Source: Rozella allomycis CSF55
Taxonomy: Eukaryota
Assembly: GCA_000442015.1 (NCBI GenBank)
Contig: KE561209.1
Location: 1 to 64,000, forward strand
Reading direction: 5' to 3'
DNA: 64,000 nucleotides
In this document: in pieces, positions 1 to 64,000 of the stretch
Layout: every line of letters begins with the position of its first letter
Position numbering within the stretch: the first letter of the stretch is position 1
Notes under the pieces: generated by a model
Databases searched by the model: none
Told to the model about the DNA's origin: nothing
What the model saw: only the letters and a program-made list of their open reading frames with translations
Program-made: the position numbers and the translations under genes

Positions 1-146
1 TATAATAGATTTCCAATTGAAGTGTCATGGGAGGCAAAGATATATTTAGATAAAGTAAATGAAGAAAAGGTTACAGTGCCATTTTCATTGAATACTACGC
101 ATGGCAAGTTGTATGGATATGAAATGTATTGTGTTGATGTATCGNT

Positions 147-433
147 TTTATGTGAATAGACTTACCATGGGCTTTGATGAAGTTGATAGCATTGAACCAA
201 CTCAAACTATTCAGTTGGATGAAAAGGATATTGGAAAGGTTGTGCCCCTTAGATTTGTGAAATTTCAAAATGTCCACACTGTAGTTGTAAATAACGATTT
301 TATTGCTTAAAAGATTTTTATCGAAGATAATCAAGCAGGTGATGATGAAACTATTATTGAAAATATCCAAATTATTGGCCAGACTATCCAAGGGACCAAC
401 ATGGGTGACTTCAATAAAAAAGAGGAACAATAA
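147..433 (+). CDS. PITH-domain protein (TXNL1/PITHD1-like), 3' portion only
   Basis: Reads YVNRLTMGFDEVDSIEPTQTIQL...VVPLRFVKFQNVHTVV, then a 27-nt intron (287-313, GT..AG), then IFIEDNQAGDDETIIENIQIIGQTIQGTNMGDF..* with TAA at 431-433. This is the typical PITH C-terminus. The 5' end is lost at the N at 146. Confidence 0.8.
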
Positions 434-456
434 ATGTTTCACACCAAAAACATTTA

Positions 457-2760
457 TTAAAATGAAAAATAATTTGCTGGATCCAATCGGTTATTATTTT
501 CTGTTTCAAAATCGTTTTCCGCCTCAAATTTTGAAGCATAAAAGGTTCTAACATAGCAAGCGTTATTAGTTACCTTAAATTGTGCAATCGATTTTCATTA
601 ATCATCATTACTTCATCCTCAAACTCATCATAATTGTCTTCATCGACATTTTCTTGTTTCACATGTTTATTTCTTCGTTGTTCCAATTCACCCTATTATG
701 AAATCAATTTGCCCATACCAAGTTCATACAATTGTCTTTAGCAGTATGATTGTTTTCCTTGAATGCTTCTAGCTCCTTCCCCATATCAAATCTTCTGGTT
801 AGGGTAAGGCGATTGGGGATATTTTGTGCGTCCCTGTAACTAATAGGCTCTTTTGATTTTTCTTTTCTGGCACTTTTGAATTTCTTGAACCAACTGAATA
901 CTGTTTTAAAAAATCTGAAAATTTTACTGTTCGACTTTTTCTTGTCGGTTATACCTTTTGCGAGGGACGTAAGAATAGTTGGCTTCTTTTCCGCTTTACG
1001 TTTGATAGAAGATTCCTTTGGTATGTTCCCAGCTTCTAAAATCCTATTGGTGCGTATCAGTTCCTGATTTAATGATTTAACTTTCTCCAATTCCAATTTG
1101 GCCTCGAGCAATTCCTGTTTAACCTTTGTTTCCTCTCGTTCATGCTTTTCTTTCAGATCTGACTGTTCCTTTTTTAATATAATAAGAAAATTTTCTTTGA
1201 GATTTTCATAGTTCAGCTTGATTTCATCTTCTTTTGTTTCTCTTTCAGTACTAAGGTCAATCTTAAGTTTTTCCAGCTGATTTTTCAGCTTTATATTTTC
1301 AGACTTTAATTCATTTATTTTCTTCTCTAGATTACCGACCTTTTTCATCTCATTTTGTAATCTGGCCTCCTTTTCGGCTGTCAGTGACTTTTGGGTCTCC
1401 AGCTGAAGCTTTAGTTCAATAACCTCGGAAATCCCATCAGATTGGGCCTTGCTTTGAGCCAAGGGTTCTTCAAGTTTTGGGCCCAAAGATTTATGCTTAC
1501 AAGAGGTGTCTAAATCTTCTAACGCTAATCTGGAATCCTTCCATCTTGATTCCTTTAGCCAAAAATTTTGTGAACCAACGCTAACATTTTGTGGTTGATT
1601 AGTCAATCTCAATGTAGATTGTCTCATAGAAGTCTTCTTGGGTGGGTTTTCCTTTTTGTTTCTGGTTCGCAACCCAGTGAGTGACAAATATGCATTATCC
1701 TTTATGTTACATAAACTTGGTACAATTAAAACAAAATTCTATATTGAAATAAAATTTTTGGACTACCTTTGTATTGATTTTTTCAGTACCCAAGATCTCC
1801 CTTAAAGGGCCAGGCTCGCATTGGTTATACTGGTGAATATTAATCATTTTCTGGAAGCTAGGATAATCTAGTTATACAATAAACACTTTATCCTACTTCC
1901 ATATAGAATATTGAATCGTTGAACGCTCAATTTTCCTTCTTGCTGACAAACCATGTGAATCGTAATCAGACAAATGTTTGATGTATCACGAGAGACTTTG
2001 TTAATGGAATTTCTTGCGAAATCCTTTAATTCTTTAACGCTGCGAGTGGCAGTATAATTAAGACCACTTAATATCAAATTCAACTTCCTTTTCCCAATAC
2101 TAATACCCTCACCACCCAAAGACACAGCTCGGTTGTCATTAGTGAATACAATAGACGTTGCCCACACGTAAGATCTATCACTATCAGCAGGTTGATATTC
2201 ATTCCAGTTGTTTGGCCTCATCTACATATGCCATAATAGGTTAATTTACATGTGTAACTGACCTTCGCATTTCTTCACCCATCCAAACTTCACCTATAGT
2301 TTGATCCATAACTTTAATAGCTCCTCTGTAGTTCTTTGAGTTATTGATAATCATGAGTAATGCTTTTGGACTTTCAGCATTCAAAAGCTGCACATCCCCT
2401 TCACTTTCGTTTATGATGCAATCAGCGTCAATATGAAAGTATCCTTGAGGAGATTTGATACTCAAAGACTTTGATGAACTCTTGGAAATCCTGACTTTGC
2501 TTTCATTTTGAAGATCATCAGATTGACCATCTTCAATAAATATCGCAAGGCTATTTAATGATTCCGATGTCTTTTTTGTGGCAGTCTTTTCCTTCATCGT
2601 GCCATGATTAACGTTTTGAAACTTTGGGTCAATGTTTTCATTGACAAAGACATCCTTCAATTCGAAACGAGATGTTTTAAACATTGTCGATTGCCTACTA
2701 AATTATCTATTGAAGATAATACCTGGCTCCAGAAGTAGCTGTGAGAGATTTTCTAAGCAT
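457..2760 (-). CDS. Multi-exon protein (~712 aa): possible degenerate kinesin-motor-like N-terminal domain plus long coiled coil
   Basis: ORFs 2241-2684, 1868-2221 and 704-1687 join in frame through GT-AG introns at 2695-2722, 2222-2249, 1868-1896, 1739-1766, 693-718 and 548-573 (the last exon is less certain). The C-terminal half is heptad-rich in E/K/L. The kinesin resemblance is by eye only. Confidence 0.65.
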
Positions 2761-2844
2761 TTTTTTCCGTTGAAATAACGGTAATGTTTGTTTACACTGA
2801 AAAATAAACAAACTAGTGAAGAAGATATTTTATTTTTGTATCAA

Positions 2845-4019
2845 TTAATTTCCTTTTATTTTCAAAATGGTTGATATTTCATCCCTATCGTGTATGTTAA
2901 ATATACTTTACGTGGTTAATTTACCTTTATCTTTTAAAGAATTAAGGAATCTTATTAATTTATCGTTGGATTTTATGTCTAGTGGAGTTCTATTAGATTT
3001 CTCACGCAAAGGTAAGAGTGAAATGAGCTTTGCAGCTCTTTCCCGAAATTGTTCCACACTATCCAAGTTAAATTGATTATTCAGTTCAAAAAGAATTTCT
3101 AAAGCTGTCGCCTCACTTTCAAAAACTTTTAAATAATTAAATTACTATCCCAAACATTAAAGATTGTTTCCTTTTTCTGGAATGGATGTAAAGAAGGCGG
3201 TATTGAAAAAACATCGTCGATGTATTCCACAACGCAGTTTGAAGAATCGATCGATTCTATTTTTTTCTTTAAATGAATATTTTCTTTTCTCAAGAACGCA
3301 ATCGAACAAAACGTTAATTAGGTACTTTACCTGTCTTTTTAACTGAAAGTTCAATGCATTCAAGCAATCTAGTCTTTTCTGTGTATCCAAGTTATTTTCT
3401 ACATTTAAAACTCTGTTTCTACCTCTTCTAGCTTCAGCGCTTGTTGTTTTAATACAAACCTCTACATTTTCTGACCCCACTTCTTCGTCGACATATGAAA
3501 TTTCACTTGACCGCGTTCTTTCGCTGCATACATCTAGTAAATATTTTACACAATCATTGTAATCTGCTTTACTCGTCATCAAATTAAATTTAGGATAAAA
3601 TCCCAGTTCCTTGTTTCAATGATTAAGCAACATTACGTGGCAGTCTTTGCAGGCCAATTTATAAAAAATGGAATTCAAGGTTCTCTCTTTGCCAACCAAA
3701 AGTTCATTTTGCTTGATTCGACTCGCCATCTCAAATTGCCTATGCTGATGATGTCAATGATTCTTTTTTATACAGTTGAATATTCATCCTGAGATTTTAA
3801 ATAGTCAGAGCTGGAAGGAAAACCTGCTTGCTCAAGAAGGATACCCAAGACCTTTCGTCTGTAATGAGTGGACTCTGGAGTCAATTCAAAATTATGAAAG
3901 CTCAAATAAATATCCTCAGTCAATGATTCAAGGCCTTTCAACCTTTGTAAACGTCTCAATACACTAAATGTATTGTGCTCATGTGTGTTTGAGATCATAT
4001 TGGAAATTTTTTGAAACAT
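2845..4019 (-). CDS. Hypothetical multi-exon protein
   Basis: ORFs 3768-4019 and 3157-3582 plus further open stretches (ESEATALEILFELNNQF...) are separated by short GT-AG intron-like gaps. No recognisable domain; exon boundaries are approximate. Confidence 0.45.
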
Positions 4020-4191
4020 AGATTACTATTTCTTAGGAGTCAAAATGCAATTAAATCTTTTTCTGGAAATTATTGTTTATTTTCGGTTAGCCTAGACTTT
4101 TTCTCTTCAAATTTATTTTGCAATGTCGTAGAAATACCTGGCATTGGTGGCTTGCCAAAAACGCTCATCAACCTGAAAAGAAAGGATATAA

Positions 4192-5856
4192 ATGGCTATT
4201 AGAGTAGATATTGAACCGTTTGATAAAACAGAGAAACGAGATGTGCTTATTAGAAAACTTGAACGCAACGGACCCACACTTCCGCTTGTTGGAAGAGACA
4301 CACAGATTAAACTTATTTCCAAAGACGTTTTAGTCAATTCGCAAGACAAGACAATGATTGGAGTTCTCTGTAGTGCTCGTGGAATGGGCAGGACAACTTT
4401 GTTGAAAGCTATAGTAGATCCTGAAAACTTTGGTGTTTCGTTTAACAGCCCAACACTAGATAAGGCACGTGCTGTGGGACGATTGGCGGTTGTAGATTTG
4501 TGTAGGTATTGAGGTCTTCTTTGTTGTGATAATTTTGCCGTGCAACTTTGGATTGACATTATTTACAGTCATTTGTGTATGATGTTCGGTGGATGTTTAG
4601 TTGACGGTGTTGAGTTTAAAAGTAAGGTTTGCATTGAAGAGAAACTTAACATTCAAGATGTTGACAATGCATTTCGTCAGTGGATCCGATTAACAAATGC
4701 CGCTTATGAAGTAAACAGCGATGCAAAGCCAATCATTTTACTTGATGGTATTAGAGCCTTTATGATGCGGAGCAAAAATGATAGTTCGAACACATATCTA
4801 ATGGAAGCTGTAAAGCAACTAGAGAATCGATGTCATATTATTGCAGCGGGATCTAGAGATTGCAATCTATTATCTGTGAATGACGACGTTAACTTTGTTG
4901 CTTTTAATATTCCCCTTACGGTATGGTCCATTCAGGACATCTATGAAGATGGTGTAAACTACTTGACGTTTAAGAACTGTCGGGATCAATGGCCAAAATC
5001 TTTTGAAGATTTTGTGAATAATCGGCACCTTTTAAGTTTATTTTATCAGACACTTCAAGTACCTGGATTAGTGCGATTTGCTATTTATGCATTCATTGAA
5101 ACATCATCAATACCTGATGCCTTTTCATCATTCGAGAATAAACTCAAACAATGGTACAGAGATGCGTGGCACGCTGGTCGCAATTACTCTGATCACGAAA
5201 TTGTTCATATGTTATTTGTGTGTGCATCTGGCTATCGCGTGACGCTGCATGACTGCATTCCAGGCACTGACATTTTGGTTTCTGATCTTGCTGGGGAAGC
5301 ATTGCTTTTTCATTGCAGAGATGACAAATAGGCGACCTTGCTGTGGCTCTTTGCAAAGGATAGGCTACGCAATCTTGACACGTATGCCAAGACCTTGATT
5401 CCAAATATTGATCTTTTAAAATGTTTTTTTTCTTTTGATTCTTGGATTAACCAGACAAATAGTGTGCATGATATTTTGATTGAATTTGAGTCTATCTTTT
5501 TCCAAAATCTCTACATTAAGCATTATCTCCAGTCTCTGGTGAAGGAGAAAGAGCCCGCCATATTTACCGATGTTTACAATCTGGAAAAACACGCCAACCG
5601 TCATATTCAGATCTCCATGGATTGTGACATTGACACTTGTAAAATAACGAAATCATTGGAGGAGTATGAACATGTGATGTGGATCCAACTTGACATGAAA
5701 GAAGATACATGTATACAGGCGATCAATAACTCCGAAGCATTAAAGCACGCATGGGTAGAGAAACGTTTGTCTTTCAACGATGGAAGTGGTTGTTGCAATC
5801 CACTACTCCTGGAATTGTTGATTCTGCTAAAGTTGCATTTGCAGAATATTAAATAA
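4192..5856 (+). pseudogene. Crinkler-type/STAND-like P-loop NTPase pseudogene
   Basis: Three ORFs lie in one frame, broken by TGA (4510-4512) and TAG (5329-5331). Motifs: LPLVGRD upstream motif, Walker A-like SARGMGRTT (K replaced by R) and Walker B-like PIILLDG. Confidence 0.55.
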
Positions 5857-8390
5857 AACCACTTTAGGCAGGTGTTTTGCATTGATACTGACTTAGACCA
5901 CTGTATGATAAACGGTTTTGAAATCAATATTCATTCTCAGTACACGATTGACTGAAAGAATCTATTTAATAGCTTTTTAACCTTTGAAATTCGAATAATC
6001 TTGAATGCAAATTACTAATTAGGCAATCGTTTTTTGTTTTTCAAGTGTTACGAATACGAGTTAAGATTTACTTTTCTGTTCTGATTCGTTTGTTATATAT
6101 CCAAAACCATATTTCATAATACTAATACTCAAGTAATATATATTTATTCATTAAAAGAACAACCTACATAGAAAGCGTCCTCCCAATGTGCATTCATATT
6201 TCACATATCTACTCTGAAAACATCAATCTCTTTTGAACACATTTACATTAAGATATTGTTAAGTAATAATATCTCTTCAAGTATTTTGAATAGGGTGGAG
6301 TCGGTGAGTAACTGAACTATACCTAACGAATGATAAATAAACGCAAACCTTGACTTTGAATGTTTTTTGATTAAATACAACTGATTTAGTACATAGATAC
6401 TTCAGTTTCTACGGATAACTAGAATTTGTTCGTTCCATGAAACGTCGCTTCAATTCTCTAATATTTTGATTTCAGATTAGTGACATATCTAGATGAAAAT
6501 GAAACCATCTTTCATCTGTTATGTTTAATCATCCTATATATGACATTTTGGTCATTTTAAAGATGCTCTAATACAACTACTTAATGTAACTCTAAGTTAA
6601 TATTAACAGTAATTAGGCACGAATATTCCATTTTTTGAAAGAAAAAGAATATAAAATTCCCCGGCTTCAATTTCAAAGAAAGTGTTAAACTACAAGTTTG
6701 TCAAAATTATGAGCCACGATAAGTTCAAGAAAATGCACCTCGAAACAAGATACTATTTCTTATTAATTAGTAAGTTAGTAATACAGTTATGGCTGCCTTC
6801 ATTTTTTTAATTGTAAAAAAAGTAATATTAGCGAATTCTTCTATCTTCTTGAAAGATTATTTGAAGATGATCCAGTAACCTATGGCCGATAGATTATCTG
6901 GATATTTATCGCGAAAAAAGTCTATCGAATAAAGAGTAATCATGACTAAATCCTTCAGAGAGCAAAAAGGTGTTGAAAGTGTGATAAAAGAAGAAGACTT
7001 CTCCAGCATCGTCAATCGATAATCCAGGGATATATATTCTAAGTAATTCATGAATTAGTTGCCAAAATTGTCTTATTCCAACTTGACATTCGAAAATCTG
7101 TGAAAAGGCGTCTCATGATGACATCTCTGACAAATTCTTGATTGGTCTAATTCAAAATGAGATAANTGGTTGATACAATCTTTAAATGATAGATGTTGAT
7201 TGTGAAAAGGCTGGAAATATATGAGGTACAGTAATAATGCCCTAATCATGAATTCGTCTGCATATATTTTTTTTCTAACAATCTTCACCGTCAAGTCTTC
7301 TAAAGAAGATGCATTAATTTTTAAAAGGAACCAAGGTAAATTCTTTTCTTGATCACTATCCATGTTAAGAATTAAAGTCTGTAACTCTTCGTGAATTATA
7401 AGGATTCAAGTGATGATGACGACGATTATTAAATCAATAAATAGTATAAATAAATTTTTTTACTAATTAAAAAAACTTGTTTCAACTTGACACGGAAGAT
7501 TACACGAACCTTCGTGGAAAACGAATTTTGTATTATTTTCATGAAGCCTTCAAGAGAAATTTGTCGGAAAATCAGGTTGTTGCCTTGATCAACTCAGAAC
7601 ATTTAATTAATCAATTAAAAAAGTTGATATATTTAAAAAGAATATAACCTTGATAAAAATTATATCTTACGTTTTTTTTTGTATTTGCTTCCTTTTCCTT
7701 GGAGATATATCTATTCCTTCCCTCTGCCTTTTTCCTTGGAGATCTTGATCTTCGTTTACGTGAATTCTCCAAAATCATTGAAACAAAATGCTTCATGTGC
7801 AAGAAAGTCTTGACCTTGACAAAATTNACTCTTCGTGAATTATAAGGATTCAAGTGATGATGACGACGATTATTAAATCAATAAATAGTATAAATAAATT
7901 TTTTTACTAATTAAAAAAACTTGTTTCAACTTGACACGGAAGATTACACGAACCTTCGTGGAAAACGAATTTTGTATTATTTTCATGAAGCCTTCAAGAG
8001 AAATTTGTCGGAAAATCAGGTTGTTGCCTTGATCAACTCAGAACATTTAATTAATCAATTAAAANGTTTGTTTTGTGTACTCTTCCTTCACATATTACAA
8101 ATACATCCTTCAACGTTTAAAATTGAATCTTTTTAAGTATTCATGTTCACATAGTCTATTTCGCCATGATTTATCAGTTTCAATTAGAGAATTGTCAGAT
8201 AATGGAATGAATCTTTAATGATCAAAATGAATAAAGCTAAATTTTGTAACATCAATTTCTAAATGAATTTGTTGAAGAGAAGAGNCTGGGATGAATGGGT
8301 TCACCATCGAAATGGAATAGAGAGCGATACGTAGCTTCACGCAGAAGTGTTTTAGGTATAAACGCAACATCTGGAGCTCTAACATCTCCA

Positions 8391-8600
8391 TCAAATANAA
8401 CTGTCTAAGATAAAATTTCTATGAAAATCTAAATGAAGTACAAAAATTCTTCTTATCCAATTATCTAGAGTTGCTTGAATTTGAGAATTAATATTCAATA
8501 ATCTTAATCCTCCCAAACTTTTTGGTTTACACACCGTAGCGTATGAAACTAATGCCCTCTTTCCATTCCATAANGCTAAACTCATCAAACGAGTAGGTTT
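8391..8600 (-). mobile_element. Non-LTR (L1/Tx1-like LINE) retrotransposon ORF2 remnant
   Basis: LWNGKRALVSYATVCKPKSLGGLRLLNINSQIQA..NW matches the post-RT 'FLW...V.W..lc.PK..GGLG' motif of L1-clade elements. The fragment is bounded by Ns. Confidence 0.7.
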
Positions 8601-10332
8601 TGGAAAAATCAAGTACCATCTAAGTTTCCTTACACACCTATCTCCAAAAAAGATGTCTACCAAGGCATTAGCCAAAGACTTAAAATCACTTTGATTTTTG
8701 TTTTTCTATTTCATCTTCACTATATGAGCAAGCCAGAGAGAGCTGAATTTTTGACATAGATGAAGCGAAGGTGACGAATATCGATTTGGATATAGTCTAT
8801 AGAATATAAACTGTATGAACATTGATGACCAAAAAGGGTGTGATTCTGGTTTCGCTGTATTTCTGCCAACTTGGATAAAGAGCTACATTCGATATTAAAT
8901 ACCGGAGACAATTTGGTTTTAAGTACAATTTGGTTTTAAGTATCTTTAGTGATGAAATCGCTTTGTATAATTTGAAATTTGAAAAGTTGTCGAGTGTTGC
9001 ACATCAGTTTTCTACAATAATAATGTNAATATAAACTGTGTCTGCATGACCAAAAAGGGTGTGATTCTGGTTTCGCTGTATTTCTGCCATTGGATAAAGA
9101 GCTACTTTCGATAAAATGCCGGAGACAATTTTGTTTTAAGTATCTTAAGTGATGAAATGCTTATTTGAAAAGTTGTCGAGTGTTGCACATCAGTTTTCTA
9201 CAATAATAATGTACACCAATTCTATAGAAGGTGATATACTTATTGGAAACAAGAGTGAAAAGTCGAACTATTCAATTCAAAAGCCAAAGTGCTTTAAACT
9301 TAATGCCAGCAAAAGATCAATTGCATGCAAAGGAAATGAGATGAATGCTTTGACCTTGAATANGTTCTATAGAAGGTGATATACTTATTCGAAACAAGAG
9401 TGAAAAGTCGAACTAACTCTATCCAATCCCAAAGTAGCGTCCCATCAGCTATGTCTCACAAAAATCATGATTAAATCTCCAATAAATTTCAATTACTTTC
9501 AAATAATATAACTATAAATTTATTGTACGTTCCCAAATTACTTCTACCAATAATCCCAAGGCTTACCAGATCCAAACGCTTGCGACGGTTTCTCNTACAT
9601 AAAATGGGAGCTGATATGACAATAATTAAGGAATGAAGACCAACCGTTCTCCTATCCTCTCGAAATGAGTCCTACCCTCATTCTATCCAATCCCAAAGTA
9701 GCGTCCCATCAGCTATGTCTCACAAAAATCAAGATTAAATCTCCAATAAATCTCAAATCACTTTCAAATAATTATAAAATTTATTGTTCTTGTCCAATTT
9801 AATCTCTATGGGCCGACTGAGTCCCATTAAATATGTCTNATTACAATCTTATAATGATAGATGTTGATTGTGAAAAGGCTGGATAGAAATAACGCTCCAA
9901 TCATGAATTCTTCTGCATATACTTTTTCTAACATTCTTCACAGTCAATTCTTTTAAAGAAGATGAATTAATTTTAAAATTCATGGCAAAAAGGATTTGTG
10001 AAATTTTTAAATAGAGCATCTAAAAAGCCTGTGGTCAGGAAGGTATACAATTGTAATAGATTCAGAACTATGTCGGAAATGGGGTCATTCTCAAATCACG
10101 CTAGCACATATGGGTTGATTGGATGCATTTCCTATTTCCTAACTCCGTCACCGTTAAAGAATATATTCAAACAGATTGCCAACGACTTTATTAATGATGA
10201 TTATTTTCAAAGTAGGTCCTATTGAGATCAAATTTATGGGATTTAGCTGCATCTATAACAATGAATTAATAAACAATTACTGTGGGCCCTTTTCTCGGCG
10301 TCTTTTTTCGCGGCATCTTCAATAATATCTGC

Positions 10333-10700
10333 TAATACATCTAATCCATTCTATCAAAGAATAAAATTTCACTTACCTTTCGGAACTCAGCTGCTATGCT
10401 CATTTGCGATTGATCAATTCCAACAGATGGTGGGCCATCCAACCTTTCACGATAAACATGCCAATATGCCTCAGCAGAATATCGACTTAGGCGAAGTCTC
10501 AAGCTCGGCATTATATGTTCCTGCGGAGCAACCATATAATACACTCCAGAGGCGATACCTCCTAAAACCGCAAAAAATCTGGCAACCTATATATTTAATT
10601 TGGTAAGATTACATGTAAGCCTGGATGTTCGAGGGGCAATATGGGTTTGGGCATATAGGTGTAAGGGTGGCTAAGTAGCGGTCGTCCGATTATTATGTTA
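10333..10700 (-). CDS. Small hypothetical single-pass membrane protein (spliced)
   Basis: PLLSHPYTYMPKPILPLEHPGLH | VARFFAVLGGIASGVLYYMVAPQEH...AAEFRK | MY*, joined by short GT-AG introns. The start codon was not resolved. Confidence 0.4.
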
Positions 10701-11055
10701 ATAGATACAATAATGGATTTGTTTATCCTAAAATTTATCAAAGACAAATGAGTGTTAAATCAATCATACGGTTTACGTCAAAATATCTCACTGATGACTA
10801 TGAGCCTATTCATATCTTTATCATGGAAATATGCATGATTGCATTATATTTTTAATATAAATCTGCGATTGGCCAATCTCAATCGTTAGTTTCGAGAACA
10901 GTCTTGTACAAGCCACACAAAAGATATCACGTTTATAGATTTTCTTTTTGGGGCACGGACCAGTAACAAATAAGGAAAGAAGCTAAGCATCAATAAAACA
11001 TCCAAAAACAATTGAAATAAATATTTATTAACGTGATGCGAGTGATTCTGCGATG

Positions 11056-11292
11056 TTAGCTGTATTCTTCAAACTCAAATTTGACACCGTCATGATATTC
11101 AGTGACTATGGACCTCTTTGGATTAGGTAAATATCTTTTGACAGGTGGACGAGGTGGTGGCTTTTTCACGACCGGTGCAGCTTTGCTCACCTGAGCGCGA
11201 GCTGCAGCATTTCTTCGATTCTCCATAATAGTTTTAAATTTGGGATAGTTGTATGATATTGAAATCAACAAAATAAGAATAGAGATAAGTGT
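11056..11292 (-). CDS. Small hypothetical protein with hydrophobic N-terminus and Pro/Lys-rich tail
   Basis: MDPNLQTLISILILLISISYNYPKF...KKPPPRPPVKRYLPNPKR, within ORF 11056-11385. Confidence 0.45.
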   Translation of the reverse strand, partial: TLISILILLISISYNYPKFKTIMENRRNAAARAQVSKAAPVVKKPPPRPPVKRYLPNPKRSIVTEYHDGVKFEFEEYS

Positions 11293-11471
11293 CTGTAGAT
11301 TGGGGTCCATGCTGTGGCTTATGGATGGAAAGCTGCCAATAAGAAATAATTGACAGTTTGACCAGGGTATAATCAGATGAATCACGATAAATTTAGATCT
11401 CCCATTTTCTTTTCATAAAAGCAAAATTTATTATTCCGACTTAATATTAAATGATATCATACTGTCACACT

Positions 11472-12203
11472 TTATAGTTTATTGACATATTCATTGTCTA
11501 CAACATAGTCAATTCTATTCCATGAATTAGAATCATTTCCGTATTTGGCAAATGTTAATGCCATTATTCTAGCTCTAGCAACATGATGTATGTGAACTAG
11601 AGACTTCAGGTCCAATTCTTTAACTTTTTTTCCATCGATTGCCAAATCATCATTAATAAATTCCACACCAAGGCCACTTTTTTCACCTCTTTTAATTGTA
11701 ATTTTTTCAAATGTTTGGACTATATGTTCAAGGAGCTGATTTTTTTCAGGCGCTTCATCAACTAAAAATTTGGAGCGTAACAAATAGGTGAAAACAAAGC
11801 GCTCCATTTGTTTGATTCTCGAGACGTCTAATTTATCATCGTTTGTCGTTGAAGATTCTAAAGTTCTTGTTAGTACCAGTTTCATTAAGATTGGATCACA
11901 AGTTTTGTTAATTTTAGGCAAATAATCAACCTTATCGATACAGTACAATGACGCACCAATGTCATCCCAAATGTAGTCCATTGTCTTTAAATCCGACTTT
12001 GTTTTTAAATCGTGGCTATTTTTAAGTAGTCTAATTTCATATTCACTGAGATATCTATTGGCTCTTTCCATTATTTCATTATTTATTTGGATGCTCGATG
12101 GATTATTGAACCTTTGAAGAGTAAGATATTTAAAGTAAACCCTTTGTATTATATCTTCTTTTGTAATTTGTCTTAATGGCTTAAAAGCAAAATTGAAAAA
12201 CAT
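11472..12203 (-). CDS. Hypothetical protein (243 aa)
   Basis: Long ATG-initiated ORF with protein-like composition; no recognised motif. Confidence 0.6.
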   Translation of the reverse strand: MFFNFAFKPLRQITKEDIIQRVYFKYLTLQRFNNPSSIQINNEIMERANRYLSEYEIRLLKNSHDLKTKSDLKTMDYIWDDIGASLYCIDKVDYLPKINKTCDPILMKLVLTRTLESSTTNDDKLDVSRIKQMERFVFTYLLRSKFLVDEAPEKNQLLEHIVQTFEKITIKRGEKSGLGVEFINDDLAIDGKKVKELDLKSLVHIHHVARARIMALTFAKYGNDSNSWNRIDYVVDNEYVNKL

Positions 12204-12241
12204 GGTATTTCGTGAGCGAAATTTCCAAGTGTGAAGAAGTC

Positions 12242-12475
12242 ATGGACATTGGAAGAGTTTCCAGTTATTTGCAAAAGGCCGAAGAATATTATTGCAGGAC
12301 TATTAATTTAGACCAAAACTTTGACCAGAAACTCTATGTACAAAGATTAAAGGAAGATCTTTTGGAATTTGAATCAGGAGTGATAGTATACGACAAAGAC
12401 GCCCAATCAAAATTATACGAAATGGAAGATATTATTCAAACATCCAAATCAGTGTTGAAAAGAAATCTATTTTGA
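12242..12475 (+). CDS. Small hypothetical helical protein
   Basis: ATG at 12242 (MDIGRVSSYLQKAEEYY...), divergent from the 11472-12203 gene. Confidence 0.35.
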   Translation: MDIGRVSSYLQKAEEYYCRTINLDQNFDQKLYVQRLKEDLLEFESGVIVYDKDAQSKLYEMEDIIQTSKSVLKRNLF

Positions 12476-12587
12476 GTATTCTATAGTATCGACGACGACT
12501 ATAATATGTAAAATTTCAAATTGTAATTCTTTATAAAGATAAAGCTATAATATCAATTATAAATTTTAAAATTTATTCTAATATATT

Positions 12588-15257
12588 CTATACTTTAAAT
12601 TCTATATTATCCAGTGTAAAAACATCTTGAAATATGGACTTACACAATAAGTGTTTGGAAGGATCCGTGTTCATGTATTTGTCTATTATATTTTGGAACC
12701 TAAGTGGTTGATCTAGCAATTTTGTAGCTCGCAAAACTTTTTTGATTAGATTTGAAATCACTTTCTTCGAAGTGGGGTCTACCAAATCAATGAGATTCTT
12801 TATAACAGAAAAGACTGCCAGTCTATTACAAGAAACTTGGGACATAATGTTATGTTCGAATTCTACAGGCTCGAGTGAAGTGAATAGGTCGAATAAAGTA
12901 CTCGTGTGTCTATTTTGTGGGCCTTGACTGACACACTTTAAGTTAGAGGAGTTTTCATTTGGAGCAACAGAACCAAATGTTATAGTCAAGGTAAGTCCAT
13001 TAGAATGTTCAGTGACGTAGTATGAGTATGGTTCGAATATTGATTTTTCTTTGACTATTCTAGACGCTACTTCTGCAGGATCTTCATTTCTAGAAATATC
13101 TGTAACAATAAAATCCACTAAATCCGGCTCATAGAAATCTTCATCTTCATTTAGCTTGATTTGAATTTCTCCATTCGAGTACTTTTCTTGTAGTGCGAAA
13201 TATTCATCTTGTATTACTTTCTGGGGTTTAATTTGGAGCCCACTCAAAGATTTTCCAGTAATCGATCGTTTGGGCCTTAGTTTTTTACGTTTTAATGTAG
13301 GAAAGATTATTTCTACTGTCTCTTCGCCTTTTAGTCGATCAGTTTCTTTGCGCTCGCTTTCAACTTTTTCAATCATATTCTGACTAGTTCTTTTCTTTTT
13401 ATTTTGCTTCTGTTTGGTTTTCGTTTTTGGTTTTTTGGTTTTATTCTTTGGTTCTTCTGGCACAATCAGAGTTGGTGAAGCTTGAAAATCATCTATGAGA
13501 GGAATCGAAACTTGAACGTCTTCAGCTTTGGTAATTTTTCTTGCTTTCTTTCTAGCCTTTTTCGCTTTCGACTTGGAAATTTTAGTATTCAATACTGTCA
13601 TGTCTTGAAATTCATCAGCTAATTCTTTCATTTCGATTTCTAGCGGCTTTAAATTATTTCTCTCTTTATTAATCTGCTCTACCCAATATTTAAATTCAGG
13701 GGTCAAATCTTTGACTATACTCATCACTGTTATTCCGTTCAACGATTCCATATCAAATGCATCAGGATTAATGGCGTAAATATCTTTGCAAAGTGTTAAA
13801 GACTTTCCAGATATGAGACAACTCAAAAGCAAATTTATCCCATTTGGTCTGCTTTTAAGAACCATTTCATATTCTACGTTTCGCGCGTTGTAAGCCCTGC
13901 GAAGACTATAATAAGTTAAATCAAACCCATAATAAATCGAGTAATCTAATAAACCATATCCAAACGAATTGTGTCCTAACACTGGTATTATATCAACATG
14001 AGCGAGTTCGTAGATTGTTTCAGGTTGTTTTAACAAGAAAAATTCTTCAACAATGTCAGTACCGCGATTATCCATTATTGTAAAATATGGTTTATAACGA
14101 TTCTTCTCACTGTGATTAGCTAGCAACTTTAATATCTCAATATTTTTTGACAGCACGGCGTAAAAGAAGGGAGTGCGCTCGAATAATGATACATATTCCA
14201 TTTCATATTTTTTGTGTTCAATAAAAAAATCAATCACATTCATCCTTTGAAGCAAAATTGCCAACTGCAGACCATTAAGATGGTCAAAATTCATTCCTTT
14301 GGGAATAAACTCATTATCAGCAAAATCCTCCTTTTTGAATATAAATCTTGGGTTATTTTCATAAATGACTGATAAAAGATCTACATCTTCTTTGACAATA
14401 GCCAATGATACCACTTTCTTAACAGAACAGTCATCTGGATACATAGCGTAGATTGAATTAAATTCTTTGTATGGTCTTAAATCAAACAAATAATCAGGAC
14501 TTTCAAGCTCGGGCTCAAATATCAATAGATTACTCTTTGTAAAAGTCGTAATCAAATGGTCTCTAACAACCTTGTTCTTTTCTCTTTGAATTTGTTGAGT
14601 GATTTTTAACGCAGTCTTACTTTTGTAGGTTTCGGGGTTGTAAAGTGGAGACTTTATCAGAGCTTCAATCACTTTCGCATGTCCCAACTTGATTGCATAG
14701 TCCATGCAATTATTACGAGACTCGTCAAGAAGTCTAAACACCCATTCATCGCTTATGTTTTGAGCAAGGTATTGCTTTTTGGCAATCTCGAGAAGATACG
14801 ATACCACGTCCACTCTATTGAATACACATGCCATGGACATGACATTCAAACCTTTTGAAGACACGCTGTATATCCATTTGTAATGGTTTTCAGTAATATG
14901 TTTTACTACTGCCAGTTTCCCAGTCATTGCGAAAAACATGTAGAGATTCACGATATCGTTAGAAAAGTATTTCTTGTCATCAACCGACATATGTTTTAGA
15001 CCATCGAAGATACTCTTAGGACTCTTCAAAGTCATACCAGCCAAAGTAGAAACGGAAAGAGATATCTCTGCACAATCTAGTGGGAAATCTTTAGATGAAG
15101 CCTTGTAGTGTAAAAGCGCTTGATAACAGTCCCGTGCATTGTTTCCTAGAGATGTAAACTTTTGTTCTTTCAACTTGAATCGTGGATCTAGATGAATATT
15201 CGCCCTTGCAGAACATAGGAACAGCAAAAGGCCAACCAGAAAAGAAAAAGGTAGCAT
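12588..15257 (-). CDS. Secreted ankyrin-repeat protein (889 aa), intronless
   Basis: Signal-peptide-like N-terminus MLPFSFLVGLLLFLCSARA. Ankyrin-like units: GLNVMSMACVFNRVDVVSYLL, NNCMDYAIKLGHAKVIEALI, RTPFFYAVLSKNIEILKLL. Lys-rich basic region in the C-terminal third. Confidence 0.8.
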   Translation of the reverse strand: MLPFSFLVGLLLFLCSARANIHLDPRFKLKEQKFTSLGNNARDCYQALLHYKASSKDFPLDCAEISLSVSTLAGMTLKSPKSIFDGLKHMSVDDKKYFSNDIVNLYMFFAMTGKLAVVKHITENHYKWIYSVSSKGLNVMSMACVFNRVDVVSYLLEIAKKQYLAQNISDEWVFRLLDESRNNCMDYAIKLGHAKVIEALIKSPLYNPETYKSKTALKITQQIQREKNKVVRDHLITTFTKSNLLIFEPELESPDYLFDLRPYKEFNSIYAMYPDDCSVKKVVSLAIVKEDVDLLSVIYENNPRFIFKKEDFADNEFIPKGMNFDHLNGLQLAILLQRMNVIDFFIEHKKYEMEYVSLFERTPFFYAVLSKNIEILKLLANHSEKNRYKPYFTIMDNRGTDIVEEFFLLKQPETIYELAHVDIIPVLGHNSFGYGLLDYSIYYGFDLTYYSLRRAYNARNVEYEMVLKSRPNGINLLLSCLISGKSLTLCKDIYAINPDAFDMESLNGITVMSIVKDLTPEFKYWVEQINKERNNLKPLEIEMKELADEFQDMTVLNTKISKSKAKKARKKARKITKAEDVQVSIPLIDDFQASPTLIVPEEPKNKTKKPKTKTKQKQNKKKRTSQNMIEKVESERKETDRLKGEETVEIIFPTLKRKKLRPKRSITGKSLSGLQIKPQKVIQDEYFALQEKYSNGEIQIKLNEDEDFYEPDLVDFIVTDISRNEDPAEVASRIVKEKSIFEPYSYYVTEHSNGLTLTITFGSVAPNENSSNLKCVSQGPQNRHTSTLFDLFTSLEPVEFEHNIMSQVSCNRLAVFSVIKNLIDLVDPTSKKVISNLIKKVLRATKLLDQPLRFQNIIDKYMNTDPSKHLLCKSIFQDVFTLDNIEFKV

Positions 15258-15407
15258 GACCAGGGTGACTAGTCACATGCTCACATGTAGAAACTAAGCC
15301 CTAGTTGTGTAATCTTTGATAGTATAGACATCATTATAGACATCATGTACAATTTTACATAAACATGAGCATCCACACTTTTAAGAAATGAAATTTAATA
15401 GACTTTA

Positions 15408-16880
15408 TTAAAATAAGACAACTCCCAAATCCTTATTCTTGAGTGCTGGGGTTCTGTAGTTGAATAAATAGTAATTCAAGTATCCATCGCCAGGCAAGAA
15501 GTGTAAATCATGCAATAAACTTTCGTTGTGATCCATTAGGACAAGACTGTTGAACACATCAAAGTCATTCTATAATTAAATCAAAGATAAAATACCTGTT
15601 TAGCCATGATTAGCGCATCTTTAAGCAAGGTGTGCAAGTTGATTTGGTTGTCATAAAAGTAGTAGAACAAATAACCAATATTGATGTTCTTATGGACTGG
15701 ATGTTGCAAGACTTGCGTTGGAATCAAATAAAAACTTATGAATGAAGTGATTTCGTCGCTATTTGGATCCTTTTAATGATTTTAAATGTTTCTACTTGAA
15801 CGACATAGCTATAAACTACGTTATTCACAGGCAAAAACCAATGTTTGACTTCCTGTTCATTAAAACAAGCAGAAACTTTATATTTCTCCAGAAATGAATT
15901 CAGCTTGATTGTGACTTGAGGGATGTCTTCTATTCTCATTTGCCTAAACCCTGGAAGTGATGGTTCCTTTATTAAATTATAGAACGAGGCATACAGATGG
16001 TAATTTTAGTTTAGTTATTAATCTATTAATGTTGTCATTCGGCGCTAGATATGAAAACCCAGTTTCGACCAACTTTTTTGGATTTAAAGAGCGATGAAAA
16101 TATCGACAAGTGACAATCGGAGTTGGTAAAACGATTCCAGCGGTATAAACAGCTTGAAATATTCCATTCAAGTTGGCTCTTCTAGTAATTTCTTTAATCA
16201 ACACTGGCGCCAATCTTTTGTCACGAAGTTTCTTGTGAACACAAAGAAAGTTTATTTCAACAATTTCAAGAATTCTATTTGGAGGTTAACAATTATTTTA
16301 CTTTGAATTAATTTTTATAGACGCAGGAACAGCGCAAATAAAAGCGACTAGTTTACCAGTCGCCTTCACTCGGACCCCAACATGGTACTCTTCCTTGGCA
16401 CCTGGTGATGACATTGCCCACTTTAAAAGCTCTTTTTGATAATTAAATCTAAACACTTTATCAGGATCCTCAACGTAATTGTTTGCCAATAATTCATAAA
16501 CATTGTCCAACTACGATCGCATCAAAAGATTAACATTACACATTGCTCATCATTCAAGTCAATATTTTTCCAAACAAAAGTGTCCGGAATGATATATGGC
16601 TCTTTCCTAATATCTTCCTTAGACTTATTTTGCTGGATGGGCCCATATTCCTCTTCAGTTACTTTGTAATAAAATAAAAATTTATACTTTTTTCTTGCAT
16701 AACCGGCTGTGTTTTCCAAAATTTATGTTCTTTCGGTACATCATTCATTTTTTGTTCCTTTATCGCCATTTCGTTAAGAAATTTAACAATGTCTTCTTTC
16801 TTGGCATGCCTTATAACATTTTCAGTAACAAAATCATCGTTTATCTTGGGCTTTTTATCAGCGTTGTCTTTGCTGCTCAT
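15408..16880 (-). CDS. NMT1: Glycylpeptide N-tetradecanoyltransferase (N-myristoyltransferase), multi-exon
   Basis: Motifs [75 protein letters not shown] and [12 protein letters not shown], spread over short-intron exons. Confidence 0.95.
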
Positions 16881-17295
16881 GGCTTTGCCTGTGGCTTGGA
16901 AATTGGTTTGATCGCAATCGTACGAAAGTTTGGTATAGACATAAGGTTTAGACCTCCCAATTGTATATTCAGTTATACATTTAAACCTAGAGAATATCTC
17001 ATAAATTTCAACGGTCATGGAAGATGAAAGAGTAGATGAATCTGTTTAAAGGGAAAAGAAAATAACTGGGATGTATACATAATACAAATGAAATTGAATA
17101 AATTCAAATTGATTTTCCAATTATCATAGCGTGTAAAATAAATTTAGTCACCCCAACGCACAGACCCAGAAGGGACTATATATAATTCATTGATTTAACC
17201 AGCTTCCATCATTCATGTGATTTTAATTATGGCGAATATTCTTTCACGAATTTCCGCTTATTACCAAAATTTCGGGAAAATTGACACGTGTAAGC

Positions 17296-18159
17296 ATGAG
17301 GACAACGAGTGTCATATGGATTTTCCTGTTTACAGTTGTCCTTTCAACGGTTCTAGAAGAGAGCAGAGAAAAATTACTTGCCGCACTAAATAAAGGGAAT
17401 GGTAGAAGAAAGGGAAAAGGAGAATCATCCCAACGTACAAAGGCGAGCGACTACAGTAATCAGAGAATCACATCCCCGCTTAATCCGAACGTCCAAATAG
17501 AACGAGTTCCGAAAAAGAAAAGAAGATTCCAAAAAGAAAAACCACTGCTTTACAAGATACTTCACAAATCCGCCAACTTGGATATGGCTTTGCGCAAAAG
17601 AGATCCGGTGGTAATAAGTTCTTTTTTGAAAAATGTAAAACTCCAAAAGGAACTCGTGCAATCTCGAAACATTTCAAGCATCATACTGTTCTTATTTACT
17701 TGCGTCAAAAATGATAGATTCCACAAAAACCTTTCGGTCGTTCATTGTGCCTCTATGATTGAAAGCCCGAGATTACCGTTTGCACGAATATATGAACTAA
17801 TTGGTTCATCTGAAAAATTGCATTCGGCATTTCAACTCTTACAAATGTCTCTTTTAGTGAGTCCAACAGAAAAGCCGAAAAAAATTGAGTTGATTGACAC
17901 TGAACTTCAAAATATAATTTTGGAAACACAAGAAGAACAGAAAAAGAGTTTAGAGTGGTCAGATATCGCATTAATTAGTATTTTTGCTGAAAAATACTAT
18001 TTATCCGTAAGCTCCAAGTATGTAACCAAGAATTTAATTCGCCCAAAAGAATTAACCGAAACGCAATTTAAAGATTTGTTGAAGAATAAATCATTCAGCA
18101 CATTTATCAAAATCTTAAAAAGAATAGGTAAAGTCAAGATTAAGAAAGGAACAAAATAA
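17296..18159 (+). CDS. Putative secreted protein, family member A1
   Basis: Intronless ORF with hydrophobic N-terminus MRTTSVIWIFLFTVVLS and basic patches. It is a clear paralogue of 18444-19301. Confidence 0.8.
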   Translation: MRTTSVIWIFLFTVVLSTVLEESREKLLAALNKGNGRRKGKGESSQRTKASDYSNQRITSPLNPNVQIERVPKKKRRFQKEKPLLYKILHKSANLDMALRKRDPVVISSFLKNVKLQKELVQSRNISSIILFLFTCVKNDRFHKNLSVVHCASMIESPRLPFARIYELIGSSEKLHSAFQLLQMSLLVSPTEKPKKIELIDTELQNIILETQEEQKKSLEWSDIALISIFAEKYYLSVSSKYVTKNLIRPKELTETQFKDLLKNKSFSTFIKILKRIGKVKIKKGTK

Positions 18160-18443
18160 ATTGCTAATCAATTATTTTACCCAATTGTTATACATTGCAA
18201 AGAATATTTCAACATACTTTTTTTCAAATTCTGGTCAAAAAAAGAAATGAATGAATAACTCAAGCTATTCAAAGACACGGGAGATAAAAGCGCATAACAA
18301 AGATAACTTGAAATCATTCTATTCTTGCTGCCTTTAGTCGGAAAAACTACAAAGAATTCAATCCAGATAGCACAACTAAAATTTCTTTATAAAATGGCAA
18401 AGGGCTTTTCCCAAATTTACAGAAAAAGGGAGCACGTGACAAC

Positions 18444-19301
18444 ATGAGGGCAACGAATGTCATATGGATTTTTCTATTTACAGTTGTTCTTTCAACAGTG
18501 CTAAAGGAAAGCAGGGAAAAGTTAATAGCCAAACTTAATCAGGAGGGAAATGCAAAACGAAGATCTATTCGTATTAAGCCTGCCCCGGTCTATAAGGAGA
18601 GAAGAATAACATCCCTGCTTAACCCCAATGTCCAAACAAAGCTGATTATGGAAAAGAGAAGGAAAAGTCGCTACGTAAAACCATTACTTTACAAAGTCCT
18701 TCAACCCTCAGTCAACTTAGATAAGGCCTTGCGCCAACGAAATGCAGAGGTATTGTCCTCTTTGATGAAAAATGTGCAAATGCAAATGGATCTTGTTAAA
18801 TCTCGCAATACTCGAAGCATACTGCTATTTCTGTTCACATGTATAAAAAACGATGGAATTCATGAGAATATCTCAACTGTTCGTTGTGTCTCTGTAATTG
18901 AAAATTCTCAGGTTCCATTTGCCCGTTTATATGAAATAATAGGACGCGGAAAGTCAAAGAAAATAAAGTCGGCATTTCATGTCTTGCAAACATCATTTGC
19001 GGGAAAAACAAGAGACAATTCTGAGTCAATTGAACTAATTGACTTGGAACTTCAAAACCAGATTCTGGGAAAACTAGGGAAGACGAAAAAGAGAGATCTA
19101 CAATGGCCAGATATTGCATTAATTAGCATTATTGCACAGCAATACCAATTGCCTTATAGCACGGAATATGTCAACAAGAAATTGATTCTCCCAAAAATAT
19201 TGTCCCGAGAGGATTTTGAAGAGTTATTATCAAAGCCCGCGTTTTCCAGTTTCGTAGAAACCTTAAAAACAATTGGTAAAGTAGAGATAGAAACAAAATA
19301 A
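18444..19301 (+). CDS. Putative secreted protein, family member A2 (tandem paralogue)
   Basis: MRATNVIWIFLFTVVLSTVLKESREKL aligns end to end with A1 (shared LNPNVQ, KPLLYK, NLD.ALR, LFLFTC.KN, W.DIALISI). Confidence 0.8.
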   Translation: MRATNVIWIFLFTVVLSTVLKESREKLIAKLNQEGNAKRRSIRIKPAPVYKERRITSLLNPNVQTKLIMEKRRKSRYVKPLLYKVLQPSVNLDKALRQRNAEVLSSLMKNVQMQMDLVKSRNTRSILLFLFTCIKNDGIHENISTVRCVSVIENSQVPFARLYEIIGRGKSKKIKSAFHVLQTSFAGKTRDNSESIELIDLELQNQILGKLGKTKKRDLQWPDIALISIIAQQYQLPYSTEYVNKKLILPKILSREDFEELLSKPAFSSFVETLKTIGKVEIETK

Positions 19302-19705
19302 AAACACTTCCTCATTATTCCTTTATCGAATTTTACTGAAAAATAACTTCGAATCCAATGTTAATAGACTATCGATATTCTATTTACAAACAAAGGAGAG
19401 GGGACGGTAAACAATGGGAAAAATTAAATCAAACTATCAAGGCATATGCCAAATCCAAATCTAGATCATTTAAAACATTATTAAAACCGATTTTAAAATC
19501 AAAACTCCAGGGACGTGTTCAGGTTATCAATAATAACTTTCCTTATGTTTTCGTATTTGTCTTATTATAATTATATACGGACTGCAATGAACGCTCTGAA
19601 GCAAAGAACTTGAATTAGACTATTACATATTTTCCCAATGTCTAAATTATAGATCCTCTGGAAAACGTGTCCCTTAGATGAGCCAGCCACCAAAAGCCTT
19701 TTTGT

Positions 19706-21262
19706 ATGAAGTCCGTAAAAGCGTTTCTTTGGGCTTATCTTTTATTGATAGAGATTTTTGTAGTATGTAGCAATCCTAGATTGGAGTTATATGAAAACTT
19801 TATACAGTCAAAGAAAGCCGAATCCTTGACCTTGAGGAAAAGGATTGTCTACCAGAACTATCAAAAACTAAGATTAAACCATTCGTTAAAAACTAAAAAC
19901 TTGCAAAATACATTGCTTTTAATAGGGGATCTGAATAAGCAAAGAGAATTGCTGCAAACCGGTAGTTTAAATGATATTATACTCTATTTTATTACGTGCA
20001 TAGAAAATCCACATTTTTCTGTAACTTTCAATATCGAAGTTTGTCAAGAGTTAATAGATGAAGGAGACATACACCTAGCTTTTCTATATCAACTTGCTCA
20101 TCGAGTTCCTCGTTTAAAATCATACACTGATCGATTTCTAGACATATTTTTTGAAAAGAAAAAATCTAAAGCGTTTAAGTTTGTTGATGATGAAATCCAA
20201 AGAGAAATATTGTCAGAAGATTTTAGAAAAATTAAAACTCTTGAATTGGAAGACATTCTATATTTAATAATGCATTCACAAGTGTACTCGCTACACAAAA
20301 GTTTTGAACTTCTTACATCTGTCTTGCGTAAAAAGGCCATATCTGAAGAAACTGTTACCCAATTGGTTCAAAATGCTGAGATTGAAGAGTTGGTGGGAAC
20401 TTTAATTCTATTCCGACCTGAATTTTTTCCTTTTGTTTTACGAAAAGCATTGGAATATAAAAAGTCTGCGGTTTTGGCTGAGATATTTTGTTTTCCACAC
20501 TATTCGGAAACTGATGTAATTTCTGTTATTGAGTCATCTTTACCAACCGATAGTAAAGTAATGATATTGAAAAACGTGAAGGAAACCGATATCCCACTTT
20601 CCAAATCTTTGAGAATATGTGCGGCAAAAGGTGAATATGAATTGCAAAATTTGATAATCTCGAATAATTTAAACCCCGAGACTTTATTTGTACTAAGTGT
20701 GGATAAAGAATTCTTGAAAAGCGTTATTAATTACGATCCATTCATCATAGAAAGTATCTTTGACGCCGCATTGAGCTTCGGAAACGAAATATTAGCTATT
20801 GAACTTTTAAATTATGCAAGTGCTGATGTTAAAGAAAAATTCATAGATATTACTGTTGATAAATGCAACCATCAAGTGTTGGAAAAATTGATTAATGATT
20901 ACATGTCCTTTCAGAGCAATTATGAGAAATTCAAAAAGATTGAAAAGAGAAATCAATGTATGTTGAAGTTTTATGTTCATTTGAAATGGAAAAAGTTAAA
21001 ACCTACCCAATCACTGTCCAATGCCATTATGGATACTTTAAGTTATGATATTGATGCAGCTGATCAAAAGACCGTTCTTGAAATTACTAGTACTTACCCT
21101 TTGGAAGAATATGAAGCAATTAAAATGTCAGAATTGATTCAAAAATTAGGGATACACGACATGGCCTTGCCTTGCAACGAAAATCATGATTCTGATACAG
21201 ATACAACAGAGAGCATCACTTTATTTGACTCTGACATTGAAATCATTGATAGTGATGATTGA
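19706..21262 (+). CDS. Putative secreted protein, family member B1 (518 aa)
   Basis: Intronless, with a signal-peptide-like start. It shares IILYFITCIENPHF, FKFVDDEIQ and ELVGTL..RPE.F with 29917-31374 and, more weakly, with A1/A2. Confidence 0.75.
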   Translation: MKSVKAFLWAYLLLIEIFVVCSNPRLELYENFIQSKKAESLTLRKRIVYQNYQKLRLNHSLKTKNLQNTLLLIGDLNKQRELLQTGSLNDIILYFITCIENPHFSVTFNIEVCQELIDEGDIHLAFLYQLAHRVPRLKSYTDRFLDIFFEKKKSKAFKFVDDEIQREILSEDFRKIKTLELEDILYLIMHSQVYSLHKSFELLTSVLRKKAISEETVTQLVQNAEIEELVGTLILFRPEFFPFVLRKALEYKKSAVLAEIFCFPHYSETDVISVIESSLPTDSKVMILKNVKETDIPLSKSLRICAAKGEYELQNLIISNNLNPETLFVLSVDKEFLKSVINYDPFIIESIFDAALSFGNEILAIELLNYASADVKEKFIDITVDKCNHQVLEKLINDYMSFQSNYEKFKKIEKRNQCMLKFYVHLKWKKLKPTQSLSNAIMDTLSYDIDAADQKTVLEITSTYPLEEYEAIKMSELIQKLGIHDMALPCNENHDSDTDTTESITLFDSDIEIIDSDD

Positions 21263-21312
21263 AAGCCATAAATTTAATAAATTTATTTCATTATAAAGAT
21301 CCCTTTATTTGT

Positions 21313-22707
21313 TTATTTACGTTTCTTGATTTGCGAAGAAGTATCGTCATCAGTGTCTTTTCTCTTTGCCGGTGTCTTCCCAGCCCTTATATCGTAAGAC
21401 TCTTTCATTTTCTGCATATTTATTTTGCTAACAATCTATATTAACCAACACTTACGATTACATCATGCTCTACTATCGGCTTAGGATAATCTTTTCCGAT
21501 AATGCAATTTGCTTTCCTCTGCACTTCCAATGGTGCCTTCCATGGTTCATAGATATATTTTTTTGGAAATTGGCAAAGTTGTGGCACATACTTTCGAACG
21601 AAATTCCCCTCAGGATCATATTTTTTGGGAAAAGCAATTGGACTATACACTCTAAAATATTGATGAAAGAAGGCTGAAGCGCTAAGCCAAAGCCAATTAC
21701 CAAAATTGAGAAAGTAATCTGCATCTAGCAACAGATACTCAAATATTTCTGCACCCCGTTCCCAACTAATATATAAATCCCCTCTAGTTAGGAAACAAGC
21801 GACAGAATGCCTAGCCAAGTGATGGATCCATCCTTCTTGTCTTAATTGGTTCATGATCGCGTCAATCCAAGGAAATCCCGTCGTGCCATCTCTCCAAGCT
21901 TCCAAGTGCTTGGATGCCTCTTCGTCGACATCATCTTTCTCTTTCAATCGCCAATTAGTTTGAAGACAAATCGGGTTTCCTTCCATTCTGTGAAAATTNN
22001 NNNNNNNNNNNNNNNNNNNNNNNNNNNNNNNNNNNNNNNNNNACCCGGCTGTGTAATAAAATTCACGCCAGAATAATTGCCCTTCCAAAGAAACTGGAGG
22101 TTTAGAGTGACTTTGATTACGATAAATATCCATCAAGCGCTGATAAAACAACCGAACCGAAAGGCAACCATATTTCACGTAAGGGCTCAATACAGTAGTG
22201 GAAGCAGGATCGAAAGCAGCAGGAGAAGTATTTGGTTTTTCAAAAGTTAAAACTTTTGTTTTGTCCAAAAAATATTTATCCAGCATTTGCAAGGCAACCG
22301 ATTCCCCTCCATGATGCGGGGATCGATATAGAGGTGTTTCAAATCCAAGCTCTTGTATTGCTGGAACGTCAAATGTTTTGTTTGGGCCAGCAAATTCAAT
22401 ACCTTCATTGCAATTCAATATTTTTTGTAGATCAAAGAATCCTGGCAATTTAGTGGGAGGAGGGATGGGAAAACCCGGCTTCCCTAATTTATTGACTACC
22501 TTTAAGAATCCTTGATAAGTCAGTGGCGCCACACCCCCATTCTTCTCGAGCACCTGGGTGGGTTCGTAAAGTACATGAGTTCCAAACGTACGAACATTAA
22601 TATCGGCTTCATTAAAGAAGTCTTCTAATTCTTTATCTCTCTTAATAGAATATGGATCATAGTCTCTTTCATATGAAACAGTCTTGACTGAAGGATAGTT
22701 GTCAAAN
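21313..22707 (-). CDS. (6-4) DNA photolyase/cryptochrome, central and C-terminal part
   Basis: Motifs [75 protein letters not shown] and YIYEPWKAP. There is a short intron near 21436-21461 and a basic C-terminal tail ending KKRK*. Truncated at the N at 22708. Confidence 0.92.
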
Positions 22708-22713
22708 TATTAG

Positions 22714-23760
22714 TTAAATTTTGTTCAACTCCTCAATAATAATAGATACATGCCTCAAATATTCCTCGTAAGACTTGGAATGTATGATAATGTCATCGAT
22801 GTAGACCTTGACAAAATCATATTTACTCAGAAACCTAGTCATCACATTTTGGAACTCAGCAGGAATGTTCTTAAAGCCGAAAGGAGCTCCAATACAGTTG
22901 TACTGCTTTCCATTCCATGTAAATGTTGTTTTGACTTGGTCTTCCTCTTTAACTCTGACATTTGGGAAATGGACTCTGAGTCCTTCGATGACAATTCCAA
23001 GCTTAGACATTGTTTCAAGTCCTAGGACGATATTAATGGGGATGCCATTATCATCGCCCATGTCGAGGACCTCGAACCGATGTTTGATCTTCTTTTCTCC
23101 GTGGCAGACATCTACTTCTTCCGTGATGCCTTTTCTTGGCGTAGTGGTGGATCCTTCAGCCAAGTGTAATACCCCTTTCACCGGATTGACCTTAATCGAA
23201 AAATCTTGAACCATGGCTGGAGAAATGAAGGAGTGTGTACTCATGGAGTCTATTCCCGCACGGGCATTAACCCCATTTACAGATATGGCTGTGTACAAAA
23301 ACTTGACAGGGTTCAAGTTTTTAACCATGTTGAATTGCATTGTTCCTGGTACGATAATCTCGTCTTCTTCCAGAAGTTCTTTAGGGAATTCTTCACGGAG
23401 ATCTATTCTCCTGTTATGGACATTGGATGAGGCTTCCTTATTCTTCTTTCTCTTCTCGCACACTTCATTGTGGCCTTTTTCGTAAGGTTGTGCACACTTA
23501 TCGCAGAGTTTTTTTGATGAAAACCTTTCTTGCCTCTTTTTTTTCCTCCGACTGCCCCGAGTTGTTTCCTGTTCTGCCCTGGCGAGCTCTACAGTCCTCC
23601 ATGTAGTGTCGCACTCTCAGATTGTTCTTATGGAATTCACAATAATAAGAAGTAGTCACTTTCTTCTTGGCTGGACTTTCAGGTGCTTCCTTTTGAGTCT
23701 CCACTCTTCTCTTTGAAGGAGATCTGCTAGCATAGGCAACCGACAGGTCGTTAGGAATTC
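22714..23760 (-). mobile_element. Ty3/Gypsy LTR retrotransposon remnant (gag, protease, partial RT), internally deleted
   Basis: Aspartic protease motif AGIDSMSTHSFIS and RT motifs PFGFKNIP and YIDDIIIHS. Protease is fused directly to mid-RT compared with the copy at 40-41.3 kb. Confidence 0.88.
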
Positions 23761-23769
23761 CGGCATCTA

Positions 23770-25773
23770 ATGAAGAAACTTTCGAGCTTTACAAGGAGTA
23801 TTCAAACCGTTTAGAAGTTGCTAATGGCACTCAAATGCCAATTATCGGTAACGGAAACATTCGCCTGGGAAATCTCAATTTACAAAACACCCTGCTGTGC
23901 CCACAAGCTACCCACAATTTAGTCTTTGTCCCACAACTAACCCGTGACGGATTCACCACATTCTTCACTGAAAACAAATGCCTCGTTCTGAAACTAACAC
24001 CACATCAAAACCAGACTCCGCTTTAGAACTGTGGGAGTCACGGGAACTAAATTTGACAACCATTCACGCCTTCAAACAGCCATGTTATATTCAAAAGCCA
24101 AAACAGAAACAAGACGACAAATTAAATGTCCGAGGCATCCCAGGCCGATTTCTCAACTACAGTATATCGCGTGCGGCATTTCGCATTTTGACGAAAGAAT
24201 TTCAAATCATTGAATCCAGGGATGTTAGATTCGTTAATGAGACAACACAAGATCACGAATTTTTTCTACCCCAGAAGCCAGACAGTGAATTCCTAGTGCA
24301 AGATGATGATCATGACCAAGTGCCTCAAGTTTCTCCAAAGAAGCCATCATTGTGTGACATTTCTGCTGGTAACATCATTGACACTCCACGTCGCCCGCAA
24401 GCATGCGTTTCAACTAATCAGCCCTTTCCAGAACTACCAGAAACCTTAACCCGATGAGCACAATACAAAAGCAATGAATTCCGAAATGAACAGTTTTTAT
24501 GAAAATAATGCTTTTTCAAAGTTCGAAGGAATCCCGGAAAAGGCCCCAATCGGTTCTAAATGGATTTTTACGTATAAGTACAACATTGACGGAAGTGTTC
24601 GATACAAAGCCAGGCTAGTCGCACGTGGATTTACTCAATGTGAAGGTGTGGATTTTAATGACACCTATGCACCAGTCTTAAGCCATCAATCTCTCAGAAT
24701 TGTACTCTCCATTGCTGCATCAAAAGACTTGGAATGTGATCAAAGTGATGTCAACACTGAGTTGTTAATACCAACTCTATCCCACAAAACTTACATGAAA
24801 CTTCCAGATGGAACAATTGTACGACTATGTAAATCTATCTACGGTCTCAAGCAAGGCTCTCACAAATGGTTCAAACATCTTAAAATTTTCCAACTGTCCA
24901 TTGGCTTAACCCAATCTAAACAGGATCCGTGTCTATTATATTCACTGACCACTGAATATACCTTCTATCTCGGCGTCTACGTTGATGATCTCTTGCTTAT
25001 TGGTGACCGAGGTATCGTCAATCAAATCAAAGAGAAACTACAATCAGCATTTCCCATAAAAGATATTTGTCCAGCAAAAACTTATCAAACAACACGCGCG
25101 ACCGGATTTTTCATATTGTGCCTCTCTGCTTGGTCGATTTCTTAGTTCGCCTGCTACCATTCACCTTCAGGCTGCGCGCCACGCCCTACGAAATGTAAAG
25201 GGCACTCAACAACATGAAATTCTTCGTGGAGGAGCACAGCTACAAATGGAAGCTTTCGCGGATGCCAGGCTACCGATGAAAACAACTGACACCCGCAACG
25301 CATTGAATTCATCTGAGCAACTGGCCATAAACACTCGAAGTCGATCAACCTCAGGGTTCATTATCAGGTTAGGTTTAGGCTGCATTGAATGGAGCTCAAA
25401 AACTCAGCATAAAATTAGTATAAGTTTTGTGTGAATCAGAATATCATGCTTTAGTAGAATGCACCAAATCAGTCATCTGGAACAATCGTCTTTAAATGAA
25501 TTAGAGATTAAACAGCAATGCCCAATCATATTTGAAGACAACCAGCCAGTCATCGACCTCATCAAAGGAAATGGACTATCATCCAGAAACAGACACATTC
25601 AAATGGAACATGACTTTCTTAACGATCTTTTACAAGCCCACGAAATTCAGATTCAGCATATCGGAACAAAGCTAGAGATAGCGGACTCTCTAACACAAAT
25701 CACCCAAGTCTGCCATTTGGCATGGTCTAGGAAGCTATTCAACTTGGTCCCGCATTCTCAGATTCAGGGGGGG
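23770..25773 (+). mobile_element. Ty1/Copia retrotransposon pol remnant (RT, RNase H), frameshifted
   Basis: Motifs IGSKWIF..K....RYKARLVARGFTQ.EGVDF.DTYAPV, KSIYGLKQ, YVDDLL, FADA, IFEDNQ and IADSLT. Polypurine tract AGGGGGGG ends at 25773. Confidence 0.92.
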
Positions 25774-26157
25774 TGAAAGACCAAACCTGAGAATTGAGGT
25801 CACGTGTCCAACCTATATAAATCACCCTTGTTAAATAAAAACCACTTCTTCATCTTACTTGTTTCTACATTGACTAGCATCAACTTCATTATCCATACCC
25901 TCGACTGCAATAGAATCAAAAACGTCTTAATCAACGACTCTAGCATCAACTGCATTATCCATATCCGCGACTGCAATAGAATCAAAAACTTCTTTATCAA
26001 CGACTGTTCTAAAATTAGCATTTTCTCTAGCCCCAATCACTCGGAAGTCTGATTTGCAATCTTCCGTGGACTCTTACGAGGCCTGAAAGTGTTTTTGTTA
26101 GCAAGTTACCTTTAATTTTTTTATCTAGCCCACGAAATTCTTGGCTATGCGGTTTCA
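25774..26157 (+). repeat. Probable 3' LTR of the Copia element, containing a 66-bp tandem duplication
   Basis: Begins TGAAA immediately after the PPT, with a candidate TTTCA end at 26153-26157. Contains TATAAA and a ~66-bp unit starting at 25875 and again at 25941. Confidence 0.5.
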
Positions 26158-26645
26158 AATCGCAGTCCATTTCCTGCAGGCACTCAAAGCGAAATGCTTC
26201 GTAATCGTCTTGTTAGTAAAAGGTTAAACTTTTTATACGACTGAATAAGTAATTTTTTTCTACTTGCGCGAATTTATCCGCGATAGCTTTATGCGTAGGT
26301 AACAAGCTAGGCGGTGACATTTTTTCGATATTTCTAAAAAGAGGATTCAAATTTAGTTCAAATTTCCTAATGTCGATTTTTCCGAAAGAAAGTTTAGGTA
26401 AAAATATTAATAGTAATACATTTATCAATATTTATTAACTTCCTGCGTACAAATTTCTTCCTGTTTTCTGTACTAGAAGGTCACCTTTTTCTTCAGTTCT
26501 TTGGGGTTTTAACTGTCAAGTGTATTACGTCCAAGATATTTCGCTTCGAAAGAGTGGTAATAAGGCCAATTAACGCATAAATGTGACAAATACTATAGGC
26601 GGTGCGGGAAAATGACAGATTGTACGGGAAAAATGTAATTCTTAT

Positions 26646-27402
26646 TGTCGCTCCATGCGCTTATAGTATCTTAATCCTCATAACTGATGTCGATTAAGAA
26701 TGGATTATCCTCTGTTCTATTTATTGATATCTTCTACTTGTCGAAACTCGCTTTTCGTTTATTGGAATACTGCTGACCTTTTTCATCTTTTTCTACTTGA
26801 GCGGTTAATGCAAACTCATTTTTGGATAGACCAACGCTTTCCAGGATGTCTAATTTTTTAAGAATCAGAGGCCTTTAAAGATATTTTCATGAAATTACCA
26901 AAATATATCATCCAGGGTGCCTTTTGCGAGTAAATAGTGAACATTGACAGAATCTTTTTGGCCTATTCTACGAGCTCTGTCTTCAGCTTGAACCAAAACC
27001 TATTTCATTATTATGTTGCAAATTTACACCGGGGTTCCAATACAATTCAGCAAACACTACAGTTGTGGCACTTGTCAAAGTTAAGCCAACGCTAGCAGCA
27101 GTTATGCTGAGAAGAGCAACCTTAATGTCTTCCTTCTTTTGAAATTTATTACATTTAGCAAACCTAGAATTTGTCGCTGTAGATCCATCAATCCTAATGT
27201 AATTTAATTATTAATTAAATAGTTTTATATGTTGCTCCTTTCAATAAATAGTATCTTTTCTATAATTAGTATCAGAATAGAGATCCGTCAGGATTAAGAG
27301 ATCCTTTAAAAGTTATGACTCCTCTCTTTGAAAATTATTCTAAGAAGCGATGAGCATTTCTGATGTGACAATTGAAGTGGGATGAGAATCCCTGGTACGA
27401 CA
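26646..27402 (+). mobile_element. LTR-like repeat (TGTCG...CGACA) enclosing the helicase fragment; further partial copies at 27545-28230
   Basis: The 5' ~40 bp (TGTCGCTCCATGC.CTTATAGTAT.TTAATCCTCATAA) and the 3' ~145 bp (TCAGAA.AGAGATCCGTCAGGATT...GAATCCCTGGTACGACA) both match the inverted copy at 62820-63071. Confidence 0.6.
26734..27205 (-). pseudogene. SMARCAL1/ZRANB3-like SNF2 helicase C-terminal fragment (two introns retained)
   Basis: YIRIDGST..SR...CNKFQ...IKVALLSITAASVGLTLTSATTVVFAELYWNPG | [34 protein letters not shown] | PLILKKL...* . No upstream ATPase lobe is present. Confidence 0.85.
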
Positions 27403-28454
27403 ATTGTCANCTTAATGTCTTCCTTCTTTTGAAATTTATTACATTTAGCAAACCTAGAATTTGTCGCTGTAGATCCATCAATCCTAATGTAATTTAATTA
27501 TTAATTAAATAGTTTTATATGTTGCTCCTTTCAATAAATAGTATCTTTTCTATAATTAGTATCAGAATAGAGATCCGTCAGGATTAAGAGATCCTTATGA
27601 GAATCCCACTATGAGATGTGGGATGAGAATCCCTGGTACGACAATAAGGATTAGTTTCTATGGTAACAGGATCGATTTCTTCTGTAAGCTTCCATGATGT
27701 TCTTTAGGTAATGAGTATCGCAGAATAAACATAATTAATTTCATTTCATGTTAACATTAGTATCATTTCTATAATTAGTATCAGAATAGAGATCCGTCAG
27801 AATTAAGAGATCATTTGAGAATTATGACTCCTCTCTTTGATAATTATTCTAAGAAGTGATGAGAATTCCTGATGTGACAATTGAAGTGGGATGAGAATCC
27901 CTGGTACGACAATTGTCACTTACAGTTCAGATCCACCGCAAATGGTTGTTATATTTGTATTAGTTGCTATTAAAGGTATCCAAAGACTCTCATGTTGGCC
28001 TTGATATCCGACCTTACGACAGGTGTCCCCCTGTGGGCCGTAGTCGGTGTTAAGGTAACATCGTTGAGATCCATCAAGAATGGTTGTAATATTCATGTTG
28101 ATGAATGTTAAAGGTNNNNNNNNNNNNNNNNNNNNNNNNNNNNNNNNNNNNNNNNNNNNNNNNNNNNNNGATGAGAATTCCTGATGTGACAATTGAAGTG
28201 GGATGAGAATCCCTGGTACGACAATTGTCACTTACATTTCAGATCCACCGCAAATGGTTGTTATATTTGTATTAGTTGCTATTAAAGGTATCCAAAGACT
28301 CTTATGTTGACTTTGATATTCGACCTTACTACAGGTGTGTACGACAGTTCGTGCTATAAATCGATTAACATTACTTTGTCATTTGTGGTACTGTGATATA
28401 TCATCTATTCTAAGATTGAAAAAAGTCAATATTTATTAATAATCTTAATGAGTT

Positions 28455-29002
28455 TTATTTATCGTGGAATGCTCTTAAGGACTTTCGCAATGAAAGAAGA
28501 GCATTTTGACTTTGTTGATGTGATTCTTCTTTGTTTGCAACAGGCTGAGAATCCAAGACAGAGTAATCAAGATGTTGTTCGGAAACAAATGGCGTGACTT
28601 GAACAGAAGGAATATCAGTGAAAGGGATTACACCGACGTTGTAAAGAGGAACTAAAGGAGTGACCATTAAGCAGCCTTTCTCGTTTTGATCGAATGAAAG
28701 ATTCTCAGAGTTTGAAAAGAAATGATTTTTTAAGTTTAGCAATAGCGACTGGAAAGAGTCTTCCTCGATATAGTCGATTTTTCTGTATAATCCGACAAAT
28801 TGAACAACCAGATAAAGACTTGCAAATGGCCCGAGATAGCGTCCATAATGGATTTGTGAAATATCGAAATCAGAAAGGTGGATGCTTTCAATAAGTTTTA
28901 GATTCTCCAAGATATTTTCTTTGGATTCCAAAGCGACTTTGAGAGCGAAATAATAAGCATTTTCAGCAAAAGAAGACACCAAGGCTGAGTATTGAGAGAA
29001 AG
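28455..29002 (-). CDS. Hypothetical protein, 3' fragment truncated at a gap
   Basis: Open frame of about 180 codons running up to the N at 29003; no recognised motif. Confidence 0.35.
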
Positions 29003-29461
29003 NCGCAGATTGGACTTGGTTGCTTTGATGCTTGAGATAAAGATTTTATTGAGTTACAACTTTACCCTTTACTAATGCTCCGGCCAAAGCGATCACAACG
29101 CTGACTTTGTATGAGCATGCTACAGACAATACAGCTTGCCGGGGACAGTTTGCTTGTCTCGCAGCTTCGTATAATTTATTATGGCTCGGCCATAACTAAT
29201 TAAAGAGGAAGATAAAGGCCATGATGAGCAACTGCGGAAAATCGGGTTTTTTGGTGCATGTAGTGACCAACTGCGGAAAATCGAAGTTTTTGACAAAAAA
29301 AGTTGTTCAAGAGGTGCACCGACGGCATTATAAATCCTACGTCAATATACAGAACGAAGCGTACTGTGACTATGTTTGGCTGAAACGTTCCAGGCGAAAC
29401 GAACACGAAAGGCAGCGAAAAAAAATCCTACCGCATTCAAACCAACTTCGGGGATTGAAAN

Positions 29462-29727
29462 ATTTTTAGGGTTGCCGCGAAACACAAATAATCTAGAACC
29501 GATTTTTTTCAAGTTAGAATCTAAATCTGTTAAACTCTCAAGCCTAAAATAAAATCCAAAAAATGAATGACGTCATACATGAACAACCAACGATTAACAG
29601 ATATACGATCAGACTTTGCATAATGGGGATCTATGATGAATATAGGAAGTAACTTTTCGCACTTAATCAAAAGCGCAGGATTGTCATGAAGTCTTTGGCC
29701 CTTTCGAAACCAGCATATAGCGTCCAT
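29462..29727 (-). CDS. (6-4) photolyase/cryptochrome, N-terminal exons (same gene as 21313-22707)
   Basis: MDAICWFRKGQRLHDNPALL...PIFIIDP...VNRWLF | LESLTDLDSNLKKIGSRLFVFRGNPK, ending at the N at 29461. Confidence 0.9.
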
Positions 29728-29916
29728 TATCCAAGCCACAATTGGATGTTCCATTCTTAATTTAGAAGCCACAATTGCATTTTGTTAATGATGTATTGCG
29801 GATTATCACTATCCAATTTGCTTTAGTTATTATTGTTTGTGAAAACTTTTTATCCACCAGACACCAGAGGATTGTTACGATCTATTTCAGGAATTTCTAA
29901 ATTCCAGCCACCCCGG

Positions 29917-31374
29917 ATGAAATATTTTTTGCACATTCTTATTATAGTTACCAAAATATGTTTCGTGATGTGCGCAAATACAAAGCAGACAAAATATCGC
30001 AAAATTAATGTCAAGTTCATCCAGCCTAATGGAAAGACTATTTCTTACACCAGATTGTCAAAGTTCAAACATCCCATTCCTTTGATAAAGAAAATGGCAA
30101 AGAAAAATTATAGACAATTAACACTTGATAATGCGCTAAGAACAAGAAATGCCGATGACGTCCTATTATTAAGGAAAGACAAGCAAAAGAACATTCAGTT
30201 TGCAAATCAAAGTGGTTTATTTGTCATTATATTATATGTTGTAAACTGGCTTGAAAATCCCAAATTCTTTGGTTCTGTTTCTTTATTCCTTGAACTATTA
30301 GAAAAGAGCGAATTCTCGTTTGATGTGGATCGCATTGTGCATTATTTGTGTCATTTTGAGCCATTGAAAGAATATTGTGCTAAATTATTTTCGTCCGTCT
30401 TTTCTAACAGAGCTATTGAAGGGACAGATGAGTTCAGATTTGTCAGTCAAGAAATTCAAGATTATATTTTTAAAATGCCGCATCTGGATATTCTGCCAAT
30501 GAATATGAAAGATTCTTTGTTTTTATATAAACTAAAACACAAATATGAAAAGAATTTTGATATATATCAAAATTACATTCTTGCAGTAGAATTCGACGAT
30601 AAAACTGTTATTTTTGACTCTGACTATGATGAGCTTGTTGGAACACTTTTGCAATTAAGACCTGAAAGATTCAATACCTTTTTCAATACTGCCCTTAAAG
30701 TTAGCGCTGTTGAAAAACTTAAACGTTGTTTTGAATGTAATGGCTTGTACGGAGAGGAACATATTATAACTNATGGATTGTACGGAGAGGAACACATTAT
30801 AACTATTCTAAATTCTTCTTTAACAAGTGATGAAAAATATTTCATTCTCTCTGGAATTGAGGGGTCAAGTGTTTCTTTAGAAAAGGCCATCGATCTCTGT
30901 ACAGCCCAGAATGAAATTAGAATCCGAAATAGCCTTTTTTCTAAAAACTTAAATAGCGGCACTTCATCTTTTCTGATTAGGAATACTGAATATCTAGAGA
31001 GTTTTGTAGATTTCGAGCCAAACTCTCAAGCGATTTTGCAGCAATTATATAAAACTTATGTTCACGTTAACATCCCTGTGGCTCAAAAGATTCTCAAGTA
31101 CATGGATCCTTTAGAGAAGAGTAAACTAATAGACATTACACTCGATTCATGCAATCTAGAGCTCCTAGAAGTTTTATTAGGAAAAAACTACTCAAGATTG
31201 CACGTAGAGCTGAAAAACAAAGAAAGATCTGAAAAGAAGCGCGAATGCCTCGGTAGATACTTTCGCCGACTGGCTGTTAACTTTAGTCTGCAAGATACAA
31301 GCGATCGATTACTCGAGTCTGTTCTGAAATCAACCGCCGAATACACTATTGAATTTTTCTCGTCCATATTGTAA
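29917..31374 (+). CDS. Putative secreted protein, family member B2
   Basis: Signal-like start MKYFLHILIIVTKICFVMCA. Blocks NYRQLTLDNALRTRN, IILYVVNWLENPKF, FRFVSQEIQ and ELVGTLLQLRPERF match B1. An 11-codon artefactual duplication surrounds the N at 30772. Confidence 0.75.
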   Translation: MKYFLHILIIVTKICFVMCANTKQTKYRKINVKFIQPNGKTISYTRLSKFKHPIPLIKKMAKKNYRQLTLDNALRTRNADDVLLLRKDKQKNIQFANQSGLFVIILYVVNWLENPKFFGSVSLFLELLEKSEFSFDVDRIVHYLCHFEPLKEYCAKLFSSVFSNRAIEGTDEFRFVSQEIQDYIFKMPHLDILPMNMKDSLFLYKLKHKYEKNFDIYQNYILAVEFDDKTVIFDSDYDELVGTLLQLRPERFNTFFNTALKVSAVEKLKRCFECNGLYGEEHIITXGLYGEEHIITILNSSLTSDEKYFILSGIEGSSVSLEKAIDLCTAQNEIRIRNSLFSKNLNSGTSSFLIRNTEYLESFVDFEPNSQAILQQLYKTYVHVNIPVAQKILKYMDPLEKSKLIDITLDSCNLELLEVLLGKNYSRLHVELKNKERSEKKRECLGRYFRRLAVNFSLQDTSDRLLESVLKSTAEYTIEFFSSIL

Positions 31375-31482
31375 ATAAATCATAAACGATGCATACTTTA
31401 CGATTTAGCAATTGCAGTTTCACCCAGCCACCCTATTCAATATTTTCACAACAATGAGTGATCCAGACTATCCAGGTACTTT

Positions 31483-33940
31483 ATGGAAATAAAGGTGAAA
31501 AAAGATATACCGCCTGATTTCATACCGATTGTTTCGAATGAATACAAGGTTAAAGTAACACCGCACAGATCTTTTGATTCCATGACCTGTATGTGCAGTT
31601 ACAAGCCTGGTACAAGTTGAATAACGAGTGTAATGCAGGTGATCCTATTGAGAAAGCGTGTGGAGAGTCCAGCGACTGTATGAACAGAATGCTGCTGTTT
31701 GAATGCCACCCTGATGACTGTCCGTGTGGCGATTCGTGTCAGAATCAGAGGTATTTATGTGTTGTGATTTGTAAAGGTTCCAGAAGCGGCAGTACCCCAA
31801 AGTTGAGGTGTTTAAAACAAGTGGAAAGGGCCACGGCATGAGGACGCTGGAAGATTTGTCACCGTAAGCTGGCGATTATATCTAAATAATTTATAGAAAC
31901 ACGTTTATAATGGAATACTGTGGGGAGGTGGTGGATGAGACGATGTTTATGCGCCGTTTGAGTGAATATTCGCAGCGGCATTTCTATTTCATGACTGTGG
32001 AAAAGGATCATGTAAGAATTTTGTGTTTGGAAATAAAGATTATTGATGCATCTAGAAAGGGAAATATTTCGAGGTTTATAAACCACTCGTGTGCACCTAA
32101 TTGTGCGACACAGAAATGGATTATCAATGGGATAACGAGAATTGGAATTTTCACGCTGAGGAAGATTCCAAAGGGGACTGAATTGACATTTGACTATAAA
32201 TTTGAATTTTATGGGTACGCATTGATTGTAGTGGTTATTTTAGGGAGCCTCAGAAGTGTCTTTGTGGAGAGCCGACATGCAAGGGTTATATTGGCAAAGC
32301 GAAGCAGATAGAGGAGAATTCGGACATAGAAGATGAGGATGATCAAGGGCCGGTTGAAAATAGGCCAAAGAAGAAGGAGTATATACCCCGGCCCATTGAT
32401 GTAGAAAAGGTGCAGCCACTTTTGGTTGAGATACTTCAAGCATCTAATGAAAGAAAGTTGTTAAAATATATAAAGAGATTTGAAGTAATTAAAGCAAGTT
32501 GGGTAAATGTAGGTGACAGATTCAGGGGAAGTATTTAGGTTGCTAGTGAAATCGCATGGGATAAAGATTATGGCAGGAATACTTGAAGAATATCCTGGTA
32601 GTTTAGATATAACGAGATGTGTGCTGAGAATCTTGGATAAAGTTAATCTTGGAACTCGTAATCCAATACAGGATGCAAAGTTGGATGAGATGGTGGGCAA
32701 CCTAAAGGAGCATTCTGATGCTATCGTGTCAATGTTATCAAAAAAGGTAATTAAAAGTGGTGGATGAAAATAGTTGGAGAATGAATGGTCAGAGCTTCCA
32801 GTTACGTATAGAATACCCAAGAGAAGAAAAGAGGATTGTAAAAAGGATAGAGTTAGTGAAGTTAAGCAACAAGAAGTGAGTAAGATTGGAGTGTCACCAA
32901 GTGAAGGAAGTGAGAGGGGATCGAATGGAGGATATAGAAGGCCATTTGAAAAGAGAAAGAGGGAAGAAAGGGAAGATTATGAAGGGAGAAGAGATTATGA
33001 TGTTAAAAGAGATTACGAAACAAAGAGAGGCTATGAAACAAAGAGCGATTACGAAGGGAAGAGAGACTTTGAAGGGAAAAGAGATTTTAACGCAAGGAGA
33101 GAATATGAAGGAAGATATGAAAGGGATTATGAAGGAAGGAATGAAAGAAGAGATTATGGGAGGCACAAAGTTGACAGAGACTATGAGAGGCACAAAGATG
33201 ACAGAGATTATGAAAGACACAAAGATGACAGAGATTATGAAAGAAGGAAATATGAAGGGAGAGATTACAACGATTATAGAGGGCGTAAAGATGAAAGAAA
33301 ATACAACGAAATGGAAAGAGGCAACGATAAAGAAAGCGAAAGATTCAAAGGAAGAGAAAGTTTTAACGGAAGCGAACGACTGAATGGGAAAGAAAGATTC
33401 AAAGATGAATATTCAAAAGAAAAAAATAAAAGAAATTTTGATCTAAAAAGAGATTTCGATTCTCGGAAAGATTCTGAAGACATTAACAAATTTATAAGGG
33501 ACATTAAAGATGGAAAAGAAAACGATCTATCAGATCTACAAGAAAAAGATGATCTAGATGGAAAAAAAGATCTGCAAGAAAAAAAAGATGAAAAAATATT
33601 TTCGGGATTCGCAGAAGATGATATAATGAGAGTTGTTAAAGAAGCAACAATCTCAAGAAAAGAAGAAAAATCTTCATTTAAAGAACAATTGTTCAATTTT
33701 GTTATAAAATATTTAAGTAAATTTAAAGATAAATTTGAAAAAGAAGAATTTAAGAAAATGGCCAGAAAAGTAATCTCTTTTCACCCTTGAAATTAGTTGT
33801 GTCACACATTAATAGATAAAGAAAAAAGATACAATGAAGAAAAAGGTATAACAGATCCTCCCACACTAACAGACGCAAAGAAACATAAAATCAAAGAATA
33901 CATCAAATCTTACTTGACACGCATTCAAAAAATAGATTAA
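31483..33940 (+). CDS. SET2: Histone H3K36 methyltransferase Set2 (AWS-SET-postSET...SRI), multi-exon
   Basis: AWS domain CGESSDCMNR...ECHPDDCPCGDSCQNQ; SET domain EYCGEV, IDASRKGNISRFINHSCAPN, ELTFDY; post-SET CLCGEPTCKGYIG; SRI-like C-terminus (VIKYLSKF..EEFKKMARK..HTLIDKE..KIKEYIK). Start codon uncertain. Confidence 0.9.
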
Positions 33941-34443
33941 TTCATTTACAAATACACAACAAAATAAACATTCCTTTATTAATTATATTTTCTTATTACT
34001 TGATACTACTGAATATTCCTATACTACAGTTACAACCACAAACCTTAAACCATTCAACTTTGTCGAAATATGATAATACAACAAAAGATGAGATTGCCAA
34101 AGGTAGTAGAAGTGGACACTACGACATAATCAGCTATCAACTAGATACACACTTCTAGACAAGCTTTTTCAGACTGAAGATGAAATAATAGCCGAACTGA
34201 AAAAAGAATGTCCTGGTCAAATGTTATTGGAGTTATCGACAGAAACAATAGGCGATCAATCTAGACAAATAGATATTCAGAACAAATCATGTACAATCAG
34301 AGACATTGATGCTTACGATGAAATAAAGAGTCAATTCAATTTCATCAATGACTACTTTGATTCTTCTGGTAAGTTCAAATTTTTGAAGAATTCAAAACGC
34401 GATTGTTAGAGAGAGAATGTATTGAAGTTTCAGGACATAAACT

Positions 34444-35270
34444 ATCACGGACGATCTTGCACAATATTAGTACGACTTGTGTTTCAGGACCCTGNGTTGT
34501 ACAAGGGATCCTTTGCTTTAAAAGGTCAAAATAGAGCACGTTGAAGACATGATATTATCTTTTTGTTGGTGGCTTTTGTTCCCTGCGCCTCACGTGTTCT
34601 AGAACCAAGACGACAATTGAAACTTTCATGTCCTTTTTGATCTTTAATATGTCAGTTTTTCGTTTTATTATCAATTATCATCTTTCTTAATTTCTATAAT
34701 CATCATTACAATCTATCATCATAATTTCAAATTCTAATAGTCATTATCATTTCCTCATAATTTATTTCTATTTAGTTCTTATGTTTTCTATTTTTCTTAT
34801 CCANTCAAAATAGGGCACCTTGAAGACTTATTATTTTTTTCTTCTTGGTGGCTTTTGTTCCCTGCGCCTCAAGTGTTTTAGAACCAAGACGACATTAAAA
34901 CCTTTCCATGTTTTTTTGATCTTTAATATGTCAGTTTTTCTTTTCGTTATCAATTATCATATTTCTTAATTTCTATAATCATCATTACGATTTATCATCA
35001 TGATTTCAAGTTCTGATAGTCATTATCATTTTCTCATAATTTATTTCTATTTAGTTCTTATGTTTTCTATTTTTCTAATCCAAATATCATTTATTTTTAA
35101 TCTTCAAGAAACTCCTTTTTTTCAATTTGTAATTTCAAAAGTCGATTTTTCTTTTCTATATAAAAATAAGAAGATATTTGTCAAAGTGAAAATGCAAATT
35201 TTATTGTATAAAATATTGGCTTATGAAGAGTGATTTGTTTTGTTTTAGTGGAAACAACAGGTCTGCCAGC
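34444..35270 (+). mobile_element. Fragments of the short-LTR non-autonomous element (partial LTR plus two internal copies)
   Basis: TCACGGACGATCTTGCACAATATTAGTACGACTTGTG LTR fragment, and internal sequence matching 38760-39170 and 41450-41890. Interrupted by Ns. Confidence 0.75.
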
Positions 35271-35843
35271 NCCTTTGTTAGCTAACCCATTTTTGAACTT
35301 GGATTTTTCCGAATAAAAGTGTAGGTAAAATCCCGACAATTCCCAAATACAAAAATGCCGAAAAAGGGTCTTTCTTTCACACAAAAAATAGCACTTGCTT
35401 GCAAGTATAATATTTATGCCATGCTGCATCGCCTAATTGCAAGTTACTTCAAGTATCTTAAGCGATTGATCAAATTATTGATCGTATTCGCGGATACCCA
35501 TATCCGCCAACTGTAGAAGCAGAAACTATCATTAGCACTCGCGTAAAGGCTACCGGTCATGCACTTAACCAACATTCAGCATAAAGCCGACCGAAGTTTT
35601 TACAGAGGAACAACTCTCTCAAAAGGTCACAAGAGGTTGAGATGATGACATTTTTAAGACTTGTAAGGACGGAATTCATGATCATCTTCTAGTCCAGTAC
35701 ATTAAAAGGGAACAAAGGCATGAATTGAACGACAGGTCTCTGACTAGAGATATANTTTCTTTAAAATTAAATTGTCATCATTTTCTTCTACCGACGTCTT
35801 TAAAGATAAAGCAGCTACTTGAGACCTAAATTTACATTTCCTN

Positions 35844-36014
35844 ATTTGTGATTTGAGAGGAAATAGATTAAGATTAAGAATTAATGCAGGGGGAATAGAT
35901 AGAACATCAATTTTAAAGAAATTAACTCTTGGATTATTCAGATTTTGATAATTTAAAGTTGATTTTACCTGCATTAATTCTTAATCTTAATCTATTTCCT
36001 CTCACATCACAAAT
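35844..36014. repeat. 47-bp inverted repeat pair with 77-bp spacer
   Basis: 35844-35890 is the reverse complement of 35968-36014 with one mismatch. Confidence 0.8.
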
Positions 36015-36017
36015 CTA

Positions 36018-36299
36018 ATTCCAGCGAGCTGTACAAGATTATTATTTGAAGTAATTCCAGAAATTCTTAACATGTTTATTAATGATATAGGAGTAAAGGG
36101 AAGTATCTTTAAAGATGAAACAGTTTTAGAAAATGGTAGAAGGAAATTTATATATGATCACATACACAACATAATTAAAATATTACAAATTCTTTTAGAT
36201 GCACATATTACGGTTTCAGGAGAAAAATGCAGGTTTTTGGTTCCAGAGATAAATGTTGTTGGATTTACGTGCAATGAAAAAGGCAGACAATTTTTTTAA
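36018..36299 (+). mobile_element. Ty3/Gypsy RT remnant (a second lineage)
   Basis: FINDIGVKG (degenerate F.DD.G.KG), RKFIYDHI and GEKCRFLVPEINVVGFTCNEKGR, the typical RT palm/thumb sequence. Confidence 0.7.
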
Positions 36300-38636
36300 A
36301 AAATTTATACAATTAAATCAATAATCGTATTTATTAAGGATGAGGGATCCNCAAATATGGGAACTTTAACTAGAACATTACGAAAGTTATCAGCACACGG
36401 TTTTCATATTTTGTGCGATATTTGGAATAAACAGAAACATTGGGAAATGCAACATAACGCGGGTATTCTGTTGCGTGAATTTATAACATAACAAGGTTGA
36501 AGTATTTCTTCTCTCCTTAGCAGTTTGCTAGAAACTGCAAAAGCGAGATATGGAACACAACGCATTAAGTCATGTTAACTAGATTTAATAAAAAAAAACA
36601 TGATTAGATGTTTTTTACTATTAGGATATCATTTTGTCAATAATGCGTGCGTGCTTTAGCAGCAAGATGCAGCCCGAGGTGTTTCATACAATAACGTGGA
36701 TAACAGTTAATGAAGTGGCAATGAAACACGTTAAAAACACTGCCATAACATAAAATATGTAATTTGAGAGTCTATTTGCCTAGCTGTGGATATGTCACCC
36801 CAGCCATGTGTCGTACCTGACATATTAATGACATGATGATATAAGATGGATGAAACATCTGATATTGATCATAAGATGATATTTTTAAAGATCTATAAAT
36901 AGAATGTGAAGATTAGATACGGAAACCAATTTGTCATTCCTGACCCAGAGAGGGTCAATGACGATAGCATGGGTATTAACTCCCTGACATATATCTGAAG
37001 GTACTATCAGTGGTACTGAATACAATGATGACATCCATCCATTGAGGATCTGAATCTTAAGTTATGCTAGACAATGACCTGTCAAGGTCATTCACGACAG
37101 CATAGAGTTCACATCCTTAATAGAGCTCTATTAAGGTTTTCTAGTGATAATTAATACATATTTCATACTCATTGATGAGGGCTTGTCAAGAGTATTAAAT
37201 TAATTGCCAATTAATTTACTTAATTAAATTGAAATTTACTAATTAATTTATCACTCATATATATACTCAGCATNTACGTGATTGCATGAAATCAGTGATT
37301 ACTTCCAAGGCGAAACATCAAACCCCCAAAAAGCAAGAAAGTCAATAATATACATGTAAATTAATAATTTAAATGATTTATTTGTTTAAGAATAGACAAT
37401 GGTNCATGTAGCTGACCTTAGCACGAGGTGTTTCATACAATAAAATGAATAAGCGTTAATGTAGTGGCAATAAAACACGTAAAAACACTGCCATAACATA
37501 AAATATGTAATTTGAGAGCCTATTCGCCTAGTAGTGGATATGTCACCCCAAGCATNTGCCTAGCTGTGGATATGTCACCCCAGCCATGTGTCGTACCTGA
37601 CATATTAATGACATGATGATATAAGATGGATGAAACATCTGATATTGATCATAAGATGATATTTTTAAAGATCNAAAACCACTGCCATAACATAAAATAT
37701 GTAATTTGAGAGCCTATTCGTCTAACATTCAGCAATGTATATCAATATCTTTGCTATTAAATCAAAGTATTGGATACTATTCACAATAGTGAGGGGTAAT
37801 CAAAGGGTTTGGAATGCTGGAAATTGTCGATCACGGATCATGTACAAAACACCTACGTGATTGCATGGCATGCATGCAATCAGTGATTACTTACAAGGCG
37901 ACACATCATACCCTCCAAAAGCAAGAAAGTCAATAATATATATATATATTAATTAATAATTTAAATGCTTTATTTGTTCAAGAATCAACAATGGTATCTG
38001 TTCATTTACCAAAACGGTCAACTTACATTTTCTTCCAAAATAAATTGATCTTGCGATGCCACGTATTAATCATACAACTCTTTTGTAGCTTCATTTTGAA
38101 AAGTTAAACATTCTTTTGGCTTGGTAGATATTCTNTAGTTTGCGCTTTATGGGAATGTCAAATTGATCTACAATTAATTACCTTCCATATTGTCTCATAC
38201 GGAAGGTTCCCTGTTAGGTACACATTTAACAATGCTAAATGAAACGCAACAGTCGGATTCTCTGGAGATCTGGNAGAATGTTAAGTATTCCCGGCCTGTG
38301 TATGATTTGGAACTCATACTCCAATAATAAATCTATCCAACTATTCATCATGGCATTAACATGCTTTTGTGTNGTCATATTACTCACGTTGATTTTTCAA
38401 TCAAATAACAAAAGATCAAATAGACTTGGAAAGATTTGAACTTTGTGTTTATAAAATTCCTCATTCACATTCCAAAATTATTGCAGATTTGAAAGCTTTG
38501 AATCAAGCATTTGAAATTTGAATATTCAAAGAACACAACCGATCTTTCTGAAATTGATCCACAAAGAACAAGAAAATCAAAAGTCAACGATGAAGTAGAC
38601 TACCTCGCTCCTTTCGCTCTGGCTGAACTCGTTAAT

Positions 38637-39776
38637 TGTCACGGACGACCTCGCACAATATTAGTACGACTTGTGTTTCCGGACCCTGGTAATAGAAACC
38701 CACCAAATAATTCGTGACATGGTAACATCGCCTAAAGCTTAAGGTGACTCCCCAAACAAACGGCCTGCGCCTCAAGTATTCTAGAACCAAGGCTACAATT
38801 GAAACTTTTCATGATCTTTAATTTCGTTCTCCGTTTTCTTTTTATTATCAATTATCATCTTTCTCAATTTCGATCATCATCATTACAATTTATCATCATG
38901 ATTTCAAATTCTAATATCCATTTTTATTTGCTCTGTGCTCATAATTTTTTTCCCTTTTAGTTCTTATGTTTTCTACTTTTCTAATTCAAATATCATATAT
39001 TTTTAATCTTCAAGAAACTCCTTTTTTTCAATTTATAATATGAAAAGTCGATTTTTCTTTTCTATATAAAAATAAAAAGATATTTGCCAAAGTGAAAATG
39101 CAAATTTTTTTGTATAAAATATTGGTTTATGAAGAGTGATTTGTTTTGTTTTAGTGAACACAACAGGTCTGCCAGCNTGGGAGAAGCACGCTTTGTTGAG
39201 TTGCAATTAGACCGTAGTGCACGACGAGATAATTCATGGCTGCTTGACAAGGGCAAGTAAGCGCACTCACAGAGTTANTTCTGCCAGCCTGGAAAGGAGG
39301 AATATATTGTTCAAGGTGATACAGGAGAGGCACGCTTTGTTGAGTTGTAATTAGAGCACGACGGATAATTCATGGCTGCTTGACAAGGGCGAGTACGCTC
39401 ACTGACAGAGTTATCCGGCGTCTAGTTTGATTGGTGGCGCGGACGGTCCCGAATTCGTAAGGGGTGCAGGGGGGAGATACTGTTGCTTGTACGGATAATA
39501 GGCTGCAGTTGTTCCGTCGAGAGGAGTTAGTTTTGGATGAATCTCGTGGTACCCTGAACGCTCAATATAAAGGCCGAGGTAAATCTCCAAGAGGTATCGC
39601 ACCATGGTCACAACCCGGTCTTCGGATTATAGCTTGAAGTAGGCCACTTCAGCTATCCTCGAAGTAGTGGGCAGGACTATCAAGAGGGGGGAGTGTCACG
39701 GACGATCTTGTACAATATTAGTACGACTTGTGTTTCAGGACCCTGGTAAGGGAAACTCTCAAAATAATTCGTGACA
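38637..39776 (+). mobile_element. Non-autonomous miniature LTR retroelement (TRIM-like), ~1.1 kb
   Basis: 83-bp LTRs TGTCACG...CGTGACA at 38637-38719 and 39694-39776. TGGTA.. PBS-like sequence follows the 5' LTR and a PPT (AAGAGGGGGGGAG) precedes the 3' LTR. No pol ORF. Two internal Ns. Confidence 0.82.
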
Positions 39777-39876
39777 GTAGTGTCCGCGGGGTAGGGAGTT
39801 TGAATGGAATTTTTTGAACAATAAAAATGAATATTTTATTAAATAAATGAATTTATTAATGATAGTCGATATTTTN

Positions 39877-40034
39877 GGTCTTTGGATTATAGCTTGAAGT
39901 AGGCCACTTTAGCTTTCCTCGAAGTAGTGGGTAGGACTATCAAGAGGGGGAGTGTCACGGACGATCTTGCACATATTAGTACGACTTGTGTTTTGGGATC
40001 CTGGTAATAGAAACCCTCCAAATAATTCGTGACA
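39877..40034 (+). mobile_element. 3' end (PPT plus LTR) of another TRIM-like copy, abutting Gypsy RT
   Basis: AAGAGGGGGAG followed by an LTR at 39953-40034. Confidence 0.8.
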
Positions 40035-41352
40035 CAATCATATGACCATTGACTGGTAACTCCCCATCATCCTTTTCCGAAAAAATAGTAATTCTATTTC
40101 TGTCTATTTTGAATCCGAGAACATTGATTTCTCGACAGGCAAATTGGCACTGGGTATAGTTATCATTAGTTGCAATGATAATAGATACATGTCTCCAATG
40201 CTCTTCGTAAGACTTGGAGTGTATTATAATATCGTCTATATAAACTTTCACAAAGTCGTATTTGCTTAAGAACTTAGCCATCACGTTTTGGAACTCGGTA
40301 GGAATGTTCTTGAAGCCGAATGAAGCTCCAACAAAGTTATACTGTTTCCCGTTCCATGTAAAAGTTGTTTTGACCTGATCTTCCTCTTTAACTCTGAATT
40401 GATGAAAGTCTATTTTGGTGAATACCACAGATCCTTTCATGGCTTCAAGAAACTCTTTTATCCGGTAATGGATATGTAATGGTCTTTGTAATTTGATTGA
40501 TGCGTCTCGGATCAAGGCATGTAATCCAACCCGTTATATTCCCAGCTACTCCTTCTTGGCTACAACTAATAAAGTACTGTTCCACTCAGAATGTCTATTT
40601 AGTCCCTTAATCAAAACATCTTTCTTCCATTTGTCAACTTGTTCGGTCACTTTTGGTTTAAGACGGTGTGCAATTTGATATTGTTTCTTGAAGGCTGGAG
40701 GGTTGTTGCCAGTATCGATCCTTAAAAATGCATTACGGAGTCTGCAAAATCCTTTTATGGATTGATTAATTTTCAATAAAGGTCTTAGGTGGTCTTTCAA
40801 ATGATCTGCATATGCCTCTGTAGGAAAATCGAAGTAGGTTGAGTTTGTCTTATTTTCACCAAAGGATTTGATTGTTTGTTGAAGGTTAGGTTTAGGACCA
40901 GTGTATCCCTTCTTTTTAATCTCTTTCTTCGCTACTTCAGGCTCTTGCTGTCTATTTGGGAAATGGACTCGGAGTCCTTCAATAACAATGTCCAACTTGG
41001 TCATAGTATCACGTCCTAGAACACCATTAATGGGAGAGCCATTATCATCGCCCATATCTAGGACATCAAAGTGGGGTGTAATCTTCTTCTCTCCAAGACA
41101 AACATCAACTACGTCCGTGATTTCCTTTCTTGGCGTAGTGATTGATTCTTCTGCCAAATGTTATACGCCTCCCACTGGATTCACTTTGATTTTGAAAGTT
41201 CGTGAACCATGGACGGAGAGATACATGAATGAGTGCTCGTGGAGTCGATTTCTGCACGGGCATTGACCCCATTAACCGTTTTTGCAGTATACCGAAACTT
41301 AACTGGGTTCATGATCTTGACCATGTTGAATTGAATTGTCCCAGGTACGATA
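40035..41352 (-). mobile_element. Ty3/Gypsy protease-RT remnant (same family as 22714-23760)
   Basis: Motifs IDTGNNPPAFKKQY, SEWNSTLLVVAKK, VFTKIDF, FGFKNIP and YIDDIIIHS, with stops and frameshifts. Confidence 0.88.
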
Positions 41353-41363
41353 CCTTATGAGTN

Positions 41364-42349
41364 AAAACTCTCCAAATAATTCGCGACATGGTCGCAACGC
41401 CTAGAGCATAAGGTGACCCCCTAACGGGCGGTAAATTTACTTGAATAACATAAGTTTGCTGTACGAGGATCCTTACCGTGAAAAGGTCATAATAGGGCAC
41501 GTTGAAGACTTTATTTTTTTCGTGGTGGCTTTTGTTACCTGATCCAGAACCAAGACGACAATTGAAACTTTCTATGTGTTTTTATTTCGTTCTCCGTTTC
41601 CTTTTGATCTTTAATATGTCAGTTTTTCTTTGTATTATCACTTATCATCATTTTTAATATTTATCATCATCATTACAATTTAGAATCATGATTTCAAATT
41701 CCAATATTCATTATCTGTCGCTCATAATTTATTTCAATTTAGTTCTTATGTTTTCTATTTTGTATCAAGATACTTGTCAAAATGAACATAATGCAAAAAT
41801 TTTATTGTATAAAATATTGGTTTATCAAGAGTATTTAAGATTTGTGATTTGTTTTGTCGTTTAGTGGAAACAACATATCGGCCAGCCTGGCAAGGAGGAA
41901 TATATTGTTCAAGGAGATACAGGAAAAGTGCGCTTTTTTGAGGTGGAATCGACCGAGATAATTCATGGCTGCTTGACAAGGGCAGGTATGCGCACTCACA
42001 GAGTTCTCCGGGGCTAGATCGATTGGTGGCGCGGATGGAGTCCCACAGTCGTTAGGGGTGCAGGGAGGGTTAGTGTTCCTGCACGTGTTCTGTCGGGTCG
42101 AATCTGGATAATTCATCACGTGGTACCTTGAACGCTCCACATAAAGGCCAATGCTAATCGCCAAGAGGTATCGCACCATGGTCACAACCCGGTCTTCGGA
42201 TTGTTGTTTGAAGTAGGTTACTTTAGCTATCCTTCAAGTAGGAGACAGAACTACCAAGCGGGGGAGTGTCACGGAAGATTTTGCACAATATTAGTATGAC
42301 TTGTGTTTTGGGACCCTGGTAAAAGACATTGTCCAAATAATTCGCTACA
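41364..42349 (+). mobile_element. TRIM-like element, second near-complete copy
   Basis: Partial 5' LTR ending CGCGACA at 41388, PBS-like TGGTCGCAACGCC, conserved internal region, PPT AAGCGGGGGAG and 3' LTR at 42267-42349. Confidence 0.8.
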
Positions 42350-42590
42350 TAATTATCAAGACCTTCATTCGTGATTTCTCTACTATATGTGAACATCTTA
42401 CAAGATTAACTCTTATTGATCAAAAATATCATTGGACTAATGAACAGGAAAATGCTCTTCGAAAATAAAGGAATAATGTCTTCACAACCTGACGTAAAGG
42501 CTAATAAAAATATTGATTTAAATTCTATTTATGTTGTTAGAGCGATGCGAAGGGATTCGGATTAGAAGATATACTTAGAGAACTTCATGA
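42350..42590 (+). mobile_element. Gypsy RT/RNase H connection remnant
   Basis: Degenerate TFIRDFS...RLT....YHWTNEQENAL....SDA motifs. Confidence 0.5.
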
Positions 42591-44344
42591 GACAGTTGTT
42601 CTTAATAAGATAGAAATGAATCAGAGAAATAAGTTGGAAACCGATTGTTGATTTGTTGATTGCTTCCCTTCTATATGCTGACGTTGTCATAGCTACCATT
42701 CTCCTGGAAGATTCTAATAAATTGTTTTCATTCATAATTGATTCACTAATTTCTTCATTTTTTCGTTCTTTGCGATTATTCTTCTGACTTTATTTCTGTG
42801 TGCTAACACTTCATTAAGCTTTACCTGGATTTTAGCTTCGTTTTCTTCTTTGCCACGATACGTCAACAGTTCTCAGCAAGTACTCGTTCTCGCGAGAAAT
42901 ATCACAATTCCCAAACACCTTTAATTAATGAGACTGAGTAAGTGCAAAATTAGATGAAGATTTGGTTGCAGCAATATGAACTAATTGATTCTATAATTTT
43001 ACAATTACTTATAATAATCGTTAAGTTTTAAGGAAATGTCGGATATGTTTGAATCTTCAAAGGGTCCCACGTGTGCGTTTGGGTGTTACGGTGTTAGACT
43101 TTTTCAAGATATTTGTGTGATAACTTAAAATATTCACGACATATAAAGAGCTTAAAAAATATTGTGAAAAGTTTATTGCCGGAACATTTTAAAGTCACTC
43201 TGGAACATTAATAGCATCAGTGTTTTTATCTATTGGGCAAACATGTTCCATGTAAGTAAAGAAGATACATCGGCTATTGAAGACGCTATTCTATTGATTA
43301 TGGAAACAATAAGAGCCATCGATGACGATGATAATATAGGAGAGCGCCAAAAACCGCCATTACATCTAGAATCATTAAGATTGGAAACTATATTTTTTTA
43401 AGAAAAGATTCAAGATAAAATTTTATCGGCAGAAAGGTCTCCCATCAAGAATATGCGGCCGAGGAGCTTCATAGATATAGGTTAGTTTTGAGAAGTGGAC
43501 TTTAATAAAATTGTTACAACAAATAAAATAATAAACATTCTTTATGCGGATATGCTAGGGTGGTGGAAGATTAACGGAGGCAAAGTTTTCAAGGCTCTCT
43601 GGTTTAACCAAGTACTTCTTGTCTTTCAAGCCTATTTCGGGTTCTCGTGGAGGTCTTTCAGTAATACTGAAAACATCCGGGTTTTGAAAATAAAACGTTT
43701 GTCAAGTAAAAAAGTAGTTATCATGTCACTGCGCCGCGACAACACAGAGCTTACTTCATTATATTTAAAATTATTAATAACTATTTGAATTAAATCTAAT
43801 TTTTATTAAACATATGTTATGTCTTGTAAAGAACCCCACCTTTTTCAGGCCCGCCCCTTGCAACTTGCATGAGAGGTCTCGATATCCATATATCTATAAT
43901 GTCCCGTTTCAAGTCCAAACCAATTCAAAGGTACTTTATCATTAGATGGAAAATATGCCTGCTCCAGATCCTAAAGTTGTTTAATGGCTTTCCGAAATTC
44001 AAAGTTTTCATTTTACTGTAAGTCTAGTGAAATCCGAAATCATGCGTTATCACTTCAAGAAAAATGTGATAATTCTGATTTATGCTATGCCTGTATTATT
44101 CAAGAGTCTAACACTCCCAAAAACAAACTGCACTTTACACTACTTAGAAATTTAAGGAACCTTTGTTCAAAAATACTATAGTCCCAACCTGTTGAAAATA
44201 TATGAGTACATTTACAAGCTGAAACGATCCCCAAAATCGTTCTTTGTTAATATCGAAAAGCGTGGACAACGGCACAGAGTTGTACTATAGTTGGGAATTT
44301 TTATGTATCTCCCCCAGGTCGCTACAGGTTGATAGGTGCCCCAA

Positions 44345-44642
44345 CTGTTATGATTGAAGCGCACGAAGGAATATAGGTGAATGTACTACAATGAGAAGAT
44401 TGGTTAAACGTATTATTGGATGGGTATGCCATGAGATATTCGCGAAATTGTTCGAAGCTGCACAAGATGCCAAGCAAACAAAAACAACTCAAGAAAGAAA
44501 GCGGAATTATTTTTTCGAACACCCGAAACTCTTTGGCGTAAGGCTTTATGTTAAGTTAGTACACATGACGAGAAAAGAAGCATGGATTTACCTATTTATT
44601 GATTTGCGAGATGATCTGTCTGGTTTCGTAAAAAGTCTATAG
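44345..44642 (+). mobile_element. Gypsy integrase remnant (HHCC zinc finger and core start)
   Basis: Across frameshifts: IEAHEG..., YYWMGM..DIREIVRSCTRCQ and DLRDDLSGFV. Confidence 0.65.
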
Positions 44643-44779
44643 GAGCCTTACATTTCCTCACATGCAGAAGGAGTCCTGTTCTTGCTCCTTCTAAGGAAAG
44701 CAAAATTGGAAGGCTGGGGAAATTGGTCGCCCTAAAGTCAGCCAACTCTCAATAAATTTGCAACCCGAGTTGCAACTTT

Positions 44780-46020
44780 CAGTCCTAAGCCACATGACTG
44801 GACAAAGGAAGCGCTGGACGTGAAAATACTTCCAACAATTGAAAACGAAAGGAAATGCGAAGTGTTTAAGATGTGTTCACGCTACCAGAGGTGCATATAA
44901 AGATATTTTGTTAAAAAGGGTTGGAATTTCTTNCGGCGAGCGAAAAAGTCAGCAGGCAAACAAAGTCATAATTGAATACCAGCCAACCATACCTAAGATA
45001 ACTAATGGTATGACAACTGGGAACTGTTAAATCAATAACACGTAGCATCAACACATTCCAAAAAAGTTGAAGACTTTACGGAGGGCGGATCAAATGACTG
45101 ACGACGAGAAAAAGGAGACGGATCGACTTTTGTCGAAGTTCATTTATGTTCATAATCTAGCTCCAAGTGTAATAGAACTCGAATAGGTTCAGAAGCTCAT
45201 TAAAAGGATCAGACCTGGATACAAGCTACTGTCGAGACCCACGTTGCAAACAAGTCTAAATAAGTATTTGCTTTAAAAAGTTGACGACAACCTCTCCCTG
45301 CTTTTTGGCGGCACCATTTACGCATCTGTTCGCTCCGAATATTGGTCCAATCGTCGATCGCAACATGTTTTAACTGCGTTGCTGCATTGGCAATGTGCTC
45401 CTCGTCACGCGTTCCAGTTGTGATGGATGGTCGCGGCTCTGGTGTTGATCGTATCACTGGAGATTATGTGAAGGAATACAAAAATTAAATTGTAGCTACG
45501 GTCAATGAAAAGCAGGAAATGGCTGAGTTCGTATCCGACAGTGCATCTAATCTTAACCAGGCCATGGCGTTATTTGAGGACGAAGACACGTTTTCAGGCA
45601 TGTTTTACCTGACTTGCTTCTGTCATAGTCGTAACTTGCTCATTGGCTCCCTTGTGAATAGAATCCCTACCTTGCGACATACAGTGGGATACTTAGAGTC
45701 GCACATTCCGAAAGAGTCCTGTCCGTGCCCTCTTCTATGGAAAGCAAAATTGGAAACACTGGGAAAACGGTAGCCCTGTAGTCACCTGGCAAAATTCGAT
45801 GGGGCTTGTTATTGAATGGTGCAAAACTAGCGTTGAAATGTTATCAATTTCTTTTTAAGTCCGCTAACATAATTCTTTTTGAGGTATGAGCCCAGCGCAC
45901 AGAAGTGATGATTCGGTACTCAGATTTGGGTCGTCCGGTATGTGAGAACTGGAGTAGGAAAAGTTGAAGCCCAAGAGGGGTGAAGGAGCTGCACGATACC
46001 CATCGTTTAGCGTCGGAACT
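44780..46020 (+). mobile_element. hAT-superfamily DNA transposase remnant with an internal inversion
   Basis: KFIYVHNL.PSVIE...LI..IRPGY, FVSDSASN and TCFCHSRNLLI (the hAT CxxH motif) on the plus strand. The first catalytic motif, AIDDWTN, lies on the minus strand at about 45340-45365. Confidence 0.7.
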
Positions 46021-46613
46021 TGACACCCTATACCCCTTTAGTTACGTTACTCGGCCCATATCGTGTAACTGGAGTTTAGGTCAAAAACTTAAAAGTAAAA
46101 AGTTCTTTTTTAATAATGTAGCTATATACCAATTAACAAAACCTAAAGTATAAAAACGAAAGTTTTAGAATGTGCAAATGCAGTTTTCAAGTACTATACG
46201 TATTAATACTCAATGACAACAGAGAAACAATATAATTTCGATTAGAACAGTAACAAACATCTCTTTATTTAATTATAGGTGAATATACATTGTTTTGAAT
46301 CATTTACGGAAAAGTAAGGCAATTTTAGTATGTCAAATCCTTAACAATAGATAAAAAAGGTACATAGAGGTAAGAATAATTATATTAAGGTATAAGTAAA
46401 AGACAATGGTGCACATCTTAAAGAATATATAAAATGCGAACCAAGGGCAAATAAATTATTCTCGTATCATCCAAAAATAAACAATAAATACTCTATACCA
46501 CTCTACGTTATTACAATTTGCAATTATTCGACATCTTGCCCATACCTACTTTCAGAAATAGTAACGGGAAAGGTAGCAGCGGCATCAATATAAGTCAATT
46601 CATCTCGGCAACA

Positions 46614-47129
46614 TCAATGCAAGCGACTATTTTTTTCTTTGTAATCAGAACCTCTATGAGAAACATATCTTAGAAATAAGAGAATAGAACCTTTTGGAAT
46701 GTTGTGGATTTCAATTGATTGTTTGGTGATGGCGTTGATTTTGTTAAAACTTCCTGTAAAAATATTAAAGAGTTCTTACGCAATAATTGCGGCAAGCGGA
46801 AAATGGTCCGCGTATTAATCGATCCTGTCCATACTATAATCAGTATGGGTACGCTGTGTTTGACATTTCGCTTCTGACATTAAAGCAACGGGATCAGTGA
46901 CAATGTAACTGTTTCCGATAAAATCTATAACAAGGCGTAATAATTTTGGTGACAAGAAATGCGTCTGCGGAAGTTTTGAAAAAACCATCCTAAGTGAAGT
47001 CTGCACTGCGAATAGAACATAAGATTGATTAAGGGCAAAGTCTATATTCCTCCGCCTCTTAATGCTAGAGCAAAAAGTAACCATGCCTTCGTAAAATATG
47101 GAAGAATCCTTTCTGTTTTCCTGTTGCAC
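46614..47129 (-). pseudogene. 2OG-Fe(II) dioxygenase (PhyH-like) pseudogene
   Basis: One frame with internal stops: LMSEAKCQTQRTHTDY...FPLAAIIA...IPKGSILLF..YVSHRGSDY..KNSRLH, giving the HxD...H...R signature. Confidence 0.6.
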
Positions 47130-47639
47130 TTTCCATAAGTACGTTTATGCACTTGGTTACAGGGAGACTATTATTTCTGACGCTAGTTGCGCCAGTCTTC
47201 TTTCGTTTTCTGCATAACGTGGGCAGCGTCGTTTTTTTCGCATTTGCTTCTTACATCGCTGACGCGTCAACTTTTTCCCGGTATTCGTTATAAGTCATTA
47301 CAACAAGAACAAAGTAAAACTTTTGCAAACAAGTAAATATTCTTTTGCCACAGAGGAGAACAATCATAAGCGTATCAAATACTGACATGTGGTCTTTTGG
47401 TTGCACATGTAGTAAATCTAAAACGCTAAAGAGGAATGAGGTACTTAGTACCCAATGGCAAAGTGAATATACACGTATTAATAGTCTGTAACGATGCATG
47501 AACTAGTTTCAAGGAGAAATACGATCATTTGACGACATACAGGCGTTCACGACAGGTGTACCTCCTCCTGTTACCCGACCAATTCAAAAGAAAATAGTTA
47601 AATTGAATACTACGACACATGATACAAAGCGTGAACTCA

Positions 47640-48200
47640 CGCGAAAAACTTTTGATTACGGTCTCTTTTATACAGGGGTTTCTCCTGGAAACATAGCAAT
47701 ATTATTTTTGATTCTGAACATTCGGATTTACAACCGGAAGGATTCGCAGACGCTAGTTTTGGAGAAGAGAATGATGGTAAATCGCGTTCAGGGTGCATTT
47801 TTATGTCTGCGGGTTGTGCAGTTAGCTGGATGTCAAAGCAACAGTCTGTTGTTGCTCTTAGTAGTACTGAAGCCGAATATATTGCTTTGGTTTAATGTAT
47901 TAGGGAAGGATTGAATTTCAGAAATATCCTAAAAGAATTAAATTTTACCGTCACAGGTAGTATTTCAATATTGCAGGACAACAAATCCACGATCGCAATA
48001 GCATCCAACCCTGTTCAACAATTTCGAACGAAACATATGAATATAAAGCTTCGTTTTATTGAAGACCATATAAACAACTCGGATATGAAATTGGTATACT
48101 GATGTGTTGTTAGCAGATATATTAACAAAACCTTGAAATACTAAACATCTTGTTAAATTAAAAAATTTAATCGGTATTCGTAGTTTGGACGAATTACAGT
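47640..48200 (+). mobile_element. Ty1/Copia RNase H remnant
   Basis: GFADASF...KSRSG...VSWMSKQQSVVALSSTEAEYIAL, QDNKSTIAIA.NP...RTKHM.IK..F and ADILTK. A purine tract with TGTTG follows near 48352-48367. Confidence 0.88.
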
Positions 48201-49600
48201 GAAAGGTTTTAAACAATGAGAATATTGCTAATTGCAGTATTAATTTAGAAAATATTAGCTAATTAAGCTTTTTCCTTACGCCAAAGGTTTTAATGCGATT
48301 GTATGATATAATAGTGATAATCATCTTCTATCACTAGCATTCCTTTTCAGCTTGAAAGGGGGTGTTGAGTTACACAAGCTAATTTTGGATGCAATCTTCA
48401 AAGGTTATGTTTTTGACGAAATCATGGATGGAAATTACTTTTATTGCTTTATCATTTTTACTAAACAAATTTTAACCCTGGCTCTAAAAGTTTACGTTTC
48501 TATCTAGTTCAACAGTACCTCCTCCTGTTACCCGACGAATTCAAAAGACAATAGTTAAATTAAATACTACGACACATAATACAAAGCGTGAACTCAGTCA
48601 TTCAAAGAAATACTGATTGTAAGGGCTTGGAATTTCGTCCGAGTGGAAATTGTAGTTTTATTCTTTGGACTTTTGAAGTTGTAAAATATATTTGTAGGTG
48701 CTGCTTGATCTGTCTTTAATTGCGTCTAAAATTATTTGCACATCCTTGTAAAAATCAGGGGTATTTTGCACCGGCGTCTGATAACGTCCCAGATCTGTCC
48801 CTGTCACATTCATTGACTTCACTACAAAATCGATTACTCCTTGTCTTTTAAATTGTCCTCTATTTCTAGATAAGTGGTTGGATCTATAGCTAGTGATCTC
48901 CATCACTGATGCCATCAAAGTACCATTCGTACGCGAAAATGCAAATTAAAATTAATTACAGCCAACAGTCGATAATATACTTAAATAATAAAACAAGATT
49001 TAATAATGATCATCATCTCAACCTCTTGTGACCTTGTCGAATAGTTGAGAGAGTTGTTCCTCTCTACAAACTTCGGTCGGCTTTAAGTGTAAGGAAGTAA
49101 AAGATATTATCATCGATCCAGATCTAACATCATACATAGAAACCTATGNTCACTACAAAATCGATTACTCCTTGTCTTTTAAATTGTCCTCTATTTCTAG
49201 ATAAGTGGTTGGATCTATAGCTAGTGATCTCCATCACTGATGCCATCAAAGTACCATTCGTACGCGAAAATGCAAATTAAAATTAATTACAGCCAACAGT
49301 CGATAATATACTTAAATAATAAAACAAGATTTAATAATGATCATCATCTCAACCTCTTGTGACCTTGTCGAATAGTTGAGAGAGTTGTTCCTCTCTACAA
49401 ACTTCGGTCGGCTTTAAGTGTAAGGAAGTAAAAGATATTATCATCGATCCAGATCTAACATCATACATAGAAACCTATGTAATGACAGATGACAAGAAAA
49501 TTGATAATCAATATTGACAATCGCGTCAATCGAAGATAAGTATTTGCATAATTAATTAATAAAGAGAATTTTTTACACTTATTCAATTCTTACATTCAAC

Positions 49601-50674
49601 ATGGACCAAATTTTACNAGAACTCGACCAACTAATAATAATCCACCGCCACGGCCACCGCACGCCTCTCCGCACGCGCCTCTCAGAAATCGAGCCCGACA
49701 TTAAAAGATACGTGTGCAACCACGGCCACAACTGCTCACTTGGCGAGCTAACTGATCTCGGCAAGCTAACAATGTACACGCAGGGCCGGCAAATCCGGCA
49801 AAAGTATTCCACTTTTTTCAAAAACCTTGAATTCACGCCCGAGAGTGTGTATATACGATCGACCAATTATCCGCGAACGATACAGTCTGTGACGTTTCTG
49901 GCGCATGGGCTGTTTCCGTTTTATATGCATAGGAATGATGTGCCTGTGCATGTAGCGCATGATGAGAGTTTGTATCCGCATGCGTCAAAGTTTGAGTGTG
50001 AGGGGTATGTTGCGATGAAGCGGGAGTTTAGGAAGAATTATAGGAGGGTGACTGATGGGTATAGGAAGAGTATTGAGAAGCGGTACCATTATTTGCTTGA
50101 TAAGATGGAGAGAAAGTCGTTGCATGGATTGTTTGATTCGTTGTATTGTAGGATGAAACATGGTAATTATGGTTGAGTGAGTAAAATAGGATTGGCGTTG
50201 CCAGAGGGGATTAGTAGAAATAGTATTGAAGAGCTGGGGCAGTTTAGTGCCAAGGAGTGGTTTATGCCGTTTCAAGAGAGCGACATGTTTACCAGACTGG
50301 GGATTGGCAGAATGATTAAAGATATAAAAAGAGAAATTGATTTGAAAAGAAATGGAATGAATTTGAAACTGTCGATATTTTCGTGTCATGATAGTTCGAT
50401 AGGATCGTTGCTTGGAGCATTTAAAGTATTTGATGGCAGATGGCCAGACTTTGGAGCTTCGATAATATTAGAAGTGCAAAAGGATAAATTAGAGAATGAA
50501 AAATATGTTAGATTTGTTTACCAAGACAAGGCGATGGTATTACCGCAGTGTGCAGGACATTATCATGGCAAGGATGAAACGTTGTGTCAATTGAACAAGT
50601 TTAATGAAATATGTGAGAAAATGGTTCCTGTAGACTATGAAGGAGAATGTTCCAAGGTGAGAAGAAGGGAATAA
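49601..50674 (+). CDS. Histidine acid phosphatase (branch 2; ACP6/lysosomal-like)
   Basis: Catalytic RHGHRTP motif, GELT..G, RST.Y.RT.QS and SCHDS. Short intron near 50162-50190; N at 49617. Confidence 0.9.
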
Positions 50675-50762
50675 AAGAGATTGAATAAAAGATTGATTTA
50701 AATTTTCTTGAATTAAAATAATTCTACATCTTAAACTTTTCTTTTCTAAACTATTCATTAAT

Positions 50763-53613
50763 TTATTGTAGCAATGATTGAATCTTTTGAGAAATTTCAG
50801 GATTAACGGCGGCTAATGCAGATTGGATCTAAATAAAAAAAGAAAAAAAAGATTACTTTTCCAGGATGAGCATTGAAAGAGGATTTCAAAACATGAGAAA
50901 AAGTGTCAATAGCGTTTGGCAATTGCAAGAATATTTTTTCGTTCCCTAGAGAGACTAGTTTGAATGAAAGTTGAATGTTTGAATCGTCATCAAAGAGAAA
51001 AGCATTTTCAGGGTCTTCTTGAACGTTTGATTGGGGAAGCCCTTGTAGAACATTTGAGATGAGGATTGGCAGGATTGAATCGTAGCCTTGTTGAAATAGT
51101 TGAGGGATTAAAAGTAAAAGTTTAGAGAAAGCATTTGAACAGAGATTTCTCTTGTATTTATCAGAAATTTTTGGAAGTTCAGGCAAGAGAATTTGTTGCA
51201 TTAACATTATGAATAAATTTTGTTGGATTGATTCGATTGTGGAGAATAGAATTGGAGAGTTTGAATCGTTTGAAAGAATAAAAGTAGAAATGAAGATTGT
51301 TAGTTCATGAATGAATTTTGGAGTTTTGTTTGATTGTAATCTTTGGAATATTAACATGAAAACAGATTGAAGATATTGTTGATAGATTGAGATTGATAGA
51401 TTTGAAACAATAGAGTCTAACAATTCAAAAGCTAAATGATCATAAGATTTTGATTGAACCAACTTTTGGAAAATTCCAAAATACATTTGAAGAAATTGTT
51501 GAGAAATAAAATTAGAATCAGCAATTAGAAATCCTTTTAATAGTTTAATAATTGAAGGAATGTTTGAATTTGTTTCCCATAGAATTGGCTGTTGAATTAT
51601 TGGTAAAAGTGATTTGTAAATTTCAGGAATGTTATTCTTATGGAAAGATAAAAGAATGTAATAAACTTGAAGAACATATGGAACAAAATCAGATACATCT
51701 TGAATTAGAATATTCTGTAAACATGGAATAATAACATTCTCAATTGTTAAAACAAAAGATGCATCAGTATTCTTCAAAGTAGAAACTAGACATTCAAATA
51801 GATAATGATTGTATTTAGAGTTGATTAAACAGTTTGATGCTTCTGTGATATAATTCAATAATTTCTCACAAATTATTTTGGATTTTTCAGAATTAATTTT
51901 CCCGCCTAAAAATAAAATTTTCCATAAAGTTCTAATAGCATATTCATTTGGTTTAATTTTTGTATCAAAATCTAACAAATTAATCAAAGAAATTAAAATT
52001 TCATCCTTCAATAAAAATAAACTTTTTAGAAATAATTCATTCTTTAAATATTTCTCTAAACAAATAGAAGAATAAGTTTTAACAATTGAATTATTATTCT
52101 TTAATAATCCTAGAAGAATATTTGGCAATTTATTTGAAATGTTTAATTGATTTCTAAAAATGATTAAAAATTTAATTTCTGCAACTAAAATCATTGGATG
52201 TGAATTATTGTTTTCTAATTCATTCAAAATATTTTCTTCAAAGAAATTTTGAATATTCAAATTTTTATTAATCTGGCTAATCCCTTGCTGTGTCAATTGA
52301 CCCTTCATGGCTATTGACATGAACGTATGCACAGCTGTATCTTTAGATATCCAATCTTTATTATTTTTATTAAAATTTAAACATTCATTAATATAATTCA
52401 AAAACAATGGCGTCAACTGAACTTCAAAATGAGTCATCAATCCTCTAATCAACTCACTAGCTGATCTTCTTCTGGTATCCAAATCTGATCCCTCCAAATC
52501 CTTCCTTATAAACTCCAATGGCTCATCTTCAAACTGCTCCAAATCTTCTTCTCTCGCTTGCATATTCGGTAATATAATCTTTTCACAAATATTCTTTATT
52601 ATTTCTTCATTCTCCAAATATTTCACATGTCTAGGATGCTTCGACACTGACGTCAATATTTGTATCGCATGTCCCATCAATATATCATACTTTGTATCCT
52701 TGCCCAAACTCATCAACAAACTCCATATCTTTTCTATAAAACTAGGCAACATGGTAAACTCTTCCTCATATCTCGTCAAATACAAATCTACTATATCACA
52801 TATCACACTCTTAATCTTCTCAACAACTACACTCCCCTCCCTCTCAACCCATCCATTCTCATACAACACATACTTTTCAAACACCCCCATAAACTCTTTC
52901 ATATTCTCCTCTATAAACGCTGGCAAATCTTGGCAACTCAAACAATAAAATATCTTGCTCAACAAAAACATCCCCTCCAACGCAGCTTTCATCTCACCAT
53001 CCTCCCTCTTCTCCGCAATCTTCACATCAGTCGCCTTCAACAACTCCAACATCGGTCGCGCAAACGTCTCCATCACATAATTAATCTCACTAAACAATTT
53101 ATTCGTCCTAAACTCATGTCGGTACTTTTTAAATATCCCATACAAGGTACTCAATATCACATTGTTCTGCACATAATCACCACTCAACATCCCCACAAGC
53201 CCCGGTACCAACTCGGCCCAATTCTCAGGAAAATCCCTCTGCGCTATCAACACAATCGCTTCACTCAACTGCATCTGCACTGCACGCACCTTGATTCCAA
53301 CCAGCAACCCAACTATCCTCCCCTTCACCATCACACGCATCCCCTCACTCACTTCCTCACTCTCAGCATTCCAGTTCGCCTTTACATAATTCTTCAAATG
53401 GATAGCACTCGCCAGCTTCAAATTCACATCCACTCCCCCATTCTCTAGCAATGCAAACACTCCAGATACAAAATTAGGATCATTTTCAAGACCCTTCAAC
53501 ACCTTTTCTCCCATCTTTTGCGTAGCCGGATTCATAGTATTTAACAGGGCTTGCGTCATCGTATTCACAAGTGCATCAACTGGGTTTGGAAAATGAAAAT
53601 CGTTACTGCTCAT
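50763..53613 (-). CDS. CSE1: Exportin-2 / CSE1 (importin-alpha re-exporter)
   Basis: IBN_N motifs LAS.I.LKNYVK..W and DFPENW.ELVP, plus CQDLP.FIEEN and FEDEPLEFIRKDLEGSDLDTRRRSA. A short terminal intron precedes IQSALAAV...LQ*. Confidence 0.93.
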
Positions 53614-53944
53614 TTGGAATTTCTAGAATGTTTACTAACAGGGGTCTCGCAATTGTAAAGAAAATATTTAAAATGTAAAAACAAGATGAAAACAAGTTGA
53701 GTTTAGTTAAAATACATTGTTAATTGAATACACATGTAAATGTGACATGTGAACTTCTATGGAGCAAATGTTAATGTCACAGTAGATTTTGTTTTCTTCG
53801 AGAAAAATTTATATCATATCACATATGTAACTATTTAGTTTTCAAGCATCTGCATATTCATTATAGATCCTATATTTACTTACTTCATATTCGAAGGTTC
53901 AATATTTTTTCTCTAACTTAGATTTATATCCTATTCGATCAACG

Positions 53945-54018
53945 GTTCTCATGGTGTAGTTGGTTATCACATCTGCTTAACACGCAGAAGGCCTCCAGTT
54001 CAAGTCTGGATGAGAACA
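53945..54018 (+). tRNA. tRNA-Val (anticodon AAC)
   Basis: Acceptor stem GTTCTCA/TGAGAAC, D-arm containing TAGTTGG, anticodon arm TCTGC-TTAACAC-GCAGA, T-arm TCCAG-TTCAAGT-CTGGA, and a downstream T-run. Confidence 0.93.
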
Positions 54019-54154
54019 TTTTCTAAAATTTTATAGTTTTTTATTTTACTTATACAAACATTTTAAAAGGATCGAATCGAATGTCAAATGGTATATCGCA
54101 CAGTCAAATTGCTACTTATTATGGCACTCACTAAATCAGATCATTTTTCCTGAC

Positions 54155-57100
54155 ATGAAATCAAAAGTTAGCATTGATATTACCAAGATTACAACTTTCT
54201 ATTGCTTTGTGTGCCTCGGTAATTACTCAAAATCTACACTATCAAGTTGCATTCTCAGGTGCGTTTTGCATTTCAATGTCCAAAAACTATAAATCGATTT
54301 TGAAGAATGAATTCTTTGGATTTCCTGAAGTAAAAGACAAAAAGGTTTCAAATATTAGGAATTTTTCCCCAGTATATCTGCAGTAATAGGAGANGAATCG
54401 ATTTTGAAGAATGAATTCTTTGGGTTTCCTGACGTAAAAGAGAAAAGGGTTTCAAATATTAGGAATTTTTCCCCAGTATATCTGCAGCCATAGGAGATAC
54501 CTTTCCAGCAAGACCATTCTTTCAATTTGTAATTGCGCTTAATGCTGCTCCCAAATTGATCATTTTATTCATGCTGGCCATGAGCCAGTCACTGGTCAAT
54601 ACTGCTCTATACGCCATGCAAATCTTTTTGGCGGCGGGATGGATCTTTGTTTCTTCTTCGGATAACTTGTTCTTTCATGAAATGTTTATGATTAGCTTTC
54701 TACTGGTGACTACATTGTTTCAAACATATCATGTTACCACGGAGAGGAAGAATCGAAAACTTTATACGCTATTTTTCATTAAGGCAGTTTTTGTAGCGTC
54801 CATGATTCACTTTTATATCAAACACAAATCGAAAGTGCCAGGAGGTAAATTGACAAATTGAATTCGATAGGGTATTCAATATATTCAATTTTCGAATGGT
54901 GTCTGATACCAATAGAAGTACTTTTAGAATGTCACATTTTGGAACAAGTTCTTGGGTCCCGGGATTCAGTTTTAGAGTTCCAAATAAGGGGTCCGATTAA
55001 CCTTAACCTTGGCCATTTTGATGTTGCGTTGAACACAATCAAGTGTAATAATTCCAGTTTGTTCACAAAGACTTTTATTTTTGGATTGCATTTACATCGC
55101 TCCCACAAGCTATATGGTACTTTCCATTGTGGAAGTTAGGATATTCTGGAATTGAGCTCTTTTTATTGTGTTATCTCTCTCCCTTAATTTTGGTATTTGA
55201 AAAGCTGCGAGAGTATTCGAAGAAATATTGCACACAATTTTGGGGCATGGGAATTTTGTTGGCAACAATTTTAGCGTCATCAAATGTTATCCGAAATGTG
55301 TCTCCTTTGTCAAGAGTTTTATTCATTAGTATGGGGTGCACTTTAATGATTATCGCATTCTTCACGGAGCTCATTCACGAGCCCAATTGCTCGCTTGAAG
55401 ACTTTGTATTATCTAATATACTTGGATTGCTCTTAAACGTGATTATAAAATTAATACATTTTTCTGAAAACCCAGTAAAATTATGCAAACATTCTAATGC
55501 CAGTTTGCACCATTCACATACAATAACTTTATCTTTACCGTTTTTGTTCCTCTTGTTTCTATTTGGCTAATTATGAAGTTGGATGGAAAGAGAAACGCAG
55601 GCACCGATTCTAGCAAAGCGAAAGAAAGAAGTTCTATTGGATTGAATCCACTGGCAGGTGTTAGCTTTGGTATTGCATTATTCATATTGACAACTTTTGC
55701 TACGGATCCAGGTACGTTGATCAGGTATTCAAATTATGTTGCATCCAATATCAACAATGAGTAAATGAATCTATTCCTACTTAATATTAAGGATATTTGT
55801 AATAAGCGCTGGAATTATCCTGTCATCGTTATTAGTTTTTGACATTATAAGAAAAGGGTTATTAAAGGCGATGATCGTCAGTGGAATATGTTTTTTGTTT
55901 TTTCTAAAGACCCAGAATCTTAAATTTGCATTCTTTTCCTTGCCTTTTATATTCTACATTTATTTCAAGTCATTGATTTTCCTTCACGATTGCCAATCTT
56001 ATTTTAATCCATTTATTTCCATGTTCACATATTTATGTCTTATTTTGGCTCACCTCTACACAGTCGCATTTGCTTTTGTTCCATTGGGAACATACTTTAG
56101 GGAAAAGACAATTCATATTTTTGTAACTGCAATAATTTTCATTGGGTGGATATCTTTCAATGATAAGAAAGTGGAGAATTTTGGAAGGAAATCCTATACA
56201 ATGAGAAAAGCATTAGCGATTGTGTATATCCTAATTACAGGTATATTCTCTTTTCATAGGAGAACTCATTTTGACTTTAATGGCTCAACCATAAAGGAAT
56301 TCACTAAGGCGCCTGAATTGCCTATGCCGNTTGCCAATGCCGATGAAGAATTCAATGCGTGAATTATCAATTTCAGAATCGTTACCAATATTTAGAGTAG
56401 CAATATGGACAGTTCACTTTGGAATTGGAAACGATGGGTTGTATTCGAGTCAGAGAATAGCAGATGCGATAAAATTATTAAATGTTGATGTTATTGGATT
56501 GTTGGAAACTGATGCGATGAGAATAGTAATGGGAAACAGAGATTTACCCCTTTCCATAAACCAATATCTAAACTATCACATAAGTTATGGACCTTCCACT
56601 CTAAACCACACTTGGGGATGCTCTCTAATCTCCCGTTATCCTATTGTGTCTGTTAAAAACTACAATCTTCCTTCCCCGGATGGCGAAATTGCTTGTGCTA
56701 TTCATGCGACGTTAAATATTACAAATTACTTGGTGGATGTTGTGGTAAGTATTCCCCGTTTCTGAAAAGGCTGATATCTCACAACGGACAGGAAGAGACT
56801 CCTCTCGATAGAAAATTACAGAGTGAAATGCTAGCCAAGTTAATTTCAAGCATTAGCAGACCGGTTATCTTTCTTGGATATGTGGTAGCAAAACCTCACA
56901 GTGAAGAATACCATCGCCTGTTTGAAAAACAGGGCTCACTTGGTCCGTTAGTTGATATTGACGAAACTGATAATGATCGATGGTAGAAATTTATAAATGT
57001 GTAAAAATAGGTGTCAATATATTGGCTTCAAAGGAAATAATATTCATAAAATGACTTACGCAAGAATAAGTCATGCCAGAATTTCAGACACAGAAATTCA

Positions 57101-57299
57101 AGCAGCATCATTCGTACTAGCTAATGAAACAATGAAGCATGATAAACTCCAAAAAATATTTAAAAAGACTGTTTTGTCTTTGAAAAGTGATCCGATGTCA
57201 GAGTATCTTAAGAGATTGACTTTTTCGCAGAAATTGTTTAATGCTAGATCTGAAGACGAGCATTATTTTCATTACGTGAGATATTTTTACGCAGAATAA
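54155..57299 (+). CDS. CWH43: CWH43/PGAP2-interacting protein (Frag1-like membrane domain plus EEP domain), multi-exon
   Basis: Motifs EFFPSISA.IGD.FPAR.FFQ..IAL, YSIFEW, Y.AFAFVPLG..FRE, IWTVHFG, DVIGLLETD..RIVMGNRD, YGP....HTWGC.LISRYPI, LPSP.GEIACAI, HNGQEE..LDR.LQ, DRWCQYI and ISDTEIQ. Confidence 0.9.
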
Positions 57300-57346
57300 A
57301 TTAATTATTAATCAAAAATATTTTATTTATCAATTTGAAACCTCTT

Positions 57347-59350
57347 CTAATCTAAAGCCAATGATGAAACAACTAATTTATCAACAGAGCTTTTCTTTTG
57401 AAATCTACCTATTGAATTGGCTACTCTTATAAAGTTTGACGTGAAATTAGACTTTACGGACCAGATCCCTGCTTTTTCAAGTTGCCCATCGTCCGGTTCG
57501 GATTGCAAAGAGATTGAGAGAAGAGTTGATTCATAATCTTGTTCCAAATCCAGTTTCTTGCTTGCCTGATCTATTTGACGGTCTAAGTATTCGTATATCT
57601 GATAGTCGAAATGCATATTTTCCTGCACATTTAGTTTTTTGCTATTCCATTCTTGAATTATTTTTGAGATGGAGGTTAACGTTTGATAATTTACCAAACC
57701 ATTGTCGTCATAAAGAGGTTCATTTTCTATTTTTCCAAGAATATCATTGTAAACATGTTCTAAAGATTGGATGAATGATGTTAAAGTAGCAGTGTATCTT
57801 TTGTACGCCTTGAAGTTGTTGTCAGGGCTAGTGATTGAATTAATTCTATTCCACATTTTCATGAAGACTTCTTTAATTCTGTTCCATGTTTTCCTCATCC
57901 TTTTGACTGGCTCCATATTTAAAGCGGCCACAACGGCGAAACAAGTTTCCATATTTCCCCATTGATAACAAAGCTAGTTTTAAAAAGAAGAATGAAATTA
58001 CATGACCGACTGATATAAAATAATTTACAAGAGACACGCGATTAATTAAATCTGGGCAGCTGCAAATAGAGTGGGCGATCCAAATGGTAGTCTTTTCGCT
58101 ATGTTCTGTTGTTGATTTGAAATAATTCTTATGTGGTTCAGTATCACTCATTGAGTAATAAAAATCCAGTGGAGTAATTGATAAACATTGGAATGTCTTG
58201 ATCAATGTCATTTGCCTTGCTAAATTGACAGGATTTATAGTTGTAATATTTTCAATAGAAAATGATACATTCAATGATTTAATTTGAGACGTTTTTTGAA
58301 TATCTTGGCTTCGTTGATCACAATCGTCCAAGGAAAGGGTCTTCAGAGAATCCAGGAATGTCGATTTGCGATTTTTCATTGCTTCCGGTTTTAAAATTAT
58401 TGAAGATTTTGAAGTTAAAAGTTTAAAAGGATTAAAGGATCTAGGAGCTTGTCTCGTATTCTTTACAAACTCGCGTCTTTGTTTTCCACGGGGAAATTCA
58501 CCATTATGTTTCATGGTTAATTCTTTGTAAGCCTTTTGGCCAACTAGGATTGTTTCGTCAAAGCAAAGTTTTGGAGAGTTGGAGAGCCTTTCTTTGATTA
58601 AAACAGAAATGTGGTTGGCTAAATCTTGCAAGTATGAAAATTTGTTTGAAGAAAGTTCAATTTCTACAAAATCTTGAATGAGATCTACTAAAGTTTCATT
58701 TCTCTCTAAAGAATACGCATAATCATGTATCCATCTGTAAATTATATTAATAATTCCAAACAATTTAACTTCATCTGTCTGGCTAACAAACTTCTTCCAC
58801 ATTTCTTCAAAAAGTTGAACATCCGAAATAATAAAGCTTGACACTGTAAAAAAGTCATTTAAAAATTCTTCATTTAAGCTTCCATCATCGGGAAATAACT
58901 TTGCAATCAATTCTTCTATGGGTAAAAACTTTTCAGCCTTTGAGTTGCTTGTAAAATTGGATTCTTCAACTACCACCGGAAGAGATTTAAATTTTTCTTC
59001 TTTAGTTTTTTGAATTTTAGAATAATTTGGAGGAGTTTGCGTAAAATCAGTTTCAAATGTTTCGTTTTCTTTCNAGTTTCAAATGTTTCGTTCTCTTTCC
59101 ATTCAATAGAATCATGAAAGTTTGTTCTTGTTATTTCACATTTTGAACTTTCATCTTCATCATCCCATTCTATTGAAGGATATGAATTTGTGTCATCAAA
59201 AGGATTTGTAGTAGTGGCTGTTAAACTATTTTCAGGAAGATTCGGTCGTTTAGGCAGTGTCATAATTTCGTTTATATTTTTTATGGGAATGCTATTTTCC
59301 CTACAACTATTTTCAGATTCATCAAAATTATTGTTTGAAAAAGAAGACAT
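57347..59350 (-). CDS. Ras-family guanine nucleotide exchange factor (REM plus CDC25 domains)
   Basis: REM-like EFLNDFF...IINIIYRWI; CDC25 motifs LARQMTL, WIA.SIC...RV.LV.YFI, N..TCFAVVAAL...PV.RM..TW, S.DNNFK.Y and GLVN. One intron near 57970-58000; N at 59074. Confidence 0.85.
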
Positions 59351-59419
59351 ATGGTGGCTTGGGTGGCACTGCTGTACAAGTAAACAAGATTTGTCACTTC
59401 AAAAATGGCAAAAAGAGAT

Positions 59420-61336
59420 TTATTCAAGATATAAAAGACTTCCTTTTTCAATTTTGCAATTAATGGCATTCATTTCTGAAATGAATTTGCGATCATGAGT
59501 GACAATCAATGCAGCACCTGAATACTGGCGTAAAGCATCTATTAATGCTTGAATAGAGTCCATATCCAAGTGATTAGTAGGTTCATCAAGCAACAGAAGA
59601 TTTGGGTGAGAAATAGTTTCAACTGCCAACATGAGTCTGGTCAATTGTCCACCAGATAATGTAGAAATCTCATGTAGAACAGTAGGATGTTTCAAAGTAA
59701 ACGAAGCTAAATGACTGCGACATTGATGTTCTGTCCATGTTGGTGCTTTTGTATGGATCAATTCCAAGGGGCACATCTTCATTCCTTGCAATGATGACTG
59801 GTTTTGCCTTACATATCCAATTTTAAGATCTGAGTGATACGATATACTACCTGTTTTAGGTTTTAATGCCCCATAAATCAAATCTACAAGCGTTGACTTT
59901 CCTTGCCCATTGGCTCCTGTTAGCACAACTTTTGTCCCCATTTCAATAGTTAAAGATATCTTTGAAAGCAAAGCGTTGCTCTCGTAGCTAAAAGAGACAT
60001 TTTCTAATGAAACCAATGGAGCCGCGTGCTTGAGATGTGTTGGCGCTGGAAGGCACCATTCAAATGAGCCATCTTGTTCTTCCAGCTCTACGTCGTCTCT
60101 TAGAGAATTATGAAACCCCGGTCTGTCTCTATTAAGTTTAAATCTATGCCCCTTTTCATTTCGTTCAAATCCCAACCTTTCTTCTAGTTTCTTTTTCCTG
60201 CTAGCGACAGCAGCCAATTTCTTATCATCGCCTTTGCTCTTTGCTTGCTTCATGCCTTTTTCAATAGATTTTTGCATGTGAATCCTCTTTCTCTCAATAC
60301 CATCATGCATTCTTTCCATATACTTTGCCTTGTTAAGGACAGTTTCTTCAAATGTATCATAATTTCCATCATAGCTTGTAAAACTTTTATTTCTTAGCAA
60401 TATTACCCCTTGTGCAACTGAATTAAGAAACTCACGATCATGAGAAACTACTAGAATCGTTACGTTCACTAGAGAATTCAGATAATTTTCCAACCACTCT
60501 ATTGCTTTAATGTCAAGTCCATTCGTAGGTTCATCAAGAAATAATACATCGGGTTCAACAAATAACGCTTGTGCCAAAGCAGCACGTTTTTTCCATCCTC
60601 CTGAAAATGAGCTGTATGGATCTTCAAGCCTAGATTTAGGAAACCCTAAACCTCGTAAAATCTTTTTGGCTTTCGTTAGAAAGTTGTTAGGTTCAAGCAG
60701 TTGATACTCTAATTCAATATCTTGTAACAATTCATGTGTCTTTATTATCAAATCTTCTTCTGTCATATCACTTTCAAATAAATCATTATAGTCTCTTTCA
60801 AGCTGAATTAGATTTTCTCTCTCCTGTTTGCCTCTTGCACCACTAATCTTTGTCACCTTGTTTCGCGCTATTCTTAATTTTCTCTCATGTCTCTTCAAAA
60901 GAACTTGTTTCAAGTTTTTGTGCGATGACTCTAGCATCATCTTTTCCCAAATTACGTTTTGGGCAAATTCGTGGCCTTTAATAACATAATCTGTCACTGA
61001 TATGTTTTCAAGGTCTAGAACATCTTCAATTTGTTGCAAGTGGAATACTCGAAGACTAGAATCCAAAAGAAAAACATCCACCAGTATCTTCATAAATATT
61101 GATTTTCCTAGGCCGTTTCTCCCGATAAGTGCAAAATGACTATTAGTTGGAAGTTGAAAATTTGCATTCGCCAAAAGGGTATTATTATCTACAGTCAATG
61201 TAAGATCTTGAATGTCTATCACAAGGGAACTATTGTCAGTAATAGAGAATCGAGTAGATTGGTATTGAACATCGATAGACATGCTAGGTACAATTTCGAA
61301 AATTCCTGGGATTCGCAAAAATGTTTGAAGACCCAC
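59420..61336 (-). CDS. ABC-F family ATPase (two ABC domains, no transmembrane domain)
   Basis: First domain GRNGLGKS / FSGGW / LDEPTN / VVSHDR; second domain GANGQGKST / LSGGQ / LDEPTNHLD / IVTHDR. Confidence 0.92.
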   Translation of the reverse strand: MGLQTFLRIPGIFEIVPSMSIDVQYQSTRFSITDNSSLVIDIQDLTLTVDNNTLLANANFQLPTNSHFALIGRNGLGKSIFMKILVDVFLLDSSLRVFHLQQIEDVLDLENISVTDYVIKGHEFAQNVIWEKMMLESSHKNLKQVLLKRHERKLRIARNKVTKISGARGKQERENLIQLERDYNDLFESDMTEEDLIIKTHELLQDIELEYQLLEPNNFLTKAKKILRGLGFPKSRLEDPYSSFSGGWKKRAALAQALFVEPDVLFLDEPTNGLDIKAIEWLENYLNSLVNVTILVVSHDREFLNSVAQGVILLRNKSFTSYDGNYDTFEETVLNKAKYMERMHDGIERKRIHMQKSIEKGMKQAKSKGDDKKLAAVASRKKKLEERLGFERNEKGHRFKLNRDRPGFHNSLRDDVELEEQDGSFEWCLPAPTHLKHAAPLVSLENVSFSYESNALLSKISLTIEMGTKVVLTGANGQGKSTLVDLIYGALKPKTGSISYHSDLKIGYVRQNQSSLQGMKMCPLELIHTKAPTWTEHQCRSHLASFTLKHPTVLHEISTLSGGQLTRLMLAVETISHPNLLLLDEPTNHLDMDSIQALIDALRQYSGAALIVTHDRKFISEMNAINCKIEKGSLLYLE

Positions 61337-61548
61337 ATGAACTATTTAATCCCTCAATGGAAGCCAGATTAAATTTTTATGATAGACTCCAAGAATAATC
61401 AAAAGGTATGATAAACGACGATATCATTGATCTCGAAACAGTGCAAGATATAGAAGACAACGGGGTTTTGGAAGGACAAGAAGAAAGGCCTTTTGGAAGT
61501 TATATGATTTTTAATGGCGAAGGTGAAAATGATTCAGATGACAAAAGT

Positions 61549-61725
61549 GAAGGAAAGCCCATGCGCATGTCGAAAGATTCAAGAAAACTGGACTTTGCTA
61601 CATGCACGCTCCAGTTGTCATTCAGCACTATCTTGTGGCCATGAACAATCAACAGAGGATCCCAATACTGACATGGTCGCCTGTTTGACAAAGAAGATGT
61701 CAGCAAAGAATCTTTACAACCAGAA
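61549..61725 (+). pseudogene. Papain-like protease fragment (inverted partial duplicate of 62038-62702)
   Basis: EGKAHAHVERFKKTGLCYMHAPVVIQHYLVAMNNQQRIP followed by a frameshift. The DNA matches the reverse complement of about 62525-62702. Confidence 0.7.
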
Positions 61726-62037
61726 GAATAATCCGTTCTCATGTGATTAATGTTTCATTATTAACTAGGTTTTTCACTCATTTGAATTTATAAAGCCATA
61801 ATGATGAGCCTCATTACGACATTTTTTCGTTGGAATACATATCTCCAGAATCAACAGAAAAAAGACTAATCGTCTAGAGAACACAATAAGTGTAAGTTCA
61901 GAAAAATTTTAAAAGACTTTGCTTAAAGAGGTAAAGGAAACCAACTGTGAAACCCGCTTTCAATCCATTCGCGGATATTCTGCGGCCCTTTGGCTAATGC
62001 CTTTTATCAATCAATTCTGCATATTTTAAATAAGAGT

Positions 62038-62702
62038 TCAATTTATTTCACTTCCTTCTAGCTCCTGTTGTTCACAAGCATCTGCATCGCACTCTACGAG
62101 AGCTTCATGATTTGAATCAAAGTCCCCCATTTGGGTCTGCTTCTTGAGAAAAAAGGTGATTGTAGCATCGCAATTCGCTAAATAGCTGGCATCAACCTCG
62201 ATGTACGCCTTTTGCTTCCACCAATTCTGAACAAGGTATCTGACCTGTCCATTCACAATTCGATACCCAACCAACACCATTGCATGACTACCAAGTATCT
62301 TGCCATCGTCCTTGCCAAGGTGTTGCCACTGGTTCATGTCCTTAAATTGGCTGGATACTTGGAAATTGGAAATCAAAGCAGGACCATAGTCTTCAAGGTT
62401 AGATGCCAAATTTGCAGTGAGCAAATTCTTGCCTTTAAAGAACTCCATCTCAGTTGCCATCGGCTTGTCATGAAGAATGATCTTAAGAAATGACAAGGAA
62501 CTCCCCCCTTCATTCTCCCAAATGTGGTTGTAAAGTGTCTTTGCTGGCATCTTCTTTCTCAAATAGGAGACCATGTCCAGCATTGGGATCCTCTGTTGAT
62601 TGGTCATGGCCACAAGATAGTGTTGTAGGACAACTGGAGCGTGCATTTAGCAGAATCCAGATTTCAAGAATCTTTCGACATGTACATGGGCTTTCCCCTT
62701 CA
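62038..62702 (-). pseudogene. Papain-like (clan CA) cysteine protease pseudogene
   Basis: SGFC*MHAPVVLQHYLV (a stop replaces the Tyr after the catalytic Cys), GSHAMVLVGY (catalytic His) and YLVQNWW (catalytic Asn). Confidence 0.75.
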
Positions 62703-62819
62703 TGTAGTAAGTTTGGATATTAATTATTAAACTACAAATAGGGCTACTAGGATACAATTAATATTCATTAATATGAATGTAACATTCATTCATGATGAAT
62801 CTAAAATCTAAGCGACAAT

Positions 62820-63071
62820 TGTCGTACCAGGGATTCGCATCCCATTTCTTAGAAAAATAGGTCATCATTAACAAAGGATCTTTGAATCCTGACGGATCTC
62901 TGTTCTGATAGTATTTATAGAAAGAAGTTAGAACCAAGTCCAACCCCAAGGAAATATCCAATAAACAATCGGAGACCATCTATTCTCATTCAACTTCTGT
63001 TTTATACATTTATCTTTTAAAATTCTATCCAATTTATGAGGATTAAAATACTATAAGGGCATGGAGCGACA
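62820..63071 (-). repeat. Short (~250 bp) copy of the TGTCG...CGACA LTR-like repeat
   Basis: Its reverse complement matches both ends of 26646-27402 and contains a TATAAATA box. Confidence 0.65.
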
Positions 63072-63204
63072 GTATTCAATTTAGTACTTTCACAAATATC
63101 TATTATTTCAAGGCTCAGAAGTCATAACAATTCCATCAAATCGGTTTTGAACCTTAAATAATTATTTCGCATTATTTAGTGAATCCGATATTTACGAAAG
63201 AGCA

Positions 63205-64000
63205 ATGGAGCAACAACTAATCTCCATGCTCATTTCAATTACGGTCATTAATCTCGTTACTTTAATTCTTCTTCCTCTGACGACATACTTCATGAGTCCA
63301 TTATTGTTACAGTTTCTGTTATCAATGTCTGTTGGAACGCTTCTTTCTGATTCATTTCTACATTTAATTAAATCTGAAACAGCAATTGGAGCACTCATGG
63401 GAATATATGTTTTCTTTTTATTGGAGAGATTACTCCAACAATTTCACCGCGGTCATGGTCATTCTCACGTTATATCGTCTTTGTTAATATTGGCGGATGG
63501 CTTGCATAACTTGATGGATGGGTTGGCAATTGGTGTTTCATTTGTTTCTTCCAAGGCTGTTGGAATATCTTCATCTGTAGCAATATTGTGTCACGAAATT
63601 CCACATGAACTTTCAGATTATACTATCCTTCTAAGTGCTGGCTTGTCTACCTTTAAAGTATTTAAGATATCTTTATTGTTTTGTGCCGTGTCATATGTTG
63701 GCGGGCTCGTAGGGTACTATATGTTGGTTTACGTAAATGAAGATTGGATGAACCAAGTATTGGCATTTGTAGGTGGAAATTTTATATATATTGCTCTTGC
63801 TGATCTGTTGCCTGAATTGCAACGCTTAGGTGGAAAAGACACAGCAAATTCACATTTCCATCGGCATGAATATCATCAACAAAGTGATGTGGAGGATCAT
63901 TCGTTTCACAGTGTTTCAGAGACAGTAAATGCTGATCAAATAAGCACTACTAACTTACATGCAGGGCATAACTTAAAACAAAAAGTGATTCCATTTCTAG
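63205..64000 (+). CDS. ZIP (SLC39, LIV-1 type) zinc transporter, runs off the window end
   Basis: Open frame from ATG at 63205: SVGTLLSDSFLHLI, FLLERL, HRGHGHSH, ADGLHNLMDGLAIG, CHEIPHELSD and GNFIYIALADLLPEL. Confidence 0.92.
   Translation, partial: MEQQLISMLISITVINLVTLILLPLTTYFMSPLLLQFLLSMSVGTLLSDSFLHLIKSETAIGALMGIYVFFLLERLLQQFHRGHGHSHVISSLLILADGLHNLMDGLAIGVSFVSSKAVGISSSVAILCHEIPHELSDYTILLSAGLSTFKVFKISLLFCAVSYVGGLVGYYMLVYVNEDWMNQVLAFVGGNFIYIALADLLPELQRLGGKDTANSHFHRHEYHQQSDVEDHSFHSVSETVNADQISTTNLHAGHNLKQKVIPFL

Follow-up and report, generated by a model that had tools for sequence, protein, structure and literature searches.

Nematocida and other microsporidia, which belong to the sister lineage of Rozella, possess clade-specific families of host-exposed proteins, and their host exposure was established by proteomics (PMC5423893). 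The microsporidian protein EnP1 has a signal peptide and an NLS that was defined by deletion, while its secretion was assayed in yeast (PMC11348272). In plasmodiophorids, which are unwalled intracellular parasites, secreted ankyrin effectors such as PbANK1 have been proposed to bind host proteins through helical repeats (PMC12503489). Rozella allomycis, which parasitises a water mould from within, is described as enclosed in a compartment that invaginated host membrane delimits (PMC6317583). It induces septa in its host, whose mitochondria it recruits (PMC6317583, PMC10953367). A review suggests that this parasite manipulates its host via proteins that mediate protein-protein interactions (PMC6690862). 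No named secreted family of Rozella was found in the literature searched.

Four genes in a compact cluster

The window analysed here comprises 64,000 nucleotides of R. allomycis CSF55 (GCA_000442015.1, contig KE561209.1, positions 1-64,000 of the forward strand). A sequence-only reading had proposed a cluster of four secreted paralogues of an intracellular parasite, and the source is indeed an obligate intracellular parasite. All four ORFs were found on the plus strand at the positions proposed. The short members are A1 (17296..18159, 287 aa) and its tandem paralogue A2 (18444..19301, 285 aa), both with a pI of 10.1. The long members are B1 (19706..21262, 518 aa, pI 5.2) and B2 (29917..31374, 485 aa as assembled, with one N at 30772). 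No in-frame ATG was present upstream of any of the four starts. Each gene is a single ORF, in line with the intronless structure proposed, but long single ORFs are not peculiar to the four: Cse1 (936 aa) is another, as is the gene of an ABC protein (620 aa).

The sequence CACGTG is located exactly 11 nt before the ATG of A1 (17285..17290, plus strand) and at the same position before A2 (18433-18438). Another motif, CCAGCCACC, was found 23 nt before the ATG of B1 (19683..19691, plus strand), 13 nt before B2 (29904-29912) and 30 nt before a Set2-like gene (31424), which makes three copies in the window against 0.13 expected.

The scaffold contains many single-N joins with near-duplicate flanks. 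One of these contig joins lies inside B2 (30740..30804, plus strand), where the N separates two 32-nt near-copies with two synonymous differences. B1 is gapped opposite the resulting 11-residue duplication, which probably arose during assembly when haplotypes were joined. Between B1 and B2 lies the 3' part of a photolyase/cryptochrome-family gene (21441..22706, minus strand; Pfam FAD_binding_7 E 1.6e-67, DNA_photolyase from model position 89). Its 5' exons (29462..29727, minus strand; DNA_photolyase model positions 1-48 and 52-77) are divergent from B2, with 190 bp between the two ATGs. Since these two stretches of the model are encoded at 29727-29462 and the remainder resumes at 22706, the N-bounded block of 6,755 bp in between (22707..29461) lies inside the photolyase gene. 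This block, which is not part of the family, holds two unrelated retroelement fragments (RVT_1 and a protease on the minus strand, RVT_2 on the plus strand), a partly duplicated helicase exon and repeats, and it probably consists of mis-scaffolded contigs. When it is removed the four genes span 7,324 bp, and the split within the photolyase gene strengthens the proposal of a compact cluster. The likely scaffolding error in the photolyase gene is in itself a side benefit of the analysis.

A single-ORF gene of 889 aa (12588..15257, minus strand) is located 2 kb upstream of the four. Its product has a signal-peptide-like start, true ankyrin repeats (Pfam Ank_2 E 1.1e-11) and a lysine-rich NLS-like region, but it has no detectable homology to the four-gene family.

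One family with matches only in Rozella

Pairwise homology was assessed on sequences trimmed of their first 25 residues, by BLASTP and by Smith-Waterman alignment with 300 shuffles as background. A1 and A2 are 54% identical, and B1 and B2 share 27% identity across 510 columns (E 6e-41). The two types are also related to each other, as A1 and B1 share 25% identity (E 6e-12, z 15.7, 0/300 shuffles as high), and z was 15.3 for A2/B1 and 9.2 for A2/B2. A1/B2 was the sole weak pair (z 3.5, 2/300 shuffles). HHalign aligned A with B at a probability of 97% (E 7e-11, 176 columns), and a core of about 190 residues is common to both. The A and B types thus form one family, and the core motifs named in the sequence-only reading sit in aligned columns of the four proteins.

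A profile search covering 1.84 billion representatives outside the collections of metagenome and viral contigs gave two matches: a named Rozella protein 87% identical to B1, and a fragment of A1 (93 aa, one difference). Counting the B1 copy, five distinct family sequences are known. Full-length A1, A2 and B2 were not retrieved from the predicted proteins in this search and are probably unannotated. Neither relatives outside Rozella nor a widespread housekeeping family were found among these representatives, in agreement with the proposed lineage specificity. Such specificity counts for little in favour of a host-exposed family, given the small number of rozellid genomes (PMC5701793).

For A1 and A2 we obtained a dN/dS of 0.205 at a dS of 1.57, and 0.11-0.31 in five sub-regions. 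They are old duplicates under purifying and not positive selection, so the description of the family as fast-diverging does not hold in the sense of positive selection. Taken together with the conserved start-proximal motifs, the low dN/dS indicates that the genes are maintained. Between B1 and its 87% copy, 16 of 62 substitutions fall within residues 116-159; for comparison, the neighbouring ankyrin gene is identical to its database record at 756/761 residues.

Could the four be spurious ORFs, transposon debris or assembly duplicates? The joins and near-duplicate flanks of the scaffold, the join spanned by B2 and the absence of full-length A1, A2 and B2 among the predicted proteins searched would fit such an artefact. 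Nevertheless, it is extremely unlikely and largely refuted by ORFs of 285-518 codons at 32-37% GC with a GC3 that resembles neighbouring genes, by the low dN/dS at high dS, by the lack of similarity of the four to the retroelements of the window and by the intact B1 copy in an independent record. All four ORFs are genuine and homologous.

N-termini and conserved cysteines

The best 12-residue hydropathy of the N-terminus was 2.6-2.7 in all four proteins (1.8-2.0 over 19 residues). Values of at least 2.4 over 12 residues occurred in 6 of the 18 window ORFs of at least 200 aa, namely the family members, the neighbouring ankyrin gene and the gene of a ZIP transporter. The hydrophobic segment is followed by small residues at -3/-1 in each case, and no internal 19-residue window above 1.32 was found in any of the four. 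By these heuristic rules, all four N-termini are signal-peptide-like as had been proposed, with atypical h-regions in B1 (Glu) and B2 (His, Lys). The signal-peptide-like segment spans residues 1-17/18 in A1, followed by a basic linker and the common core (about residues 84-274). In B1 it spans residues 1-21/22 and is followed by the core (about 43-233), an alpha-solenoid to about residue 462 and an acidic C-terminal tail.

A pair of cysteines with the spacing CX14C is present in four of the five sequences, and B2 has lost both together. In A1 (Cys136/Cys151) and A2 (Cys133/Cys148) the pair is accompanied by a glycosylation sequon (N145 and N142, respectively), which is aligned between the two. 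Moreover, four of five aligned mature B1 cysteines are identical in B2, against about 27% identity overall. The conserved cysteines and the aligned sequon are compatible with passage through the ER.

If the hydrophobic N-terminus were instead a signal anchor that escapes cleavage, or targeted the proteins to an organelle, they would be fast-evolved scaffolds retained in or on the membranes of the parasite (ER, plasma membrane or mitochondrion). We consider this unlikely, given that the h-regions are short and precede small-residue sites, that the paired conservation of cysteines suggests an oxidising compartment, and that the lack of homologues in the other eukaryotes searched would be unusual for housekeeping scaffolds.

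Conserved cysteines and an aligned sequon are characteristic of extracellular proteins, and the putative disulfide and glycan features suit an extracellular or wall protein at least as well as they suit a cytosolic effector. The proteins could be secreted for the parasite's own use, in the cyst or resting-spore wall, as a zoospore adhesive, in the appressorium or infection tube, or in the food-vacuole lumen, and never act on host proteins. Purifying selection and the small size of the family suit a structural role, and Rozella is described as forming cysts, appressoria and walled spores and as phagocytosing host cytoplasm (PMC6317583). Because EnP1 is reported to be both a spore-wall protein and a nuclear effector (PMC11348272), secreted features do not separate the two roles. 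This explanation deserves serious attention but is rather unlikely, since no chitin-binding, lectin or hydrolase domain was recognised by Pfam at cut-off and the four contain neither repeats rich in Ser/Thr/Pro or in Cys nor a hydrophobic anchor at the C-terminus. In addition, alpha-solenoids, which the long members are predicted to contain, are usually protein binders.

Basic patches

The NLS-like patches assigned to the whole family are present as basic segments, but a classical pattern occurs in A1 and A2 only. A1 carries the monopartite pattern PKKKRR (residues 72-77; 17509..17526, plus strand), with which KRRK of A2 is aligned (residues 71-74; 18654..18665, plus strand). Shuffled sequences reached an equal [KR]4 count in 8% (A1) and 21% (A2) of 1000 trials, and the patterns are thus not beyond chance in such basic proteins. 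Downstream of the signal peptide, neither a [KR]4 nor a pat7 or bipartite match was found in B1, in B2 or in the 87% copy of B1. The internal patch KKKSK of B1 is an acidic EEQES in the copy, and LRKR aligns with the start of the core and not with the A-type patch. The strong form of the sequence-only reading, in which all four are NLS-bearing effectors of the host nucleus diverging under host-driven selection, can draw on the alignment of the two A-type patches within an otherwise poorly conserved linker, on the high pI of both proteins and on the existence of signal-peptide and NLS effectors in microsporidia. The behaviour of the patches in the B type and in shuffles, together with the low dN/dS in every sub-region, makes it very unlikely.

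Core and alpha-solenoid

No Pfam family of any kind was found at cut-off in A1, A2, B1 or B2, in line with the proposal that the core holds no known domain. The tail of the B type is confidently predicted to be an alpha-solenoid of short helix pairs, possibly degenerate and ankyrin-like (B1, 20405..21091, plus strand; model pLDDT mostly 70-93), and this region has four cysteines in common with B2. The top structural matches of the B1 model were all helical repeat scaffolds, and its repeats matched HEAT/TOG/ARM folds and ankyrin equally well. The Pfam ankyrin models Ank, Ank_2, Ank_3 and Ank_4 were not reported for the four proteins in a scan with E up to 1, in which the neighbouring ankyrin gene gave 1.1e-11. 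A second scan, of four tail fragments and the B1 copy, likewise reported no Pfam ankyrin model with E up to 10, a range in which most matches above 0.1 are removed by the HMMER filters. A profile of eight repeats from the neighbouring ankyrin protein gave its top ranks to the helices named in the sequence-only reading (B1 350, B2 403), along with the first of the core motifs (A1 93, A2 90), but shuffles reached the best score in 12-72 of 200. No internal repeat was found by HHalign.

The core is predicted to be mostly helical (pLDDT 60.5; most of the corresponding stretch of the B1 model lies at 37-53), and this low-confidence model matched no specific fold; a hidden enzyme fold in the core is therefore possible.

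Crinkler (CRN) effectors were considered and rejected. This family is defined by an N-terminal header domain; the structure models, in which nearly everything that directly follows the signal peptide is helical, have no ubiquitin-like header, and no Pfam family was found at cut-off.

A candidate host-exposed family and its comparison with known systems

We favour, with about even confidence, a small family specific to Rozella whose products are secreted, helical and exposed to the Allomyces host, and serve as binding proteins, not as enzymes; judged from their sequences, manipulation of the host is a plausible candidate function. The N-terminal segment would direct the proteins into the ER, with cleavage near residue 17-22, and the core cysteines would form a disulfide, with A1 and A2 N-glycosylated inside that loop. 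From the unwalled thallus they would be released to the surrounding host-derived compartment. Core and solenoid would bind host proteins or membranes, either there or after passage to the host cytoplasm, and we know of no translocation route out of that compartment. The paralogues and the B1 copy would differ in the surfaces they offer for binding. Onward passage to the host nucleus is possible for the strongly basic short members but improbable for the long ones. The two lengths would be accounted for by tandem duplication at the locus and subsequent loss or gain of the solenoid.

A bolder version, which we regard as decidedly improbable, would make this the first Rozella effector family, largely missed by annotation, with a core that is a new helical domain from a decayed ankyrin array. 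Short basic members in Allomyces nuclei and long members scaffolding host cytoplasmic proteins would jointly drive parasite-induced septation and organelle recruitment. B1 and its copy would persist in a triploid strain as hyper-divergent alleles differing by 13%, and the locus, taken together with the ankyrin gene, would be a small co-regulated effector island amid housekeeping genes.

By language-model features, the nearest look-alikes of the B type are degenerate ankyrin arrays of giant viruses and bacteria (BFVD and ESM Atlas clusters, including a Shigella OspC-domain cluster), which fill 18 of 50 BFVD rows. Scores were 0.89-0.91 (0.90-0.91 in ESM Atlas, with 144-153 shared features), but no row reached E 1e-3, no sequence alignment was obtained, and the 132-153 features shared overall lie below the 170 typical of true members. 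With plasmodiophorid effectors of the PbANK1 type the family would share secretion of helical-repeat proteins by an unwalled intracellular parasite. However, Pfam ankyrin models do not recognise its repeats, the core is not a recognised repeat array and A1 and A2 lack the solenoid; it is the neighbouring 889-aa gene that has exactly the ankyrin-effector architecture described in PMC12503489. EnP1 resembles A1 and A2 only, through the signal-peptide-like start and the basic NLS-like patch; no search revealed homology to it, B1 and B2 lack the NLS pattern, and the Rozella patches are candidate signals, in contrast to those assayed in PMC11348272.

The likeness to the microsporidian clade-specific families lies in the intracellular lifestyle, the (here heuristic) signal peptide, the paralogues, the clade-limited distribution and the absence of a known domain. 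No sequence relationship to them was found, the five distinct sequences compare with at least ten members by the definition of PMC5423893, and the Rozella family is a candidate for host exposure where theirs was shown by proteomics. The locus offers five concrete, clonable candidates, three of them apparently absent from protein databases. If they are host-exposed, the microsporidian strategy of clade-specific secreted families would extend to the deepest branch of the lineage and to a fungus-in-fungus parasite. Such systems are already familiar from microsporidia, apicomplexans and plasmodiophorids, so the surprise would be limited; the family itself is new.

Four ORFs constitute one family

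All four ORFs proposed in an earlier sequence-only reading were found exactly where it had placed them on the plus strand: the short paralogues A1 (17296-18159) and A2 (18444-19301) and the longer relatives B1 (19706-21262) and B2 (29917-31374). The start codon of each is the first ATG following an in-frame stop. A1 and A2 share 54% identity, and B1 and B2 27% over 510 columns. The proposed relatedness of the A and B types was also recovered, as the alignment scores of A1/B1, A2/B1 and A2/B2 exceeded those of all 300 shuffles (z of 15.7, 15.3 and 9.2, respectively); the A1/B2 pair was weak by itself (z of 3.5, 2 of 300 shuffles as good). The profile-profile alignment of A against B covered 176 columns (probability 97%, E 7e-11). 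Together, these alignments show that the four are a single family. Its layout consists of a signal-like start, a variable linker and a core of ~190 residues, to which the B members add at least 230 residues. No further members were detected in the window by tblastn with the four proteins.

CACGTG is located 11 nt upstream of both A1 and A2 starts, and CCAGCCACC (at 19683, 29904 and 31424) 13-30 nt upstream of the B1, B2 and Set2-like gene starts. Since the latter motif was picked by eye, its statistics are post hoc: three window copies versus 0.13 expected, and a shared 9-mer in 171 of about 20,000 random 40-nt pairs. The start-proximal motifs support genuine transcription units, and that the genes are an artefact is very improbable. 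Several further genes likewise have CCC runs no more than 45 nt from their starts (upstream of 15257, 17018, 53613 and 1627). CCAGCCACC and these runs resemble the CCC-like motif reported upstream of microsporidian start codons (PMC2803860), a likeness seen by eye in a handful of genes.

The cluster surrounds a disrupted photolyase gene

The gene order is ankyrin gene (-), N-myristoyltransferase (-, Pfam NMT), A1, A2, B1 (+), photolyase (-), B2 (+) and a Set2-like gene (+) with SET and SRI domains. Towards its tail the latter becomes purine-rich, repetitive and charged, with open frames that overlap (32774-33790, +); the SRI domain lies at the end. An intracellular parasite here carries a gene of the photolyase/cryptochrome family, which serves light-dependent repair or sensing, and the gene is split in two. 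Its 5′ part (29462-29727, -) matches model positions 1-48 and 52-77, and model position 89 falls at the seventh residue of the 3′ part (21441-22706, -), so just ~5 residues are missing. It is probably an intact gene disrupted by scaffolding.

The intervening block (22707-29461; 6,755 bp) is flanked by two single Ns. It contains two retroelement fragments on opposite strands (22714-25800; aspartyl protease with RVT_1, -, and retroviral SH3-like with RVT_2, +), a helicase C-terminal exon partly duplicated across an N at 27410 (26983-27497, -), and a 196-codon open frame spanning an N at 29003 (28455-29045, -; no Pfam family at cut-off). Next to the helicase exon, at 27.2-28.3 kb, lies a repeat family with inverted copies at 62.7-63.1 kb, and more copies of the protease/RVT_1 element are present at about 40.2-41.4 kb. 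Because of these mixed contents, we infer that the block resembles contigs dropped into a gap more than a single transposon insertion. Once it is removed, the four genes cover 7,324 bp, which agrees with the compact cluster around the photolyase that had been suggested; the block interrupts the photolyase gene itself.

A single N in B2 separates two near-copies of 32 nt that differ at two synonymous sites, and the resulting 11-residue repeat is therefore probably a junction of two haplotypes. Dense single-N joins were also seen at 7.1-9.9 kb and 34.4-42.4 kb, where adjoining repeats are 75-100% identical and are probably uncollapsed repeats or haplotypes. Six ORFs of 140-307 aa (704-1627, 2241-2684, 3157-3579, 11472-12203 and 62038-62646, -; 4579-5331, +) matched no Pfam family at cut-off, and those measured had no hydrophobic N-terminus. 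They are possibly orphan genes or exons.

Putative targeting signals

Hydrophobic N-termini had been claimed for all four proteins, and by a heuristic measure each has a 12-residue hydropathy peak of 2.6-2.7 inside the first 21 residues, with candidate cleavage sites at residues 17-22. Values of at least 2.4 occurred in 6 of 18 long window ORFs, namely the four family members, the ankyrin gene and a ZIP transporter. This signal-peptide call is heuristic, and the h-regions of B1 and B2 carry charged residues. Internal 19-residue windows reached at most 1.32, and a membrane-anchored or organellar scaffold is considered unlikely.

A1 and A2 have two cysteines apiece, which align with B1 Cys98/Cys113 at identical spacing. 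Both are missing from B2; four additional cysteines are common to B1 and B2 (four of five aligned mature B1 cysteines). A sequon within the Cys loop is shared by A1 and A2 and absent from B1 and B2. The pattern fits ER passage, and suggests that the proteins may be secreted, with a disulfide and, in A1 and A2, a glycan. A less likely reading places them in the parasite wall, an adhesive or a vacuole.

NLS-like patches had been described family-wide, a claim that fared less well than the hydrophobic N-termini. In A1 and A2 (pI 10) the patterns PKKKRR and KRRK indeed occupy aligned positions, with basic patches equalled in 8% and 21% of 1000 shuffles, whereas no [KR]4, pat7 or bipartite match was found in B1, B2 or the copy (a database protein close to B1). 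KKKSK of B1 is EEQES in the copy. Uniform nuclear effectors are thus a highly doubtful explanation.

Judged by sequence only, the ankyrin gene (12588-15257, -) outranks the family as a candidate signal-plus-NLS effector; it is a single ORF of 889 aa with Pfam ankyrin repeats and a signal-peptide-like start. In its lysine-rich region, K[KR]x[KR] is matched six times (1.1% of shuffles do as well) and a bipartite pattern once. It is identical at 756 of 761 positions to ROZALSC1DRAFT_28160, the sole database relative found.

Distribution and evolution

A profile built from the four proteins, searched against 1.84 billion representatives (E up to 0.001), returned two proteins: the copy, ROZALSC1DRAFT_30006 (hypothetical protein, Rozella allomycis CSF55; 87% identical to B1, which had no other database relative), and a 93-residue unnamed record equal to A1 residues 184-276 with one difference. 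With A2 as query none of 1,469 candidates scored, neither A2 itself nor A1 being recovered; with B1, 2 of 7,999 scored, one of them B1 itself. It thus seems that sets of predicted proteins lack full-length A1, A2 and B2. None of 40 pattern matches in the scanned bacterial and archaeal genomes was confirmed. As had been stated, the core matches no known domain (nothing at cut-off in Pfam, NCBIfam, PHROGs or PDB sequences), and the profile found no relative outside Rozella. On these searches the family is lineage-specific, a label that is cheap here because sequenced Rozella relatives are few.

The description as fast-diverging is opposed by A1/A2, for which dN is 0.32, dS 1.57 and the ratio 0.205 (Nei-Gojobori; dS close to saturation), with 0.11-0.31 across five sub-regions. 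A1 and A2 are old duplicates under purifying selection. The divergence between B1 and the copy points the other way: 62 positions differ (13%), 16 of them within residues 116-159, including a basic-to-acidic swap at 151-156, in contrast to 5/761 for the ankyrin gene and 1/93 for the A1 fragment (about 1%). The copy would represent a fifth paralogue, or else an allele that has diverged strongly. The strain is given as triploid in PMC6784888 and PMC9457484 and labelled diploid in PMC10845963. The window comes from R. allomycis, to judge by its matches to ROZALSC1DRAFT_30006 and ROZALSC1DRAFT_28160, and the GC content listed for the species (34.5%, PMC5701793) agrees with that of the window. Overall, the earlier observation is confirmed and its interpretation partly supported.

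Comparison with known systems

The most likely reading, to which we give an even chance, is that of secreted binding proteins. The thallus would release them, bringing them into contact with the host, and the helical core, in B members also the solenoid, would act as the binding part. The homology, selection, architecture and narrow distribution of the family are established, and host exposure and binding are suggested by analogy only. Among the literature matches listed, titles and abstract openings contained no description of a secreted Rozella family. The family is new and mostly unannotated, and of a well-known kind. Such candidates are scarce in Rozella. The proteins may work in a similar way to the host-exposed proteins of Nematocida, which are clade-specific and carry signal peptides (PMC5423893), and A1 and A2 possibly work like EnP1 (PMC11348272), while the plasmodiophorid secreted ankyrin expansion (PMC12503489) is a closer parallel for the 889-aa ankyrin gene; these are likenesses, and membership is not claimed for any of them.
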